Shown here: piece by piece, positions 1 to 64,000 of the stretch
Numbering within the stretch: position 1 is the stretch's first letter
Layout: each line of letters starts with the position of its first letter
NCBI GenBank assembly: GCA_000091205.1
Contig: AP006501.2
Origin: Cyanidioschyzon merolae
Lineage: Eukaryota
Length of the DNA stretch: 64,000 bases
Direction: 5' to 3' (one strand)
Program-made: the position numbers and the translations under genes
Notes under the pieces: generated by a model
What the model saw: only the letters and a program-made list of their open reading frames with translations
Databases searched by the model: none
Told to the model about the DNA's origin: nothing

Positions 1-3000
1 CCCGTGAGCCTGAGCCTGCTCCTGCTCCTCCGGTTCCGGCTGAGGCCGCGGACGCCGTCCCAGACGTGGCTGTACGCGAGTTCCTCGAATCGCTTGAGGC
101 GCCCGCAGCTGTGCTCTTCGTCGCCCGACTCGACGACGACGACGACGACACTGTGGCACTGTCAGCCGTGATACCGGGTCTCACGTTCCGCACTACGCTC
201 ATAGTAACCTCAGTGAGCGCTTCATCAATGCCGTACGCTGATAGCGTTTGCTGCGGATTATCGAGTACCTGCCCACGGTACATCAGCATCTGATTCGTGA
301 CCGGGATCCCGGCGCTCTTCTCCACCTCATTCTGGATCTCGTAGACAGAAGTGTGTACTCCCTTCTTAGGTACGACACTTATCTTCTTGCCGTTAAAGCA
401 ACGAACTTGGAGCGTAAGCATCCGAGGAGACTCGATACCGACTGCACCTCAACCCGGGATGAAGCGACTCGAACGACGCCGGCTGCTCGTGAGGCGCACT
501 ACGCTGGCCGGGCGCAGCAGCGGGGCGTGCGCAGCAGCGGGGCGTGCGCAAAGCGCTTGGGCATCGACGCACAGATGCATATTACGGCCCTAATTGTTCT
601 ATTTTATTCTGGATCTTCCAGGGCCCTGCATGCGCGACGTGCCGCAGCAGGCGGCATTCCATGGTGTGCAGGCTCAAGATGACGCTGACCTGCTCATGAT
701 GCAGTTTTATTACGGGGGATCCCTGGATCGAACGGGGTATTTGGTAGATACGTCGTTGCTTTGCGCAGATGGTCAGCAGAAGGAACAATGCTCTACGACC
801 ATAGAGTGTACATCGATATATATCCACTTAGAGACGCTTTCCAGTGTTTTTTGACCGGCAGAATGCTCCGGGCTTCAGTTTCCCCCTGTATACTACGAGC
901 GTGAGACGCTTCCCCGCAACGTTAAATCGCTTCAGTTCCTCGGTTCTCTTCTTTGGCGCTAGACATCGTCTTATATTCATGGCAGCGTTAACGTCTCGGA
1001 TCACGAACCCCACGCGTGCATTGCCTCTGGTGGAACTCATCAATGGAGGCATTCCTCGAACTCGTACCTTCTGTGCCAATACGGTCTCGTCGTTGGCGTG
1101 TCGGGCAAGCACCTTTTCTCGTCTACCTCTCCTCTTTCTCTTCTACTACTTTACCACTTGTTCTTTTTCGCTTGATGGTCGACGAGAGAGGATTTTGTTT
1201 CGTTTCTTTTTCAGGCAGCCGGAGACACCAGATCCCAAGATCCCCTACTTCCGTATCCATCCCTTTGCCCTGAATTTTCATTTTTGAAAATGGACGCACT
1301 TTGAACGTATCTGCTACAAACCGCGAAGACGCATTTGATCACACTCACCCTGGGGTGCAACACCATTGAAGCGAAACACTACAGTGGGTGCATCCATGAT
1401 GGCACACCAGACCGCCTGCTTCCACCGGGCACCATGCAAAAGTACCACGACCATCAGTCAGACTTTCCTCTCCGAATCATGGATAGCTCCAGAGCTACGT
1501 TGGACGTCGAGCCTGGTGTTGGCTGGAATCGCGGCGCTCAGCCAACGCTCAGCTGCAGACACCGCACAGAGACGGGACGGCTCTGTGGCATCCGCATGGG
1601 CGTCGGCTCGAGACCTGTACATAGTGGCGGTCCCGAACGCAAATTATAGGACGCTGTGAGATCCTGGTGAAGCATCGAGCAGTGTTTGTCGCAGAAGCCG
1701 CTACACGCGCACCTATATACCTATGAAGACTCATGTCGGTGTGGATGGAACGTGTCCACTCACTGGACACGTACATTCCGGAGGTTCAATCTCTTCCAAC
1801 TGATATCAAGATCAGCCTCTTGGGAGCTACTTCTGCGACTGCTTCCTGTTCCCCATTTGTATATCTGGATTTCAAAACGCCGGCTTCTCGCGTCCTTTTA
1901 GATCCATTCTCAGCAGTCGAAGGATTTTGGTAGCAGCGTCCAAGCCACGGCTTCGCTGTTGTCCTTGTTTTTCGCGCCCAGGCAGGAGATGCGATGTATG
2001 CTTCGGTGCACCGTTTGCAGAGCCGTCAACGCACAAGGGTCAGGTATTCCCATGAATGTCCCATGCGCATCATACTTTCGAAGGCTGCTCTGTGGCGCCT
2101 GTGCGCTTGCTTCATCGCTCACTTCATGCTTTTGACGGGTACAGAAAGATCGCCTCGATGCCCTCCACCGGTTCCGCGCCCGATGCAGCAGCGCTCGATA
2201 ACATGCGTCAGCAGGGCGAAACGCCTCGGTGCACCGCTGACAGCGACAGACGCAAGCACTGGCTCTTCCATTCGATTGCGAATGTCTGGATGGCGATACG
2301 GTCCGTGAGGAAACAGGTACCCGAGACAAAGTCCATACTGGAGGAAAAGTTCCGCAATTTCGACTCAACTACGCTCCCTTCGCACCCACACGTGACCTAT
2401 TGACCACCGGAGGCGATCGCTACGATGACTGCAATCCGGGTCCTTGGCCGTTTTCCATGCAAGCTGAGGAGCGCGGAGCCGCTGGGAGCGTGCTCCCCTG
2501 TGAGCGAGGTATCATGCTGCAGTCGACTTTGGTATCGTGGATGGCTACGACGAGATGCGGATTCGTGTTTCGGAAGACATCGATGATCGGACGCGAGCGG
2601 TTCCGTGAGCTGCCGCCTCTGACAGCCTGTGGTCGACTTGTCACTGCGCGACGTCGCGATGCGCTCGATGTGCACCCAGCGGCGCGAGTCGCTGCGTCCA
2701 CGCGGTGCCTTGGCGGGGAACCATCGAACACGTGAAGCGGGCGTGATTGGAACATGCTCCGCATTCGCACAAGAGCGTCACGGAGGCTTGGAGGTATGCA
2801 CGGGATACTGATATCGGTTGCTTTATGAACCGTACGCGGGAGGCGTCACGAGTCGCGTTGATTACGGTGACGTGCCGATGCCAGCGGGAGAGCGTCGAAC
2901 ACGTCACTCTGGACACTCGATCGAGAATCCCTGAACCTCGTATGAAACCGTTGGCTCTGACAACTGCCATCGGCATGTCGAGGCTATGTGTTTCTGAAAA

Positions 3001-3454
3001 CCCAAGTCCGAAACAACATCCGAATACGTGAACCGTACGATCATCAGTACCATGGTGTCCTACCACGTTCTCGCCGGCGTCTAGACGCGCGCCCGTGCAG
3101 TGTTGAGTCTCGGATGCGCGGGCGTGTGCAGTTCCATCTGAATCATGAACAAGTCTGAACTTTCATAGATAATCTTGAACGGAGCGTTTCTTCATCCGGC
3201 ATGCGATGCGATGCGCTGCGCCGAGCCCCAACCAGAAACGCCTCCAGCTCCCGTTGATCCGCGAAACACTCGTACTCGCGGCTCGCCGCGCGAACAGCCA
3301 TTCATGGTGTGCCGCAGAATTCGCAACAGCTCCTTGACGTCCTGTATCCAAAACGTCTGGAGCGCTAGCACGGCGCTTGCGTACAAGTCTCTAGCAAGGC
3401 AGTTGCACCTGCAACCGCGCAAAGCCTTCAACCGCGAATGGTAACACCTGAAGC

Positions 3455-3972
3455 ATGCTGGAACGTTTTGTCGTGCAAAGGCTCTTGCGCTTCCTTGGTG
3501 ACTTTATCGAAGGCGGCCTCCAGGAGGAGCAGCTCTCGCTTCTCTTCGGTACCGGGAACAGCGTTGAGCTGCGGGATGTGCGTATCCGCTCGGACCGTCT
3601 GAAAAGTTTGCTCGCTGGAATCGGTTCGCCGGTGTATGTCCTGTGCGCCTCTGTGGGTACTTTGCGCGTGTCCATCGACCTGCGCGGGCGCGTCGCTGTA
3701 ATCGTCCGTGACCTCGTCGTTGTGCTCGCTGACCAGTACCCCGAGGCCGAGACCCGCCGGTCCACTGCCAGAGAACGCTATCGCAAAGCGATTCTGCGGA
3801 TCGATCAGGCGCAACGTCATTTGCGCCTGCAGCAGGCTTTTGAGGCAAGACCGCAACGCTCCGCCGCTACCGCCTCCGACGATGACAGCACCACTGTTTC
3901 TTCTTCGTCTTTAGCGGGACAGCGTTCGAGTGCATCCCCTCGTCGTCAAAACGACCGCCGCGATTCTCAGAC

Positions 3973-4011
<39 letters not shown>

Positions 4012-7000
4012 AGGAAGCGGGTGGGCCTTCTTCGGCTCCGGTGTGATCGAGTCGCTTATCGCGTACGTAGCGGATCGTCTCAGCATTCAGGTGGAGCGTG
4101 TGGTGCTCGGCTTTGCCGACCAAGGCGTGGTCATGCGCCGCGCCAAGGAGGTCTCCCCTCGCGGTTACCACTGGATCACTGTAGCATTCCTGGATCGCAT
4201 GCTGACCTCGGACTGGTCCCCGGAAAAACAGGAAGCCCCGTCCCTGGAACCCGCAAACGTACCAGGAACAGCTGCGAATCGGAGCAAGAACTTATTCGGT
4301 TCCGCACAGACAACAATTGTTCGAAAGCGACTTGCGCTCTCGGGGCTGCGTCTTAGCTGGATCCCCGACGGCAGCAAATCCCTCCGCAACATCAGCTGGA
4401 GTGATCCAGAGCTGGTACGCGAGTCTCTTTGGCGAACACGCGAAGAAAATGATGCCGACATTCTCGGACCCATAGAATTCGGCATTGGTCTCTACGTGAG
4501 CGGCTTCCGGGACTCGTTTCGTACCTGCATTCAAGCCACAGGGAACAACCTCGACTGCTCGCTGTCGCAGCTCCAGTATCTCGATATGGTGTCGGCAGCG
4601 CTGCGTCTGGGTGTTGGTCAAATAGCCAAGCTGTCTCTGTTGAGTGAGGAAATGACACGTGGCTCCCAGGAGTCCGCTGATCTTGGCCCAGGGATGCGAA
4701 AAACCGCCAGAGGCGAAGGAAGCGCTCCTGGACGTGCCGCAGCCCGCGAGCGCTGGGTGCAAGTCGTGCGCCATGTGCGACAGTCTGTTCGCCGTCGACA
4801 CGTCCCCTGGACCAGAGAGCACCTTTCCATGCAATGGACAAGACGCAAGCAGTACTTGGCGACATATTTAGCAGCAAATGTCCGCAGCGACAACCATTCC
4901 TGGCGTCTCGTGCAAGCGCTGGAGGAAACGATGGATTTAGAACAGATTCTGGCTCTGAGGGCCACCGCGGAAGCGTTGGTGCAACGCAGTCCACAGGAAG
5001 CGCTTGCGCTCTGTGATGAGGTGTCCATAGCCGCCCTGGTGGTGGTCAGTACACCGCGTTTCCAGCGTCTGCGACAGCAACGCCTAGTCTCCTGGTGCTT
5101 ATGGATGCTCTCCTGCATTTGGAGACTCGGCGCGCTGCTCTGGAGTGTACTGGAACGTCGCATATGGGGTCTGCGGCCGCTAGCCCACAAACTGGTACAG
5201 ATAGGGCGCACGCTGCGGCCGCCAATTCTCCAGGTATTGGCCGGTCAGTGGCTGCTCTCAGCGCCGACATTGCTTCCCGCAACCTCCGAGGAGGACGCCG
5301 ACCTCAGCCAGACAACAGAACATATCCTGGGTTCACTACATTCCTACATCCACACAGACTATGAGCGTTTCCTGCAACAACGCGACCTTCGCAGCAAACG
5401 TGCAAGTTCACCGACAGCCGCGCTAGCACCAACCCGAACATCGTCAATGCTTTCTGGCGAGCACGGAGGACGGAGAACTGCATGGGAAAGTGCGCTTGCT
5501 GCTGAAAGTGCAGTATTCCAACTCGATGTATCCGTGAACCGCGTGCAGCTGGCACTGTTCCAGGAACACCAACTAGTGGCGTTCACAGGAGCTCGTGCGT
5601 TCGCGGCACGCAGCAAACTGCTCAGCACCGCAGCAGTGCAGCACATTGGATGCCAGCTGTTCATCTCGAGTGCCCAGAACCTTGCAGTACGGGCCTGGCT
5701 GGCCCAGCTGCAACTCCGGGACGAAGCGAACAGGATCCTGGTGTGCAACCGCTATTGCCCTGGAAACCATGAGTCCGCTCACGGGACGCAGCAGCCACAG
5801 GCCCGGAACGCTGAAGAATCCGTTCCGGAAAGTGACCTCTCGTTAACTGGGCGCGATGAAGCACCCGAGGCTTTCCAGTTGCGACTGTGGAATCCTCGCC
5901 AAGGACTTGTTGATCTGGAACTGGATTTTGCGCCCTTGTCCGTTCGGATTTCCGCTGTACTGGTGCAGGCTTTGCTCCGGTTCTGGATACCTGAAACGCT
6001 GGCCTCCTTTGCGATGCAGGGCAGACGGTATGCTGCGCGCGTCCTACATGGTCTCCAAGAACGCCTGGTCCGCTCTGATGATGCTACTCTTGTTCAAAAG
6101 CTGAGCTCCATGTTCATGCAGCTTCGCTTTGGAGGTATGTTCATTGTTTTCGATGAAGACTTCCGGCTTCTGGAAGGCGCTGCAGTGACCTCAGCGGAAC
6201 AGTCGTCAACGTCACCCGAAGCATCACCTGCGTCGCTGGTGCTTTGCGTACAGCTCGCTGGAGCAGAGTTTCTCATGGGCGAGGAAACCGCCTTGACCGC
6301 TCACAGACAACCAGCGGATCAAGCGGTGCTCTTGGGCATCGACGCATTTGCCTCGTCCGTCCAGAAAGCACAGCAGGTGTTTGCCTTTCTGTCATCGTCA
6401 TCATCAGAGACGCGGGTGGACTTGCAGGGTACGGGCACCGACGAGCCCGCGCAGCAGACCCCACCGGAGACGCCCTATGTGGTCGACTCTCGCGTGGTGC
6501 TGCGCTTTCCGGGCCTAACGATCGGCTGGTGCCATGAAACCTCCGTTGAAGCGGCTAGCGCAGTTGTGCCCGTGCGAACGCTCTTGCAACTGGGCACCTT
6601 GCGGATTGGCAACACGATCGAACACTGCCTCGTAACGCAGGATCAACGACCCAAACTCCTAGCGCGGATTCTGGTGGGCATCCTCCTGGAACGACTCGCA
6701 GTGACTGCGGGCCTGAGCGACATCTGGGCGCTAGTGCAGGTCGCTTTGCGTTACCAACGTGTCATCCAGGATATACAGGTGATTTTGAGAGAAAACGATG
6801 CAGATCTATCCACGACGAGTCACCAGAACAGTTTGGACTCGCTTCGGGAGGCAAGCATATCATCGAACGCTTCGTCATCATCACCAGTAAGGAGTCGTGA
6901 AGCAACCAACTCGATATCGCGGGAGCTCGGTGCTGCGAAGATGCATCCGCCGCAACTGCAACAAAAGAGAATGCGAACACGCGAACGTGAACCGCATTTG

Positions 7001-10000
7001 CGAACCGCGTTATCGTTGAGACTGAACGAGCCCCTGCATGTGGAACTAGCTCTGGATCATGGCAAGTCTGCGACGATGACCCGTCACTGGCTACTGCGTT
7101 CCCGGATCGGCGTTCAAGGGCGACTGCTCCTGTACTCCAACCAGTCGATGTTGAGCCAGCTGCAGGCAAGCGGTATCAGTGTGGAAGCGGATGCATCAGG
7201 AGAGCGGCCCCGTTCCTGCCAAGTGCTGTTGGTAGCTCCCTTCCAGGGCGAGTTGGAGGCAATCTTCGAAGCCGCTGCTTCTACTTCTACTTGTACGACT
7301 AGTGATGCTACCGCGCTGCCGACACTGGACTGCGCACTGCGCTTGGATGCGATCGATGTGGTGCTCCCGTTCTCGTTTATCAGAGAGCTGGTGGATACTG
7401 GACTTGCATTCGGTGCCCTGTTGCACCAGGAAGTGACCCGCGCTGCGCCACCCGGGTCGCTGGAGACTCCGGTTACCATCACCCGGACAAGAGCAGCGGA
7501 TGATCAGGAGCCGTTCCTCTGGAGCGCAGACTTGAGCGCCCTGCCTGGCAACGCGAGCCTTGTCTTCGAGTTTGCTACCTCGGATCGAGCTGGCTACCTG
7601 GGAGTCGACCATCAGGGCCGCGTCCACGGTCCGGTACCCCTGGAACAAGCTGCGCGTTTCCGCGTTCAGCGGGTGCGACGCAAGGGCGCTCCCGTCGGTG
7701 TGATGCTGAAGCTTGAAACGGACCAATCCTCGGGCATGACCAGCACTTTTACGGTGCAAGTACTCGCGGACTTGTCGGATGTGTCGTTCGATGGACGTAC
7801 CACGAAGCCGACCCCAGCTGGGCCACACCTGGGTATCCGTCGCATTGCACCGGAGCTCCGGGACGAGGTTTGCCAACGCTCTCTGGAGCGGCTTTCCACG
7901 AACGGTACGGAATCTTCGGTGCTGGAAGCAACAGCTGGTTCGGAAGCAGGTGAATCCTCGGGAACGCTACCAGCAGCAGCAGCAGCAGCAGCAGCAGGGA
8001 CTCTCGGCTCATCCGGAAGCGCAGGTAACCGCCCGGAACGCAGCCGCTCCCTGAGACGATGGCTCGGAAACTCCGACTCGAGTACTCGATCCAGTACTGA
8101 AGTCGGAAGCGCTGCAGCAGACAAGGCGGATCGTCGCCAGCAGCGAAGCATCGCTACAAGTGCAACCAAACGAAAGCGTTGGCGAACCCGAGTAGCGGCT
8201 GGCGCTGGTGCTTCCACTGCTTCTGCCGATGATGATGATGCTGATGCTGATGATGATTTTGGTAATGAGCGCAACGATCAAGTGCTGCGTGCCTGTACCT
8301 GGGAATCTGTACCTGTTCATGGCGTGGCGGAAGCAGTCCTTCTGAGGCACGAAAAGAGCGGCCACTGGATAGGGCGAACACCAGCAGCTGGACCTGTTGA
8401 AGCGCACGACGCATCCAGTCCGGATGAAGCGCTGCACCTTGACTTGTTGCCCGGCGCTAGTGCAGCGCTGCCGTTGCGTCCGCTGCTCCTGCAACGGGCC
8501 CAGCACTTGGCCCAGTTCCAGCCGCTGATACGGATTCGTGCACAAGTGGCTGCCGCGGGCGTGCTCGTTCGGCTCTACGAATGGATGGACGAGGCAGCTC
8601 GCTATCGACTGCCGTTGTTAGCGCTCTCCGCGGTACCCATTGATGTACAGTCGGAGGTTTGTGTGTACCCCAGTGCGGCTGGCGTTGAACCGGAGCTCTC
8701 ACTCGCGCTCTCGTTGTGTCCGACGGTGAGCAGCTACCGTTTGGCACAGAGGCGATGGCGCGACCTGCTCGAGCCGGTGCCACTCTCTATGCAGGCGAGT
8801 TTGCGGGGAAAGCCTCGGTTTGTGGCGTTCCAGCTGCAGTTGGGCACTGCCGAACAACCGCTTCGGTTGCATGCGTACCCGCGTGGTGTGCACCTTATCA
8901 GCCAGCTGCTGATGGACCTCATGGATCGGACTGCAGCTTCGCGACTCACCACGGACTGGTGGTATTTCCACAACGAGACCGAAGCGACCCTGCAGTTGCA
9001 ATGGGACCTCAAAAACAGCACCCAAAACGTCGACAACGATGATAATGTCGACGTCGACGAGCCTGTTGTCGTCTATCCGGGTCAATCGGTGTGTTTGTAT
9101 CCGCCACGAGCCCTGTTGAGGCGAGCGCTGGTGCGCCTTGCGGACCTGGAAGCCGCCGCTCGTCAAAGAAGCGACGTTCCAGAGCCGTTCACTGCGCGTA
9201 TCCAAGTCGTGGGCTTCGGAACGCTACCTCCAGTACCGCTGCAAACGTCGGATGTGGTATCGCTGCCGCTCGAGCCGGACCCGGTTTGTACGACGAGTGC
9301 CACGCCAAGCGCCCGAACTCCGGTACCTGCAGACACAACCGAGAAGCAGACGCGTGGCGGTCGAGTCACCGCAGCATGCTCTGCACCTGCTGAGCGCTCC
9401 GTAAGCATTGCACAGCGCTCTGGAACGGAGTATCCGGCTGAGCGGGCTGGTGCAGACCCGACCACTTTGACAGCGACACGGGCGGCATTGTCCCAGCGAG
9501 TGTCCGCCGAGCAGCGGCTACCGACGGATGCACCTTTTGAGGTCCGGGCAAGTATCGACACGATGCAGCGTGGAAACGCAGCTGCACAACCACGTCTGCG
9601 TCTCCCAGGAGCAGCAGCAGCACCAGCAGTAGCAACTGACTCGACTCGTCGTCGTGTCGACGACAGTGAACGTGCGGCGCCTGTTGTGCTCTACTGGGTG
9701 CGCCTTAGCGATGGCTATCGTGACCATTTCTACCTGTACAGTCGGACCAAAGTCGCGAACCGTTGTCGAAGCATCGCCTTGTACGTACACGGTTTCCTAC
9801 CCGAGCACGAACGCCGTCATGCGGAAACTGTGCTTCGGAGGCAGGGGCGATCACCAGCGCTGGTGCTTCTGCAGCTGGGACGCACAGCAACTGCGCTTCG
9901 TTCAGCATCGAAGGAACCTTGGCGCAAACTCGGTCGAGGATTACGAAGCTTTTTCGGCATTCGGTCAAAGACACGGGCGATTCCCGAGCGACCAGCACCG

Positions 10001-10354
10001 CTACCCGGCTTGCCAGCGGAATCGTCTGGCTCTTGGTACGCGCTGATGCCGGTGAACATGCCGCAGTCTGAGTCCAGTGCCTCTGCAGCACCGGTTTCGG
10101 AACCTGCTGCAGGTGTGCTGGAGCCAGAGCAGGCACTCTTTCTGGGGACTTTCCTGCGGCCGACGCGCCTACGCCTGCTCCCCGTCACATCGACAAGTCA
10201 ACGCGTGTTCAATGAGGAGGCGTCTGCTATCGGAGGTCTAGAGTTTCCGCTCGTTGCTGGCCAGCTATCGCTGACGAGGAGCTATTTCCTGGTAGCTGCA
10301 GCGGTGGACGCTTCGTGTCAGCGCTTTCGCGTGATGGAGGTGGGTGCTCGTACT

Positions 10355-10389
<35 letters not shown>

Positions 10390-12595
10390 TCAACGGCTTG
10401 CGAACGAATACAACATTCGTCCGGCATTGACGATCCTTCACGAGTTGCCGTACCCAGCTAGTCTGCAAGTTGTCGACGCCGACGGGAACCTGCACTCGAC
10501 CTACGCCTTGGACGCTTGGGGCTCGGTGGAAGTTTGTGAGCTCTGGGGCCCGCCACGCGAAAACCTCTTGGTGCATCGCCTGCTGGGCAGTGCAGGCTCG
10601 ACACGAGCGCCAAGCACCGAACCCAGTCGCACAGACGGGAATTTCGCACCAGCACCAGCACCAGCACCAGCACCAGCACCAGCACCAGCAGGAGATGATG
10701 ATGAGGATGATCATGACGATACTGATGTGACTGCCCGCACCGTCGCCATTGTGCGTCTCCAGAACGCCAGTTCAGCAGGTAAGCGGCCCAGTACACGTAC
10801 TGGGGCGACTGGAAAGGCCTCGCTTGCCGCAAACTTGGCCTTACACTGCGAGGTGGAGCGCCATACCCTCTCGTTTCGCTTCGGCTACTTTCGTGCTCGC
10901 CTTGTCCGCAGCGAAACCCGCGGCCGTATCCTGGTGCTCTATGCTCCGTTTCTCCTATGCAACCAGGTTCCGGGTATTAGCCTCTGTTTCCGCCATGTGC
11001 AAGGAAACCGTAAGCCACTGCCTTCCGCACAGCGTCAGCTTCGCAGGATCGGCAGTCAGGCGACATCCGCAGTGCAGCGACTAGCGGGACAGGCGGGAGC
11101 GGCTCCAAAGCGACTCGGAGCACATCTCCGGCCAAGAGAAGAGGCAACGATGCCCGAGCGTGGAACGAGTCGTCACCCGGCTCCAGTATTGTCGTCGCCG
11201 TCGACGTCGACGACGACGACTTTATCATCGGCTGCGGCCTCGGCTCCAGTGGACACTGCACGCCATCTGGGCACTGACGTCCAGGCTGATAACGATGATA
11301 ACGATGGGACTGTTCTGACGAGTGCATCGGCAGCGTCTCCCGAGGTCGTTGCTGCCGACGACCCGGACCCAGAGGCAGTCACCACAGAGATTGCACCTGC
11401 AGCGTCAGAAACAGCGGTCGTCTTCGATGCTGCTTCGGAGCCCGAGTCAGCGAGCACGGTTTCCGCGGACACGCTGACACAAGCGACCCGCAGCGATACC
11501 ACAGCGGTCGCCGCTACCCTGAACAAGCCGCAACGTCTGGTGCATCGAAAGAAAGCGGAAGCGTCGCGACAGTTTCTGGTGCCTCCAGTCAACCTCGCCG
11601 AAGAAAGCGGTGCGCCCAGCTCCGATGCATATCTGTACTGCTGGAAATCACAGCAAGCGTTGATCTGGGTGAACGGAGCACCCCGCCGCAATACCCAACA
11701 TCCCGTTCGACTGGCACCGTTTGGTCGAGGTAACAAGGGCTTTGGGGTGCCGGATGCGCTCGTCGGACACCTGCTCGAGCTTGTGACCCAGGTAACGCTG
11801 CACAGCTACCGAGACCGTACTGCCGTCCTGGATACACCGCTCCCGAACGCGCGGATCCTACAGCTACGACCGCGGTTTGAAGTGCGGAACACACTGACGG
11901 AGACCCTGAGTCTATGCGACGCCGTAGACTGGGAGCGTTTTCGCCTCGAGCAGGCGCAACACGAAGAGCACAAGGCCACACTGCCGGTATGTGCGGTGTC
12001 TGGGCTCGTGCCCGGCATGCAGCAGGTGCCGGCAGCAGTCAGCAGCCCAAAGCAGCCCGGACGAGCAGCGGTCACTTTTCATGAAGCCAACAAGGGACGC
12101 TTTGCACGTATTCGCCTTGACGATACCGGGTGGTCGGGTCTGATCGACTTCACCGACCTGAACGGAACGAGCGTTGCGCTGCCGCGAGCTCGTCGTAACG
12201 CTGACCAGTACTGGGTCGACGAGCACGTACCAGTGTATGGGAGTGTGAGGATGGATAATGGACGACTGATCTGGACGTTTCAGAGCAAGCACGTCGCTGC
12301 CAAGGGAATTCGCTTTGTGAACCGGACGCGTTTCGACCTGGTGGTGAGGCAGAAAGCGAAACGCGCTGATCGGTTGCGCTCTTTGATGCGTTCAGCAACA
12401 CGCGATGCCTCCCACATGATGGTACAGACGCTACGCGGGGTCACTTCTGGAGCAGCGAGTGCAGCAGCGAGTGCGTTCGGTATGGGCATGCGTAACCGGA
12501 ACACCGGAACCGGAACTGGAACTGGAACTGGAACCGCAACCGCAACCGGAACTGGAACTTTGTCAACAAGTGGCTCTCGTACGCTTGCCGCCGGT

Positions 12596-12634
<39 letters not shown>

Positions 12635-14644
12635 GTCACAGCGGAAACGTCTATCATGCCGCAGACCCCGCAGGGGCAACGAACCGACCCGGGCAAGCCG
12701 CTGCGTATCACACCGGATACCTCGCTGGATAATGCCGCTTGGATGATATTCCATGTGCCACCGAAGAGCGAACGGGTTTTCTACTGGCCTGAACCGCTGG
12801 GTTCGTCCAAGCTCCTGCTGAAACTATTGCCTGGAGAGGCAGGCCTGGCGACGGCGTTGGCGAATCCCCAGCTCTTTGCGGATGCAGTGGTGGTACCAAC
12901 GCGTCAACTGCACCCGGAACCGCGCTGGTTGGCACAACGACGGGGACACCAGCCAGCGTTCCTGTATCGAATGATAGCCCAGGGGCCGGAACGACACCTC
13001 GTGGTCGACGAAGGCACCACCAGTACATTGGCGAACGAACCTGCCTGGATACCGCGCTTTCGATTGGACGCGCAGCTCAGCTTGCCGACGCTCTACCTGA
13101 ACTTGTACAACTTGCAGGCGCGTCCCTTGCTAGAGGTCCAACTGCAGCAGCTGGAGGTGCTCGCGAATGCCGGACTCCGACCTGACCAGCAGTTGGCGAT
13201 CATGACGCGTCTCGACGACCTGGTGCTTCTGAACCGCATGGACCGTGCTCGTTCGCAACGCGTTGTCAGCAAAACTGCAGGATCGTTGACCAGCGGTGAT
13301 GACCGGAGCACCCCAGCGCCCGCTACGAACAACAAGGGCGTTGCCAACGAAACACCGAGTGAGCTGCTGGTCGTTGCCCTGGTACTACGACATGTCCAAC
13401 GCGATCTCCTACATGTGAGCGCTTTGCAAGTAGAGCTCACGCCGCTCCGAGTGAACCTGGAGCCAGCGCTTCTCTATGAAACCGTGCTTACCCTGGTGAG
13501 TTGCTATGATCGTGCACGGTGCTCGTCGTTGACTGCAACGCAACGCAGAAGCGCCATGTCGTCGTCGTCGTCGTCGTCAACGAATGCAGGTGCTGGAATC
13601 GGCAGCAGCGTTACCAGTCCAGGTTCATGCAGTGTACACGAGGCCCAGACAGGTCGCCGGGAAGTGCGCTCTACCAGAGCTGTGAGCAGCGGCGCCCTGG
13701 CATCGCTTGCGCTACCCGCTGAACGCACTCGTTCACTACCGGCAGTCTACATGGAGCAGGGCGCCATCGGTGACCTGCAGATCCTGCTCACCTGGAGAAA
13801 GTCATCTGCGAAGTTGCTCCTTGCACGCGTGGAGGCAGCAGCGAGTCCGCGTCTCGCCGAGGCTGTCCAGCAAATACGCGACCTCCTGGCATACGTACCC
13901 GCAGTGCGTGACGCGCCCATGCGCCTGAGTGGTATCATGCTCACCGAGTACCTGGCTACCATGGAGCAACTCGTGCATCGGATCGTGCAGCACTACATAT
14001 GGAGCGGGATTCGTAACGGGTATGCACTCGTCGGCTCGCTGGATATGCTCGGAGCGCCGCTCAATATCTGGGGCCACACCAGCGGTCGTGTGCAAGCCAT
14101 TTCACAGGATATTTCGCATGGACGCCTGGGCAAAGCCGGCAAGCACATGGTAACGTTTATCGGTGGCACTGTAGGCGACGTCGGTCAGTCGTTTACCGGT
14201 GCGCTGTCGTCGTTTGGTGGTATGGCGTGGCGGCGGCTAAAGTGGCTGCAGCGCGCTCCGTCACATGCTATGAACCCGTCGTCGTCATCGTCGTTGTTGC
14301 CTACCGACTGGGGAGAAGGCGACGACAACGACAATGACGACGGTGCTGGTAGAGATGCAGTTGAGAATGCACGCCCCGGTGGTAGCTTACCGCTGCGTGC
14401 TGGTCAGGGCGGCTCGCGTGGTGCCAAGACGCGGCAGCGGGCACCGTGGGCAGCACGTTTTGTCGCCCGCTGGTTGCCTGGCGGTGCTGGACGGCGACCG
14501 GCTAGTGCCACCACCGGAGCACCAGCACCAGCACCAACAGCAGAGCCTAGCGTTCAGCCGACTGTACCTCCGTCGCCACTGGACTGGCGTCGAGCGCTTC
14601 TGGGGTATGCATCCGCGAGCGACGCTCGTTCGGGTAGCACCTGA
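3455..14644 (+). CDS. VPS13: Giant VPS13-like bridge-like lipid-transfer protein with an N-terminal chorein domain (3729 aa, intronless). It carries many low-complexity insertions encoded by microsatellites.
   Basis: The N-terminus MLERFVVQRLLRFLGDFIEGGLQEEQLSLLFGTGNSVELRDVRIRSD follows the Chorein_N consensus shared by VPS13 and ATG2 (MFExxVxxLLNRFLGxYVxNxxxxQLxxGIWxGxVxLxNLxL). The 11.2 kb uninterrupted ORF is of VPS13 scale rather than ATG2 scale. Poly-Q, PA, TG and poly-S runs are encoded by the CAG, CACCAG, GGAACT and TCG microsatellites. Confidence 0.75.
3973..4009. repeat. (CAG)n microsatellite of about 12 units; encodes poly-Q within the VPS13-like ORF.
   Basis: cagcagcagcagcagcagcagcagcagcagcagcag. 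Confidence 0.95.
10647..10691. repeat. (CACCAG)n hexanucleotide microsatellite of about 7 units; encodes PAPAPA... within the VPS13-like ORF.
   Basis: caccagcaccagcaccagcaccagcaccagcaccagcaccagca. Confidence 0.95.
12490..12562. repeat. (GGAACY)n hexanucleotide microsatellite; encodes TGTGTG within the VPS13-like ORF.
   Basis: ggaaccggaactggaactggaactggaaccgcaaccgcaaccggaactggaact. Confidence 0.9.
12596..12634. repeat. (CAG)n microsatellite of about 13 units; encodes poly-Q.
   Basis: gcagcagcagcagcagcagcagcagcagcagcagca. Confidence 0.95.
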
Positions 14645-14934
14645 GCCCCTGCACGGTGCAATCGATACCACACGATCCCTAGTGATGCACCAGAATCACA
14701 GGTGGACACAGGTACTTGCCTTGCGTTGTTCGGTTTTTCCACAGCAACCGCGCTCCGCATCTATGTCGATGCGAGCAGACTTTGTGGGTGTTTTGGTGAT
14801 CCTATCACAAAACGGCTGGTGCAGTGCACAGGGAACGTTTACGGGACGTACCAGAAGCAATAAGGTCGAATCACCGTAGCAACAACAACAGCAGCAGCAG
14901 CAGCATACTACCGTATGCGCATGGAGCGCAACGC

Positions 14935-17106
14935 TTACTCAACCCAGCCAATGCGATTAAAGGGTGACTGCATGATACGCTCGTATCGTGGCATGTCCGT
15001 GGGTGACGGGAGAATCCATCGGATGTGGTCTTCGAGTAAGGTGCACGTCATACGCGCCCCGAGTGCCATCATCTCGAGCCCTGGCGCCAGTCGCTTGATC
15101 ATTGCCGGATAGAGCAGGCGTGCACCGAGCACAGTAGCGAGCGCTTTGTTGGCATCAGCGCTTCGACGTACTGGATAGCAGCGGAACGCATGCAAGCGGC
15201 TAAAATAGACTCCATAACATGTAAAGGTGCACTCGTGTGCGGCGCTGGAGGCGTCACCGCATGTCGATTCAGCGAACAGCGGGCGCACGAATCCATTCGT
15301 GATACGATCCGCGAGCACTTCTTCTACTTCTTCTTCTTCTGGTGCAAGGAACAACAACCGATACAGATAGCGCTGGATGTCGCGTTTCGACGATCCCGGC
15401 GATGCAGACGTATCGAATCGTGCGAGTCGTTCCAAACGAACGAGACCAAACTCGGATGCGGATGCCGGGCGTAGCCTTGGACCACGCTGTGCGGTATGCG
15501 CTGGTGCGTCCTCACTAGGCGTATCGACGCTCTGTGGATCGACGCAGAGCGGCGTCTTAAACGTAACTAGATCAGGGAACTGAGCTTCGGTGTGATAGCC
15601 GCACTGCCTCAGCACTGAATTCGCGAGTCGTCCAACCACAAGGGCAACTGCGCGTACCCCAGAGGCGGCCGATGTTCCAGGGACGCGCGCAAACGCCGCA
15701 GCGCTGGAAACCACTGGCGCCTGCGCTGCGTTCGAGTGCCCAGTGCCGGCATCGGAGGCGACTGTGGCAGCCTCGGCGGGCATCGTTGCGTCGCCAAGTG
15801 GCGGCTTTTCGATAGGTGCGAGGTCGACGCTGTCGACTGGCGGCGGCTCGGAGCAGGCCAGCACCACCGCGTCGAAGCAGACGTCGCACGAGGGCGTTGC
15901 GTCAGCCGGGAACTCGAGGCGCCAACGCGGCAACTCGGATGCCGCCGCATCAGCAGGCACCGCGTGGATACGGATTACCCTGGCGTGGTGCATGACGCGT
16001 GCCCCGCTCTTCTCCACGAGTCGCTGACAGAGGCATTCGAGGCCCTCGAGGGCACCATACTCGTCTGCGTCGCAGAGATTGAGGCTCGCCATGGCCCGCA
16101 GCCCAGCGAAGCCATTCACTTGCAACAGCAGGCATGCGTCGCGGTCGTGCACTTGTCCAGGAGATGCGGTACCGAACACCTCGCGCAATGCGACCGGCTC
16201 CAGAATCTCCTCGGCGAACGCGAGTCGGATGTGGGCATCGCGGCAGAGCTGAGCGACGTTGGTCACTGCCCACGACCACATATCAGCCGCTTGGAGAAAC
16301 TGTGCAACCGACCAGCAGTACGCTACGCCTTGTCGATAGATTCGTCGCCATTGGTCCGCGAATCCGGCACCCAGCTGGGTCGCAAGCTGAGCAGATCGAC
16401 CAAACCGTCGCCGATGCTGCAGACGCTGCCAGGTACGCATCAGAAACTTGTGCCCGTACGTGATGTACGGCATCTGGCTCAGCGACATCCACATCAGGCT
16501 GATTCCAATCAGTGCCCAGCCCAGGCGCAAGAGCCAGCGCGTGTAGCGCAGCGCCATCCGCAGCGCCAGCATTGCCAGCACAAAAGGCAACAACTGGGCA
16601 AGGCCGGTGTCCTCGAGACCGCTGGTAAGCGCGTTTAGCCACGGCAGACCGCCAAACGCGCTCAGACGAACCAACGTGCCAGTGTCTGTTTTCGTAGGCC
16701 AGTCCAGCACTGCTGTGGCGTATAGACCACCGTGTGCTGGACTCGCTGCGCGTCGGGGCTGAACGCGCATCCCGCACCGCTTGATTAACTCCAAGACACG
16801 CAAGTCATCTGCTGTGAACGAGTCCCAGAGCCCGACTTCTACGTTGACCCCCTGTACGGAGACACTTCGAACAGAGCCACCCAGACGATCGTGCTGCTCG
16901 AAGAGGACAACTTCATGATCAGCCGGCGCTTGGTTCGGATCACACTCGCCGTTGTCTCTCAGGGTTTTCAGTGCACGAGCGACCTGGTACGCGGAAACGC
17001 AGCCACAGAAGCCGCCGCCAATGATCGCCACACGCATACCGCTCCACGACACGTTGCTGCGTCTGCGGTGCCGCACCAGGCTGCACAGCTTCGCCCTAGT
17101 ACACAA
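14935..17106 (-). CDS. FAD-dependent oxidoreductase, putatively prenylcysteine-oxidase or amine-oxidase-like (723 aa).
   Basis: The N-terminal Rossmann dinucleotide-binding motif is MRVAIIGGGFCGCVSAYQV...VVLFEQHDRLGGSV, a GxGxxG-x17-E/D pattern resembling prenylcysteine oxidase (VIGAGIGGSSAAYYL...LFER..VGGRL). The ORF is long and uninterrupted and lies convergent with the VPS13-like gene. The middle of the protein contains a hydrophobic insert. The functional assignment is tentative. Confidence 0.55.
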   Translation of the reverse strand: MCTRAKLCSLVRHRRRSNVSWSGMRVAIIGGGFCGCVSAYQVARALKTLRDNGECDPNQAPADHEVVLFEQHDRLGGSVRSVSVQGVNVEVGLWDSFTADDLRVLELIKRCGMRVQPRRAASPAHGGLYATAVLDWPTKTDTGTLVRLSAFGGLPWLNALTSGLEDTGLAQLLPFVLAMLALRMALRYTRWLLRLGWALIGISLMWMSLSQMPYITYGHKFLMRTWQRLQHRRRFGRSAQLATQLGAGFADQWRRIYRQGVAYCWSVAQFLQAADMWSWAVTNVAQLCRDAHIRLAFAEEILEPVALREVFGTASPGQVHDRDACLLLQVNGFAGLRAMASLNLCDADEYGALEGLECLCQRLVEKSGARVMHHARVIRIHAVPADAAASELPRWRLEFPADATPSCDVCFDAVVLACSEPPPVDSVDLAPIEKPPLGDATMPAEAATVASDAGTGHSNAAQAPVVSSAAAFARVPGTSAASGVRAVALVVGRLANSVLRQCGYHTEAQFPDLVTFKTPLCVDPQSVDTPSEDAPAHTAQRGPRLRPASASEFGLVRLERLARFDTSASPGSSKRDIQRYLYRLLFLAPEEEEVEEVLADRITNGFVRPLFAESTCGDASSAAHECTFTCYGVYFSRLHAFRCYPVRRSADANKALATVLGARLLYPAMIKRLAPGLEMMALGARMTCTLLEDHIRWILPSPTDMPRYERIMQSPFNRIGWVE

Positions 17107-17964
17107 TCCGTACCGGTATCGTTTACACGGGATACGGAATCAGCAAGTGCCGCGAATACCAGAGTGCTTCTGCGAAGCTCGTCAGGCGGCAGCGGTGCTG
17201 GTCTAGCGCCGGCGCATCGAATCGCATCGCATCTCCTGCGCGCATCTTCGACTGGCGCGCGCAGCGGCGGGATGCAGCATCGTTGCACGAATTCGCGACA
17301 AATAGGACATTGGTAGGTGCTGTGCTATCTCATCGAAGGAAAGCCCTTGTTCTCCATAAAGCGACTTCTTGCTTGTTTGATGGGGTTTCCCGGCACTGCA
17401 CCATCATTATTTCTATGGGGAAATGAGCGTGTTCGTCTTGACTGCTGGCCTGGTCGCTGAGAATTCAAAGCGGAAAGCTGCCGTTCTGGGAAGCGCAGTG
17501 AATGTGGTACACGCTCAGGTCTTCTGATGACACCACTTGTGCCCGCGATAGCAGCGGCCAAATGCCTCGCACGAGACCTGTCGCATGCGCTGTGCGTCGA
17601 GCGTCGGACCTTGAGCGAGCACATGGAAGCGGGCAGCGCGAAACGCTCACCCGTTTTCAAACGACGCATGCGGCGAGCAGTGCGGTATCTGCAACGTGAC
17701 TGTTTGGATCAAGCTCCAAAGTAACAGGAAGTTTTCAGATACGGTATGGTGCGATTTTAAAGCACTTGGGCTACTGGCAAGGAGTGCAGCATTCGCAGCG
17801 TGACTATTTGGATGAAACGCTCGTGTAGCGGTATGTTTTCGGATACGGTCTGGTGCTATGGAAAAAACCTGCATTCGGAGTGAGGTATCGCATCATCGCT
17901 CACTAAGCATCCGTGCATGTTTGAAGCTGGACACGGATTCGATGCATCGATCCTGGACATGAAG

Positions 17965-17995
17965 GAAACACGCAGCAGCAGCAGCAGCAGCAGCA
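17965..17995. repeat. Intergenic (CAG)n microsatellite of about 10 units, upstream of the MAPK gene.
   Basis: cagcagcagcagcagcagcagcagca. Confidence 0.95.
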
Positions 17996-18343
17996 GCACA
18001 CGCACCACCCCGGGAATATTTTCCCGCGCTGCTGTTGTTGCTGCAACGTCGTCGAGCCCAAATTGGACACGCAGTACTGGGCACGTGTCCGCGACGCACG
18101 GCAGCTCCAGTGCGAATCGACAGCGGCACGCGACGCGACGCCACAATCACGGAGACGTGTCCGGGGCCGAACAGCACGGCGCTGGCCCTGACGTGTCCAC
18201 GCACCGCAGGCACCGCACGGTAGGCCGTGCAGGGGGCGCGTTCCCCGGTAGAGCGCAGAGAAATACTGTTTCATTTCTCCTGCGACGTGGTTTCTTTTTC
18301 AGAGGACTCTGCCGTACCGAACGCTGTCGCTATAGGCTGAATC

Positions 18344-19489
18344 GTGTTGATGCACGCCCCTATTGTCCAAGAAGCAGGAGATATTAACAGGTCTTCTAAA
18401 ACGTTTCTGGTTGGTAACACCAAGTTTACCGTGCCTGCCCACTATGAGCTCGTGCGACCTCTAGGGCAAGGCGCGTACGGCCTTGTCGTCGCTGCGCGGG
18501 ATACTCGCAACGGTGCTGGTGTCGCTATCAAAAAAATCAGTCGGGTGTTTGCGCACGTTACAGACTCGAGACGGACGCTGCGAGAAATCAAGTTATTGCG
18601 TCACTTCCACCACGAGAACATCATCGACCTGTTGGACTTGTTCACGGAACCAGGTGCGACAGCCGCGACTTTTGACGACGTGTATCTGGTTAGTACGCTT
18701 CTCGACACGGACTTGCACCAGATCATTGCCTCTGGACAGAAACTGACCGATGATCATTTTCAGTATTTTATTTACCAGGTTCTACGCGGTCTGAAGTATA
18801 TCCACTCAGCGAACGTGCTCCATCGCGACTTGAAACCGAGCAACCTCTTGGTGCGTGCAAACTGCGACCTCGTGATTGCCGACTTTGGTCTCGCGCGCGC
18901 TGCACAGCCGCGTGTCGACGACACGAGTCATCAGATGCTGCTCACCGAGTATGTCGCTACCCGGTGGTACCGTGCACCAGAGATCATGCTATCGTGGCGA
19001 CACTACACTTCAGCGGTGGACATTTGGTCTGTGGGATGTATCTTCGCCGAGCTTCTGGGTCGCAGGCCGATTTTCCCAGGTCGCGACTATCTCCACCAAC
19101 TGCAGTTAATTACGCAGGTACTCGGGACGCCCAGCGAGGCCGATCTCATGGAAATCGCCAGCGAACGGGCGAAGCGTTTTATGCGCTCGCTACCCGTTCG
19201 AACACCGCTGAAGTGGAAGGATTTGTTTCCGAGGTGTGAGAATCCACTGGCCCTTGATCTTTTATCGCGTATGTTGTGCTTTTCGCCGGATCAACGGATT
19301 ACGGTGGAGGAGGCGCTTGCGCATCCCTATTTGGAAAAGTGCGCCGATGTCAACGATGAGCCTGTATGTGATCGTCCCTTTGACTTTTCGTTTGAAGAGC
19401 GCGCTGATCGAGGTGGTGCTCCCGAAATTCGCCAAATGCTCTGGGAAGAGATCAAGGAATTTCAATGCATTAGGCGGGAAAAGCAATGA
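18344..19489 (+). CDS. MAPK: ERK-type mitogen-activated protein kinase with a TEY activation loop (381 aa).
   Basis: Visible motifs are the Gly-loop [31 protein letters not shown], the activation loop [13 protein letters not shown], and the MAPK C-lobe signature DIWSVGCI...P.FPG.DY..QL. Confidence 0.9.
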
Positions 19490-20179
19490 GCAGCTCACGG
19501 CGACGCGGGGCGATACGCGTTGTGCTCGGGTCGCGCAGGTGCAGAGCGCCTTGACGGGCGTCTGTGTCATGCTGCAACGCTGCGCGGGTTCGTCCATGTT
19601 CATGGAGGGTTTCGCGATCTTTATAGCACCGTGGCGGGTCTCGCTTGGATGCTGTGAAATAGCGAATCATGTGATGCCATGATCGTTCGGCGATCGCACA
19701 GGAGACTCGTTCGCGGCATACGAGGATGGCGCTCCCGCCTCGCTGGATTGCTGCAACGTACCAAGCCCATGTGTTGTTTTTATTTGATCACCAACATGAG
19801 ACGAGGACGCACATGGTGATGAAGGAAGCTTGAATACAGTTCTTGGATCCCATGCGCAGGTCGTAGTGCATCTCTTGTCTAGAGCATCGGGTGTGATGCA
19901 GCAAGCGAGTTTGAATGATGGATTCCGGGGGAATGTGGACAACCTGCAGCACTGCATGCGGACCGCTTACAAACAGTTGCTTGACGAGATGCGTCAAAGC
20001 GAGAGCACCCGACAGAGCCGTGCTCGAGTAACAGGAGACGCAATCCCTGATGGCACCTTGAATCAACCGTTTTTAGGTGATTCTCCCCGGACCATCCGTT
20101 TTACATTTCGGTTTCTCGTCATCCGCTTTTGGGGAGAGGTTTTGTCTCCTTTGTTCCATGATTTGCTCTCCTTCTCGTT

Positions 20180-21192
20180 TATTCGGCAGGGTAGCATACA
20201 TGTAACCGCTCTCATCCATATCCGTTTTCTCGCACCCAGACGCACTGGGTGGCCTGTGGAACTAAACCTCCATCTTCTCATGTATATATCTACGGTTTCT
20301 CAAGTATCTTCCCGTCAACCTCTCTAAAGGCGGGGCAGCATACATGGAACCGCTATCATCCATATCCGTTTTCTCGCACCCAGACGCACTGGGTGGCCTG
20401 TGGAACTAAACCTCCATCTTCTCATGTATATATCTACGGTTTCTCAAGTATCTTCCCGTCAACCTCTCTAAAGGCGGGGCAGCATACATGGAACCGCTAT
20501 CATCCATACCCGTTTTCTCGCACCCAGACGCACTGGGTGGCCTGTGGAACTAAACCTCCATCTTCTCATGTATATATCTACGGTTTCTCAAGTATCTTCC
20601 CGTCAACCTCTCCGAAGGCGGGGCAGCATACATGGAACCGCTATCATCCATATCCGTTTTCTCGCACCCAGACGCACTGGGTGGCCTGTGGAACTAAACC
20701 TCCATCTTCTCATGTATATATCTACGGTTTCTCAAGTATCTTCCCGTCAACCTCTCCGAAGGCGGGGCAGCATACATGGAACCGCTATCATCCATATCCG
20801 TTTTCTGGCACCCAGACGCACTGGGTGGCCTGTGGAACTAAACCTCCATCTTCTCATGTATATATCTACGGTTTCTCAAGTATCTTCCCGTCAACCTCTC
20901 CGAAGGCGGGGCAGCATACATGTAACCGCTATCATCCATATCCGTTTTCTCGCACCCAGACGCACTGGGTGGCCTGTGGAACTAAACCTCCATCTTCTCA
21001 TGTATATATCTACGGTTTCTCAAGTATCTTCCCGTCAACCTCTCCGAAGGCGGGGCAGCATACATGGAACCGCTATCATCCATACCCGTTTTCTGGCACC
21101 CAGACGCACTGGGTGGCCTGTGGAACTAAACCTCCATCTTCTCATGTATATATCTACGGTTTCTCAAGTATCTTCCCGTCAACCTCTCCGAA
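20180..21192. repeat. Tandem array (minisatellite-like) of a 144-bp unit in about 7 copies at high identity.
   Basis: The unit cgcacccagacgcactgggtggcctgtggaactaaacc...catatccgttttct recurs at 20231, 20375, 20519, 20663, 20807, 20951 and 21095, an exact 144-bp period. Because the period is a multiple of 3, it produces artefactual read-through ORFs in two frames (20249..21208 and 20544..21269). Confidence 0.9.
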
Positions 21193-22264
21193 GCGCGGAC
21201 GCCCATAGACCGAAGCTTGCCTCGACGTTCTCTCCCGTGCTCGATCAGAGCCGCAACATATCCGCATAGTGTTGGTGCAGGTTGATGACGAGTTGTCAAA
21301 GGACAATGTCATGGCCGCAACCGATGTGTCTATGGACCAACGAGCATGAGAATGGCGTTCAACAACAGACAAGACGTCTTCGTCTGGATTGAGCCAGGCA
21401 GAACAGGAGTGCACGAAAAGCATCCCAATGCTGATATCTGATGAATGCCCGGGGACCGCTTTGGGGTAATAGAAAGCGACGCTGCCTAGGAGTTGGACAA
21501 AAGAATGCGGTATGAAGATCCCGAGAACTGATTTGACAAAGGATGATCTGATCCATGCGTCTGTGCATTTGGCGATTTGTAGACGATAACCCATTTTCTA
21601 ACAGCAGCCAGGTCTAATGTTATCGTCCTTTCCGCGTTTCTCCTCTTCATCAGCCGCGGTTGATAGCTCTCTGAGCCCCAGTATACAGGTCGGCAATGTC
21701 TCCCGAGTTTATTCTAATCAAGCGAGGCGAGTATCCGGCCGGCATGAGGTACGCGTTCGTGCTCCAGAGCGACATCGACGGTGTGTTGTTCAACGCGCGT
21801 AAGTCTTCCACAAAAGCGCTCTCCTTCCGTTATCCATCCGTGTCTCTTCATCACAGTTCGTCTCTAGGGAAATGGAACTTCACATCCTGCAGATTCTCTG
21901 GTTGTTGTTCTTAAAGAACGAATCGAATGAAATTCATTGACGAGTTGACAGACGTTTATATAGAATTTGATATGTTCGGTTTTGGCAACGCGGCGTTTAA
22001 GATACGGACGAGGTTCAGGTTGGTTCATGCACTTGCTGGCCTCAGAGTGGCCGACTTGTATCGCTGTGCCCGTTCCGCGCAAGCGAACAATCATTGCCAA
22101 CCGTCCTTCCAGCGCCTTTGTCCAATCTACCATACACATTTCTGTTATAATGTATCTGCTAGACAAACAAACAAAAACAACAAGCCCATGTCTCTGAAAG
22201 TGTTCCAGCATTCACTGTTCTCTATTCAACCCTGAAATACGCGCAACAGCCAATGTCCGAGGTC

Positions 22265-23083
22265 TCATCGAGACTTGACTTGTTTTCGTTGCTTATACGC
22301 CAAGTTCGTTCCGTATACCTCATCGCAATACGTGAAGATACTGGCATAGTTGCCACTGTACAGGTAGTGATGATAATCATGATGCTCCGTGCCACCGTAA
22401 AACGGTAAATATGCATTAAGGTTCCAGCGAAACTCGTAGCCACTGTGAATATCAATGGCCTCGTACTGCCGTAGCATCATCCAGATCAGGGTCGTGAGCA
22501 AATGTGACGACAAAAGCACGGGTCCCGCAATGGTAGGTATCCCCAACAGGATGACCTCCAGTGGATGCGCATCGGTAGCTGCGAGGCTGAACGGCGTATT
22601 CCATTGGTGGTGCCAGTAGTGGATATGTCGATAAAGCCAGGGTGTATGCAACCAGCGATGGATCCAGTAGTTACCAAAGTCCTCGATCACGAAACACGTC
22701 AGCACATGCAGCACCACTTCATCAGCACGGGGCAGGGGCGGCTCCCGGCGCACGCCCACCCATCGAAACACCGGATACGAGAACGCAATCAGCGGGAGCA
22801 TAACGCCAAAGAATAAAAAGAAGAGCGATAGGAAGCAGCGTGATAGAGCGCGCGCATCTGGATACCATTGTTTTTGGACTTTAGCAGCGCGTGCGGAACT
22901 TGGTCGCACCAGGTCCAGTATCAGGTACGGAATGCAGCCCAGAAAGTATCCCAGAACCAGTGCCGCGAAAAGGCCGCCCACTGTCATTTGAAAGTCTGTT
23001 GTCCGTTGGTATACGGCGAGCCAGAGGCGCTGAATGGCGCTCCACCGCGTAGCGATAGCAATGACAGTGAACTCGAGGATCAT
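22265..23083 (-). CDS. Membrane protein of the fatty-acid-hydroxylase superfamily (sterol desaturase / C-4 methylsterol oxidase-like), 272 aa.
   Basis: Histidine boxes HRWLH...HYWHH...HHDYHH are arranged as in ERG25/SMO enzymes (HRxxHH, HxxHH, HxxHH). The N-terminal half contains hydrophobic transmembrane segments. Confidence 0.8.
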   Translation of the reverse strand: MILEFTVIAIATRWSAIQRLWLAVYQRTTDFQMTVGGLFAALVLGYFLGCIPYLILDLVRPSSARAAKVQKQWYPDARALSRCFLSLFFLFFGVMLPLIAFSYPVFRWVGVRREPPLPRADEVVLHVLTCFVIEDFGNYWIHRWLHTPWLYRHIHYWHHQWNTPFSLAATDAHPLEVILLGIPTIAGPVLLSSHLLTTLIWMMLRQYEAIDIHSGYEFRWNLNAYLPFYGGTEHHDYHHYLYSGNYASIFTYCDEVYGTNLAYKQRKQVKSR

Positions 23084-23694
23084 TGCTCAGAGTTGGGGTC
23101 AGATGTTATCGGTAGACGATGGAGCAGGCCAGGGAAGCGATGAAACAACGCGGGCAGATAAAGCGCAGTACTATTCTTGCTCGTATTTCCTGCTGAAAAT
23201 AAAATTGAGCGTTGCAAGAGCAGCAGACACTGTAGAGTCGATGCAGGTTAAGTGTTCCCAGCACCGGGTAGCAGTGCTCGCGTCGTGGAAAAAGGACGCT
23301 GCCCAGCACAGGAGTAGCTGTCTGGCTTCAGGAGACCCGCTGCAGATGCAACGCGCCACAGTCGAAATTTTTTTCCTCAGGGGCGCGCACCTCAGTCCAG
23401 ACGTCGGTTATCGAAGACGCAATACGACACGTTCAAACTGCAACGCAGTTGGTTCTTTTCCAAGAAAACCCAGGGGTGTTAGCCCCAACTGCCGTAGAAC
23501 TCGCGAGGTAACGTACGTTGAACGATGCGCTTACGAGAGACCCACAGACTTGCTAGCAGCACTGGTGCTGGTGATGGTGCGCCCGCAAGTCGTAACACTG
23601 GAGTTGCTCGTACAACGAACCCCACTCGAATAGTGTACAGTCACTTGACGAAACGCGTGGTATCGCTTCGGTTCACGCAACCGTAAAGTTGCGT

Positions 23695-24200
23695 ATTAGT
23701 GGCGCTGGCGCACCGAGGCGCGTTGCCATGTGACGTATCATTTATGTACATAAACATACATCTATAGACCAATTATTCCTATCCCTCGCAACCGCCGTCT
23801 TGCGATCGTATCGATGATAGAGGTGGCAGTCAGTAGCGCACGGAGGCGCGTTGCCATGTGACGTATCATTTATGTACATAAAAATACATTTATGTACCAA
23901 TCATTCCTATCCCTCGCACCCGCCGCGTTGCCATCGTATCGATGATAGAGGTGGCAGTCAGTAGCGCACGGAGGCGCGTTGCAATGTGACGTATCATTTA
24001 TGTACATAAAAATACATTTATGTACCAATCATTCCTATTCCTCGCATCCGCCGTCTTGCGATCGTATCGATGATAGAGGTGGCAGTCAGTAGCGCACGGA
24101 GGCGCGTTGCAATGTGACGTATCATTTATGTACATAAAAATACATTTATGTACCAATCATTCCTATTCCTCGCATCCGTCGCGTTGCCATCGTATCGATG
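23695..24200. repeat. Tandem array of a 128-bp unit in about 4 copies. Each unit carries a perfect 14-bp palindrome (TTTATGTACATAAA) and a TGACGT motif.
   Basis: The motif cgttgccatgtgacgtatcatttatgtacataaa recurs at 23721, 23849, 23977 and 24105, an exact 128-bp period. The array lies about 0.6 kb upstream (5') of the minus-strand fatty-acid-hydroxylase gene. Confidence 0.85.
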
Positions 24201-24839
24201 ATGCGCCCGTCACCCCGATGCCAGATGCAGAGGAAACGAATTCCATGTACGGAACTCGGGTGTATGCGCTATCGTTGGAGTCGCTGTTCCCGGCATCATC
24301 GACATCTGCCTTTGGAGGCGTTTTTCTGGCGCTGTTTCCTTTGCGCATCTCATGTATCTGGCTTTACATACGAAAGTCTCTGGTTTCCTTCAAGTTCTGC
24401 AATCAGAGGTCAATGGATGCTGGAGCCAGCGTTCGAGTCCCGATTTCGCAGCTTCCCGCTATTGCAGACGCATTTCGTTCACAGCATGTAGTTACGATCT
24501 ACACTGCTCTTGCCATTGTCATCTTGTTGGTATTCAGCTTGGGTGCGCTCTATCTATGGGTAACAAGCAGCTGTGGCCTAACATTCGCAGGTAAACGCCA
24601 AACATCTGTTTCCGAGCACCGTCCTGTGATTCGCGAGCGCTAGCTTTATCGCTCGGCGCATGTCTTGGCTGGTACGCAAATCGCTCCTCAATATCCTTCT
24701 TCGAGTTCGCGTCCAGTGCTGTACCCTACGATCACGGGCTTCTTCTGTGCAAAGCCGTTGGCGAGTATTCTGTCCGTCGCTTTCACACACGAATGCTATT
24801 CGATTCGACACAGAATTGGTGAATTTTCATCTTGTCCAT

Positions 24840-25470
24840 TATGCAACAAGTACCGAAAGGAAGATCCGAACTGGAGAACGAGTCATAATTTTCGATTCGT
24901 CTCCAGATCCACCGTGCGAAGCGGAAATCCACACGCTACTGGTAGCGATCGCTGCGATCACGCAAACCGTTCTCTTCGATCCTTTTCCAGGCAAGTAGAA
25001 GCGAAGGAAGCGTCTGGCAGCATATCCCGCGACAAGTATCATACTGCTGTGAAATCTGGTTCCATCGACGGCCACTGACATGGGAGAATTTATCTTTCGG
25101 AAGGAATCCAGTATTTGCGTTTCATATGTTCACTGATCATTCGATATGGACTTGTGAACAAGTCGTCAGTACATGACGGTAGAGACTTTTCCTCCTCCAT
25201 ACGATTGCGCGAATAGCTGGGCCGTCTGCGACTCGCCTGAAAACAGAGCGATCGAAAGCCTGAACCAACCATGATTCTCGCACAGCACACGTACGGACAG
25301 CGCAAGCGTCGAGGCTTGTACGTATGCATTGGATCATGACATTGGATCGTTTACGAAACCCAGTTCGAGGGCGTCGCGCATCATCTTGATTCTGGTCAAG
25401 TAACGAAACCCAGCGGCAACGCATCGATAAAGCCACACCCCGCAACCAAAACCGAGCATCCTGAAACGAG
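24840..25470 (+). repeat. Dispersed repeat copy A (about 600 bp, diverged), homologous to 38030..38640.
   Basis: Aligned blocks include caagtaccgaaaggaagatccgaactggagaacgagtc...gcgatcgctgcgatcacgc...gtaacgaaacccagcggcaacgcatcgataaagccac, which match caagtaccggaaggaaaccctaggctggagaacgagtc...gcgatcgctgcgatgactc...gtaacgagtcccggcggcaacgcgtcgaagcagccac in the second copy. Confidence 0.6.
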
Positions 25471-25599
25471 GTCCACATCCCTGGTCCCTTCGAGCTGCAC
25501 TTCGGGTCACCAGACGCTACATCGAAAAAACTTTGAAAAATAAACAAAAAGCTGGAACAGTGCAAACACTTCATTGCTCCATTTTCATGCGTCCGAGTC

Positions 25600-28500
25600 C
25601 TAGAATACCTGCAATACCTCATCAATCGTACCGAATATCGCTTCGAAAAGCGCTTCCTGAGGCATGCCGATTCTGCGCGCGATCTCCTTCCGACGCGGTG
25701 TATCCAGAGACCCGTACAGCTGCAACACATCGCCATCGAGGATAGAGCGCTTCGGTTTCCGAAGACCCGCCGCCACCGTCAAGGAACGCATCACTCGCCA
25801 GGAACGGGCGTACAAACACCATTTGCGAAGCTCCGGCTCCAGCATGAGATCTTGGGCGGCGAGCTCGAGTTTCTTCGCCACGCCGCGTAACAGTGGAGAA
25901 ACCATGGTAATCATCCCGTCAACGGTGCCCAGCAAGATCACATGCGTATTCCAGAGTGACGACGGCTCGTTTGGAGGCGGCGTCTCAGCACTCGGATCAT
26001 CAATGCGTACCCGACGCACCGCGTTCGGCCGCGACCCAACATGGAAACCGGCCTCAAAGGTCATACGCGTTCCACCGGCTGACTCGGGATCCACTGGACT
26101 CGGAATACTCAACTCAATGATGTTGCCAAGCATGTCCGCTGAGAGTACATTCGCCTTGGTACCGTGCATCAACCATTCCGATGCAACCAGTTCACGTTGC
26201 GCCTCATCGCGACAGAGGAAATTCTGCGAAACGTTGCGAGACCTCCAGAAGAGAAACGAAACACCATACCGCATATCCGAAGCGAGAATATACTGTTTCA
26301 ACGTGCCAACATGCGAAAAGAACAAATTAATACCCGGATAAAACGATATACAGGACATTTCGTCCTCGATCAGTTTGTAGACTTCGAGACGCGGTCCAGC
26401 GCTGCAGCACACGAAGCCGCCCTTGACCGGCGCAACCGCCGAAACTGCTCCTTTGACTTCGGTTGCGGCAAGCGTCTGCATCTGGTAGAGGGTTCGCTGG
26501 TGCTGATGGTGCTGGCGGCCCTCTTGTCGACTGATTTCAAAAACAAGCAGGCGACCGCGAATGCTGGTGTCCTCACCCCGCAGGAAGCACGTCCCAACCA
26601 CGAGCACGTCTCGCTCTGTGAAACGTGGTGCCTCGTCGTCGCCGGTGCGCTGAAAATGCCGGATTCTGGTTGCACACATCGCCAGCCCGACCTCGGTCTG
26701 TTCGAGGTCGTAACGCGCCAGCACCTCCAGAGAGTTTCGTGCAAGCAATACGACCGCATGCTGGTCGATCAGCAGCGGCAGATCCCGCTCTCTACCCGAA
26801 TCGAATGGGCGAAGTTTCTGCTCTTCGAAAGCCGCCAGCGCTTTCGGTGGATCATCTGCGACATCACCCGCTACGGACTCGTCGACGCTACGTGCGGTCG
26901 TTGACGGCCAAGGTGTCTCTGCGGTACCGTTAACGCCTCCTGGTGTGGTCATTGCGGATGCACCATTCGCGACGTCGTCCATATCCATGGGCTCCGCCGT
27001 CGACGAGTCGCCACGGGCCCGTATCCCTGCAGTATCACCGCGAGACGCTGGTACTCGACGAGCGTCCGCGTTCAGTAGCAGCGGCTGCGGAGGCTGCATC
27101 CCTGATGAGCGCGTGACTCGGACAGCAGACTCCTCGGCTTCTTGCAGCCCTGGCTCCTGCTGTTGTTCCTGTTGTTCCTGTTGTTGTTGTTGTTTGCGTC
27201 GTGCATGACGTAGCATTGACTCATAGCGATTCCCCTCTAGCAAATACTTGACAGCTGCTTCGGTTGCGGGCACCATACGTCCCACGATCGCTAGAATCGT
27301 GTCCGTAGAGGGATCGTGGAGAAGCCGCTCTACGTATTCGGGCTGCGGCCAGGCGTGCTTCTGCACGAGAAAGTTGCCAACGGCTTGCGCTCGGGCGAGG
27401 ACTGGCCACTGCCCAATACGGACGGTACCGTCCGTCGCCACCGACACAAAACCTTGCGAACATACACCCTCGTGGTGCAGATCCGCGAGCGCAAGCAGCC
27501 CAGGGCCTCGCACCGGGTGGATGGTCGGGTATCCGGTATCTCCGAGCACCAGAATAACCCGTTGACCGATGATGCTGATGCCAGACTTGCCCTGGATACG
27601 CCGGAACGGCATCAGACGAATGGATACGGAACGTCGACTGCTTGCTTTGCTGTCTCGTTCAGGTGCGGTTGTTCCTATTGACGTCGACAGACTCATCGGC
27701 GGCGCATTCGCGGAGACACCGACACTCGGAGTCAACACCGTGCTCAAGGCATCGCTACCGACGCGTGCAAAGCAGAGGATCCCCCGGTTCACAACGTAGC
27801 CGCGATAGAGCACCACCTCACCCGAGGCAAGCACAGCCGCCAGAACTGGACATGTGCGCTCGCCGATGTCGACTAGACAAACGTCGAGCACTTTGCCTTG
27901 TCGGGTGCGTCTCGGGCCAAGCTCTCGGCCGTTCGCAGGCATAGAGCCGAGGCCTTTCGGTGCGTCCTCGCCGGTTGTGGCAGTACGCTTGCGAGGCATA
28001 GACGACGACGACGACGACGACAAAGAAGTCAAACCGGCGCCCTGGCTGGGCGTCGTGGTCCGAGTCCCGCTCTCGAGTGCAGACACCTCGAGCGTTGCTT
28101 CACCGGGCATGCGATGGAGCATGCCCGTCGTACCACCCCTGGGTGATGTCGGCGGAGTCGTCGTTATCGTTGTCGTTGCCGCCGAGGACTCTGCTTCAGC
28201 GTCTGCTTCTGCTGAGGCAGCATCTGTGAAGGACGCAGCTTGTCGCGATCGATCATCCAAAACCTGGTGGACGCCCAGAAAGAAACGCTTGCATCGCAGC
28301 AACAACAAGTTCTTTTCGCTGCCAAGCGCATACAAATACAGGGCACCATCCACGGAAACAACTGCAAGCATGCTGTGCAACGCGGGAACGACAGGCTCCT
28401 CGGGTTGCGAGCCTCGCGCAGTCGTCTCGGGGGTACCGTTGCTGGCTCCCTCGGGAGTCGCATCTGAAACCGCGTCGCTCAGTGCGAGCGCTCCATATAG

Positions 28501-31242
28501 AAATGTCTCCTCTGCGCCCAGTTCAGGGGGTAGATCCGCTCCTGCGAGCGCTCGTTGACCTCGACTCAGTGCAGAGGGCGGTACTGCTCGATGTGTCTCG
28601 CGACTCGACTGGGTTGCTGCTGCAGTCGCCGCTGAGCCCGGTGCTGCGGACGCCCCGCGTCTCCTCAAACGCATTGGCCGTCCAGACGTCCGCAGGTTTC
28701 CAGTGCTTCTCGGTGGTCTGCAAGCGGCCTGAAAATCCCGACACAGCACGCCATCGTAGAGGCTTGCACAGAGCACATGCTCCCTACTGAAAACCAGACT
28801 CAAGCGATAAGTCGTTCGTTCGGCCTCCGCCTCTGAAAAATGCTCCAACCTCCACACCTGTAGACGATGATTCGTGAACCACACCGCAATATACGGATCG
28901 ACCACGCTCGCTCCACTTACAGCTGTCCCCGGCTCAAGGGCGGCCAAGAGCATATCCTCTTCGTAGACGACGTCAAGGTTGGCGTCCAGCAGGCGGATAC
29001 CCGTACGATGCACTTGAGCGATCAGACGTCTCTGGGCTAGATTCCCGGCCGCTATGGTCGGCGACGGAAGCAGCACCCGTGTATCTGCGGCCTGTTCGAA
29101 GCCACGACGGATATCGAGAATCACACTGGACTTGGACAAACTCAACAGAAGGAACGCCTGCTCTTCTTGATGCATCCCAGTGCCGTCGTGATCCGCGTAC
29201 AGGGACCAGACTCGCCGACATCCAGCGGAGGGAATGCGTTGCCACTCCCGAGTCTGCACCTGATAGGTGCAGCGTGCGAGGCAGCTCTGATGTTGATGCC
29301 CTGTTGCAGCCAGGATCTCACCGGGATCCAGCAGCGTACCCGCTGGTGGACTGTAACGCGGGGGAATCACCACCAAATCAACAATCGGACCAAGTTGAAA
29401 GATGGTGTCCCGTTGCTGCAATTCCCATTGTGCTTCTTTGGTAGTCGCGTTTTTGTGCAGTGTCCCGTTCTCTGCAGCTGACGTTCGGGTCCGTCGTCCA
29501 TGCGGGTGCACTTGCGTCATCCGGTACAGTACAGAGGAGCCTAAATGCGCCGCCACAAACAGCAGGTCTCGGCTAAGGAGCTTGGCATCCAGGGGAGCTG
29601 GCGCTAACCGCGACTCTCCGCGAACACGAAGCGCTTCGAGTCGCAGCGGGTATTCTGCATCCGCGTGAAGCGCCAGCTGGTAGACGTTTCCGTCGGCGAG
29701 GAAGAGCCCGTAACGGTGCAAGCGCACCGGCGCGATACATGCACCTCGGAAATGGAGCACTTGTGACGTCCTGCAGCGGCTGATGATGTCGCTGTCGGTG
29801 CCCCCGTACAAGGCGCCCGGGAGCTGGCAACCATCGAGCTCCATGAAGGTATCACCAAAATGATTTCCGCTTAAACTGGCACCGATTTGTCCATTGCCAC
29901 GGATCCAGAACAGCACATTGGCGGCGATTAGCAACAGACCCTGCTCTGCTGCACGATCCCATTCAACAGACGGCAGTGGTACGACTTTTTCTGCGTCGAA
30001 TGGAAGGCCTTGGATTCGCCAGGCAACGAGCGGCTCTTCACCGGCTGCGCCTGCCGGCAGTGGAGGTAGCACAATCGCCGCCAGCGCACACGAGTTGCTC
30101 ACTGCCTCGACGCGGCCTGCCCAGGTCGGTCGTTCTTCGTAGAGCATGACCATGGTCGGCAGTGCGGTTCCGGTTAGGAAGCAGCAGTCCAGAATGCGAA
30201 CATGACCAAGAAGCGCCTCCAACTCGACCGCGTAATAGTAGACTCGATGCGCATCCTGAATGCCTTGATCCCGCTCGGTGATGAGCAGTTTACGGCCACG
30301 CGTCTCTGCGGCGGGTATCCCGGGGAGGATGCGCTCGCTCACTGGCGTTTCTTGGACATCCTCGGTCCAGAGCATTGCTCCTGGTCCATAGGAGGTTCGT
30401 GTATGCGCGTCGCGACCTGCGGTTGGGTCGGCATCGAGGGCGCCTTCGTTGACCACGTCGTCGCGGATGCCGCAATGGGCTAGGGCAGCGCCCGTACCAC
30501 TGCAAAGCGGCGGTGCGAGGATGTACGCTTTGCGCCATGCAGGCACAACCAGTGCACCACAGCGCCCGTCGTTCCACTGGAAATTCGATTCTCTGGACGA
30601 TTCGTTCAAAAAGTCGACCGCAGCTTCGACGGCGTCCACGCAGGTCAGGGGCCGCTCCTCGCCGTAGCCGCCACCACGGCGCCACATGCCGTCACCGAGG
30701 ACTGCGCCCGCCCTCAAGACGACATGCTCTAGGGCCTTGTCAATGGTCAAGGCGGCATCACGAATGCCGTCATCCTGGAGAACATAGACACACTCCTGTG
30801 CAAAACTGTAGACAGCTTGCGCGTACCAGGTCGCAAGCAGCGGTTTGAACTCGACGATCATGGCAATCATGGATACTTGCCCAGCACTACGCGCAACGGC
30901 ACCGCCGCTGAAGCCACTATCAATAGCGACTAGGAGCCAGTCCTTGCGAACTGGTTGCTTCTGGCCCGAAATCCAGACTGGAGACGGGAAACGACTGATG
31001 GAGCCGATGCGCGCAGCGACCTCCGTCTGTGCCACGAGGGTCAGTGTCCCGCGTGCGTCGACTCGGTACAGTTCCAGCCGGTTCAGGTGCGCTACGACCA
31101 GATCAAGCGGCTCGAGCTCGGTTGCCTCTTCCGCGGACTCGGACGCTGGGCTTCCCGAGTGCACGAGCTCGGGGGCAAAGCGCCCGCTCGCCACCGCCAC
31201 GGCACGCGACGCGGGTATTAGTGATTTGTGGATGAGGTCCAT
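25600..31242 (-). CDS. CPSF1: Cleavage and polyadenylation specificity factor 160 kDa subunit (CPSF160/CPSF1, of the DDB1/SF3B3 beta-propeller family), 1880 aa and intronless, with low-complexity insertions.
   Basis: The C-terminal block LLGTVDGMITMVSPLL...LYGSLDTPRRKEIARRIGMPQEALFEAIFGTIDEVL matches the CPSF160 C-terminus (IGTVDGSIGLV.PL...YLYLS..ERSELAKKIGTTPD.ILDDL). The N-terminus LDLVVAHLNRLELYRVDARG..LTLVAQ matches the first propeller blade of the CPSF160/DDB1 family. Confidence 0.8.
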   Translation of the reverse strand: MDLIHKSLIPASRAVAVASGRFAPELVHSGSPASESAEEATELEPLDLVVAHLNRLELYRVDARGTLTLVAQTEVAARIGSISRFPSPVWISGQKQPVRKDWLLVAIDSGFSGGAVARSAGQVSMIAMIVEFKPLLATWYAQAVYSFAQECVYVLQDDGIRDAALTIDKALEHVVLRAGAVLGDGMWRRGGGYGEERPLTCVDAVEAAVDFLNESSRESNFQWNDGRCGALVVPAWRKAYILAPPLCSGTGAALAHCGIRDDVVNEGALDADPTAGRDAHTRTSYGPGAMLWTEDVQETPVSERILPGIPAAETRGRKLLITERDQGIQDAHRVYYYAVELEALLGHVRILDCCFLTGTALPTMVMLYEERPTWAGRVEAVSNSCALAAIVLPPLPAGAAGEEPLVAWRIQGLPFDAEKVVPLPSVEWDRAAEQGLLLIAANVLFWIRGNGQIGASLSGNHFGDTFMELDGCQLPGALYGGTDSDIISRCRTSQVLHFRGACIAPVRLHRYGLFLADGNVYQLALHADAEYPLRLEALRVRGESRLAPAPLDAKLLSRDLLFVAAHLGSSVLYRMTQVHPHGRRTRTSAAENGTLHKNATTKEAQWELQQRDTIFQLGPIVDLVVIPPRYSPPAGTLLDPGEILAATGHQHQSCLARCTYQVQTREWQRIPSAGCRRVWSLYADHDGTGMHQEEQAFLLLSLSKSSVILDIRRGFEQAADTRVLLPSPTIAAGNLAQRRLIAQVHRTGIRLLDANLDVVYEEDMLLAALEPGTAVSGASVVDPYIAVWFTNHRLQVWRLEHFSEAEAERTTYRLSLVFSREHVLCASLYDGVLCRDFQAACRPPRSTGNLRTSGRPMRLRRRGASAAPGSAATAAATQSSRETHRAVPPSALSRGQRALAGADLPPELGAEETFLYGALALSDAVSDATPEGASNGTPETTARGSQPEEPVVPALHSMLAVVSVDGALYLYALGSEKNLLLLRCKRFFLGVHQVLDDRSRQAASFTDAASAEADAEAESSAATTTITTTPPTSPRGGTTGMLHRMPGEATLEVSALESGTRTTTPSQGAGLTSLSSSSSSSMPRKRTATTGEDAPKGLGSMPANGRELGPRRTRQGKVLDVCLVDIGERTCPVLAAVLASGEVVLYRGYVVNRGILCFARVGSDALSTVLTPSVGVSANAPPMSLSTSIGTTAPERDSKASSRRSVSIRLMPFRRIQGKSGISIIGQRVILVLGDTGYPTIHPVRGPGLLALADLHHEGVCSQGFVSVATDGTVRIGQWPVLARAQAVGNFLVQKHAWPQPEYVERLLHDPSTDTILAIVGRMVPATEAAVKYLLEGNRYESMLRHARRKQQQQQEQQEQQQEPGLQEAEESAVRVTRSSGMQPPQPLLLNADARRVPASRGDTAGIRARGDSSTAEPMDMDDVANGASAMTTPGGVNGTAETPWPSTTARSVDESVAGDVADDPPKALAAFEEQKLRPFDSGRERDLPLLIDQHAVVLLARNSLEVLARYDLEQTEVGLAMCATRIRHFQRTGDDEAPRFTERDVLVVGTCFLRGEDTSIRGRLLVFEISRQEGRQHHQHQRTLYQMQTLAATEVKGAVSAVAPVKGGFVCCSAGPRLEVYKLIEDEMSCISFYPGINLFFSHVGTLKQYILASDMRYGVSFLFWRSRNVSQNFLCRDEAQRELVASEWLMHGTKANVLSADMLGNIIELSIPSPVDPESAGGTRMTFEAGFHVGSRPNAVRRVRIDDPSAETPPPNEPSSLWNTHVILLGTVDGMITMVSPLLRGVAKKLELAAQDLMLEPELRKWCLYARSWRVMRSLTVAAGLRKPKRSILDGDVLQLYGSLDTPRRKEIARRIGMPQEALFEAIFGTIDEVLQVF

Positions 31243-31905
31243 TTCGCTGTCCTACTCGTATTCAAAGGACACGAGGACCGTTCCCGATCCGCAGCGGAGC
31301 GCCCTGCCACCCCAAGAAGCGACGTCAGTAGGAGATTGCCGGGAACATGAGCATACGCGTCGACCTGCGCAGCCGGCAGGCACAGCAGCGGCTTGCGCGT
31401 AGCGTCCTGTGGAGAGGTGTCCATTTATGGAAGTAAAATCCCTAAATGTATACTATAATCCCAACTCCCTGGATGAAACGGCCAGGTCAGCGGCTGCTCT
31501 GCTAGACGCTTTCGCGGTACGCTGGGGTGCAGCGCGTCTCGGATGGGTAGTACGACTGACGGATGCTTCTCGTCACGGATCGGCGAAACGAGTCCATCGA
31601 CAAGGGATACATGATCGCGCTATTGATATGGGCATCGCGGGGAGCGCTTATCACTCTTGATTTCACCGTGAATTTCCATGTGCTTCCATGCGTACTTGGC
31701 CTGGAATATGATGCTGATTTCATTCGCTCTACCAGTACCTGGACAAATGCATCGACGAATGCACCGCACATGATCCCCAGCGCAGTGTACCCGTTTGTGA
31801 TGCCCGATCCTTTCTCCCCAGCGGCAGCATCATCGACGCACACCATGGCGAGGTCAGCGGTGCGCTGATCCCGCTGGTTCCGTTCGCAGCAACTCGGAAG
31901 CGTTC

Positions 31906-32982
31906 ATGGTGCAGTTGCTGCCCGGTCGACGTGCTGTTCGCTTGATGCACCCTGAACAAGAGCGAGCTTTGCGTGAACCTTCAAAGAAAGGGAAACGAGT
32001 GCCTTTCAGGTCAGACGCGTTGCCGTCTTGGAGCCCTGGCACGCACGCGGCGTTTGTTTCAGGTGCTGGCTTGCCGAACGCTGTCCGCAGTTGGGTGCGT
32101 CACGGGAGCGCTCGCTGCTCTTCGTCTACGTGCCTTCTGGCGCGAGGCCTGCAGCTGTGCTTCATAACCAGGGTACCTGAAGTGCCGCTGACGGGCGTGT
32201 ACTCGAGGCGGAGTCGGCGAGCTGCGGGAGTTGCGCTGCCGCGCCTCGCGCTACGGGCTGCTGCGAATGAACTGCCGTCCCAAGCGAGGACACGGGGTGC
32301 AGAACTCGCAGAGGCGGTGCGCCGCGAATACCCTCAAATGTTTAACCCGAGTTACACGCCAGACTGGGCTCTCTACGACGAGCGTATTGTCTTCGAAGAC
32401 CCGATCACCCGGCTGGAAGGTATCGGGGCGTACCGGCGGAACATTGAGTTCCTTCGCCAGTCGCCAGTGTTCGGAGACGGGCGTCTCCTGTTGCATGATC
32501 TGAGCATGCCGCAGCCGTGCACGCTCTGCACACGCTGGACGCTCTCTCTGCGCGCGAAGTTTTTTCCTTTCCAGCCGCTCGTGACTTTCACCGGCACATC
32601 CACGTACGAATGGGGTGCCGATCACGGACGCATCGTATCGCATATTGATCGCTGGGATAGTATACAGCGGCAGGCGTACTTTTCTCCAGAGGGATTGCGG
32701 GATCTGCTGATGCAGCTGTTCCGGCAACCGTTCCGCAATCTTGAAGGTACAATTCTGTACCGTTTTCGCGACATCATGATTGTACAGCAGCGGGATGGCG
32801 CGGTCATCGCCCGAGGGGTGTATCGCGCGCTTTCGCTAGCGGAGCTAGAGGCACAGCTAGAGAAAACATTCCCGGTGCATGGGTATCGCGCGGTTTCTGA
32901 GGAAAACGATGCCGAGCGGAGCAATGCAACCGGTCGCGTTCGAGTTCAGGTGCGCAAGGCGGATCCATCACGAAAGCCTTGA
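31906..32982 (+). CDS. DUF2358-like protein (a family of cyanobacterial/plastid origin) with a long N-terminal extension. The true start codon may lie downstream of 31906.
   Basis: The core ALYDERIVFEDPITRLEGIGAYRRNIEFLR...LSLRAKFFPFQPLVTFTGTSTYEW..DHGRIVSHIDRWD follows the DUF2358 pattern (YDEDVVFEDP..F.GL..Y...F..L.......W.L..........G.S.Y.....GKI..H.D.WD). The Arg/Ala-rich N-terminal region resembles a transit peptide. Confidence 0.5.
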   Translation: MVQLLPGRRAVRLMHPEQERALREPSKKGKRVPFRSDALPSWSPGTHAAFVSGAGLPNAVRSWVRHGSARCSSSTCLLARGLQLCFITRVPEVPLTGVYSRRSRRAAGVALPRLALRAAANELPSQARTRGAELAEAVRREYPQMFNPSYTPDWALYDERIVFEDPITRLEGIGAYRRNIEFLRQSPVFGDGRLLLHDLSMPQPCTLCTRWTLSLRAKFFPFQPLVTFTGTSTYEWGADHGRIVSHIDRWDSIQRQAYFSPEGLRDLLMQLFRQPFRNLEGTILYRFRDIMIVQQRDGAVIARGVYRALSLAELEAQLEKTFPVHGYRAVSEENDAERSNATGRVRVQVRKADPSRKP

Positions 32983-34059
32983 GTGCTTTACGTGCCGCTT
33001 CTTTTGAGTAGAATGAACGAAACTGGAAAAGCTGGGTGAAATCCAGTGTGGCCTGGACGCCAAATCTCGCGCTCACCACAAGACGTAGCGTATTCTGATT
33101 CAGACTTCTCGACAGGTGCATACGCTGGCCGTAGCATCGCCAGGCCTAGATTGGCGCATTCCCATTGGAGCAGGGAGCAAGGACATGAATTCACGAGATC
33201 TGCTAGTTTAAAACTGCTAGCCAATGGACTGGCGCTCGTACTAGTGCGCATACTGGATCGCATCGATCAACGATGTCTAGACTCGGAGAGCGAGCTTGGT
33301 GCTTAGCAGCATCTCCCAGGACTGCTGAGGCAGGTTTTCTATGTGCAATAGGAAAGTATACCGGGAGTGTACCGCGATACAAGGCACATACCTGGACTAG
33401 GAAGCGCACACCCTTCGACGTGCCGCTATGAAATTCAAGGCATAAGTTGCGTTCATATCAAGCGTGTAGGTTTCAGTACAGACGAGGCCTGTGAACTGGC
33501 AGCGAGCTTGCTGGTTCTCATGCGCTCGTTTCTCTGCTGTTTTGCATACTTGTCTCAGCAGCGTAAACGGAACACGCCCTGGGGCGCTCAAGTCGTCGTG
33601 CAGCGCAGCCGCTGTGTATGCGGACCGCTCGCCGAACGGCTGCTTGCCGCGATGGATGGATCACAAACGGCCAGGTGCGGTTTGGATCAGACCGTTCAGT
33701 CATCGATCCGGAAACTCCATCTCCCGACGGATTTAATCTGGGTCAGACCCTCGAGCGCCGCTGACGCTTCCGCTATCCAGTACCCGGGGCGCATGACACT
33801 GCGCGCACCACCTACAGGCTTTGCGCCGGTTCCGTACATTCACCTCTTCATTCCAGGACTGGTCCAGTCGAGCCGTGCTCTCCCAGGGCAAATCCGACGA
33901 CCACCTCGCACGCAGATGCAGATAACCAAACGATCGGCTTGCATAGCACCTTTATGTATCAGCAGGCAACTTGTTCTACTTGATGCAAAGAGCGCGCGCC
34001 TCCGACTGAAACAGATAAATTCGAAGAGATGCACAGGAGTGCGCGTAGTATATCGTAGT

Positions 34060-34300
34060 GAGAGACCCTGTCCGTAAACATATACATCCAAAAAACTGTA
34101 AATAGGGGAACGCGTATTCCATCAGAACGAGCCTACGTCCGTAAACATAACCATCCAAGAATGTATGAATAGGAGCAAACGTATTCCGTCAGAACGAGCC
34201 TATGTCCGTAAACATAACCATCCAAAAAACTGTAAATAGGGGAACGCGTATCCCGTCAGTCAGAGACCCTGTCCATAAGCACAACCATCCAGGAACGGAT
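34060..34300. repeat. Tandem repeat of a 67-bp unit in about 3.5 copies, located in the 5' flank of the biotin carboxylase gene.
   Basis: tccgtaaaca(t/c)a...catccaa...gtaaataggggaacgcgtattcc...agaacgagcctac recurs at 34071, 34138 and 34205, with a degenerate copy at about 34262. Confidence 0.75.
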
Positions 34301-34619
34301 GGATCGATGCACGAGCGCGTCGACGCGATCGAACGGCGCGCAGCCTTCGTCGAGCACCGCGGCTCGCACGCAGCGGCGACGATGCGTGCGCATGCGCGGC
34401 AATGCCGCGAGACGCTTCCTCGAAAAACGCGAGAGAGACAGAGAGCCAAAGCGCTGGCTGGAGAGGAACCTCGTGCACCAGGTGTGTCCGCAACGGTTCT
34501 TGGGTAGAGACTTGGCTCAAGACGAACTTGAAGCCGATACAAAAAACGTGAATCTTGGTTTCTCGGACGAGAGTTAAGACCTCCCGGAGCAAACTCGTTG
34601 CACATTCTTATCGCCAGGC

Positions 34620-36272
34620 ATGGAACAGTCGAGCGCATTCATTGCAACACTTGGGGCCGGACGCTCACGAGGAAGCTATGCGCTTTCGCGTCACGCTTGC
34701 GCTACAGCCGGGAACAAAAACCTGTGGCAACGAAAAAAGTCGCTTTCGATACTGGGTTTGAAAGTCGGACGGGGACGTCTCTGTCTCAGGGCGCAAACGA
34801 GTACTGGCGCCGTCTCCAACGCAACTGAAGCAACAGCTGAACGGCCTTTCAAAGTTCTCATTGCGAACCGTGGGGAAATCGCTATTCGAGCGATTCGTAC
34901 CTGTCAAGAGCTGGGCATCCGAACGGTGCAGGTGCACTCCACAGCCGATACTGACTCGCTTGCGGTGCGCATGGCCGACGAGCGAATCTGCATTGGACCA
35001 CCAGCGCCTCGGGAGTCGTACTTGAATATTCCGGCGATCATTTCCGCATGTGAAGTTACGGGCGCGGACGCAGTCTATCCCGGATTCGGGTTTCTGAGCG
35101 AAAACGCACGCTTCGCAGACCTTCTCGAACAGCACGAGATCACGTTCATCGGACCGAGCGCTCGGGCGATCGCGCTCATGGGCGATAAGAGCACCGCCAA
35201 AGCGACCATGCGCCAGGCCGGGGTGCCTATAGTGCCCGGGTCCGACGGTCTACTCCGTGACGTTTCCGAAGCCCGACGAGTCGCACGAGAGATTGGCTAC
35301 CCGGTGATGCTCAAGGCGACCGCCGGTGGTGGCGGTCGCGGGATCCGGCTTGTTCGCTCGGAGTCTGAGCTGGAGAATGCCTACGTTACGTGTGAGCAGG
35401 AGGCGAAGGGTGCGTTTGGCAACGGTGCTCTGTATATGGAGAAGTTCATTGAATCACCTCGCCATGTTGAAATCCAGGTCATTGGAGATAGCCATGGAAA
35501 TGTTATTTACCTTGGAGAACGCGATTGCTCTGTGCAACGGCGAAACCAGAAGTTGCTTGAGGAGGCACCGTCACCTGCTGTGACCCCGGAGATTCGTCAG
35601 CAAATGGGTGAGGCGGCCTGCAAAGCAGCCAAAGCCATCGGCTACTGCGGCGCGGGCACCGTGGAATACATCATGTCGAGCACCGGTGAGTTTTACTTTA
35701 TGGAAATGAATACTCGAATTCAGGTTGAGCATCCTGTCACGGAAATGATTACTGGTCTGGATATTGTGGCATTGCAGATTGCGGTGGCCCGCGGCGAGCC
35801 GCTCCCGCTCCGCCAGGAGCAGGTTGGCCTCAATGGCTGGGCGATGGAAGCGCGAATCAACTGCGAGGATGCGCTCCAGGCTTTTCGGCCAATGCCTGGC
35901 GTCGTGACGAACTTTCTAGCTCCTGGTGGAAATGGTGTCCGTTGGGACGGTTGCATCTATCCGGGGTATAATATTCCGCCGTATTATGATTCTATGCTGG
36001 GCAAGCTTATCTGCTGGGCACCGACACGCGAGGCGGTGATTCGGAAGCTTCGGCGAGCGCTCGGTGAGATGCAAATTGAGGGCATCCCCAGCACCGTACC
36101 CTTCCATCTGGCGCTTCTGGACAATCCTGCTTTTCAAGAAGGAAAAACAGTATATACGAATTTCATCGAACGGGAGGGTATCCTGGACCAGCTCAAGGCT
36201 CGGGTACAAAGTGCAAGCCAGCCTTCAGGGCGAGATGCAGTGGCCGCTGTACCTGCTGCTGCTTCCAAGTGA
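34620..36272 (+). CDS. accC: Stand-alone biotin carboxylase, the AccC subunit of a heteromeric (bacterial/plastid-type) acetyl-CoA carboxylase. It carries an N-terminal extension of about 75 aa that looks like a transit peptide, and it has no BCCP domain.
   Basis: FKVLIANRGEIAIRAIRTCQELGIRTV..HS..D...L.V..ADE..CIGP....SYLNIP.II.A...TGADA..PGYGFLSEN..FA is near-consensus for the AccC N-domain. ATP-grasp motifs are present: MLKATAGGGGRGIRLV and EHPVTEMITGLDIV. The ORF ends about 25 aa after the BC C-domain, so no biotinyl domain is present. Confidence 0.9.
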   Translation: MEQSSAFIATLGAGRSRGSYALSRHACATAGNKNLWQRKKSLSILGLKVGRGRLCLRAQTSTGAVSNATEATAERPFKVLIANRGEIAIRAIRTCQELGIRTVQVHSTADTDSLAVRMADERICIGPPAPRESYLNIPAIISACEVTGADAVYPGFGFLSENARFADLLEQHEITFIGPSARAIALMGDKSTAKATMRQAGVPIVPGSDGLLRDVSEARRVAREIGYPVMLKATAGGGGRGIRLVRSESELENAYVTCEQEAKGAFGNGALYMEKFIESPRHVEIQVIGDSHGNVIYLGERDCSVQRRNQKLLEEAPSPAVTPEIRQQMGEAACKAAKAIGYCGAGTVEYIMSSTGEFYFMEMNTRIQVEHPVTEMITGLDIVALQIAVARGEPLPLRQEQVGLNGWAMEARINCEDALQAFRPMPGVVTNFLAPGGNGVRWDGCIYPGYNIPPYYDSMLGKLICWAPTREAVIRKLRRALGEMQIEGIPSTVPFHLALLDNPAFQEGKTVYTNFIEREGILDQLKARVQSASQPSGRDAVAAVPAAASK

Positions 36273-38029
36273 AGCTTTGGAATAGCCCGCCGGATCGCCG
36301 ACAGTACAGAATGCCACGTCGTCACCAGCGACGCAACAGCAATCACGTCACGAACACGCATCGACAGGTCAAGCGACTCGCGGAAGCGGCTCGTCGCTAT
36401 CGACGTTGTGGTTAACTGGCGCTCTGTACGTGCAATTTGCTGCTGCAGCTGCTGTACGGGTGGCTTCGTATTCCCGGATACGTGCGTATCCGCTGCAGAT
36501 GGTAGCGCGCGGATGCGGAGCAGGAATCACTGTCGGAGGTGCTGCAGTTTTAGAGGTAGGGACCATGAATCTAAACACAGTTCACCAAGTATGTTATTGG
36601 TGTCGGCATCCAAGAAAGCGGACACTCCTCTGCTCCAGGAAGATACTGCGTGGAATGCGAGCATCGGGAGATGCGCTCTAGTCCGGTTCGCAGTCATAAC
36701 AAAAACGGGCCGCTGTTCGAAAATGGTGCTGGTACGCGTGCTGCCGCCGTCGTGCTCATGGACTGCTGAAGCGGGCGGAAGGCCCGATTTCAACGAGTCA
36801 AGCACTTTGTCGCGCATATCTTCAAGCGAACCTTTTTGGCGTATACATGTGGGTTGCGGGTACTCGGTCTCAGACGCAGCATTGCGCAACTGCATGGGCA
36901 ACGACTTCGAGCTGCGGCTGGCGTTGGTACCTGGCTGCCTCCGAGGTACGCGTTCGCTCGCCAGGTGACTCAGGCGCCGCGTTCATCCCTATGAGCAGCG
37001 TCGAGAATCTCCATCTCAATAGGCTCGGTGTTGTGCACGTACGATCGAGGTGTCATCAAAATGGCCAAGCAGCTGGTAGAAAGGTCTCAAAGAAGCATTG
37101 CGAGTCATCGTGTCACCAGGTACGCCATGCGAAAGGCGCACGCTGTGCGGGACGTGTCCCCCGCAGCGTTGTTCAGAAGCGCCCTGCGGGAGCGTTCGCC
37201 TGCTCTGAGGTGCACACACCCCAGTGTGCAGTACCTCGACGATCTCGATCGAGAGTTTCCATTTAGATTGATCATACACCATCCAGTTGCACCGTATGCG
37301 CATACACGGATATCAGCTAGCGAATAGAATTCGTCACTGCGGCGCGAGACTTTGGCTACTAGCTAGTCTGGGGTGCAGACGCACTGCCCGCATCGAACGC
37401 AGCTCAGGTGGCGTCTAATCCGTGTCAAACTAGAACTGAACAGACCGTCCGACACGGGCGTATGTCGTAAAAACTAGGTCTTTCCTCAGTATCATCAACA
37501 AGAGCCTTTGCGGAACGTTCTATGACTGCTTTCTCTCCCTCCGTCTCATCTCCGACTTTAAATACACAAGTCTCTCCTTGCACCCCGGATTTGTTCGCAG
37601 CAGTCGATGGATGTTGATGACAGCGTTAAAGTCGCGATTTCAATGCTTCCAGCTAGTGTCGACGAATGCGATGCATTAGCGGGGGCTGCAATCGACGCAT
37701 CGCTTGCTATGTCCATCTGATTTTTATGCAGCCTCGTTGTGCCTGTCGCAGCGCTGGCCTTTGAATCCAGCCAGATGTTCCCAAATGTCCAGCATTTCTT
37801 CTCCTCCATGCACCGTTCCGCGGAATGTGAACACCTGCTTCATCGTTCGGTACAAGCCATAAATGGGTACAGAAGTATCCCTTCGATGCCGTGCTCCATT
37901 TCCACATCCGTAGCTACGCCCCATGACCATGGGCTTCCTCTCTGTGCGCTGATCCGCGCGTTCTCTGTCATCGGCATTCGCAAGCGCATGGCGCTCCGCT
38001 CGATACGAGCTTTGTAGAACGCGATGTTG

Positions 38030-38640
38030 TCCATGGTGAATCAAGTACCGGAAGGAAACCCTAGGCTGGAGAACGAGTCGAGAACTGTCGAACTGTCTAC
38101 GCTTCACACGAAGCGATCGCTGCGATGACTCAAGTCGGTGTCGAAGACCCGTATCCAAGCGAACCGAAGAGACCGGACCTACCCATGGAAGCATATCCCG
38201 CCGAAGGCACCATGCTGCTATCGAGCTCCTTTTCGGTCCGATAACCATAAAAAGAGGAAAATTTTTGCTTCGAACGGGATCGACTAGGTGACGTGAAGCG
38301 CCCAGTGCGCGTTCGGCATGTGCTTGGGAACACGACGCCAAGAGACATTCTCGAGTGTATTTCCAGGTGCGTCCAGCGACGCGAACTTCTTCGTCCATGA
38401 GTTGCCATGAAACAGAAAGATCGAAAAATTCAAGAATTCCTTATTTGATCATCTTATATGTAATGCGAGGCGATGCCTGGAACCTTGTGCGTTTGCGTTC
38501 GCTGGTGATATCGGTGATTTCACAAACCTTTGTTCAGTGGCGTCGCGAACCACGTACGTTCCGTTGAGGTAACGAGTCCCGGCGGCAACGCGTCGAAGCA
38601 GCCACTCCGCTAACACGCCAATGAACCCCAAGACAAAACA
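38030..38640 (+). repeat. Dispersed repeat copy B (homologous to 24840..25470).
   Basis: See copy A. Identity is roughly 70-75% in several co-linear blocks. This copy lies about 0.5 kb downstream of the minus-strand BFN nuclease gene. Confidence 0.6.
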
Positions 38641-39168
38641 TGAATCCGTAAGCCCTTATTGATGCTCTTCGAGTCGCGAGACAGTACACATATAGACTTG
38701 CAGAAAAATGAACGAAGAGCAGGAACAGAGCGAGACGTTCAGTGTCCTATTTTGTATCTGATACGGATAAACACGCGGGCTCGGCGCGCGCACTGCCTAC
38801 CGTTCGTCGCGGGGCCGCGAGTCGTTGAAACGAACCAGCGATCCACAAAAGCGAGATAGGTTGTGGGTTTTTCTCCCAGGGTCTCGACTCGTTGATACGA
38901 ACCCGGGATCCTCGACAGCGCGACGGTTTGCGTGCTGTTGCGTCTGCGCGTCCAGCGGTTGCGCGAAGCGCGAGCTGCACATATCCGCTCGCGGCGCATC
39001 CATTGCCAGAATCCATATCTTATCGAAAAGGACGCATTTTTACTGTTCATTTCGGATAAGCTGCATTCGTCAACATCGGTTCATCCGTCACTATCCCGTT
39101 CGTCGATCATGCTTCCAACCCAGTGATCGCCACCTTTCGAAACACCGCTCCGTCCATGATAGCACAAT

Positions 39169-40485
39169 CTACAACATCGAATCGTTGGGGCCCTCCTCGC
39201 TCTCCGGTCGCTGCTGAGGTTGCTGTGAGTCTTTCGAGTCGTTTGATGGCAGGTCAGAGATGTTCTTCGGGTCACGAGTTCCACCGAGGGATGACAAATC
39301 CAGATCTGGTTTCCACTCGGAGGTAGCTGGGAGGTTCGGATCATTCTCCAGTTTCCAAGTGATGATTTGATCACGGATGCGCGCTGCATCATCAAATCGC
39401 TGCTCCTCGATCGCCTTGCGAATGGCGTCGCGCATCGCGTCCAACGGGAACAGTCGCCGGAGCTCGTCTCGGATGCGTGCCGCTTCCATGTAGTCCTCCC
39501 GCGCGATGCACTCCTTGAGCTCGCGCTCCAGCTTGTGCACGGCATCGGTCTTGAACGGCGAGTTGTTCCGGAAGAGAGCAAGGATTGTTTTGCTCGACAT
39601 GCTTGTCTGAGGAGGGTTCAGGATCGGATCGTCGGGGCCGATGACCGGTCGAGGGTCAAACAGGCTGCGCGACTTGCGTGCGCTGGTACCCAGACTTCGG
39701 CCGCCTTCCGGATTGGCTGGGCGCACCACGTAATACTTTTCGATGGGACAGCCCGAAGAAAACAAAACCTGTCTCCGAACCCAGATAGGTACCTTGAAGC
39801 GTAACGCAAGCGCGATGGCATCCGAGGGCCGGCTGTCGATGTTCACTTCTTTGACTGCTCCCTCGGCACGCAGCCAGATCCGCGCAACGAAAGAGCCGCC
39901 CAGAACATGCGTCACGGCAACGCGAACTACGCGGATATTGCACGCTTCCAGAGCGTTCTTGGCAAGATCATGCGTACCCGGCCGCGCTGTCTTCTGACCA
40001 CTGCGAACGTTTTTGATCGCTTGCGCCTCTGTGTCGCCGATGAACATGGGCAGTATGTAGGAGGGTGTGAGAAAAGGCTGAAGGACAAGCAGCCAGCAAG
40101 CGCCGTTTTCGATTAAAGTGAGCACACGCGCCTCCAGAAAGTCCTGGTCGTATTCGGGTAGCCACTTGGGGTCGTCGAAGTTGGGCGGGCGACTAGCCTC
40201 CTCGTGCGGTGCTGCCATGTACAGGACTCCCGTCCGCGCGTGTTGCCCCCTGTGTAACCTTTGGGTTCCACGCGCCCAGCCTAGGCGCGAACGAGTTGGT
40301 GTCACGAAACGGTGCAGGCAGCTGCCGCACATTGGCAGCGACCACAGGGGAGCCTGCCACCCTCGTAGGTGCGCATCTACGCGTGTTGCCGACAAACGCT
40401 CCCGAGATCCTCCGGAAAGACCACCAGTCGCGCTAACAGAGCGTAGGAGTGTCACGCTTGTGAATGTAAGTTGAGAGGCGAACAT
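39169..40485 (-). CDS. Bifunctional nuclease (BFN/DUF151) domain protein with two C-terminal UVR motifs and an acidic tail. It resembles plant BBD1/BBD2.
   Basis: The DUF151 core is LLVLQPFLTPSYILPMFIGDTEAQAIKNVRSGQKTARPGTHDLAKNALEACNIRVVRVAVTHVLGGSFVARIWL...IDSRPSDAIALALRFKVPIWV. The UVR motifs are EDYMEAARIRDELRRL and QRFDDAARIRDQI. Confidence 0.8.
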   Translation of the reverse strand: MFASQLTFTSVTLLRSVSATGGLSGGSRERLSATRVDAHLRGWQAPLWSLPMCGSCLHRFVTPTRSRLGWARGTQRLHRGQHARTGVLYMAAPHEEASRPPNFDDPKWLPEYDQDFLEARVLTLIENGACWLLVLQPFLTPSYILPMFIGDTEAQAIKNVRSGQKTARPGTHDLAKNALEACNIRVVRVAVTHVLGGSFVARIWLRAEGAVKEVNIDSRPSDAIALALRFKVPIWVRRQVLFSSGCPIEKYYVVRPANPEGGRSLGTSARKSRSLFDPRPVIGPDDPILNPPQTSMSSKTILALFRNNSPFKTDAVHKLERELKECIAREDYMEAARIRDELRRLFPLDAMRDAIRKAIEEQRFDDAARIRDQIITWKLENDPNLPATSEWKPDLDLSSLGGTRDPKNISDLPSNDSKDSQQPQQRPESEEGPNDSML

Positions 40486-41790
40486 AGCTCCGCTCGTATG
40501 ATGTAGCGGTTGCAGCGCGGGCTACAGCACAGGCAGCCCCAACTGACGTGCGCAGCGCGCCTGGGCCCGCCTCCCGCGCCAGTTGAACGATCTCGGTAAA
40601 ATCTCCGCAGCGCATGCATGCGTGTTCGCGAATGCATGCGTGTGCGAGCGTCACGCGCGCAGCGCGGATGCGTTAGGGCATCGAGAGGATGCGATGTGCG
40701 CAACGCATCTGCGTTGGCGCCCCGCTGCGATTTTCGCGGGCAGGTTAGCATGGGATCGTCGGGGAGTAGTGGGGATCCTTCATGCGAGCGAGGAGGTGCT
40801 CGATCGCGAGATTATTCATTGCGTCCGTGATTCCGCAGCATCTGTTCAAGTTTCAGTGGCCAACGTCAAAATCACGACCTGTACTTTCCTTCGGAGGTCA
40901 CGCACAATTCGCGTGTGTCCCAGCTGCTACCGAGCCTGGAGTGCGTGTATGTGTGGGTGTTCGATATGGGCGGCACGGTGCTGGCCAAAGCGCTCGATCC
41001 ATGAATCCCACGTATTATCATGAAACATGGTTGCTGTCGGTACCAGATCGCTGGTATGACTGGGAAGCGATGTGTCGCGGTCGCGGTATCGGCTCGGAGT
41101 AGTCCAAGTCTGGCGGCAGTTGTGCGCTCAGTGCGGCGCCACGGGAGCGGGCACTGCGCGCCTGGAATCAGAATCCTGCTGCTCAGTCCGGGGCCCGTGC
41201 AGAGCAGATAGCTGCGGCGCATGCTTCTGGAGTATGCTTTTGATGGAAGACGACGGGCTGTCTCGTTCTCTTCGGCTCGCTGGGCAAGTGCATGTCGCAG
41301 GAGCATCAGGAGCACGCAGCGAGGCTGGTCACTATTCTCACGCCCGCGCACGATAGCTCTGGAGCATGATCGCCCTGAATGTGGTGACGCCAGCGACGAC
41401 ACAAACGCCCAATTCACGCCCCGTAGGTTGATGCAGAGGTCTGGTGCGCTCCTCCGGTGACCGCGGGTGTTGGACATTTGACGCGTTTAGGAAGCGTTCG
41501 ACCGCAGGCGCATCCAACAATTGATATATCCATATATGTTCATATAGTTACATCTTCGTCGCCAAGGCACAGAATCGTCGCGATACGCTGGGGCGCGACG
41601 CAAGCCGTGGCGCGTTCGCGCGCACTTCCGCTGACTTTCCTTCAGCGCTGCTCAACTGCGCCAAGCTCTCCATGACCAGCAGACGTAACTGGAAAGAGTA
41701 AAACAGTCGGCCAGATTAAAGCTTTCAATCATCTCTCCCTAACAAACCTTAGATTTTCAGCGCACACCAGCTGCAGCTCAATCAAAAACA

Positions 41791-44700
41791 ATGGGCATTG
41801 CCTCGTTTTTTCGGTGGGTTGTAGCACGCTACCCCAGGGCGCTGCAGGCGGCCGTTGAGGAGGCCCCCGTCACCGATCAGGCGGCGCTCGAGAACGGGAA
41901 CTACCTTGACGACAACGATTATCTTCACGTCGACGTCAGTCTACCTAATCCTAACGGAGAGGAGTTCTCGAACCTGTACTTTGATCTGAACGGCGTTGTC
42001 CATATGTGCACGCACCCCGAAGACCGCCCGCCTCCGGCAACGGAGGAGGACATGTTTCAGGACGTCTTTCGGTATATGGACCGCATTGTTGCGCTAGTTC
42101 GACCTCGTCGTCTCATCTACATCGCTATTGACGGCGTTGCGCCGCGGGCGAAAATCAACCAGCAGCGCACGCGGAGGTTTCGGGCCGCCAAGGAAGCCCG
42201 TGAGAAAACGGAGGAAGAGGAGAAGCTGCGCGCACTTTGGCGAGAGCAGGGCCTTCGCGTGCCGCCGAAGCCGAAGAAACCCTTCGATAGCAATGTCATC
42301 ACACCTGGAACGCTGTTCATGGAGCGACTCGCTGTTGCGCTCCGGCGCTACATCCGTGAACGGATTCGCTCTTGTCCCGCCTGGCGTTCACTGGTCGTTA
42401 TCTTAAGCGACGCCAGTGTTCCCGGCGAAGGCGAGCACAAGATAGCAGAGTTCATCCGAACGCAACGAGCGCAACCGGGTTACGACCCGGAAACGCGCCA
42501 CGTGCTCTACGGACTGGATGCGGACCTTATCATGCTTGCGTTGGCAACGCATGAGCCCCATTTCTTCATCCTGCGCGAGCGCATATACTTTGACTCGCGG
42601 GCCGACAAGGCTATACAGGCTGTAAAGGCAATGAACGCACAACAGACGCCAGCGGGCGATCGTATTGATCACAAGACCGGGACGTCGGCTGGGCCTGGTC
42701 TTCCATTGCCAGAGCGGCCCTTTGACTTTTTCCGTATCGATCGTTTACGAGAGTACCTGCAAGCCGAGTTTCGGGACGCACTGCAGCATGACGCTGTGCG
42801 GCAACCTCGTGAGCCGCTTGACGTCGAAATCGCTCTCGACGACTTCGTGTTTCTGTGCTTCTTCGTGGGCAACGATTTCCTACCGCATTTACCTTCGTTG
42901 GAGATTCGTGAGGGTGCAATCGACTTCCTCCTCGAGGTATACAAGTATAAGTTTCAGCGGATTGGTCATCTCACGGATGGACACGGTGGCATCCATTTCG
43001 ATCGAGTTCGCGAGTTGCTTCGGGATGTTGCGCATGTAGAGGACAGCGTCTTTCGGGAGCGGGCTCGCGCCGCTGGCGAGCCCCCGACGCCGGTGTCACA
43101 GCATGCTGCGGTCGTGTCGGGAGCTTCCACGGCAGCTGCGCGGACCCATACGGTTCCGGAAGTGAGCGCCAAGAAAGAAAGCGTTTCCGCGTCTACCCTG
43201 AGCATCAAGGCAGATGCAGAGACACCGCCGTCTCCTGGTGTGCACGTAGACGAACTCGACGCAGGTGTCTCTGCGCCGCATCGACAGAAGCGACATGCGT
43301 CAGAACAACATCAGAAACGAGCTGCAACAGAGGCCGATCCTGGCCTGGGACTTGTACCTCTGCCCCGCAAACACGTTAAAGAGAACAGGGCAACTAGTTT
43401 GCGCGACTGGAAGCAGCTCGAGCATCATCGATCGGAAGCGGCTGTCTCGAACGAAATCGACAAGATCGAAGCGGAGTCCTCGCGCATCACTGCTGCTGGC
43501 GGGGATGCCGAACAGGCACTACAAGCACATTGCGAGCAGGTGCTCGCGTCCGTTGCAGCACCCGTTGAACCATCTGCTCGAGACGATGACAACGATCACG
43601 ATGACGATGGTGTTGATGGGACTAGAACAGCAGCAGCTGCTGCAGCTGAAAGCACGGGAGACAGCAACAGAAAGCGCGCTGACGGTGTCCGAGGGAAACG
43701 ACGACGAATCGTCGAAGAGGACTCGGAGGATGCATCTCCGCTGGGGCACGGAACGCGCCAAACGAGCACCCTCTCGCCCTCTGCAAGCACTGACCAGTGC
43801 TTGGCGTGCCCAGATGACGCAAACGCCACAGACACGATTCGCACCGCACTCGGAGATCATAGCAAAACAAGCAAGAAGAGCGGCGAGGGTGTCGATGCGA
43901 GCCTCGCGACGGGTCGGTTAGCAGCGGCGGAGGCGAACACTGCAGCATCGCTGGAGACAGCGACACTGCCGGCTGCCGCCGAGAGGCATCAGTCGGTAAC
44001 CGAGGCGTCCACCGAGACGCTCAGCGTTCCCGAAACTTTTGGTGAAGCGCCCGAATCGGACGATACTGATGATGATGATAATGAGGATGATGTTCTCGAC
44101 GAGGTCCTCGATCATTACACCGACGCTGCAGGTCGACAATTTGAACACATCCTGCGCGAGCGTCTCAAACAGCGACAAACGCGACCACCAACGGAAGAGG
44201 ATCCTGTCCGATTCCACTTGCCTGGTTGGAGGGAGCGCTACTATCAGAGCAAATTTCCGCATTGGCCGCCGCTTGACACCGAGGCCGGAGCCCAGGCGCT
44301 GCAGCGTCTCTGTCGTGCTTATTACGAAGGACTCTTGTGGGTATATCGTTATTACTATGCGGGATGTCCCTCATGGGGCTGGTTCTACCCCTATCATTAT
44401 GCACCACTCGCGAGCGATCTCGCCCAATGCTGCGTAGACCAGAAGGATATCGTGTTTGAGCGCGGTGCGCCGTTCACGCCCCTGGAGCAGCTCATGGCAG
44501 TTTTGCCAGCATCAAGCGGCGCCCAGTGCCTTCCGCGGATTCTCTACGAACTCATGATCAATCCGCATTCTCCGATTATCGAGTATTACCCGACAGATTT
44601 TGCGATCGATTATAACGGTAAGAGATTCGCCTGGCAAGGGGTTGCGCTCCTGCCTTTTGTCGACGAGCAACGTCTCCGTCTGGCTATACAGAGCGTTCTC

Positions 44701-45882
44701 CAGGACGGTAGGGCGGCGGATCGTGAGCACGACCCCGACAAGCGGCGAATGCTCGAACGAGCCGACCCCACCAGAGCGTTCGGTACGGCGATACTGTTTG
44801 CGCATCGAGACTCGGAACTTGGTCTGCACCTTGCCCGGGTCTGGACGGATGCCACTTTGTCGCGTATCGGACTCAAACTGAACCGCAGCGTTGGCAATGG
44901 CGTCTTTGGACGGGTGCTACCTCTCAACGAGACACCAGTCGGGGATCAGCATCAGCACGAGGCACAGCGATGCGCCAGTGACTGTACACCAGACGCAAAC
45001 GATGAACACCAGGAGCGCTCCGTTCTCCAAGGCATTTGGACCAATGCGAAGCATCTACCTCACGTGCCACAGCTGTTGCCTGGTTCCAAACAACCGCCGT
45101 CGGTGCTAGGCGATGCTGACTTGCAAGCGCTTTTCGCGGGCCGTGCTGGTTGGAAATGTGCTCGTTTTGGGGTTCTGGGACATGCCGCCGAAACGTGGCG
45201 CCGCAAGCGCCTTGCGGAAAGCGCGCAAACGCCAAATGTTCCAAGCGTGGACACTGGTATGCGCGCGGCGCTATCTGGTACCTGGTCCAGCGCTTGGCCC
45301 CCAGTGCCGGAGAACGGCACGACGATGACGTGGCCTTGGTCGACAGGCGCGTTTCCGCAGGCATCGGCATCGAGCTCTTCAGGTGCGGAGACTGCGTCCA
45401 TGCAGTGGTGGCAGCAGCAGCAGCAGCAGCAGCAGCACGCCATGCCGGCGTTTGGCGCGGCTGCAAGCGCCTTGATGCCCCAGTATAATCCGTCGGGTTT
45501 CATGCCTTCGTACACGGCGGCGATGAACGGAACCATTGCATCTGGATCTGCAGGATATCCAGCAAGTCAGGATGCGATCCTGGCTGCCTACTACGGATAC
45601 GGAAATCCATGGATGCCTCTGGATACGAGGACAACAACTACAAGCAACCAGGCAATGTCATCCGGATCTGTTCTACCGCTGGGCTACGGAGCGACTGTTC
45701 CAACGTACAGCGGCTGGGGCGCACCCCATGCACTGGGCGGTATCCAGGGCTCGCTGCACCAGGCGCCATACGCCTCCGCTTGGCAACCAGCGGTGGAGAC
45801 GCAGACGGCTACGACGCGACGATCCCGTCCAAGACGTGGAAGGAGGCCCTCAACGAACAACGGAGGCCGGCAAGCTCCCTGA
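41791..45882 (+). CDS. XRN: 5'-3' exoribonuclease of the XRN family (XRN1/XRN2/Rat1-like), 1363 aa, with a low-complexity Q/G/Y/P-rich C-terminal tail.
   Basis: The N-terminus is MGIASFFRWVVARYP (XRN consensus MGVPAFFRWLS.KYP). Catalytic acidic clusters are present: NLYFDLNGVVHMC...YIAIDGVAPRAKINQQRTRRF...PGEGEHKI..FIR...YGLDADLIML. Confidence 0.9.
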   Translation: MGIASFFRWVVARYPRALQAAVEEAPVTDQAALENGNYLDDNDYLHVDVSLPNPNGEEFSNLYFDLNGVVHMCTHPEDRPPPATEEDMFQDVFRYMDRIVALVRPRRLIYIAIDGVAPRAKINQQRTRRFRAAKEAREKTEEEEKLRALWREQGLRVPPKPKKPFDSNVITPGTLFMERLAVALRRYIRERIRSCPAWRSLVVILSDASVPGEGEHKIAEFIRTQRAQPGYDPETRHVLYGLDADLIMLALATHEPHFFILRERIYFDSRADKAIQAVKAMNAQQTPAGDRIDHKTGTSAGPGLPLPERPFDFFRIDRLREYLQAEFRDALQHDAVRQPREPLDVEIALDDFVFLCFFVGNDFLPHLPSLEIREGAIDFLLEVYKYKFQRIGHLTDGHGGIHFDRVRELLRDVAHVEDSVFRERARAAGEPPTPVSQHAAVVSGASTAAARTHTVPEVSAKKESVSASTLSIKADAETPPSPGVHVDELDAGVSAPHRQKRHASEQHQKRAATEADPGLGLVPLPRKHVKENRATSLRDWKQLEHHRSEAAVSNEIDKIEAESSRITAAGGDAEQALQAHCEQVLASVAAPVEPSARDDDNDHDDDGVDGTRTAAAAAAESTGDSNRKRADGVRGKRRRIVEEDSEDASPLGHGTRQTSTLSPSASTDQCLACPDDANATDTIRTALGDHSKTSKKSGEGVDASLATGRLAAAEANTAASLETATLPAAAERHQSVTEASTETLSVPETFGEAPESDDTDDDDNEDDVLDEVLDHYTDAAGRQFEHILRERLKQRQTRPPTEEDPVRFHLPGWRERYYQSKFPHWPPLDTEAGAQALQRLCRAYYEGLLWVYRYYYAGCPSWGWFYPYHYAPLASDLAQCCVDQKDIVFERGAPFTPLEQLMAVLPASSGAQCLPRILYELMINPHSPIIEYYPTDFAIDYNGKRFAWQGVALLPFVDEQRLRLAIQSVLQDGRAADREHDPDKRRMLERADPTRAFGTAILFAHRDSELGLHLARVWTDATLSRIGLKLNRSVGNGVFGRVLPLNETPVGDQHQHEAQRCASDCTPDANDEHQERSVLQGIWTNAKHLPHVPQLLPGSKQPPSVLGDADLQALFAGRAGWKCARFGVLGHAAETWRRKRLAESAQTPNVPSVDTGMRAALSGTWSSAWPPVPENGTTMTWPWSTGAFPQASASSSSGAETASMQWWQQQQQQQQHAMPAFGAAASALMPQYNPSGFMPSYTAAMNGTIASGSAGYPASQDAILAAYYGYGNPWMPLDTRTTTTSNQAMSSGSVLPLGYGATVPTYSGWGAPHALGGIQGSLHQAPYASAWQPAVETQTATTRRSRPRRGRRPSTNNGGRQAP

Positions 45883-47262
45883 ACCTGCACGTCTGCTTGT
45901 CGGGCATCGTGTCAGGCGTACCGTCAAGTGCGCACGCTACGAGCCCCTAGTCCAAGTGGATACTCGAGTTGATGCTGTAGATGCCTACATCGCATGCAGA
46001 AGGAGCCCTTCGAATATAACTGTAAACCCTGTACAGCGCCGCTCGTTTCCATGAATGATACAGAACATATGCTGGATACCACCTAGACAGGAGCTGAAGC
46101 CCGTGTGCTGCAAAGTGTTGCACTCGGTACGACCATGGTCTTTTGGTGCAACGCAGGAGCATCCGGTTGTTGTTTAGCGAGTGCTCGACACGCGTGCGGC
46201 TTTCGCACCAGTTCCCCGCTGACGTGCGGTGCTGCGCAACCCAGGGATGCGAGCACCGGAGCACTCGACTTTGCCGGCAGCTCGATGAGTCGGTATTTCA
46301 ACGAAGCGCTAGCGATCCAGCGCTCTGCAGGTGCTCCTGCAGAGTCTGTGGTGGCCAAATGCGGACCAGGAACTGGTAAGGACGCTGAGCTGCAGTGTTG
46401 TGGACCTGATCTTGGTGCGGTGCGTCCGCCTCGCTTGACTCGTGTGGATGTACTCGCGAGAACGGGGCGCGTGCGTCCCCTGTGGTTAACCGTGTCACTT
46501 GCAACTCTGAGCACGTGGGAAAGCCTCAACACGTACCGGGAGTTGTGATTGTATCGCGTTTCTTCTCAGGTTTGGTTTTGCGGAACGCACCGGTGCACTC
46601 ATACCGGCAGGACAACGATCGTGAAAGCGTTCCCCGGGGTGTTTTACGAAAGCTCCAGAGTTTTCCGAGTCTTGCGAAAGAGCCAGCAGCTTCCACAGCT
46701 ACCAGGGTTTATCGTTTTACGTGCTGGGCTCGAGTCGTTCAGAAGCAGCCCGGGGGCTCTTTCTGCTCCCACAGCCAATCGCACTCACCGTATCGAGTGC
46801 TGAACTCTAGTCACCCAGAGACAGATTGGGAAGTTTTGCCTCACCAGGGAAGAGAGAAGAGTGTAGCAAAGGCTCCAGTATGAACGTCATGGTAAACATG
46901 AACCCAAACAGACACACCTAGTCATGTGGCCCTGCAACGTTCAGTACAATACAATCAGTCAAGGCGAGCGAGTATCTGGCAGATACGAACCAGCAAAACC
47001 TGGACTCTTGAACGACGTATCGTTGTACCCTGGTGGGACCCTGGCGTCGACGCGTTTACCCTCGAACCCGAAGCCGTCTCTGTGCTGACAACTCGCAAGT
47101 CGTCTGTCGTCGATCGACTACGCAAACAATCTTTCTTTTTACGAACAGTCTGCGGAGGACTGGGGCGTTCCCCTTCGTTCACGGAGACGACGCAGTGCTT
47201 CACGGTGGTGCAGCGGGTCGCTGGGCTGCGGCGCTGCCACGCACCGGGCACCAGCAGGTGCC

Positions 47263-49188
47263 ATGTTCACGAACGTTGCGACTGGAGCGAGCGAGAGGTT
47301 CACACAGCGAGCGAGCTCTGTGAAAGCTCACTCTGAGAAACCAAGAACGCCTCTGGTCGGCAGACGTCCGAGGGTTGCTCGCTCGCGGCGACCCGGAGCT
47401 GCTGCTGCTGCTGCTGCTGCCTCTTGTTTGCAGGTCCAGCACGGCAAAAGGATACTGAGGCTGGTACTGGTCGGCGGAGGGCATGCTCATTGTCACGTTG
47501 TTCGCGCGCTTCGTCCACAGCAGATAGGCTTCATCGGTGTACTGATTTCCGTAGAGGAGCATGCGCTCTATTCCGGGATGTTACCGGGGAGAATCGCGGG
47601 ACAGTACGAGAAGACAGCCGTGCGCATCGACTTGCTCCAGCTCACGCATACTACGAGTTGGTTATTCCTTCGTGGGCAGGTCGTTGGTATTTGTCATCGG
47701 GAAAAGTGTCTCGAGGTGGAGCTTGTGGCGTCTGGTCCCTATCCAGAGCGTATTCAGTTGTACTACGATGTGCTGTCGATCGATGTAGGGAGCAGCACCC
47801 GCGTTCCAGCAGGTCTAGAAGAAGTACCTTCTCAATTCGTACAATACACGCGACCTATTCTAGATTTGGAGGCTTTTTTCGAAACATCTTGGGGAACAGA
47901 TGTGCCCAGCAGGCAAGTGACAGGGTCCGCGAGCGCATCGCAGCGCGTCCTTGTCATGGGCGGCGGCGCAGCCGGTGCGGAGCTATGTTTCGCGCTGCAC
48001 CGGCGTTGTCAAGTCGTTGGAAAAAGTGCATTTCGCATATATTGGCTGGTGACGGAACCGCAGCCTTTTCCGGCCAAAGTTCAGCAGCTGGTCAGGAAGC
48101 TCGCGCGAGAACGCGGGATCCGTTTGGTTCAGGTCCCGGCTGACGCGCGCTTTCGTTTGGAGCCGAACTCCCCGTGTAAGGTGCAACCAGTCCATGATCT
48201 GAGCGCTACAGACGCGCTTGTCACAGAAGCTCGAGACTCCCGCTTTGTTCTGTCGTGGTCTGCAGATGGGTCGGCGCTCGAGCGTCTAGCCTGCGATGTT
48301 TTGATTCTGGCAACGGGTGCCGCTGCTCCAAAGTGGTTAGCAGAGCAGACGGATTTGGCGGTTTCTCCAGACGGTTTTGTACTCGTCCAACCGACACTAC
48401 AAACTCTGAGCTCTGCTGATGTATTCGCCGCTGGTGACTGCATTGCGTGGAGCGAACACCCCGAGATGCATTTACCCAAAGCCGGTGTGTACGCCGTTCG
48501 CCAGGCACCGATTCTGACGGAGAATTTGCGCTGCCGCTTGGTGCAGCTCATCCAACAACACTTGAAAGAGGAAAGCTCCCGAGAGACACGCAACTGCAGA
48601 TTGCGTGTTTACCGACCTCAGAAACGATATCTTAGCATTTTGAATACTGCTGATGGACATGGGATCGCTTTTCGCGGTCAATGGATGGCATATGGTCGGT
48701 GGGTATGGCTCTGGAAGAATATGCTGGATCTACTCTGGATGGCGAAGTACCCGAAACCTGCGTCCGCCGAGATCTTCAAGGCCGACCAGCACCCAACTTT
48801 GGATGCATCGCATGGCGCTTTGCAGGCTGCAGTTGAAAAGTCGCATGTCGAGCCCGGTAGCTCCCGGCAACGATCACTCCGAGCGCAGGTCGAGTTGGCC
48901 TTGATCCTGTACTTTTGTGCGACTGCAGACGCGTTCCCGCCGAGAAACATCGGTGACGAAGCGCTAGAGGAACAAATTGGGGATCAAGCGACACGCGCCC
49001 TCTTCGAGTCGCTGTGGCAACGAAACGAGCCTGCTGAAGCGTGGCACCGGGAGCTTTCCGTGCTGACTCAACGTCTTCGTCTGCGGGTTCAGTACCCGAT
49101 CGGCGGCAGCGGATTGCAAATAACGCACCAGCAGTTGACCAGACGCAACGAAGAACCTCCGTTGAATGACTCTGGATGCAATCGCTAA
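47263..49188 (+). CDS. FAD/NAD(P)-binding pyridine-nucleotide-disulfide oxidoreductase (NDH-2-like; related to the oxidoreductase domain that is fused to SelD in cyanobacteria). It has an N-terminal presequence of about 60 aa.
   Basis: LRLVLVGGGHAHCHVV...YSGMLPGRIAG is the dinucleotide fold characteristic of the NDH-2/SelD-associated oxidoreductase family. A second Rossmann motif (VLVMGGGAAGAE) and a C-terminal FAD region (ADVFAAGDCIAW) are also present. Confidence 0.65.
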   Translation: MFTNVATGASERFTQRASSVKAHSEKPRTPLVGRRPRVARSRRPGAAAAAAAASCLQVQHGKRILRLVLVGGGHAHCHVVRALRPQQIGFIGVLISVEEHALYSGMLPGRIAGQYEKTAVRIDLLQLTHTTSWLFLRGQVVGICHREKCLEVELVASGPYPERIQLYYDVLSIDVGSSTRVPAGLEEVPSQFVQYTRPILDLEAFFETSWGTDVPSRQVTGSASASQRVLVMGGGAAGAELCFALHRRCQVVGKSAFRIYWLVTEPQPFPAKVQQLVRKLARERGIRLVQVPADARFRLEPNSPCKVQPVHDLSATDALVTEARDSRFVLSWSADGSALERLACDVLILATGAAAPKWLAEQTDLAVSPDGFVLVQPTLQTLSSADVFAAGDCIAWSEHPEMHLPKAGVYAVRQAPILTENLRCRLVQLIQQHLKEESSRETRNCRLRVYRPQKRYLSILNTADGHGIAFRGQWMAYGRWVWLWKNMLDLLWMAKYPKPASAEIFKADQHPTLDASHGALQAAVEKSHVEPGSSRQRSLRAQVELALILYFCATADAFPPRNIGDEALEEQIGDQATRALFESLWQRNEPAEAWHRELSVLTQRLRLRVQYPIGGSGLQITHQQLTRRNEEPPLNDSGCNR

Positions 49189-49519
49189 TGATAAAGTGGC
49201 GTTTAGGGCGATCAAGCAGGACATCGACCAAGAAACAGCACGTACGTGTACATGCGCATGTTGTGAATCGTTCTGTCGCATGCGCGATGCAGACATGGAT
49301 CACTGGAATTCTGGATAATCCCTATTTCTGAAAGAGTGAACAAACCCTTTCCCAGGCTGTTATCTCGTGCAGATGATTTCGGCGCAGTACCCATGTGCAG
49401 CGGCACCGATGCACACATTCTCCCGAGCTACAAGATGCCGCGGTGCGCAGTGCCGTTCATTGCGCATGCACGAACGTCGCTGATGAGGCGTTATGAAAGC
49501 ATCCGCCAAGGACGAAGCT

Positions 49520-50191
49520 TCAGAGGCGCTTGAGACTCCGACGCTTCTCGCGCATGCTTGCGCTCATGGCGCCTTGGTTTCCGAGGCCAAAACCACTGGG
49601 ACTCGAGTGGTGCTTCGAACCGGGTGTTGTTCCGGGAGTCTTGCGTTCGCTGGCAGGCCAGGATTTGGGTGCCATGTCCTCGCGTGTTGCAGCGGCACCG
49701 CCGCCACCAGTCCGCGGGGAGGCATGGACTTCCGTCCAGATTCGAGCTCGCGCTGCGAATGCTGCATAGTCCTCGAGTAAGAGTCGACCGGCTTCCTCAT
49801 TCAAGGCGCTCTCTGGATTCGGATCAATGAGCAGACATCGTATTACCGTGAGGACGTGCCGAATCCCATAGCTGCTCTGCCAATCGCGTTTCAGAGTATT
49901 GACGCAGATATCCCCCTGTTCGCTAACGTTGGGATGAAAGATTTTCGTCAAAAAGTAACCCCGAGGCGGCTGGTATGGGTACTCTCCAGAGAGTACGAGC
50001 TTGACTCGAAAGGAACCTGCTTCATATGGAGTATCCTCCGGACCGGTTATGACAGCATGGAGCTCGGTCAAAACGTCTTGACCGCTGTCGTTCAACAGCT
50101 CGACGCCGTGCACCGGTTCATCCCTCAAGCTCTGTACTTCCCGAAAGAGTCTCGTGATGACGCCTGGGGGTAGGTTCTCGCACAACGACAT
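49520..50191 (-). CDS. UBE2S: Ubiquitin-conjugating enzyme E2, UBE2S/UBC22-type (223 aa), with a basic C-terminal tail.
   Basis: [64 protein letters not shown] is almost colinear with UBE2S ([64 protein letters not shown]). The HPN motif and the catalytic Cys are present. Confidence 0.88.
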   Translation of the reverse strand: [223 protein letters not shown]

Positions 50192-50704
50192 GTTGATTTT
50201 TCAAGTACAGTGAAATCGATACGCGTTCCGAGCGTTGCAGCACCAGACGTTTCCCAGACGGAACGACACAATTCACGACCTGGTCGCACAGGCAGCAGAC
50301 TCGAACACACACACACGCACAGCAGGTACACGACGTCTCGCTGAGAGCCGCTATTGAATGCAAGCCCAGGTACCAAGCAGACCTGGTACACGGTGCCGTG
50401 CGCTTGCGGTCGTTGACTGCAAACCGCAACAGCCGTGCCCAAGACCGTTGGCGAACACCCAAGTCCTTGCGTAAACGAACGTGCTCTGCTTGCCGCACGT
50501 CAGTTGCGTAAGACCCTGTTGTAGACGACTGCCGACGGGATCGAGCACCCTGCGATCGTTGATGCGATTTTCGTAACCGCCGTTGCGAATCGAGCGTGTG
50601 GACGGGGCTTGCACTTGTGGGAAGTACGCTTGCCGTTTACAAGTAGAGGAATAGGATCGGAGGTTTGGATCTTGAATTTTAGGAAACAGACGGCAATTTT
50701 GTGT

Positions 50705-52078
50705 CCTCTACCCGTGTTCGTACAAAATGGAACGGGTGCGCGAACACAGGGGTGCACGCTAGAGCCTTGGTCTCTAGCTAGTGGTATCGACACCAGCGTC
50801 TGTGGCAACGCTGTGTGCGTGCTTCCTTTTCTGTTCACTTTCATGCGGTTGTATATTCTCCAGTGTACCCTTTTTTTGCAGATCCGTTCATAGCAGTCGA
50901 GAGACACTGCTAGTACTCTGAAAGTCCCAATATCGCTGGTCTCGGATGCCGTTCTCGCACCCTAGGCATAGAATGTCGTTGCGATCTAGACGCTGCATGC
51001 GAGAGTCATCGCCTTCGCATACAGACAGAGTGTACCACGCTCAGCGGTGACACGTCGCGGTACTCAGGGATTCCCGTATACCCACAATGCATCCCGTTCC
51101 GAAGCGCCGCCCTGTGCCGCGTGAGCACTTCCTTCGCCGTTCCGTGCATGTTGTTGACTGGTAAAGAAGGCTTCTGTCGATGCCTTCCTCCATTCCTGTG
51201 CCCGGTGACATGCACGATGATCACGGGCTCCATCTGGACGATTCCCGCGGCGAGTACGCTACCCGCTGGGCACGCAAGCGCACGCTGCTCCATGCGGTAG
51301 CGCAGCCATGGAATGCAGTATTGCCCGTGATGAAACAAGCACCTGAATGGAACTCCAGAATCGGGATCCAGGCGAGAAATCCAGGACGGTCCACGCTGCC
51401 TTCGTATGCGGCCGTGACGCGCTCATTAGTGGAACCGGTTGCGGCGATGACTGCAGCCCTCGTCCAGGACGCTATTCCATGCAAGCGGAATGCACAGAAG
51501 CTTCTGGGACCATACTTCGTGATGGGCAATGCTTGTGTCGGATCTCGGTTCGACGATAGCCACGGAGAGCGGCGGCTTTGTTTTTTCCAAATGGAACAGG
51601 CTTCCTGACGTAAGCGGTTCCATGAACTCGCCGCATGAGCCTGTGAATACGTCGCCAGCGGACATCGTCGCGTATTTTGTTTCCTCGTCAATCCAGAGAT
51701 CCGCATTGCTGCGTCCACGAGTTGCCTGAAACAGACACATCGAACACCTTGAAGAATGCGTGATTGACGCAGAGGCCAGGCAAGCAATCGAGAGGAATCG
51801 AGGCGACTGCACATGCGTGGATGATGGTATTGTTTTAATGATGCGAAACCCGTGATCGACGGCGCTGGAACTCATCATGATTCCGGTGGTGAAATCGAAT
51901 TGCAGCGTCAGGGAATCGAAGGAGCCTCCACGAAAACACGACCGAAAATATAAAATTCCGCATGCATCCCCAAGCTCTTGTTGCTCTACCTTGAACGTTG
52001 ATGCAGCCCAAGTAAAAAAGATCGAAAAATATCGAAAGATAGACGCAAAGCGTCTAATCCAATCGTCGATTTTACACC
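50705..52078. repeat. Left arm of a large inverted repeat (about 1.37 kb) whose partner is 54587..55959.
   Basis: The reverse complement matches the right arm almost base-for-base. Identical ORF translations appear on opposite strands: 51221..51814(-) equals 54850..55443(+), and 51877..52092(+) equals 54584..54787(-). Only a few mismatches and single-base indels were seen. Confidence 0.9.
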
Positions 52079-53954
52079 AACATAGCTTCTAGCGAGCGCG
52101 TTCCTCATACCAACTGAGCACACACATAATCGCCCGCAAGGACGACGACACCGGTATGATCAGTAAAGCGATAAGCATTCTAGGACCATAGAGTCTATAT
52201 ATACAATCACTTACAGACGGCTCCTGGGCTTTTTCTGACCGGCCGAGTACTATCGGGTTCAGTTTCTCCCTGTACGCTTCGATCCTGAGAGTCTGACCCA
52301 TAAAGTTGGATCGCCTCAGCTCCTCGTGTCTCGTCTCCAGCGCCGCACATCGTCTGATACTGGTGGCCGCGTTGAACTCTCGGTTTTGCGAACGCTTTGC
52401 ATTTATTGACGCTACTTGAATGTACGTTTGGAACGATTGCCCGCACTCGTGCCCTCTGTGTCACCACAGTCTCGTCATTGTTCCGTCGGCCAAACACCTT
52501 TTCTCGTCTATCTTCCTATTCTGCTTCTGCTTCACATCCCCTTCTTCGCTAGCTGGTCGACGAGATGATGATATTTTCGATTTTTTGTCGAACCCGGCGA
52601 CACAGGACCTCAAGGATCCTCGACTTTCATATCCATACGGATCCCTTAGATTTTTTATTTCTTCAAAATGAGTACATTTATTGGTGCCTTTAGGCGAGTA
52701 TATTCCAGGAATATAAAGCACTTGCATAAGAAACACGTAATGTACCCCAGTGTCACCATGTGCTGGACGCTTCAGCGATTCGCTCAAGGGAGCTATCATT
52801 ACGTTTCACCATACAAAACACCCCTTCTATGAGGTCTAAACACGCAGAGCGCGGAAGAATGAAACGCAGCAGTATACCGCTAGAATCCGAAGAAAGCTAG
52901 AACGCAAGGACAATGGTGAAATACTACATTGTCCAATAGGAGGGCGTCGCCAGACCTCAGGAGAAGGTCTTCAATGATTCGACAAAGTGGTTGGTGCTGT
53001 TGGATGAGCCTTCTCGACGAGCGAAACTGAGGCCGCCAAATGAGTCTACCACGCCTAGCACGGATGATGTCGTCGTTTTCTTCAATTTTACGATCTTACA
53101 TACAACGAGCTCCCTCTCCCTGAATACCCAAACGCTCTACGACCGTTTCACCCGAAGCAAGTCTCATCGACTGAAAACACAAACCTACGTCCCTGTGCTT
53201 CATACCGATCGCAACGTTCCAAGAACGCTGTCACTGCTATTTAGGTGGAATATAATCGTAGGTGAAATTGGATTTTTGGGATTGTATCCTAGTGCTTGTC
53301 GAACTACACGAACAAGCTGTTCAGAGACAGAGACGCCCTTAGTGGCTACCATCGTGACTTTCGCTTTCTGTACGGTGGTCAACAGGTCGTTCTCTACCAC
53401 TGGCCGCTAGCAGTCTTTGAGAATAACCGTTTTTGGCACGGAGCACTGATACTTCTCTCTTTCAATGTCCCTCAACCATAAGAGTACTTTGGTATGACTG
53501 ACCTTATGAAAGAATGCAATTCTCCTTGCACTTTTCAGTAAATCACGTATCCTACATTGAATTCGTCCACGATTTAAACGGTACACTGCATCGTGCTTTC
53601 AATTTCCTGCTCGATGCACTGGAAAAAAAGCATTCGATGACAGGCAGCAGTTGTGGAGCACATCTGAGCTGAATGTGAAGTTAAGATACGAAGCATGCAC
53701 CGCGCGTGCGAACATTTGAAGATGGCGCTCGTGGCTACCCGCCTCGAGTACAGGTCAGGTCATCGCTCAGGCCGTTGCACACTGGCTACGCGCTTGACGT
53801 GCGGGCAAAGAACTGGAAACCGAGGTTCACTGGTGAGTGCACAACTTTCGTCGTTCGATTAAAAGGAACTTGAGAAGCGCGCACGTGACGACCGGTTTGG
53901 CGTCGCCTTCGGAGACGCTTCACCAGGGCGATATCTGCTCCTAGATGGTTATCG

Positions 53955-54557
53955 GTGATGACTCTTTCGGGAGCGTCGTCGTCTAAGGAAGCCCGCTTGC
54001 GGAGCCTTCTGCTCAGCTATGAAGACGCTGAACGCAAGCGAGGAAACCCGGTTCCCTGGCTGAAAACGGAGGAGTTGCGGTCACTCCTGGAGACTGCCGG
54101 CGGGGAGCGGCGCGTCATTCTTATTGACGTTCGTGAAGAGCCGGAGCGTCGGGTCTCTGTCCTTAGAGGCGCGCTCTCGCCTGCACAGATAGAAGGGCTC
54201 TTGAATACCCCAACGACGAGTGAGAACAGTGCCGCGCGGAACAACCTCTCCACGGATACGATGCTTCTGGTTCCGTACTGCACTGCCGGCGTCCGCAGCG
54301 CAGCATACGCCAAATCCCTAATGGCGCAGTACCCTCAATGGGCCGCATGCGTTCGGAACGGAGAGGGTATTATCCGTGCAACTTACGTGATTCCCGAATA
54401 TATTGTGGATCCTGTATCTGGGAAACCCACGAGCAGCGTGCACGCTTATGGGGCAAAATGGGATCTCGCGGCGCCATCGTTCGAAACCGTCCTCTTTTCG
54501 CAGTGGGAGCGACTAGCGCGCACCCTGCGCCCGCCGAGTGGTCGTCTGCATCTGTGA
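53955..54557 (+). CDS. Rhodanese-like (sulfurtransferase / Cdc25-type CX5R) domain protein of 200 aa, lying inside the spacer between the inverted-repeat arms.
   Basis: RVILIDVREEPERRVSVLRGAL..........LLVPYCTAGVRSAAYAKSLM gives the rhodanese layout, with the active-site loop C-T-A-G-V-R-S (Cys-X5-Arg). Confidence 0.55.
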   Translation: MMTLSGASSSKEARLRSLLLSYEDAERKRGNPVPWLKTEELRSLLETAGGERRVILIDVREEPERRVSVLRGALSPAQIEGLLNTPTTSENSAARNNLSTDTMLLVPYCTAGVRSAAYAKSLMAQYPQWAACVRNGEGIIRATYVIPEYIVDPVSGKPTSSVHAYGAKWDLAAPSFETVLFSQWERLARTLRPPSGRLHL

Positions 54558-54586
54558 CGGCACCAGTACCTTAGGGCCCGTTATCA

Positions 54587-55959
54587 GGTGAAAATCGACG
54601 ATTGGATTAGACGCTTTGCGTCTATCTTTCGATATTTTTCGATCTTTTTTACTTGGGCTGCATCAACGTTCAAGGTAGAGCAACAAGAGCTTGGGGATGC
54701 ATGCGGAATTTTATATTTTCGGTCGTGTTTTCGTGGAGGCTCCTTCGATTCCCTGACGCTGCAATTCGATTTCACCACCGGAATCATGATGAGTTCCAGC
54801 GCCGTCGATCACGGGTTTCGCATCATTAAAACAATACCATCATCCACGCATGTGCAGTCGCCTCGATTCCTCTCGATTGCTTGCCTGGCCTCTGCGTCAA
54901 TCACGCATTCTTCAAGGTGTTCGATGTGTCTGTTTCAGGCAACTCGTGGACGCAGCAATGCGGATCTCTGGATTGACGAGGAAACAAAATACGCGACGAT
55001 GTCCGCTGGCGACGTATTCACAGGCTCATGCGGCGAGTTCATGGAACCGCTTACGTCAGGAAGCCTGTTCCATTTGGAAAAAACAAAGCCGCCGCTCTCC
55101 GTGGCTATCGTCGAACCGAGATCCGACACAAGCATTGCCCATCACGAAGTATGGTCCCAGAAGCTTCTGTGCATTCCGCTTGCATGGAATAGCGTCCTGG
55201 ACGAGGGCTGCAGTCATCGCCGCAACCGGTTCCACTAATGAGCGCGTCACGGCCGCATACGAAGGCAGCGTGGACCGTCCTGGATTTCTCGCCTGGATCC
55301 CGATTCTGGAGTTCCATTCAGGTGCTTGTTTCATCACGGGCAATACTGCATTCCATGGCTGCGCTACCGCATGGAGCAGCGTGCGCTTGCGTGCCCAGCA
55401 GATAGCGTACTCGCCGCGGGAATCGTCCAGAAGGAGCCCGTGATCATCGTGCATGTCACCGGGCACAGGAACGGAGGAAGGCATCGACAGAAGCCTTCTT
55501 TACCAGTCAACAACATGCACGGAACGGCGAAGGAAGTGCTCACGCGGCACAGGGCGGCGCTTCGGAACGGGATGCATTGTGGGTATACGGGAATCCCTGA
55601 GTACCGCGACGTGTCACCGCTGAGCGTGGTACACTCTGTCTGTATGCGAAGGCGATGACTCTCGCATGCAGCGTCTAGATCGCAACGACATTCTATGCCT
55701 AGGGTGCGAGAACGGCATCCGAAACCAGCGATATTGGGACTTTCAGAGTACTAGCAGTGTCTCTCGACTGCTATGAACGGATCTGCAAAAAAAAGGTACA
55801 CTGGAGAATATACAACCGCATGAAAGTGAACAGAAAAGGAAGCACGCACACAGCGTTGCCACAGACGCTGGTGTCGATACCACTAGCTAGAGACCAAGGC
55901 TCTAGCGTGCACCCCTGTGTTCGCGCACCCGTTCCATTTGGTACGAACACGGGTAGAGG
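54587..55959. repeat. Right arm of the inverted repeat; partner is 50705..52078.
   Basis: See the left arm. Identity ends at gggtagagg (55951-55959) on this side and at cctctaccc (50705-50713) on the other. Confidence 0.9.
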
Positions 55960-56307
55960 CTCAAGTGTACGAAAAATTCGCACAGCTCCTGTGCCGAAGA
56001 TTATATATATACCTAAAAATACATTTTAATTCCAATTTATACAGGTTCTGCAAGTCGACCTCGTCGACCACACGGCACCATCGGCGCGCGCACTGACGAA
56101 CACGTGGCTCAACTGCAGCGTCCGCATGTCGGCCGCATCTGCACAACGCCGCTGCATTTCAAAACGAGCCAGCAGCGCTCCTGGCATGGGACGTCTGCAT
56201 CGCCGCTTCGTTGCGACGTGGCAACGCCTGCGCGAACCCGAGAACGGGACGCGAGGTGCTCACGCGTGCGCCGCGAGCGCTCCTCTGTGAACAGCTTACC
56301 TCGTTGA

Positions 56308-56913
56308 GTGATCTTTTGCGTCTTCTTGACTTGTACAATGGATACCTCGCTCGTTTTCAGTAGCTCAGCTGACGTTTTCGGTGTGGACGTTAGGTACACG
56401 TACAAAGTTGATGACAAAACGAACTTTGTACTGCGTGGACTAGCGAACAAAGAAAAGCCTAAACCTTTCGATCACCACTCGGGAGAGTATATCCGGGGTT
56501 GCCTGGTGCATCACTTCCGCACCGTTCCCGACTGGCCAGTGGATGTGAAGCTAATTGCCTGGGCTGCGCAGGGTAAGAACCAAGACCGCTGGGGCGTTAA
56601 AGCCGTCGCTATGAAAACGCTCGCCGTTGATGAAGATACAAAAGCAGAAGCGCGTTTGGTGTTTTCAAATCGCCCCCTAGCGGAGAACCGCAATAGTCTG
56701 CTCTATGGAACGCTGAAACGTACCTTCCGTATTGCCGACGATGAATGGGTGGGCGGCCTCCAGTGTCGCACGGACGGACGTTGCGTTCTCGGGGTTCGGA
56801 ACGGAATGCTGAGCGTCCAAAAAGTGCTTTCCCAGGGTGGACCGACTGGTGAGCCTGGCGAGTGGCGGGCCAAGTACTCTCTCAGTGGTAATGCACCTAG
56901 GCTCTTCTTCTAA
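56308..56913 (+). CDS. Hypothetical protein (201 aa) with no recognisable domain.
   Basis: A stand-alone ORF in an otherwise gene-free stretch, with no homology that I can recognise. It may be spurious in GC-rich DNA. Confidence 0.25.
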   Translation: MIFCVFLTCTMDTSLVFSSSADVFGVDVRYTYKVDDKTNFVLRGLANKEKPKPFDHHSGEYIRGCLVHHFRTVPDWPVDVKLIAWAAQGKNQDRWGVKAVAMKTLAVDEDTKAEARLVFSNRPLAENRNSLLYGTLKRTFRIADDEWVGGLQCRTDGRCVLGVRNGMLSVQKVLSQGGPTGEPGEWRAKYSLSGNAPRLFF

Positions 56914-58278
56914 ATAGCGGTGGGAACAAACCTGGGTAAAGCGCACACCCAGATGCGGATGAATTTTCGGGGGCCAGTCTCCAAAGCGATGACCGAGCCG
57001 CTGGCTATGTTTACGAAAGAATGCATTTCACTGGACGCATAGGTCTGGGGGCAACGCCCTGTTTTGTCGAGGAAACGGCGATTATGAGTCGTAAAAAACG
57101 AAAATAAGTCTTATGTTTATGATTGGTGCAATGTTTGCCTGGACGCTTGCCAGAAGACCGTTTTTAAATGAAAATCTGCTCTTCGGGAAAGCATTGGGTA
57201 GCGGTCCTCGACCGAAATCGTGTCGCTCTTGGCAACCCGGGAGTGTCCAGCGGTTGCCGTTGCGGCCTGGTGATCATGCTAGGTAGATGCCATTGACGCA
57301 TCGTATTGGCAACCACATATGCAGCCTCGCATAGCGCTTGTTCGGTACGACATCGGACGCAGGTTGGAACGTTCATAGACTGGGCATCCCGTCGACTAGC
57401 TATACCCATTTGTAAAGGTGCCTAGCTCGCTCAGGTCTGTGGGAGTTTCAGCATTGGTTTGGTCGCAGCGTGCTGTTTTGCACGCCGCTGTGGTTTTACG
57501 CGTGAGTCACTCATCTTGGGCGAGTCTGGTGAATTGTGCTCGCGCTTCCACTGGGCAGTATCCACGCTATGAAAGTACTACCCGCGTGTTCAATAGCATG
57601 CCAAATCAAAACGTAGGATCAACGAGTTTTTTCGGTTGGCAAAAAGCTCTTCCTGGGCCCTTCTTTGGATCCAAAGTACGTCGTCGAGCAGCATACCTGA
57701 TCACTCTTTCGTCAAGGAATTGAACCATACTTGAGATACCTAGGGCATCCTGATACTCGATAGACCGCTTGGACGACGATCACAGCGCCGCCCTCTTCGT
57801 CTGTCTGGGGCCGAGAACCCTGGTCGCAGCGCGCACCTCGCTGGGGGTCATATGCGGAAACTGCAGCCTTCTAGTGCACAATCGGCGCGTGCTCCATCCA
57901 GGCAAATGAGACCCGAACGAACGCCTCTTACAGCGTTATCGGCGTCGATGACGATACCGGCTGTCGCCTGGAGGACATCGGACTCGGCGAAGGAGAGCCC
58001 TGGTAAGACTCATCGATGCTGCTCCATACTGTCAACTGATGCTCAATACGGTTTATCCTTGGTAAGATGCATCGGTGCTGGCCCATGCAACCAAATGGGG
58101 CTCATGACGCTCGTCCGGACGTCATCGACTGCATGTTTCTGCAGCATGATGGACGTTTCCCTCGGACGTGAGCTAAAAATTGCATCACCAGAGGCTGCCG
58201 AGCTCACCTCAAGGATCTGTCGATCGAGAAGCGATCCGCCGTAAGGCGCATCGGCATCGATGGTAGATCCCGGTTGCA

Positions 58279-59628
58279 GTGGCGAGTGAATGCGGCTGTT
58301 GGAAAAAAGGTCATTCAGGAAAGCGTACTTGCAAAATGAGCGACAGGGAACTTGGTCTCCCGGCGCTGATGAAAGCACACAGTAGCTTGGGCTACTTGAG
58401 TGGAGGCGTCTGTTTGCTCGCAGGTACGCTCGTTGCGCGCTACGCTCGTTTCTGGCGGCACTGGTATGTGGCACACGTCGTTCTACAAGTCACAGGTTTC
58501 CTGCTAACGCTACTTGGCTTTTGTTTGACGGAGATATGGCACCAGGGTTTTTTGGTTATGCAGGATTTGCATGCTTGGAACGGATTCGCTTTTCTCTGTC
58601 TATACTTTGGTCAACTGTGGCTGGGGATGCTCCGTCCACACGCGGCGAGTCGTTGGCGTCCTCTGTGGCGTCGAGCGCACGCAGCTGTCGGGGTGTTGCT
58701 TGTGGCTGACTACATCGTTCAGCTCTACAGTGGTATCCATCGACTCTTTCGCATGTTCAACTTACCAAACGCAAGATACTTTATTGTGTGGAGCGTAGCG
58801 CTGGGCGTTTTTGCGGTGTCCATCGTTCTGTTGGAACCGACACGGTGGCCACCCAGCCGTTCAGTGGTGAAGCACTGGCGCCTTGACGCACAGCGATACG
58901 CGTACCGTACTCGTGTGTTATTGATTACAATCACTGCACTGTGTGCTGCTTTCCTGGTATTTCTGGTGCTTCTGTTGACCAACCAGAGCTTCGCTCCATG
59001 GAGCAACGATGGCGGCATGAGCGGTATGCCGGCCATGCCGATGCATACGACCTTTTTCTGGTATGATGAACGCGGCTTCAATCTATGGTTCTCTTCGCTG
59101 GTTGTGATCGGTGTTGGTCGTCTTATTGCCGCTGGGATTCTGGTGGCAACGCTTGCGTACACTGCGAGCTTTGCCCTGCACGTCGTGATGCGAAGCGGTT
59201 CACCAAGAGGACCGCAACCGGCGCAAACGAATGCACCGAAAATGTCTTGGGTTGCACGTGCGCTCGTTCACGTGTGTTTGGTTGCATTGCACTATCTGCT
59301 GATGTTAGCTGTCATGACATACAGCGTTCCGCTCCTTTTGTCTATTCTAATAGGCCACGGCCTGGGTGCGTTGGGGTCGAACTTTTGGCGTTCGAGCGGC
59401 GACACAGCGGCGTTCAACAGCGACACGGAAGAGAAGCTCCTGGAGCCAAGCGCAGAGCGTTATGCATCGCCAAAGATCCCAGATGGGAAACAGGATCTGC
59501 GGGTCTTGCTCAATGCAGACTGCTGTGCTTCTTCGACGTGTTGCGGTTCAAAGTGTACCTGTGAACCTGGTCGCTGTTTCTGTGGAATCGAGGTGTGCAG
59601 CGATAAGCGCTCCAGCTGTTGCACCTGA
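58279..59628 (+). CDS. Fusion protein made of an N-terminal di-heme cytochrome b561 domain (ferric/cupric reductase type), a CTR/COPT copper-transporter domain (Met-motif, MxxxM-x12-GxxxG), and a Cys-rich C-terminal tail.
   Basis: The b561 domain is KAHSSLGYLSGGVCLLAGTLVARYARF...WYVAHVVLQ...LHAWNGFAFLCLYFGQLWLGMLRP...WRRAHAAVGVLLVADYIVQ, with four conserved His and the motif pattern H..G..Q..G.lRP. The CTR domain has the extracellular Met motif MSGMPAMPMH, then MLAVMTYSVPLLLSILIGHGLGALG, which is MxxxM followed by exactly 12 residues and then GxxxG. The tail reads DCCASSTCCGSKCTCEPGRCFCGIEVCSDKRSSCC. Confidence 0.75.
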   Translation: MASECGCWKKGHSGKRTCKMSDRELGLPALMKAHSSLGYLSGGVCLLAGTLVARYARFWRHWYVAHVVLQVTGFLLTLLGFCLTEIWHQGFLVMQDLHAWNGFAFLCLYFGQLWLGMLRPHAASRWRPLWRRAHAAVGVLLVADYIVQLYSGIHRLFRMFNLPNARYFIVWSVALGVFAVSIVLLEPTRWPPSRSVVKHWRLDAQRYAYRTRVLLITITALCAAFLVFLVLLLTNQSFAPWSNDGGMSGMPAMPMHTTFFWYDERGFNLWFSSLVVIGVGRLIAAGILVATLAYTASFALHVVMRSGSPRGPQPAQTNAPKMSWVARALVHVCLVALHYLLMLAVMTYSVPLLLSILIGHGLGALGSNFWRSSGDTAAFNSDTEEKLLEPSAERYASPKIPDGKQDLRVLLNADCCASSTCCGSKCTCEPGRCFCGIEVCSDKRSSCCT

Positions 59629-61694
59629 TCCAGTACGTCAGGCATCGAGGTCTCACGAGGGAGCCCTTGTCGGCTTGAAAATGCATTGCATCGAGCCGAT
59701 GCTCGAGCAGGCATCGCGAAATTGGTGTTTCTTTCTAGGACGCGGACGGCAGGACGCACGATGCCGTAACAGTATCCGGGGATAGGCTTGGATCTTGCAG
59801 GGTCGGTCGGTCGATCGGTCGGTGGGTCGACTGACCCCTGATGCAATTGGAGAATACCGCCATTGGCCAAGAGCATGGACGCGTCCGCAAAAGAGGTGAG
59901 GTCGACGCCGCGTTCACCATCGGCTCTCGGGGACTCTTGTGCTTCTGGTTCGCACACTTGATCCTGCGGCATCCGAACTTGGCTCGAGTGAACAACGCCT
60001 CGAGCCGACGCCCTCTGTGCTATAGAAAAGCCGTTCTGTCTCCATGCAGCGACCGCACCCGCACTATAGGAGCCATTGCGGTCGCTTTCGGCAGGCTCGG
60101 CACACGATAGAACGTATGAAACGACCAGAATATCCGAGAAAAAGTACAGGTAATGTAACGTGGAGGTAGAATATTTGATGGATACTTCACCGCGCAATGA
60201 AAAAACACAAAAAGAAAGGAGAACGCGCACAATCGGAGAACGCTGGCCTAAGTAAACGTTTAGTCAAATTTACATCCGACCTTGGCTGCTCTTGCTTTGG
60301 GAGAGCTCTCAACTCGCACAGGTGATATGGAGCACGCAAGGAAGAGAATCACTGGCATCCCTGGTCGTGTCGGAACTTGCATCCTTTCGAGATGCAGGCA
60401 CACAGATACCGCATTCCAAAGTCGTTGCCAACGGCAAGTGATGCACAGATTTCTTTGTGACATCTCGAGTATTCGACGGATCCTGAACCTGTAACGGGAA
60501 GTTTGCAGCTCTGGGATCGCTTCGAGGCCAGGTTGCGCCCCCCTCCCGGCACCGTTTCTCATGAAGGCATGCGCAGGCGCTGCCTCGCACTGACGAACAT
60601 CATGGGCACTTTGAGCCGTGCTCTCTCTGTACGGCCGCTGGTGCGGCCGGCATCATAGTCAGGTTCGGCATCCTCAGGATCTGGGTTGTTGGACCGATGG
60701 AACCCCGTGTTCCTGACCGAGAGGCTGGACTTGAGCGTATGGAACTTAGTCATGCCAGGAGGAGAAGGATGGCTTATTCCCTGCTCGCCGGTGTATACTG
60801 CATGTCCAGGGTTCCCGGCTAGGTGTATCGACCATGAAAAATGCTTTGACCCTCGTTAGGTCTCAGCTCGTAACCCAACCAGCGTCGCTACAAGAGCGTC
60901 GCGCTCTCCATGATAGGAATAGGGGAACAACTGCCCATGAGCATCAGAAACAGGATTCAGGGATCCTGCGTAACATTCGTTGATCCCGTACCATGAAATA
61001 AATCCGCCCTTGAGCCGTACAAGCGGCAGATGAGGCGTTGCGAATGCCCGCAAGCCGGAAGAACAAGGACCTTTGAGATATTTTATGTGGGCACGCGGGC
61101 TAGGGTACGAGACGCTGTGCATTCGCCCAGAGCGGAGGGGTTCCGCGAACCTGCCTTGCGCGTTGAGTACACTGCTACATAACCCCCGGATGCAAGTTTC
61201 GCTTTGTATTGGAAGCGACGAATCCAGCGAATTCGGTACAACAGAGCGAGGCGGTATTGCCAGGCGTCTTGCGGGAGCTGCTTCCGGCAAGACGCACGCC
61301 TACGCTGCTCGCGCATCCACATAAAAAGTCCCGCGTCTTTTTCTCCAGCTCAGTACTCTTTCCTGATCTTTACATTCAACCCTAAAGTCATCTGCGAGAA
61401 GCAACAAAGTTCCTCATAGCCGCACAGCGACACGAAAATTACTCTTTGACTCGCGAAAATCTCCCCCGTAACTTAATTGGGCATACAAATACGCACCAAG
61501 GAGCGAGACGACGAGATTCAGTACCTTGAACGCGCCGAGTAGGATCACGAGCGAGGACGCTCTCTAGGCTGCTCGCTGTGTTCGACGGCAGTGACTGCAT
61601 CTGCGCTGCGGAAACAGCCTTCGCTGTAGCTCCGTACCGCGACGCTGCGCGCAAATGAGACGTAGCGTGCTGGTCCCAGACACGGCACGCGTGT

Positions 61695-62837
61695 TTACTT
61701 TCGACGTGCCGCTTTGGACTCAGACGGCGCATGCGTCGGTACGATGACGCTTTTCGCATAATCGCGCACCACGCCGTTTTTGCGCTCCTCTTCGATCTGC
61801 TCTTTGATCCAAAGGTACGTTCTTCGGAGCCCCTCTGCGAGTGGGATTTGTGGCTCCCACCCGAGCACTTTGCGACAGAGGTCGTTATTCGAGTTGCGCC
61901 CACGAACGCCTTCTGGCCCAGGAATATGCTTGATCTTCAGCTTCTTGTTCTCAAATGTCATGATAAGCTCCGCCATATCGTTCATGGATATCATCTCCTC
62001 GGAGCCGATGTTCAACGGCTCCGCGAAATCGGAATCCGTTAGACGAATGACGGCCTCCACCGCATCGTCGATGTAGAGGAAGGAACGCGTCTGCTTGCCG
62101 TCGCCCCACATTTCGAACTCACCGTCCGAAGCGATCACCTTTCGGCAAAAGGCAGCTGGTGCTTTTTCGCGACCACCTTGCCAGGTTCCCTGCGGCCCGT
62201 ACACATTGTGAAAACGCCCAATACGCGTCTCAATGCCGAAATCTTTCCGATAATGCATGCACAACTGCTCGGACATGAGTTTCTCGAGTCCGTATGCGTC
62301 CTGGGGTTGCGCCGGCCACGCATCCGACTCTTTGAGGCCCTGCTGCATATCCTCTTTCATCTGAGCGTACTCGGGATATACGCAAGCGCTTGAAGCATAG
62401 TAAAACCGTTTCACACCATTGACACGGGACGCTTCAAGCATGTGCAGACTGATCAAACTGTTGTTGTACAAGATAACACTATGGTTGCTCTGGATGAAGC
62501 CCATACCGCCCATATCTGCCGCAAGGTTGTAGACCGTATGACAGTTACTCGAAATCTGCTTACAGTTTTCGTACTCACGCAGGTCCACCAGGTGAAACTC
62601 ATCGCAAAAGTCCTCCTTGCGCATGTACTCGTTTTCCTTCCAGTCCGCTGCGACGACGTAGTAACCCAGTTGCTTCAGTCGCTTCGCCAGGTGCGACGCA
62701 ATAAAACCGCCTGCGCCAGTGACACAGACCCGTATCTTCCCATCGACTTTCATAGAGTCAGGCACTTGGCTAGGATGCGGCGCAGGCATACTTGTGCGTG
62801 TTTGTGAACGTACGTCACCGACGAGCAACCCTAGCAC
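61695..62837 (-). CDS. GME: GDP-mannose 3,5-epimerase (L-galactose/Smirnoff-Wheeler ascorbate pathway), 380 aa.
   Basis: The ORF is near-colinear with plant GME: IRVCVTGAGGFIASHLAKRLK..GYYVVAADWKENEYM.EDFCDEFHLVDLR...NLAADMGGMGFIQSNHSVILYNN..IS..MLEA.R.NGVKRFYYASSACVYPE...KESDAWPA.PQDAYGLEKL..E.LC.HY.KDFGIE.RIGRFHN.YGP.GTW.GGREKAPAAFCRK...FEMWGDG.QTRSF..ID..VE...RLT.SDF.EP.NIGS.EM.SMN.MAE......NKKL.I.HIPGPEGVRGRNS.N. Confidence 0.95.
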   Translation of the reverse strand: MLGLLVGDVRSQTRTSMPAPHPSQVPDSMKVDGKIRVCVTGAGGFIASHLAKRLKQLGYYVVAADWKENEYMRKEDFCDEFHLVDLREYENCKQISSNCHTVYNLAADMGGMGFIQSNHSVILYNNSLISLHMLEASRVNGVKRFYYASSACVYPEYAQMKEDMQQGLKESDAWPAQPQDAYGLEKLMSEQLCMHYRKDFGIETRIGRFHNVYGPQGTWQGGREKAPAAFCRKVIASDGEFEMWGDGKQTRSFLYIDDAVEAVIRLTDSDFAEPLNIGSEEMISMNDMAELIMTFENKKLKIKHIPGPEGVRGRNSNNDLCRKVLGWEPQIPLAEGLRRTYLWIKEQIEEERKNGVVRDYAKSVIVPTHAPSESKAARRK

Positions 62838-63114
62838 GCTACCAGTGGATATCGATGGGATGCCTGGACGGCGGACGCGCTTGCGGTGATCGATGCATCG
62901 ATTTTCCGCCTAGCGCAGACAGCCACTTCCGCCTCTGCCAACGGGGTGGCGCATCGACAGAGCGACGACCTCACCGCCGCCGCGGCCGCCCAGCGAACGT
63001 CCACAAGGTGAATCCAGCATGCGTTGCTAGGTGATGCGCTGGAGGCGTTTTCGCCAATCGCATGCAGCATCGCGTGTTTGGCGCAGCCCGATGCCGCAAA
63101 TCCCTTGAAGCAAT

Positions 63115-63150
63115 GGCGGTGGCGGTGGCGGTGGCGGTGGCGGTGGCGGC
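63115..63150. repeat. (GGCGGT)n microsatellite of 6 units, in the shared 5' region between the divergent GME and MGST3 genes.
   Basis: ggcggtggcggtggcggtggcggtggcggtggcggc. Confidence 0.95.
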
Positions 63151-63305
63151 GTTGCCGCGACGCGACGCGAGGCGACGCGATGCAATGGATGATGGGCGAT
63201 GCCTGCGTGCAGTGCTTCGTGCCAAAATCGTCAAAGCGCTGGCATTCAGGGATTTGTAAAGGCGAGCGTCGTTGTAGACGAGTATACTGACGGACAGAGC
63301 GTCAC

Positions 63306-63749
63306 TTGAGACCTAGAATGTTCGAGAATAGTAATCTAGTTCTTCCACCGTACTACGGGTATGTGCTACTTGACCTTGTTGGCGTTTTCATGGAGCAGAT
63401 GTACTTTTCGGTACAGGTGATGCGAGCCCGGCGTCGGTATAACGTGCCGTACCCGAACCAGTTCGAGCAGAAAACAGAAGGTGTTTCCCGTTTCAACTGC
63501 ATCCAGCGGGCACACATGCAGTTTATGGAAACCTGTATCTTCTTTGTTCCAGCGCTGCTGTTTGCTGGACTTGAGCATCCTCGAGAGGCAGCTGCGTTCG
63601 GCTTGATCTTCTTGATCGGACGTCTCGTGTTTTTCCACGGATATGCGAGCGGCGATCCTCAAAAGCGTCTGCGCGGTGCATTTTACGTCATAGGCGTGCT
63701 TGGAAACCTGGCTTTGTGTGTGCGGAGCGCGCTCAAGCACCTTGCGTAG
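63306..63749 (+). CDS. MGST3: MAPEG family microsomal glutathione S-transferase, MGST3-like (147 aa).
   Basis: YGYVLL...ARRRYNVPYPNQF..........FNCIQRAHMQFMETCIFFVPALLFAGLEHPREAAAFGLIFLIGRLVFFHGYASGDPQKRLRGA follows the MGST3 pattern (YGFVLLT...ARKKYKVEYP.MY.......IFNCIQRAHQN.LE.YP.FLFFLAVGG..HPR.ASGLGL.WIVGRVLYAYGY.TGEPSKR.RGA). Confidence 0.8.
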   Translation: MRPRMFENSNLVLPPYYGYVLLDLVGVFMEQMYFSVQVMRARRRYNVPYPNQFEQKTEGVSRFNCIQRAHMQFMETCIFFVPALLFAGLEHPREAAAFGLIFLIGRLVFFHGYASGDPQKRLRGAFYVIGVLGNLALCVRSALKHLA

Positions 63750-64000
63750 GAGGGCGCGTTCCGTGGCAGGCTGTTGCGCACAGATAGGTTGCTGTCGCGC
63801 GCCTGGCTCTGTCCCAGGTCTCGGACGATGGAGTGGAGCGTTTCGGTTGACCCAGTGCTATCGCAATGTCTCCAGGAAATGTAAAGCAATAGAAAACTTT
63901 TGAGCAGGTACCTTCAGGAATCCGTAGAGCCCTTGCTGCTGTTTCGTGATCCCACGTCTCCCAGATGACAGGTCAGGGGGCGGTTGCATCGGGAATGCGG

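Follow-up and report, generated by a model that had tools for sequence, protein, structure and literature searches.

We describe a family of dispersed repeats in the nuclear genome of Cyanidioschyzon merolae that is very probably an ancient, inactive and non-autonomous transposon of the IS630-Tc1-mariner type, internally deleted and carrying a remnant of a Fanzor gene. The host is a red alga whose genes are almost intron-free. The window, by which we mean throughout the whole 64-kb stretch of DNA that was analysed, lies on chromosome 19, and three of its ORFs are identical to the C. merolae 10D proteins BAM82889, BAM82890 (biotin carboxylase) and BAM82891 (a BFN-domain protein). It contains five copies of the family, A to E, recovered by nhmmer with E-values from 1e-55 to 1e-89, which together occupy 6.9 kb, about 11% of the window (Table 1).

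The original prediction had recognized a dispersed repeat of about 600 bp, present twice, in what are here copies A and B. The similarity itself is well founded: nhmmer aligns the two copies over ~1.3 kb (E=8e-89), a sensitive blastn search yields five colinear HSPs of 67-81% identity (24409-25563 in A and 37603-38731 in B), and the sequence blocks quoted from both copies are found at the positions given for them. The unit is, however, ~1.38 kb long, and the intervals originally marked, 24840-25470 and 38030-38640, fall inside A and B but comprise just their better-preserved 5', transposase-derived halves. Likewise, the identity of 70-75% is a fair description of the best blocks (70-80%) but not of global pairwise comparisons (~55-60%), and five copies take the place of two. 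Judging from the alignments, the similarity between A and B lies far beyond any chance or composition effect; both weak significance and a lack of further copies had been envisaged at the outset, and instead the similarity is significant and additional copies are present. The homology between B and D stops where the identity between D and E stops, which means that the family has discrete ends. The window also contains fragments of a published C. merolae repeat, CMe-1A, which were located with nhmmer and the published consensus at 826-1572, 52146-52728 and 59952-60266; the first two adjoin copies C and D.

Table 1. Positions of the family copies, their parts and the adjoining gene in the 64-kb window
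Feature	Position	Strand	Remarks
Copy A, TIR to TIR	24211..25600	-	nhmmer; ends by fuzzy TIR match
Copy A, 5' TIR	25576..25599	-	flank ttcTAg, followed by GACTCGGACGCATGAAAATGGAGC
Copy A, 3' TIR, degenerate	24211..24237	-	9 differences from the consensus TIR
Copy A, transposase-derived segment	24808..25522	-	consensus landmarks mapped onto the copy
Copy A, Fanzor1-derived segment	24271..24807	-	CxxC near 24565, RD motif near 24442
Copy B, whole element	37417..38769	-	5' TIR 38744-38769, 3' TIR 37417-37441
Copy C	1728..~3150	-	3' TIR 1728-1751; nhmmer E=1e-55 against A
Copy D	50708..52088	-	3' TIR 50708-50733; 5' TIR 52065-52088, outer half degenerate
Copy E, inverted relative to D	54575..55956	+	5' TIR 54575-54599, 3' TIR 55931-55956
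D arm of the inverted pair	50705..52073		partner arm 54591-55959
CPSF160 ORF	25600..31242	-	adjoins copy A

Terminal repeats, which the original prediction had suggested looking for, are present at the ends of the family. The majority consensus, read on the minus strand of the window, gives the master element 25-bp TIRs (CACCCGTGTCAGAWTARAATGGAAC) with a TA outside each of them. In the 17-copy consensus one end reads TA followed by CACCCGTGTCAGATTAAAATGGAAC and the other GTTCCATTCTATTCTGACATGGGTG followed by TA, and the two ends, CACCCGTGTCAGATTAAAATGGAAC and CACCCATGTCAGAATAGAATGGAAC when compared in the same direction, agree at 23 of 25 positions. TIRs are still recognizable at 20 individual copy ends, each with 4-9 substitutions. 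The flanks of these ends read TA in four cases, depart from it by one base in twelve (mostly by the transitions CA and TG) and by both bases in the remaining four. A duplication of a TA target site is thus statistically suggested, with the support of the consensus, rather than proven. The 5' end of copy C is uncertain and lies between ~3080 and ~3150.

The consensus encodes two protein fragments. The first begins at an ATG 78 nt inside the 5' TIR and in one frame combines a probable HTH with a DDE_3 domain (PF13358; E=1.4e-10, 41.6 bits against a cut-off of 28.6). The HTH is suggested by matches to HTH_Tnp_Tc3_2 (E=3.4e-4; 21.3 bits, below the cut-off of 31.5) in the right place and frame, and to HTH_33 (E=7.2e-4, below the gathering score) upstream of DDE_3 in the same frame. 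Both Asp motifs of the transposase are preserved as AIDET and IMDN; a block highlighted in the original prediction, 'ttgtccat', is the reverse complement of ATGGACAA and corresponds to IMDN, the motif of the second catalytic Asp. The first fragment follows the PUl-1 mariner transposase colinearly through both Asp motifs up to DNxxxH, and stops just past the second catalytic Asp (...IMDNIAFHKS). The DDE_3 match accordingly covers only positions 3-117 of the 146 of the profile, so that the domain is truncated and lacks the segment with the third catalytic residue. In copy A, which is ~73% identical to the 17-copy consensus, the putative HTH, the first Asp (near 25066) and the second Asp (as 'MDK' at 24836) can all be traced, among frameshifts and stops that interrupt the segment in every frame. 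Copy B, ~74% identical to the consensus, retains the start codon at 38689, and its presumed deletion junction lies near 38002.

The second fragment starts at about nt 790 of the consensus, in a frame different from that of the transposase part. It corresponds to the last ~180 residues of a Fanzor1 nuclease, with the stretch ...VIVGYGTGRGNGGGH... followed by TTVK-CHRC...CMKC and NRDLNAAINI, and runs as ...YRMEQRALACAADRVLAEGIAQKKPVIVGYGTGRGNGGGHRGEPSVPVKGMYRAMKQAF...VDIWEHLTTVKCHRCEG...CMKC...NRDLNAAINI. It matches the zinc ribbon of TnpB and Cas12f (Cas12f1-like_TNB, PF07282; 28.2 bits against a cut-off of 26.3) and, with E-values from 1e-31 to 1e-38, shares 46-54% identity with the last 150-190 aa of Fanzor-like proteins that are 376-712 aa long; these include P0049 and P0051-P0054, and PF07282 is found on two of them. 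The published motif of Fanzor1, D-X(125,275)-[TS][TS]-X-X-[C4 zinc finger]-X(5,50)-RD (Bao and Jurka 2013, PMC3627910), is present only in its C-terminal portion, as TT-VK-CHRC...CMKC-X9-RD, with the upstream Asp of RuvC-I missing. Homology to the full-length Fanzor-like proteins begins ~60 aa ahead of the TT motif, and hhalign detected no Fanzor similarity further upstream in the same frame (E=0.23). As frame 0 of the consensus is nonetheless open for ~160 codons upstream of the Fanzor-homologous part, we attribute this opening to chance and codon bias, given the hhalign result; a longer Fanzor remnant in this frame is still just conceivable. The C-terminal part is a fragment of a Fanzor and not a Fanzor gene.

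The junction between the transposase and Fanzor parts is crossed without indels in all 13 full-length copies, and decay has affected both halves alike, leaving them ~70-77% identical to the consensus (61% in one copy). A junction common to all copies, together with equal decay on either side of it, points to a single origin of the family from one master. A stitched protein of 418 aa that combines both parts retrieved nothing at E<=10 from the PDB sequences.

To follow the family beyond the window we searched with a pattern made up of 21 positions at which the window copies do not differ (CGNTNGCNNCGATSAC-N24-TCCANGCRA). The window contains five matches to it, against a chance expectation of none. 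In JGI metagenome contigs the pattern occurs at 60 loci, with family copies detected by nhmmer in 37 of the 60. Many of the matching contigs are C. merolae-like. Clustering at 96% identity leaves at least 13 distinct full-length copies, five of them those of the window, in addition to several fragments, and the flanks of the fetched loci hold further copies and fragments that had not been selected by the pattern. For at least 17 loci the genomic contexts are unrelated and no flanks are shared. Where metagenome loci are orthologous to the window, their identity with it is 99.5-99.7%, and they were uninformative as a comparative test. A genome-wide copy number of dozens to a few hundred is plausible but uncertain.

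All pairs of copies are 52-62% identical in a star-like pattern, and the information content of the 13-copy alignment is flat, at ~1 bit per column over the whole element; together these suggest one burst of amplification followed by independent decay. Mean identity to the consensus is 72%, equivalent to a Jukes-Cantor distance of 0.35, and the copies have kept their full length with few indels despite a pairwise divergence of ~45%. No copy has an intact ORF, each having at least five stops in every one of the six frames. Mismatches show no preference for a codon phase in the longest gap-free block of 220 columns (rates 0.41, 0.44 and 0.44; p=0.74), and period-3 in column conservation is seen nowhere in the 13-copy alignment. 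Six-frame translations of copy D alone retrieved nothing from Pfam at E<=1, and a 224-aa ORF within copy B found only orthologues in a protein search. We also considered an unannotated multi-exon or paralogous gene, as the minus-strand pair WLYRCVAAGFRY and WLLRRVAAGTRY resembled a synonymous change, and rejected it on account of the stops in all frames and the missing period-3.

Copies D and E form the arms of a 1,369-nt inverted repeat; the arms are 99.5% identical and 2.5 kb apart. At one end the tract of identity extends 3 nt past the mapped 3' TIR, or 6 nt if the TIR is taken to begin behind the TA; at the other it breaks off ~18 nt inside the 5' TIR, and past this point E has a good 5' TIR (GGCCCGTTATCAGGTGAAAATCGAC) and D does not. 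The seven mismatches between the arms all fall within 50724-51264, in the 560 nt closest to the 3' TIR. Relative to the consensus, D and E have decayed as far as the other copies. Their near-identity is consistent with a recent event of local inverted duplication, or of gene conversion between neighboring copies, and not with a fresh transposition. The pair could instead reflect recent mobilization, in that the ends of the tract almost coincide with those of the element. The same arrangement of D and E occurs on an environmental contig. The idea that they represent centromere-like arms around an AT-rich core was dropped, as the spacer has a GC content of at least 0.45 and shows no such signal.

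As for neighboring genes, copy A reaches up to the CPSF160 stop codon: the stop TAG (25600-25602) includes the TA (25601-25602) that lies outside the 5' TIR, and the 3' UTR of CPSF160 must therefore lie inside the copy. Copy B is situated 400 nt from the BFN stop, in the interval between the biotin carboxylase and BFN genes, for which no protein is annotated. The original prediction placed the repeat downstream of minus-strand genes and antisense to them. The former is correct for A and B, but C precedes a gene on the plus strand, and D and E are located elsewhere; the latter is contradicted by the coding remnants of A and B, which are on the minus strand like CPSF160 and BFN. There is no general 3'-flank rule for the family, given that C, D and E differ in their relation to genes, and its copies are now intergenic filler.

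These observations suggest how the family might have arisen. The parent would have been a mariner-type element with a transposase gene followed by a Fanzor1 gene, and an internal deletion would have joined the two genes, so that two-thirds of the transposase remained at the 5' side and a quarter of the Fanzor1 at the 3' side. With a transposase acting in trans, this derivative would then have moved into TA sites by cut-and-paste and multiplied in a single burst. All copies have decayed since, apparently neutrally, and are now ~72% identical to the consensus. An intact autonomous parent, with a transposase and a full Fanzor between these TIRs, was not found, and we infer the deletion from the truncation of the domains and by analogy. 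The original prediction of an old non-autonomous transposon is in good agreement with the TIRs, the TA flanks of the consensus, the truncated Tc1/IS630-type transposase and the many dispersed and equally decayed copies.

Of the other ways to account for the family, one dispenses with the deletion and posits a compact autonomous element encoding one protein with an IS630-type N-terminus and a TnpB-type C-terminus. Every copy has the same arrangement, and the AIDET, IMDN and NRD motifs fall at ~150, 227 and 359 of the stitched 418-aa query, a spacing that resembles the D/E/D spacing of the RuvC motifs of TnpB. However, no natural protein in the database search spans both halves (matches cover 31-48% of the query), the DDE_3 domain breaks off before its third catalytic residue, and the halves occupy different frames of the consensus, all of which render a single protein very unlikely. 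Similarly small is the chance that the family is a functional non-coding unit under selection 3' of genes, be it an ncRNA, an antisense transcript or a regulatory or terminator module, an option that the original prediction had left standing. [quoted passage not shown] No Rfam family matches, though, RNAalifold predicts 0 pairs and 0 kcal/mol for the terminal 180 nt at the 3' end of 15 copies, and the flat ~1 bit per column is that of independent neutral decay from one master. Moreover, position and orientation relative to neighboring genes vary among the five window copies, and the consensus encodes transposon proteins.

It is most improbable that the copies belong to CMe-1A, the 3,169-bp repeat that occurs in ~150 copies ~80% identical to their consensus, has no TIRs and encodes a Fanzor1 (PMC3627910). 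Both families carry Fanzor1-type sequence, fragments of CMe-1A adjoin two window copies, and an old and abundant Fanzor repeat has indeed been described from C. merolae (PMC1955436, PMC3627910). Yet the published CMe-1A consensus does not match that of our family in nhmmer, while the same query finds CMe-1A fragments elsewhere in the window and in the fetched loci; the Fanzor parts of the two share only 24% protein identity, a weak but significant similarity (E=4e-4); and CMe-1A is reported without TIRs or a transposase part, as against the 25-bp TIRs found here. Least credible of all is an origin as cellular pseudogenes or paralogues through segmental duplication of a host gene. The decayed coding sequence of the copies, the local inverted duplication of D and E and the unproven status of the target-site duplication might be cited in its favor, and coding relics of the sort foreseen in the original prediction do exist; but they stem from transposon genes and not from a duplicated cellular gene, the domains being those of a transposase and a transposon-associated nuclease. 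The ends of the unit are discrete, common to the copies and mutually inverted repeats, and the phylogeny is star-like across at least 17 loci in unrelated contexts with no common flanks. Some further candidates were set aside. A SINE-like retroposon, also raised originally, has against it the want of a tRNA-like or Pol III signature, of an Rfam match and of a poly-A tail, the TIR ends, the DDE remnant and the length of 1.38 kb, which is too great. A Helitron or an IS200/IS605-type element with a terminal hairpin disagrees with the TIRs, with ends that are not TC/CTRR and with a hairpin that is not conserved across copies. A remnant omega/fRNA structure at the 3' end shows no consensus fold, and a SIDER-like 3'-UTR retroposon of the trypanosomatid kind does not apply, the host being C. 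merolae.

The Fanzor part of the family has relatives in environmental DNA. The full-length Fanzor homologues P0049 and P0055 sit on gene-dense metagenome contigs, and in both a sequence that lies at the 3' end of the Fanzor ORF, or immediately beyond it, matches the 3' TIR of the family at 19 of 25 positions; neither a 5' TIR nor a transposase was found beside full-length Fanzor homologues on these contigs. One contig bearing a Fanzor encodes an RPB2 whose best non-self matches among 5.8 billion proteins are 36-58% identical. Identities as low as these in RPB2 are more typical of giant-virus than of cellular polymerases, and the contigs with Fanzor homologues might, tentatively, be giant-virus-like. 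A scan of IMG/VR for full-length Fanzor homologues found none. It is possible, if rather doubtful, that the family documents a second, undescribed Fanzor1 lineage in C. merolae, which would have arrived on a mariner/IS630-type transposon and whose nearest intact relatives (610-712 aa, with a 3' TIR-like end) would be on giant-virus-like contigs. This would be a concrete case of the exchange of a Fanzor-bearing transposon between giant viruses and Cyanidiales. On our main reading, the family contributes a second Fanzor1 lineage to the red algae, in physical linkage with a mariner-type transposase and of use in tracing the spread of these RNA-guided nucleases.

C. merolae is the textbook 'minimal' eukaryote, with transposons said to make up 0.7% of its genome. 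On the more far-reaching reading of a lineage exchanged with giant viruses, this figure would be a clear underestimate, as the family alone fills ~11% of the window. The family is detectable only through profile searches and reconstruction of the consensus, and intergenic transposon debris exceeds what is annotated, which bears on studies of promoters and 3' UTRs, on the choice of neutral integration sites and on H3K27me3 maps of 'repeats'. In at least one case, that of CPSF160, the boundary of a transposon coincides exactly with the end of an essential gene. The object itself is an ordinary decayed transposon of a known kind that leaves the basic picture unchanged; its modest interest comes from the host's reputation as nearly transposon-free and from the link to Fanzor.

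Internally deleted, non-autonomous DNA transposons are well known, as in maize Ds relative to Ac and in the precursors of MITEs. Like Ds-type derivatives, the family has kept its TIRs, its coding region is broken by one common internal deletion, and its transposase would have been supplied in trans; unlike them, its deletion fuses two genes, for a transposase and a Fanzor, and it is too long for a MITE. With bacterial IS630 it shares the DDE_3 domain and the length (1.1-1.4 kb), and probably the N-terminal HTH and the TA target, but it differs in being eukaryotic and nuclear, in the Fanzor-derived 3' third and in lacking an intact transposase.

Among the repeats described from the same genome, Nozaki 2007 lists 26 elements of class I and eight of class II, and finds those of class II most similar to bacterial transposases (PMC1955436); the family may include these eight, as a similarity to IS630-like DDE_3 would look 'bacterial'. 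The same study reports a 3.2-kb interspersed repeat that occurs in 253 copies and has a truncated ORF with weak similarity to WSV486 of WSSV (PMC1955436); this repeat probably equals CMe-1A, given that Bao and Jurka list one Fanzor1 in WSSV (PMC3627910). Our family resembles CMe-1A in its location in intergenic 'islands' of the same genome, in its comparable age (~80% identity there and ~72% here) and in the Fanzor1-type C-terminal motif. Nevertheless, the two have no DNA similarity, and CMe-1A is 3.2 kb long with an intact Fanzor ORF in some copies; judged by sequence, the family is distinct from it. Dispersed repeats have also been reported to cover 72% of the genome, in statistical families that are not mappable onto the element (Rudenko and Korotkov 2024, PMC11050394).

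The closest parallel is provided by PUl-1, PUl-2, PUl-4 and PGv-1, mariner-type elements of 3.4-4.4 kb that carry a Fanzor1 (Bao and Jurka 2013, PMC3627910). As in these elements, TIRs (~24-33 bp in theirs) are flanked by TA, and a Tc1/mariner-type transposase is followed on the same strand by a Fanzor1 whose 3' end lies near the 3' TIR. PUl-1, PUl-2 and PGv-1, with the order TIR, mariner transposase, Fanzor1, TIR and with TA duplications, have precisely the layout proposed for the parent of the family. The family departs from them in its length of 1.38 kb, in a transposase cut after the second Asp and a Fanzor reduced to its last ~180 aa, and in being multicopy and decayed where they exist in 1-8 copies, and its transposase remnant is 21% identical to the transposase of PUl-1.

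The stop codon of the CPSF160 gene (TAG at window positions 25600-25602), which closes an ORF of 1880 aa, is composed of the TA flank of copy A of the new mariner-type family and the first base of its 5' terminal inverted repeat (TIR). Hence, the whole CPSF160 3' UTR must lie inside the transposon, and the present C-terminus of the protein may have been fixed by the insertion of this copy.

Fragments of CMe-1A, the distinct published Fanzor1 repeat of this alga, also occur in the window (see table), and as two of them directly adjoin new-family copies C and D, transposon debris is clustered in shared intergenic islands. These two fragments have an internal deletion. In the metagenome locus L056 (4502-7076), a new-family copy is split by about 1.3 kb of sequence containing a CMe-1A fragment; the same interrupted copy is found in L033, and the interruption is a nested insertion.

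The inverted pair formed by copies D and E differs at seven positions, all of them at 50724-51264 and so no further than 560 nt into the D arm. The ends of the tract of identity do not coincide with the TIR ends. This offset suggests that an already dead copy was gene-converted or recently duplicated locally. Elsewhere in the window there are tandem arrays, of which the 128-bp array stops 9 nt short of the 3' TIR of copy A, and three ORFs without a match in Pfam, which may be genes or chance reading frames.

Repeats and putative ORFs in the window
Feature	Coordinates	Strand	Remarks
CMe-1A fragment	826-1572	-	immediately adjoins copy C
CMe-1A fragment	52146-52728	-	immediately adjoins copy D
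CMe-1A fragment	59952-60266	-	
CMe-1A fragment, weak	31583-31733	+	
D/E inverted pair, 1,369 nt	50705-52073 and 54591-55959	inverted	99.5% identity, 2.5 kb apart
Tandem array, 128 bp x 3.9 copies	23708-24202		94% matches
Tandem array, 144 bp x 7	20185-21198		98% matches; overlaps 319-aa ORF
Tandem array, 67 bp x 3.4	34061-34291		
Putative ORF, ~200 aa	40872-41477	-	
Putative ORF, ~200 aa	53955-54557	+	
Putative ORF, ~200 aa	56308-56913	+	

The metagenome locus L005 (JGI 3300050388; region of interest about 2694-3353) is identical to the window as far as window position 38008, within copy B, beyond which it runs into another new-family copy, in which roughly 100 nt are duplicated internally. 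Either the assembly is chimeric at this repeat, or the locus represents a recombinant allele.

Full-length Fanzor-like genes (610-712 aa) are present on the gene-dense contigs L069-L073 (JGI 3300028372, 3300031394, 3300031211 and 3300031607; ENA ERZ27316253), with neighbors coding for a highly divergent RPB2, a UvrD helicase, AlkB and ATG8; a 2625-aa Peptidase_S74 protein is also encoded among them. These contigs look giant-virus-like, a tentative reading. At the end of each of their Fanzor ORFs lies a motif that agrees with the 3' TIR of the new family at 19 of 25 positions.

Follow-up and report, generated by a model that had tools for sequence, protein, structure and literature searches.

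Decayed transposon copies probably form the near-perfect inverted repeat around a rhodanese-like gene in Cyanidioschyzon merolae

Eight class II elements, closest to bacterial transposases, have been reported in Cyanidioschyzon merolae 10D (Nozaki et al. 2007, PMC1955436); they probably belong to the Tc1/mariner-IS630 superfamily of DNA transposons. CMe-1A has been reported as unclassified and without a transposase. The ~1.37-kb C. merolae family is old and inactive, and two of its copies face each other as the arms of an inverted repeat. Its consensus resembles the Tc1/mariner-IS630 (ITm) elements in an N-terminal helix-turn-helix and in the motifs 'DE(T/S)xF' (first Asp), 'DN..H' (second Asp) and 'YSP..NP', but the copies are decayed, lack clear terminal inverted repeats (TIRs) or TA duplications and apparently carry a TnpB/Fanzor-like C-terminal segment. 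The same architecture is seen in elements with a 5′ mariner-like transposase and a 3′ TnpB-like protein, which the family also resembles in being old and without recognisable TIRs or target-site duplications (TSDs). In the C. merolae family, however, only the last ~70-90 aa are TnpB-like and directly follow a truncated transposase, an arrangement that suggests an internal-deletion derivative.

In composite bacterial transposons (IS-gene-IS, as in Tn10 and Tn5) an inverted pair of insertion elements likewise surrounds a cellular gene. In contrast to Tn10 and Tn5, the C. merolae arms do not function, the gene between them belongs ancestrally to its locus and nothing indicates that the unit is mobile. 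Plastid inverted repeats, the yeast 2-micron plasmid and human Y palindromes are known for flip-flop inversion and concerted evolution. The C. merolae locus shares with these systems long near-identical arms that have stayed more alike than would be expected from their age, a unique spacer, contigs that suggest both orientations and an exchange tract in a further copy, T. It differs in that no dedicated recombinase is known for the arms, which are transposon relics, and in that the junctions suggesting inversion come from short-read assemblies. An AT-rich core between inverted repeats, like the 1.9-kb core of 48.5% GC found here, is also the layout of regional centromeres (Schizosaccharomyces pombe cnt/imr, Candida tropicalis), but the C. 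merolae spacer holds a conserved gene as well. The centromeres of C. merolae are described, in the passage of bioRxiv 10.1101/096016 that cites Kanesaki et al. 2015, as 2-3 kb long with 48.4% GC and 'no other apparent pattern'.

The inverted repeat and the family of its arms

The window (the whole 64-kb stretch of DNA analysed) encodes four proteins identical to BAM82893-82896. Arms and spacer lie on chromosome 19 of 10D, between CMS304C and CMS306C (Table 1). Repeat search and blastn aligned 50705-52078 with 55959-54587 over 1374 nt at 99.4% identity, in agreement with the near-perfect arms of about 1.37 kb that the preliminary description had claimed; by blastn, 7 mismatches and 1 single-base indel separate them. 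Both arm boundaries are sharp, and identity falls to noise within 1-2 nt on either side. The pair is the only long repeat of its kind in the window and cannot be attributed to chance. All 7 substitutions fall in the outer 560 bp and the inner 810 bp are identical, a clustering with a probability of (560/1374)^7 = 0.002 under a uniform distribution.

Table 1. Positions of the arms, the spacer, their contents and related features in the window
Feature	Position	Strand	Remarks
Left arm	50705..52078	-	Full-length copy of the ~1.37-kb transposon family; transposase sense '-', from spacer outward
Right arm	54587..55959	+	Element of the left arm in opposite orientation; sense '+'
Spacer	52079..54586		2508 bp between the arms
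Ubiquitin-conjugating enzyme E2 (CMS304C, BAM82894.1)	49520..50191	-	Flanking gene; start codon 514 bp from left arm
CMS306C (BAM82895.1)	56338..56913	+	Flanking gene; start codon 379 bp from right arm
Rhodanese-like gene, 199 aa	53958..54557	+	Resident gene; weak Pfam Rhodanese match and orthologues
Fragment of another repeat in spacer	52179..52670		Homologous to window 792-1292
Decayed DDE transposase region, left arm	51118..52006	-	Consensus matches to DDE_3, IS630 and P0100
Decayed DDE transposase region, right arm	about 54658-55546	+	Equivalent of left-arm 51118..52006
Candidate TnpB/Fanzor-type zinc-ribbon and RuvC-III remnant, left arm	50902..51103	-	Consensus motif and PF07282 match
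Candidate TnpB/Fanzor-type remnant, right arm	about 55561-55762	+	Equivalent of left-arm 50902..51103
Old family copy A	1709..3086	-	52-54% identical to other copies
Old family copy B	24193..25605	-	Sequence comparison and family HMM
Old family copy C	37412..38755	-	Sequence comparison and family HMM

The arms are members of a dispersed family whose copies A-C, within the window, and D, on another contig (L065), are pairwise 52-58% identical; for the three copies of the window the figure is about 53-58%. Few indels and no codon periodicity are seen in these pairwise comparisons. An HMM built from the old copies A-D only, with the arms left out, aligned to 52039-50695 of the left arm (envelope 52059-50690) and to 54625-55954 of the right arm; family homology stops ~10-40 nt from both ends of the left arm. 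[quoted passage not shown] The element length of ~1.35 kb is in the normal range for Tc1/mariner-IS630.

The consensus made from five copies matched Pfam DDE_3 above the gathering cut-off (E=7.9e-9, 36 bits, cut-off 28.6) and the NCBIfam IS630 transposase (E=9e-12). It was 38% identical over 264 aa to P0100, a 261-aa DDE_3 protein (E=4.8e-38 and 2e-50), in an alignment that begins at consensus 'MYSLDIR...'. Individual copies are too decayed and gave no DDE_3-type match alone. Judged by its consensus, the arm family encoded a DDE transposase of the Tc1/mariner-IS630 type. In the arms, 'VAIDET' has become VAIVEP (first Asp to Val), 'MDNIAFHK' has become TGNTAFHG (second Asp to Gly), and 3 stops or frameshifts interrupt the corrected frame. 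The arm copies are dead: the ORF is broken and both recognisable catalytic Asp are replaced. The overlapping ORFs of 197, 150/216 and 110 aa listed in the preliminary description are present in both arms, reading from the spacer outward, and its view that they represent a pseudogene rather than an intact gene holds, as they belong to a decayed DDE transposase with frameshifts and stops. No intact, close transposase able to mobilise the arms was found in the databases, where matches were limited to P0100 and the arm's own ORF.

The C-terminal part of the transposase has apparently been replaced by a TnpB/Fanzor-like zinc-ribbon segment. The consensus tail reads '...TCHRC..(22)..LCTEC...RDFNAATNI', which is a CxxC..CxxC..RDxNAAxNI pattern. 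Against Pfam PF07282 (Cas12f1-like_TNB) it scored E=1.9e-4, short of the gathering cut-off. Copies D and C preserve the motif best; in the arms it is decayed. No RuvC-I/II region separable from the DDE region was seen in the consensus, whose TnpB-like part consists only of the C-terminal zinc ribbon and 'RDFNAATNI'. With a sub-threshold Pfam match and a motif seen by eye, the TnpB/Fanzor-like assignment is tentative.

Spacer, termini and exchange between copies

The rhodanese-like protein of the spacer matched Pfam Rhodanese weakly (E=0.0057) and has a conserved 'CTAGVRS' active-site-like loop; its gene was correctly placed close to the right arm in the preliminary description, the stop codon lying 29 nt before it. 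The non-coding part of the spacer (52079-53957) has 48.5% GC against 56% for the window and is the sole 1.9-kb stretch of the window below 49%. The fragment of another repeat in the spacer is 69.6% identical over 507 nt to its paralogue at 792-1292 (blastn). In this paralogue an ORF at 828-1112(-) contains 'RDVNAAMNI', presumably a TnpB/Fanzor-like motif; the ORF gave no Pfam match.

Orthologues of the rhodanese-like protein are 57% identical in Cyanidiococcus yangmingshanensis and 51% in another cyanidiophyte. In both Cyanidiococcus (L011) and another cyanidiophyte (L007) E2(-) is followed, as in 10D, by rhodanese(+), the CMS306C homologue(+) and a copper transporter (Ctr)(+), the intergenic distances of 1.1-1.4 kb and 0.35-0.6 kb are too short for the arms, and no match to the arm family was found at the syntenic loci. 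By the same comparison, the orientation of the rhodanese gene in 10D is the ancestral one. Capture of the gene by an element is contradicted by this gene order without arms.

Neither the arm ends nor those of the 1203-bp core that is shared with copy T gave significant TIRs, all scores being within the shuffled range. An 11-nt imperfect inverted motif, CAAAATGGAAC, is present at 50723-50733 and 52064-52074, 18 nt and 4 nt in from the arm ends; it is too short for significance. Copies B, C, D and T also have it at their 5′ ends. The only TA dinucleotides stand just beside this internal motif (50721-22, 52073-74) and prove nothing. At the arms themselves a TA target-site duplication is absent, the flanks reading ..GT and AA.. 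on the left and ..AG and TG.. on the right. Around the 5.2-kb unit, the outer flanks ...TTTTGTGT and CTCAAGTG... have no common direct repeat. Foldback-type tandem sub-repeats were not found in the arms, each of which has only a 10-nt x2.7 micro-repeat.

Copy T lies 31.5 kb downstream, adjoining BAM82905; a 33-kb contig (L065 and L032) holds it and extends to the right arm, and its junction is seen in three further contigs (L012, L040, L066). It is known from natural strains about 99% identical to 10D, whose own T locus is outside the window. Copy T and the arms have only an interior stretch of 1203 bp in common, in register, and are 96-100% identical over HMM columns of about 50-1240. The last ~125 nt of copy T are 47-54% identical to the arms and its first ~30 nt about 60% by eye; both ends still fit the family model in register (E=1.5e-9). 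This pattern indicates that the interior of copy T was overwritten by ectopic gene conversion, although conversion at only ~50% identity, as the T ends imply, is mechanistically unusual and counts against it. Since the arm differences are clustered and copy T is overwritten in the interior alone, sequence appears to have been exchanged between the copies. The earlier suggestion of recent duplication or gene conversion fits these data. That the arms might be unique in the genome does not, as at least one near-identical partial copy lies 31 kb away in closely related strains.

Seventeen JGI and two Logan contigs join the rhodanese end of the spacer through an arm to the E2 flank, which is the flipped combination, and no contig links that end to the CMS306C flank. 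All flipped contigs are short-read assemblies. The JGI contig L001, which runs from the E2 flank through the left arm and the spacer and covers 335 nt of the right arm, has the 10D arrangement. No contig carries the reciprocal junction, in which an arm connects the CMS306C flank with the other end of the spacer. As the 810-bp stretch free of differences defeats short-read phasing, the flipped contigs may be systematic graph artefacts; they may reflect either a real inversion or a short-read artefact.

Origin of the locus

The reading in which dead full-length transposon copies lie beside a resident gene, with later gene conversion and possible flipping of the spacer, is favoured, with a probability of roughly 0.6 for the whole. 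The ancestral element would have carried a TnpB/Fanzor-type C-terminal module behind its Tc1/mariner-IS630-type DDE transposase, and the 1.37-kb family has the look of a non-autonomous derivative that arose from it by internal deletion. The two copies would have been added after C. merolae split from Cyanidiococcus, one on each side of the resident rhodanese-like gene. Because arm identity extends on either side as far as family homology does, one arm appears to be a whole-element copy of the other, likely made by mobilisation in trans or by element-precise duplication. As convincing TIRs and TA duplications are absent at the arms, it is this coincidence of boundaries alone that points to whole-element transposition. 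The copies would since then have exchanged sequence by ectopic gene conversion, and the arms, as 1.37-kb inverted repeats, could recombine and may so have flipped the 2.5-kb spacer.

Two independent recent insertions of a mobilisable non-autonomous element, with transposase supplied in trans and with neither conversion nor inversion, would account for the same coincidence of boundaries and for arms that are clean additions relative to the sister genera; the arms would be near-identical only because they are young. Local hopping is typical of Tc1/mariner elements, and the presence of at least three near-identical copies within 37 kb would suit it. This account is nevertheless unlikely. TA duplications and clear TIRs are missing at the arm ends, no intact close transposase relative was found, and the arm differences are clustered rather than uniform. 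Insertion cannot produce the in-register sharing of the interior of copy T with diverged ends. In addition, the inverted repeat was found in every natural strain sampled (0.6-1% diverged), which makes it at least as old as the 0.5% arm divergence.

A segmental inverted duplication unrelated to transposition, arising for example by a staggered-break inversion or a replication template switch that happened to hit an old relic, is quite improbable. Staggered-break inversion duplicates the breakpoint sequence at both ends, and the flipped contig arrangement would be its primary product. The missing TIRs and TSDs, and the about 18 nt and 4 nt that the arms share beyond the sole TIR-like motif, would also agree with such an event. 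Both breakpoints, however, would by chance have to fall no more than a few tens of nt from the two ends of an old element, and a second inversion back would be required, since the rhodanese orientation in 10D is ancestral.

The preliminary description had proposed a foldback or TIR-type mobile element with a captured gene. Inverted transposon copies on both sides of a gene are formally the architecture of a composite transposon, but there is very little chance that the 5.2-kb unit moves as one composite or foldback transposon with a captured rhodanese gene. The gene sits at its ancestral syntenic site in two genera that lack the arms, and every contig with the rhodanese-like gene maps to the single CMS304C-CMS306C locus; the unit was not seen elsewhere. 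The arms have a broken ORF, have lost both recognisable catalytic Asp and are not made of the sub-repeats typical of foldback elements, and no TIRs or TSDs surround the unit.

A transcript through both arms would form a ~1.37-kb stem, and the locus had been proposed as a hairpin source of small RNAs. A regulatory role through small RNAs or double-stranded RNA can scarcely be entertained: C. merolae is described as lacking RNA-interference machinery (PMC11376382), no Rfam match was obtained even at E<=1, and the arms are recognisable transposon debris. Nothing in the analysis supports the further proposal of a palindromic duplication that drives divergent transcription.

An ENA contig (L052) covers the entire spacer together with nearly all of the left arm and the inner 225 nt of the right one, and 13 contigs of 2-5 kb from further samples hold the spacer ORF; those inspected are essentially the spacer alone, the form in which short-read assemblers render a collapsed inverted repeat. 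Assemblers are known to fail on palindromes, and one metagenome contig (L051) does carry an artefactual hairpin junction, but an assembly artefact in the reference (a chimeric or collapsed palindrome), considered in the preliminary description, has next to no probability, because both inner and both outer junctions were recovered independently from many samples by three assembly pipelines (L052, L001 and others) and the 8 positions that differ between the arms show that they are not one read set mirrored.

Under the favoured reading of dead transposon copies beside a resident gene, the observation is one of ordinary biology: an inverted structure without demonstrated function, which is a by-product of transposon history and now a local substrate for recombination.

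Structure of the inverted pair

At this locus two dead transposon copies, genuinely present and with well-defined ends, lie in inverted orientation on either side of a resident gene. Repeat finding and blastn recovered the near-perfect inverted repeat where the preliminary description had placed it. The arms are 99.4% identical over 1374 aligned nt (blastn), with seven mismatches (50724, 50870, 50941, 51192, 51232, 51262 and 51264) and one 1-nt indel (52074). Their boundaries are sharp, as identity collapses within 1-2 nt on both sides in a global alignment that included the flanks. No second long inverted pair was detected by the repeat search, either in 48-59 kb or in the whole window. GC content in the window is 56%, and both strands carry long ORFs free of introns. 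Also as described earlier, the rhodanese-like ORF of the spacer ends just before the right arm (29 nt), and ORFs of 197, 150/216 and 110 aa were found in both arms. In the literature CMS304C is an E2 enzyme and CMS307C the copper transporter CmCOPT1; these names, together with four encoded proteins identical to BAM82893-BAM82896 of 10D, place the inverted pair between CMS304C and CMS306C on chromosome 19.

An assembly artefact is contradicted by independent assemblies. A JGI contig (L001) is collinear with window positions 54921-39513 at 99.4% identity, and an ENA contig (L052) spans 54811-50725. The spacer ORF is present on 13 contigs of 2-5 kb, and those shown consist essentially of the spacer alone. 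Contigs that enter the arms from either the E2 or the CMS306C flank end after 140-410 nt of arm sequence. These contig breaks and spacer-only contigs are the behaviour expected of a true two-copy inverted repeat. One contig, L051, contains a palindromic join within the arm (1-103 matching 50885-50783, then 100-1644 matching 54415-55959). This join is an assembler hairpin artefact, and contigs crossing the arms need caution.

Features of the inverted-repeat locus and of the remainder of the window
Feature	Position	Strand	Remarks
Left arm (L)	50705-52078	-	
Right arm (R)	54587-55959	+	
Spacer	52079-54586		2508 bp
Rhodanese-like gene	53958-54557	+	in spacer
Old family copy A	1709-3086		
Old family copy B	24193-25605		
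Old family copy C	37412-38755		
Second repeat, copy outside spacer	792-1292		
Second repeat, spacer copy	52179-52670		
ORF within second repeat	828-1112	-	
3729-aa ORF	3455-14644	+	many CAG/CAGCAC trinucleotide runs
Tandem repeat, 144 bp x7	20041-21204		inside 319-aa ORF, 5-kb region of reduced GC (49-52%)
Tandem repeat, 128 bp x3	23708-24202		
Tandem repeat, 67 bp x3	34062-34311		

Transposase relics in the arms

Diverged paralogues of the arm core were identified elsewhere in the window by sensitive self-comparison (copies A, B and C), and a further copy, D, on a related contig. The family copies are 52-58% identical pairwise, and homology extends from ~52054 to ~50711 in left-arm coordinates, with background beyond. 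When an HMM was built from the old copies only, its alignment covered 52039-50695 (left arm) and 54625-55954 (right arm), which makes each arm a complete member of the family and not an arbitrary segment.

Neither individual arm ORFs nor individual frame-corrected copies gave a Pfam match. Codon periodicity was absent from the paralogue alignment; a first reading of this as 'non-coding' was dropped, and neutral decay after inactivation is the better reading. The transposase was recovered by consensus reconstruction only. The four-copy consensus matched DDE_3 (E=6e-4) and IS630 transposase (E=2.5e-7), and the five-copy consensus matched DDE_3 at E=7.9e-9, above the Pfam cut-off, and IS630 at E=9e-12. 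A metagenomic DDE_3 (Pfam) protein of 261 aa, P0100, is 38% identical to the consensus over 264 residues (E=4.8e-38), in a match that begins at the consensus methionine and takes in 'VAIDET', 'MDNIAFHK' and 'YSP'. Farther on, without a change of frame, the consensus continues with 'TCHRC...LCTEC...RDFNAATNI', which matches a Cas12f1-like TNB domain at E=1.9e-4, below the Pfam gathering cut-off; copies D and C preserve this zinc-ribbon/RDFNAATNI tail best. Mariner elements that combine a 5' transposase with a 3' Fanzor1 gene have been described (PMC3627910), and the 1.37-kb C. merolae family appears to have arisen from such an element by internal deletion.

Of the catalytic Asp residues, the two that can be recognised have become Val and Gly in the arms, where the reading frame is also broken. 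The frame-shifted ORFs, which had been suspected to be a pseudogene, are dead transposase copies. Such a dead DDE family fits the description by Nozaki et al. (PMC1955436) of eight class II elements in 10D that weakly resemble bacterial transposases. Copies A, B and C and the left arm share one orientation at a spacing of 13-22 kb; a further copy, T, lies farther on in the same orientation, while D (L065 9263-10099) and the right arm are opposite. The density of the family within 64 kb exceeds what 'eight class II elements' per genome (PMC1955436) suggests.

Profile searches gave no match among PDB sequences and, with the four-copy alignment against a set of 5.8 billion proteins, returned the arm's own ORF alone; a database look-up of the right-arm 142-aa ORF was empty. 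An exact-pattern scan of metagenome contigs with an arm 31-mer hit 2 loci only and is unfit for copy counting. TIRs and TSDs were found neither at the arm ends nor at the ends of the 1203-bp core that T shares with the arms, and TA duplications were likewise absent. Inspection of the arm ends revealed no poly(A) tails and no Helitron-type ends (TC...CTRR), and on these grounds retroposition and Helitron origins were rejected.

The second repeat shows 69.6% identity over 507 nt between its two copies, neither of which has a Pfam match. The repeat may be a piece of the Fanzor1 element CMe-1A. The ORF within the copy outside the spacer contains '...RDVNAAMNIRR...', which we take to be the RuvC-III motif of TnpB/Fanzor proteins.

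A resident gene between the arms

The pair had been thought a possible foldback or TIR-type element with a captured gene. Cyanidiococcus yangmingshanensis has an orthologue of the rhodanese-like protein at 57% identity, and another cyanidiophyte has one at 51%. Gene order in both relatives is E2(-), rhodanese(+), CMS306C homologue(+) and copper transporter Ctr(+), with intergenic distances of 1.1-1.4 kb and 0.35-0.6 kb in the two loci. Arm-like DNA was not found at either relative's locus by blastn or the family HMM, and when the arms are subtracted the intergenic spacing in 10D is comparable to that of the relatives. The arms were added around a resident gene, which was not captured; synteny, the inactive state of the arms and the missing TSD all contradict a composite or foldback transposon.

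The gene is annotated in Cyanidiococcus as KAF6003270.1, and its exact product is absent from the NCBI C. merolae 10D protein set. The consecutive accessions BAM82894 and BAM82895 correspond to CMS304C and CMS306C, so CMS305 has no CDS in that set. The rhodanese-like gene is probably a missed gene in the 10D annotation. In a natural variant, P0016 (426 aa; 4 contigs; ~53958-55238), the rhodanese stop codon is lost, with Trp in its place, and the ORF extends over 10 further codons to join the 216-aa ORF of the arm, giving a rhodanese-transposon-relic fusion ORF.

The non-coding spacer, at 48.5% GC, is the sole 1.9-kb stretch below 49% GC in the 64-kb window and its lowest in GC. C. merolae centromeres are reported as 2-3 kb long with 48.4% GC (bioRxiv 10.1101/096016, citing Kanesaki et al. 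2015), and the low-GC core agrees with them in both size and GC. It is nevertheless very improbable that this core is the chromosome 19 centromere, with arms homogenised by gene conversion. The spacer also carries a conserved gene, many comparable low-GC stretches must exist on the 1.28-Mb chromosome, and published descriptions of C. merolae centromeres mention no repeats. If true, a red alga would have a centromere organised as in fission yeast, with a core between inverted repeats, and the repeats would be homogenised by conversion as at yeast centromeres.

A hairpin source of small RNAs, also proposed earlier, is disfavoured by the reported lack of RNAi in C. merolae (PMC11376382) and by the absence of an Rfam hit. 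Scanning for tRNAs and Rfam families, across the window and in 50000-56500 at E<=1, returned nothing, and the arms are not a known RNA gene.

Sequence exchange and possible inversion

Copy T was found in natural strains. The contig Ga0504771_0000460 (33,115 bp) has one end 328 nt into the right arm (L032) and holds T at the other, adjoining the Ins(1,3,4)P3 kinase BAM82905, 31.5 kb away and inverted relative to the right arm. The T junction is also present in three other contigs. For the 10D Ins(1,3,4)P3-kinase protein (P0038) no record was returned; T is known from natural-strain contigs, not from 10D. It is a full-length family copy (L065 85-1442) that matches the arms at about 99% identity in its interior (arm coordinates 50850-52052), but at only 47-54% in the last ~125 nt and, by eye, ~60% in the first ~30 nt. 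Both ends match the old-copy HMM in register, the outer flank alone at E=1.5e-9. Replacement of the interior in register is a hallmark of ectopic gene conversion or templated gap repair.

All seven substitutions between the 10D arms fall in the outer 560 bp (P=0.002 under a uniform distribution), and this pattern suggests that exchange over the inner 810 bp was more recent. L and R are alike right up to the two family ends, so a copying event of the whole element links them; TIRs or TA duplications are not demonstrable, so its mechanism can only be inferred. Such an event would have placed L and R around the resident gene, with later exchange among L, R and T.

The arm of contig L012 (352-3455) matches 10D at 98.5% identity, the neighbouring spacer and rhodanese gene at only ~93%; the far side of the contig is 99.4% identical to L065 and runs into T's flank. 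L012 is probably a chimera assembled across the repeat; otherwise, its arm is far more conserved than the surroundings.

On 17 JGI contigs (L013-L019, L042-L051) and 2 Logan contigs (L053, L054) a complete arm connects the rhodanese end with the E2 flank, so that the spacer is flipped relative to 10D. None of these 19 joins the rhodanese end to the CMS306C flank, and the reciprocal junction of the flipped spacer was not recovered in metagenome contigs. The products are exactly those predicted by recombination between the inverted arms. In these contigs short reads cannot phase the 810-bp stretch that lacks arm differences, and the odds that they represent a real inversion polymorphism are roughly even. 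The locus thus shows evidence of ectopic sequence exchange and a possible inversion.

Several metagenome contigs (L024, L026-L028, L030) carry a head-to-tail junction of 60599 with 56089, and others begin at 56089 or finish at 60599. The junction means that in natural populations the 4.5-kb unit containing CMS306C and CmCOPT1/CMS307C occurs either as a tandem duplication or as a circle. It may be a copper-transporter amplification.

C. merolae serves as a model on account of its small, finished and almost repeat-free genome. The findings on the inverted pair leave the general understanding of genome biology unchanged. For annotation, a conserved rhodanese-like gene is seemingly missing from the reference protein set, and one poorly classified old repeat family is assigned to the Tc1/mariner-IS630 superfamily, with a Fanzor-like tail. 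In the mosaic T, nature provides a clean case of an interior replaced in register between transposon copies that have diverged strongly. The arms and the partial copy 31 kb off make this region a hot spot of gene conversion, and possibly of inversions of 2.5 kb and 31 kb, which matters for homologous-recombination engineering, read mapping and strain comparison near CMS304C-CMS307C.
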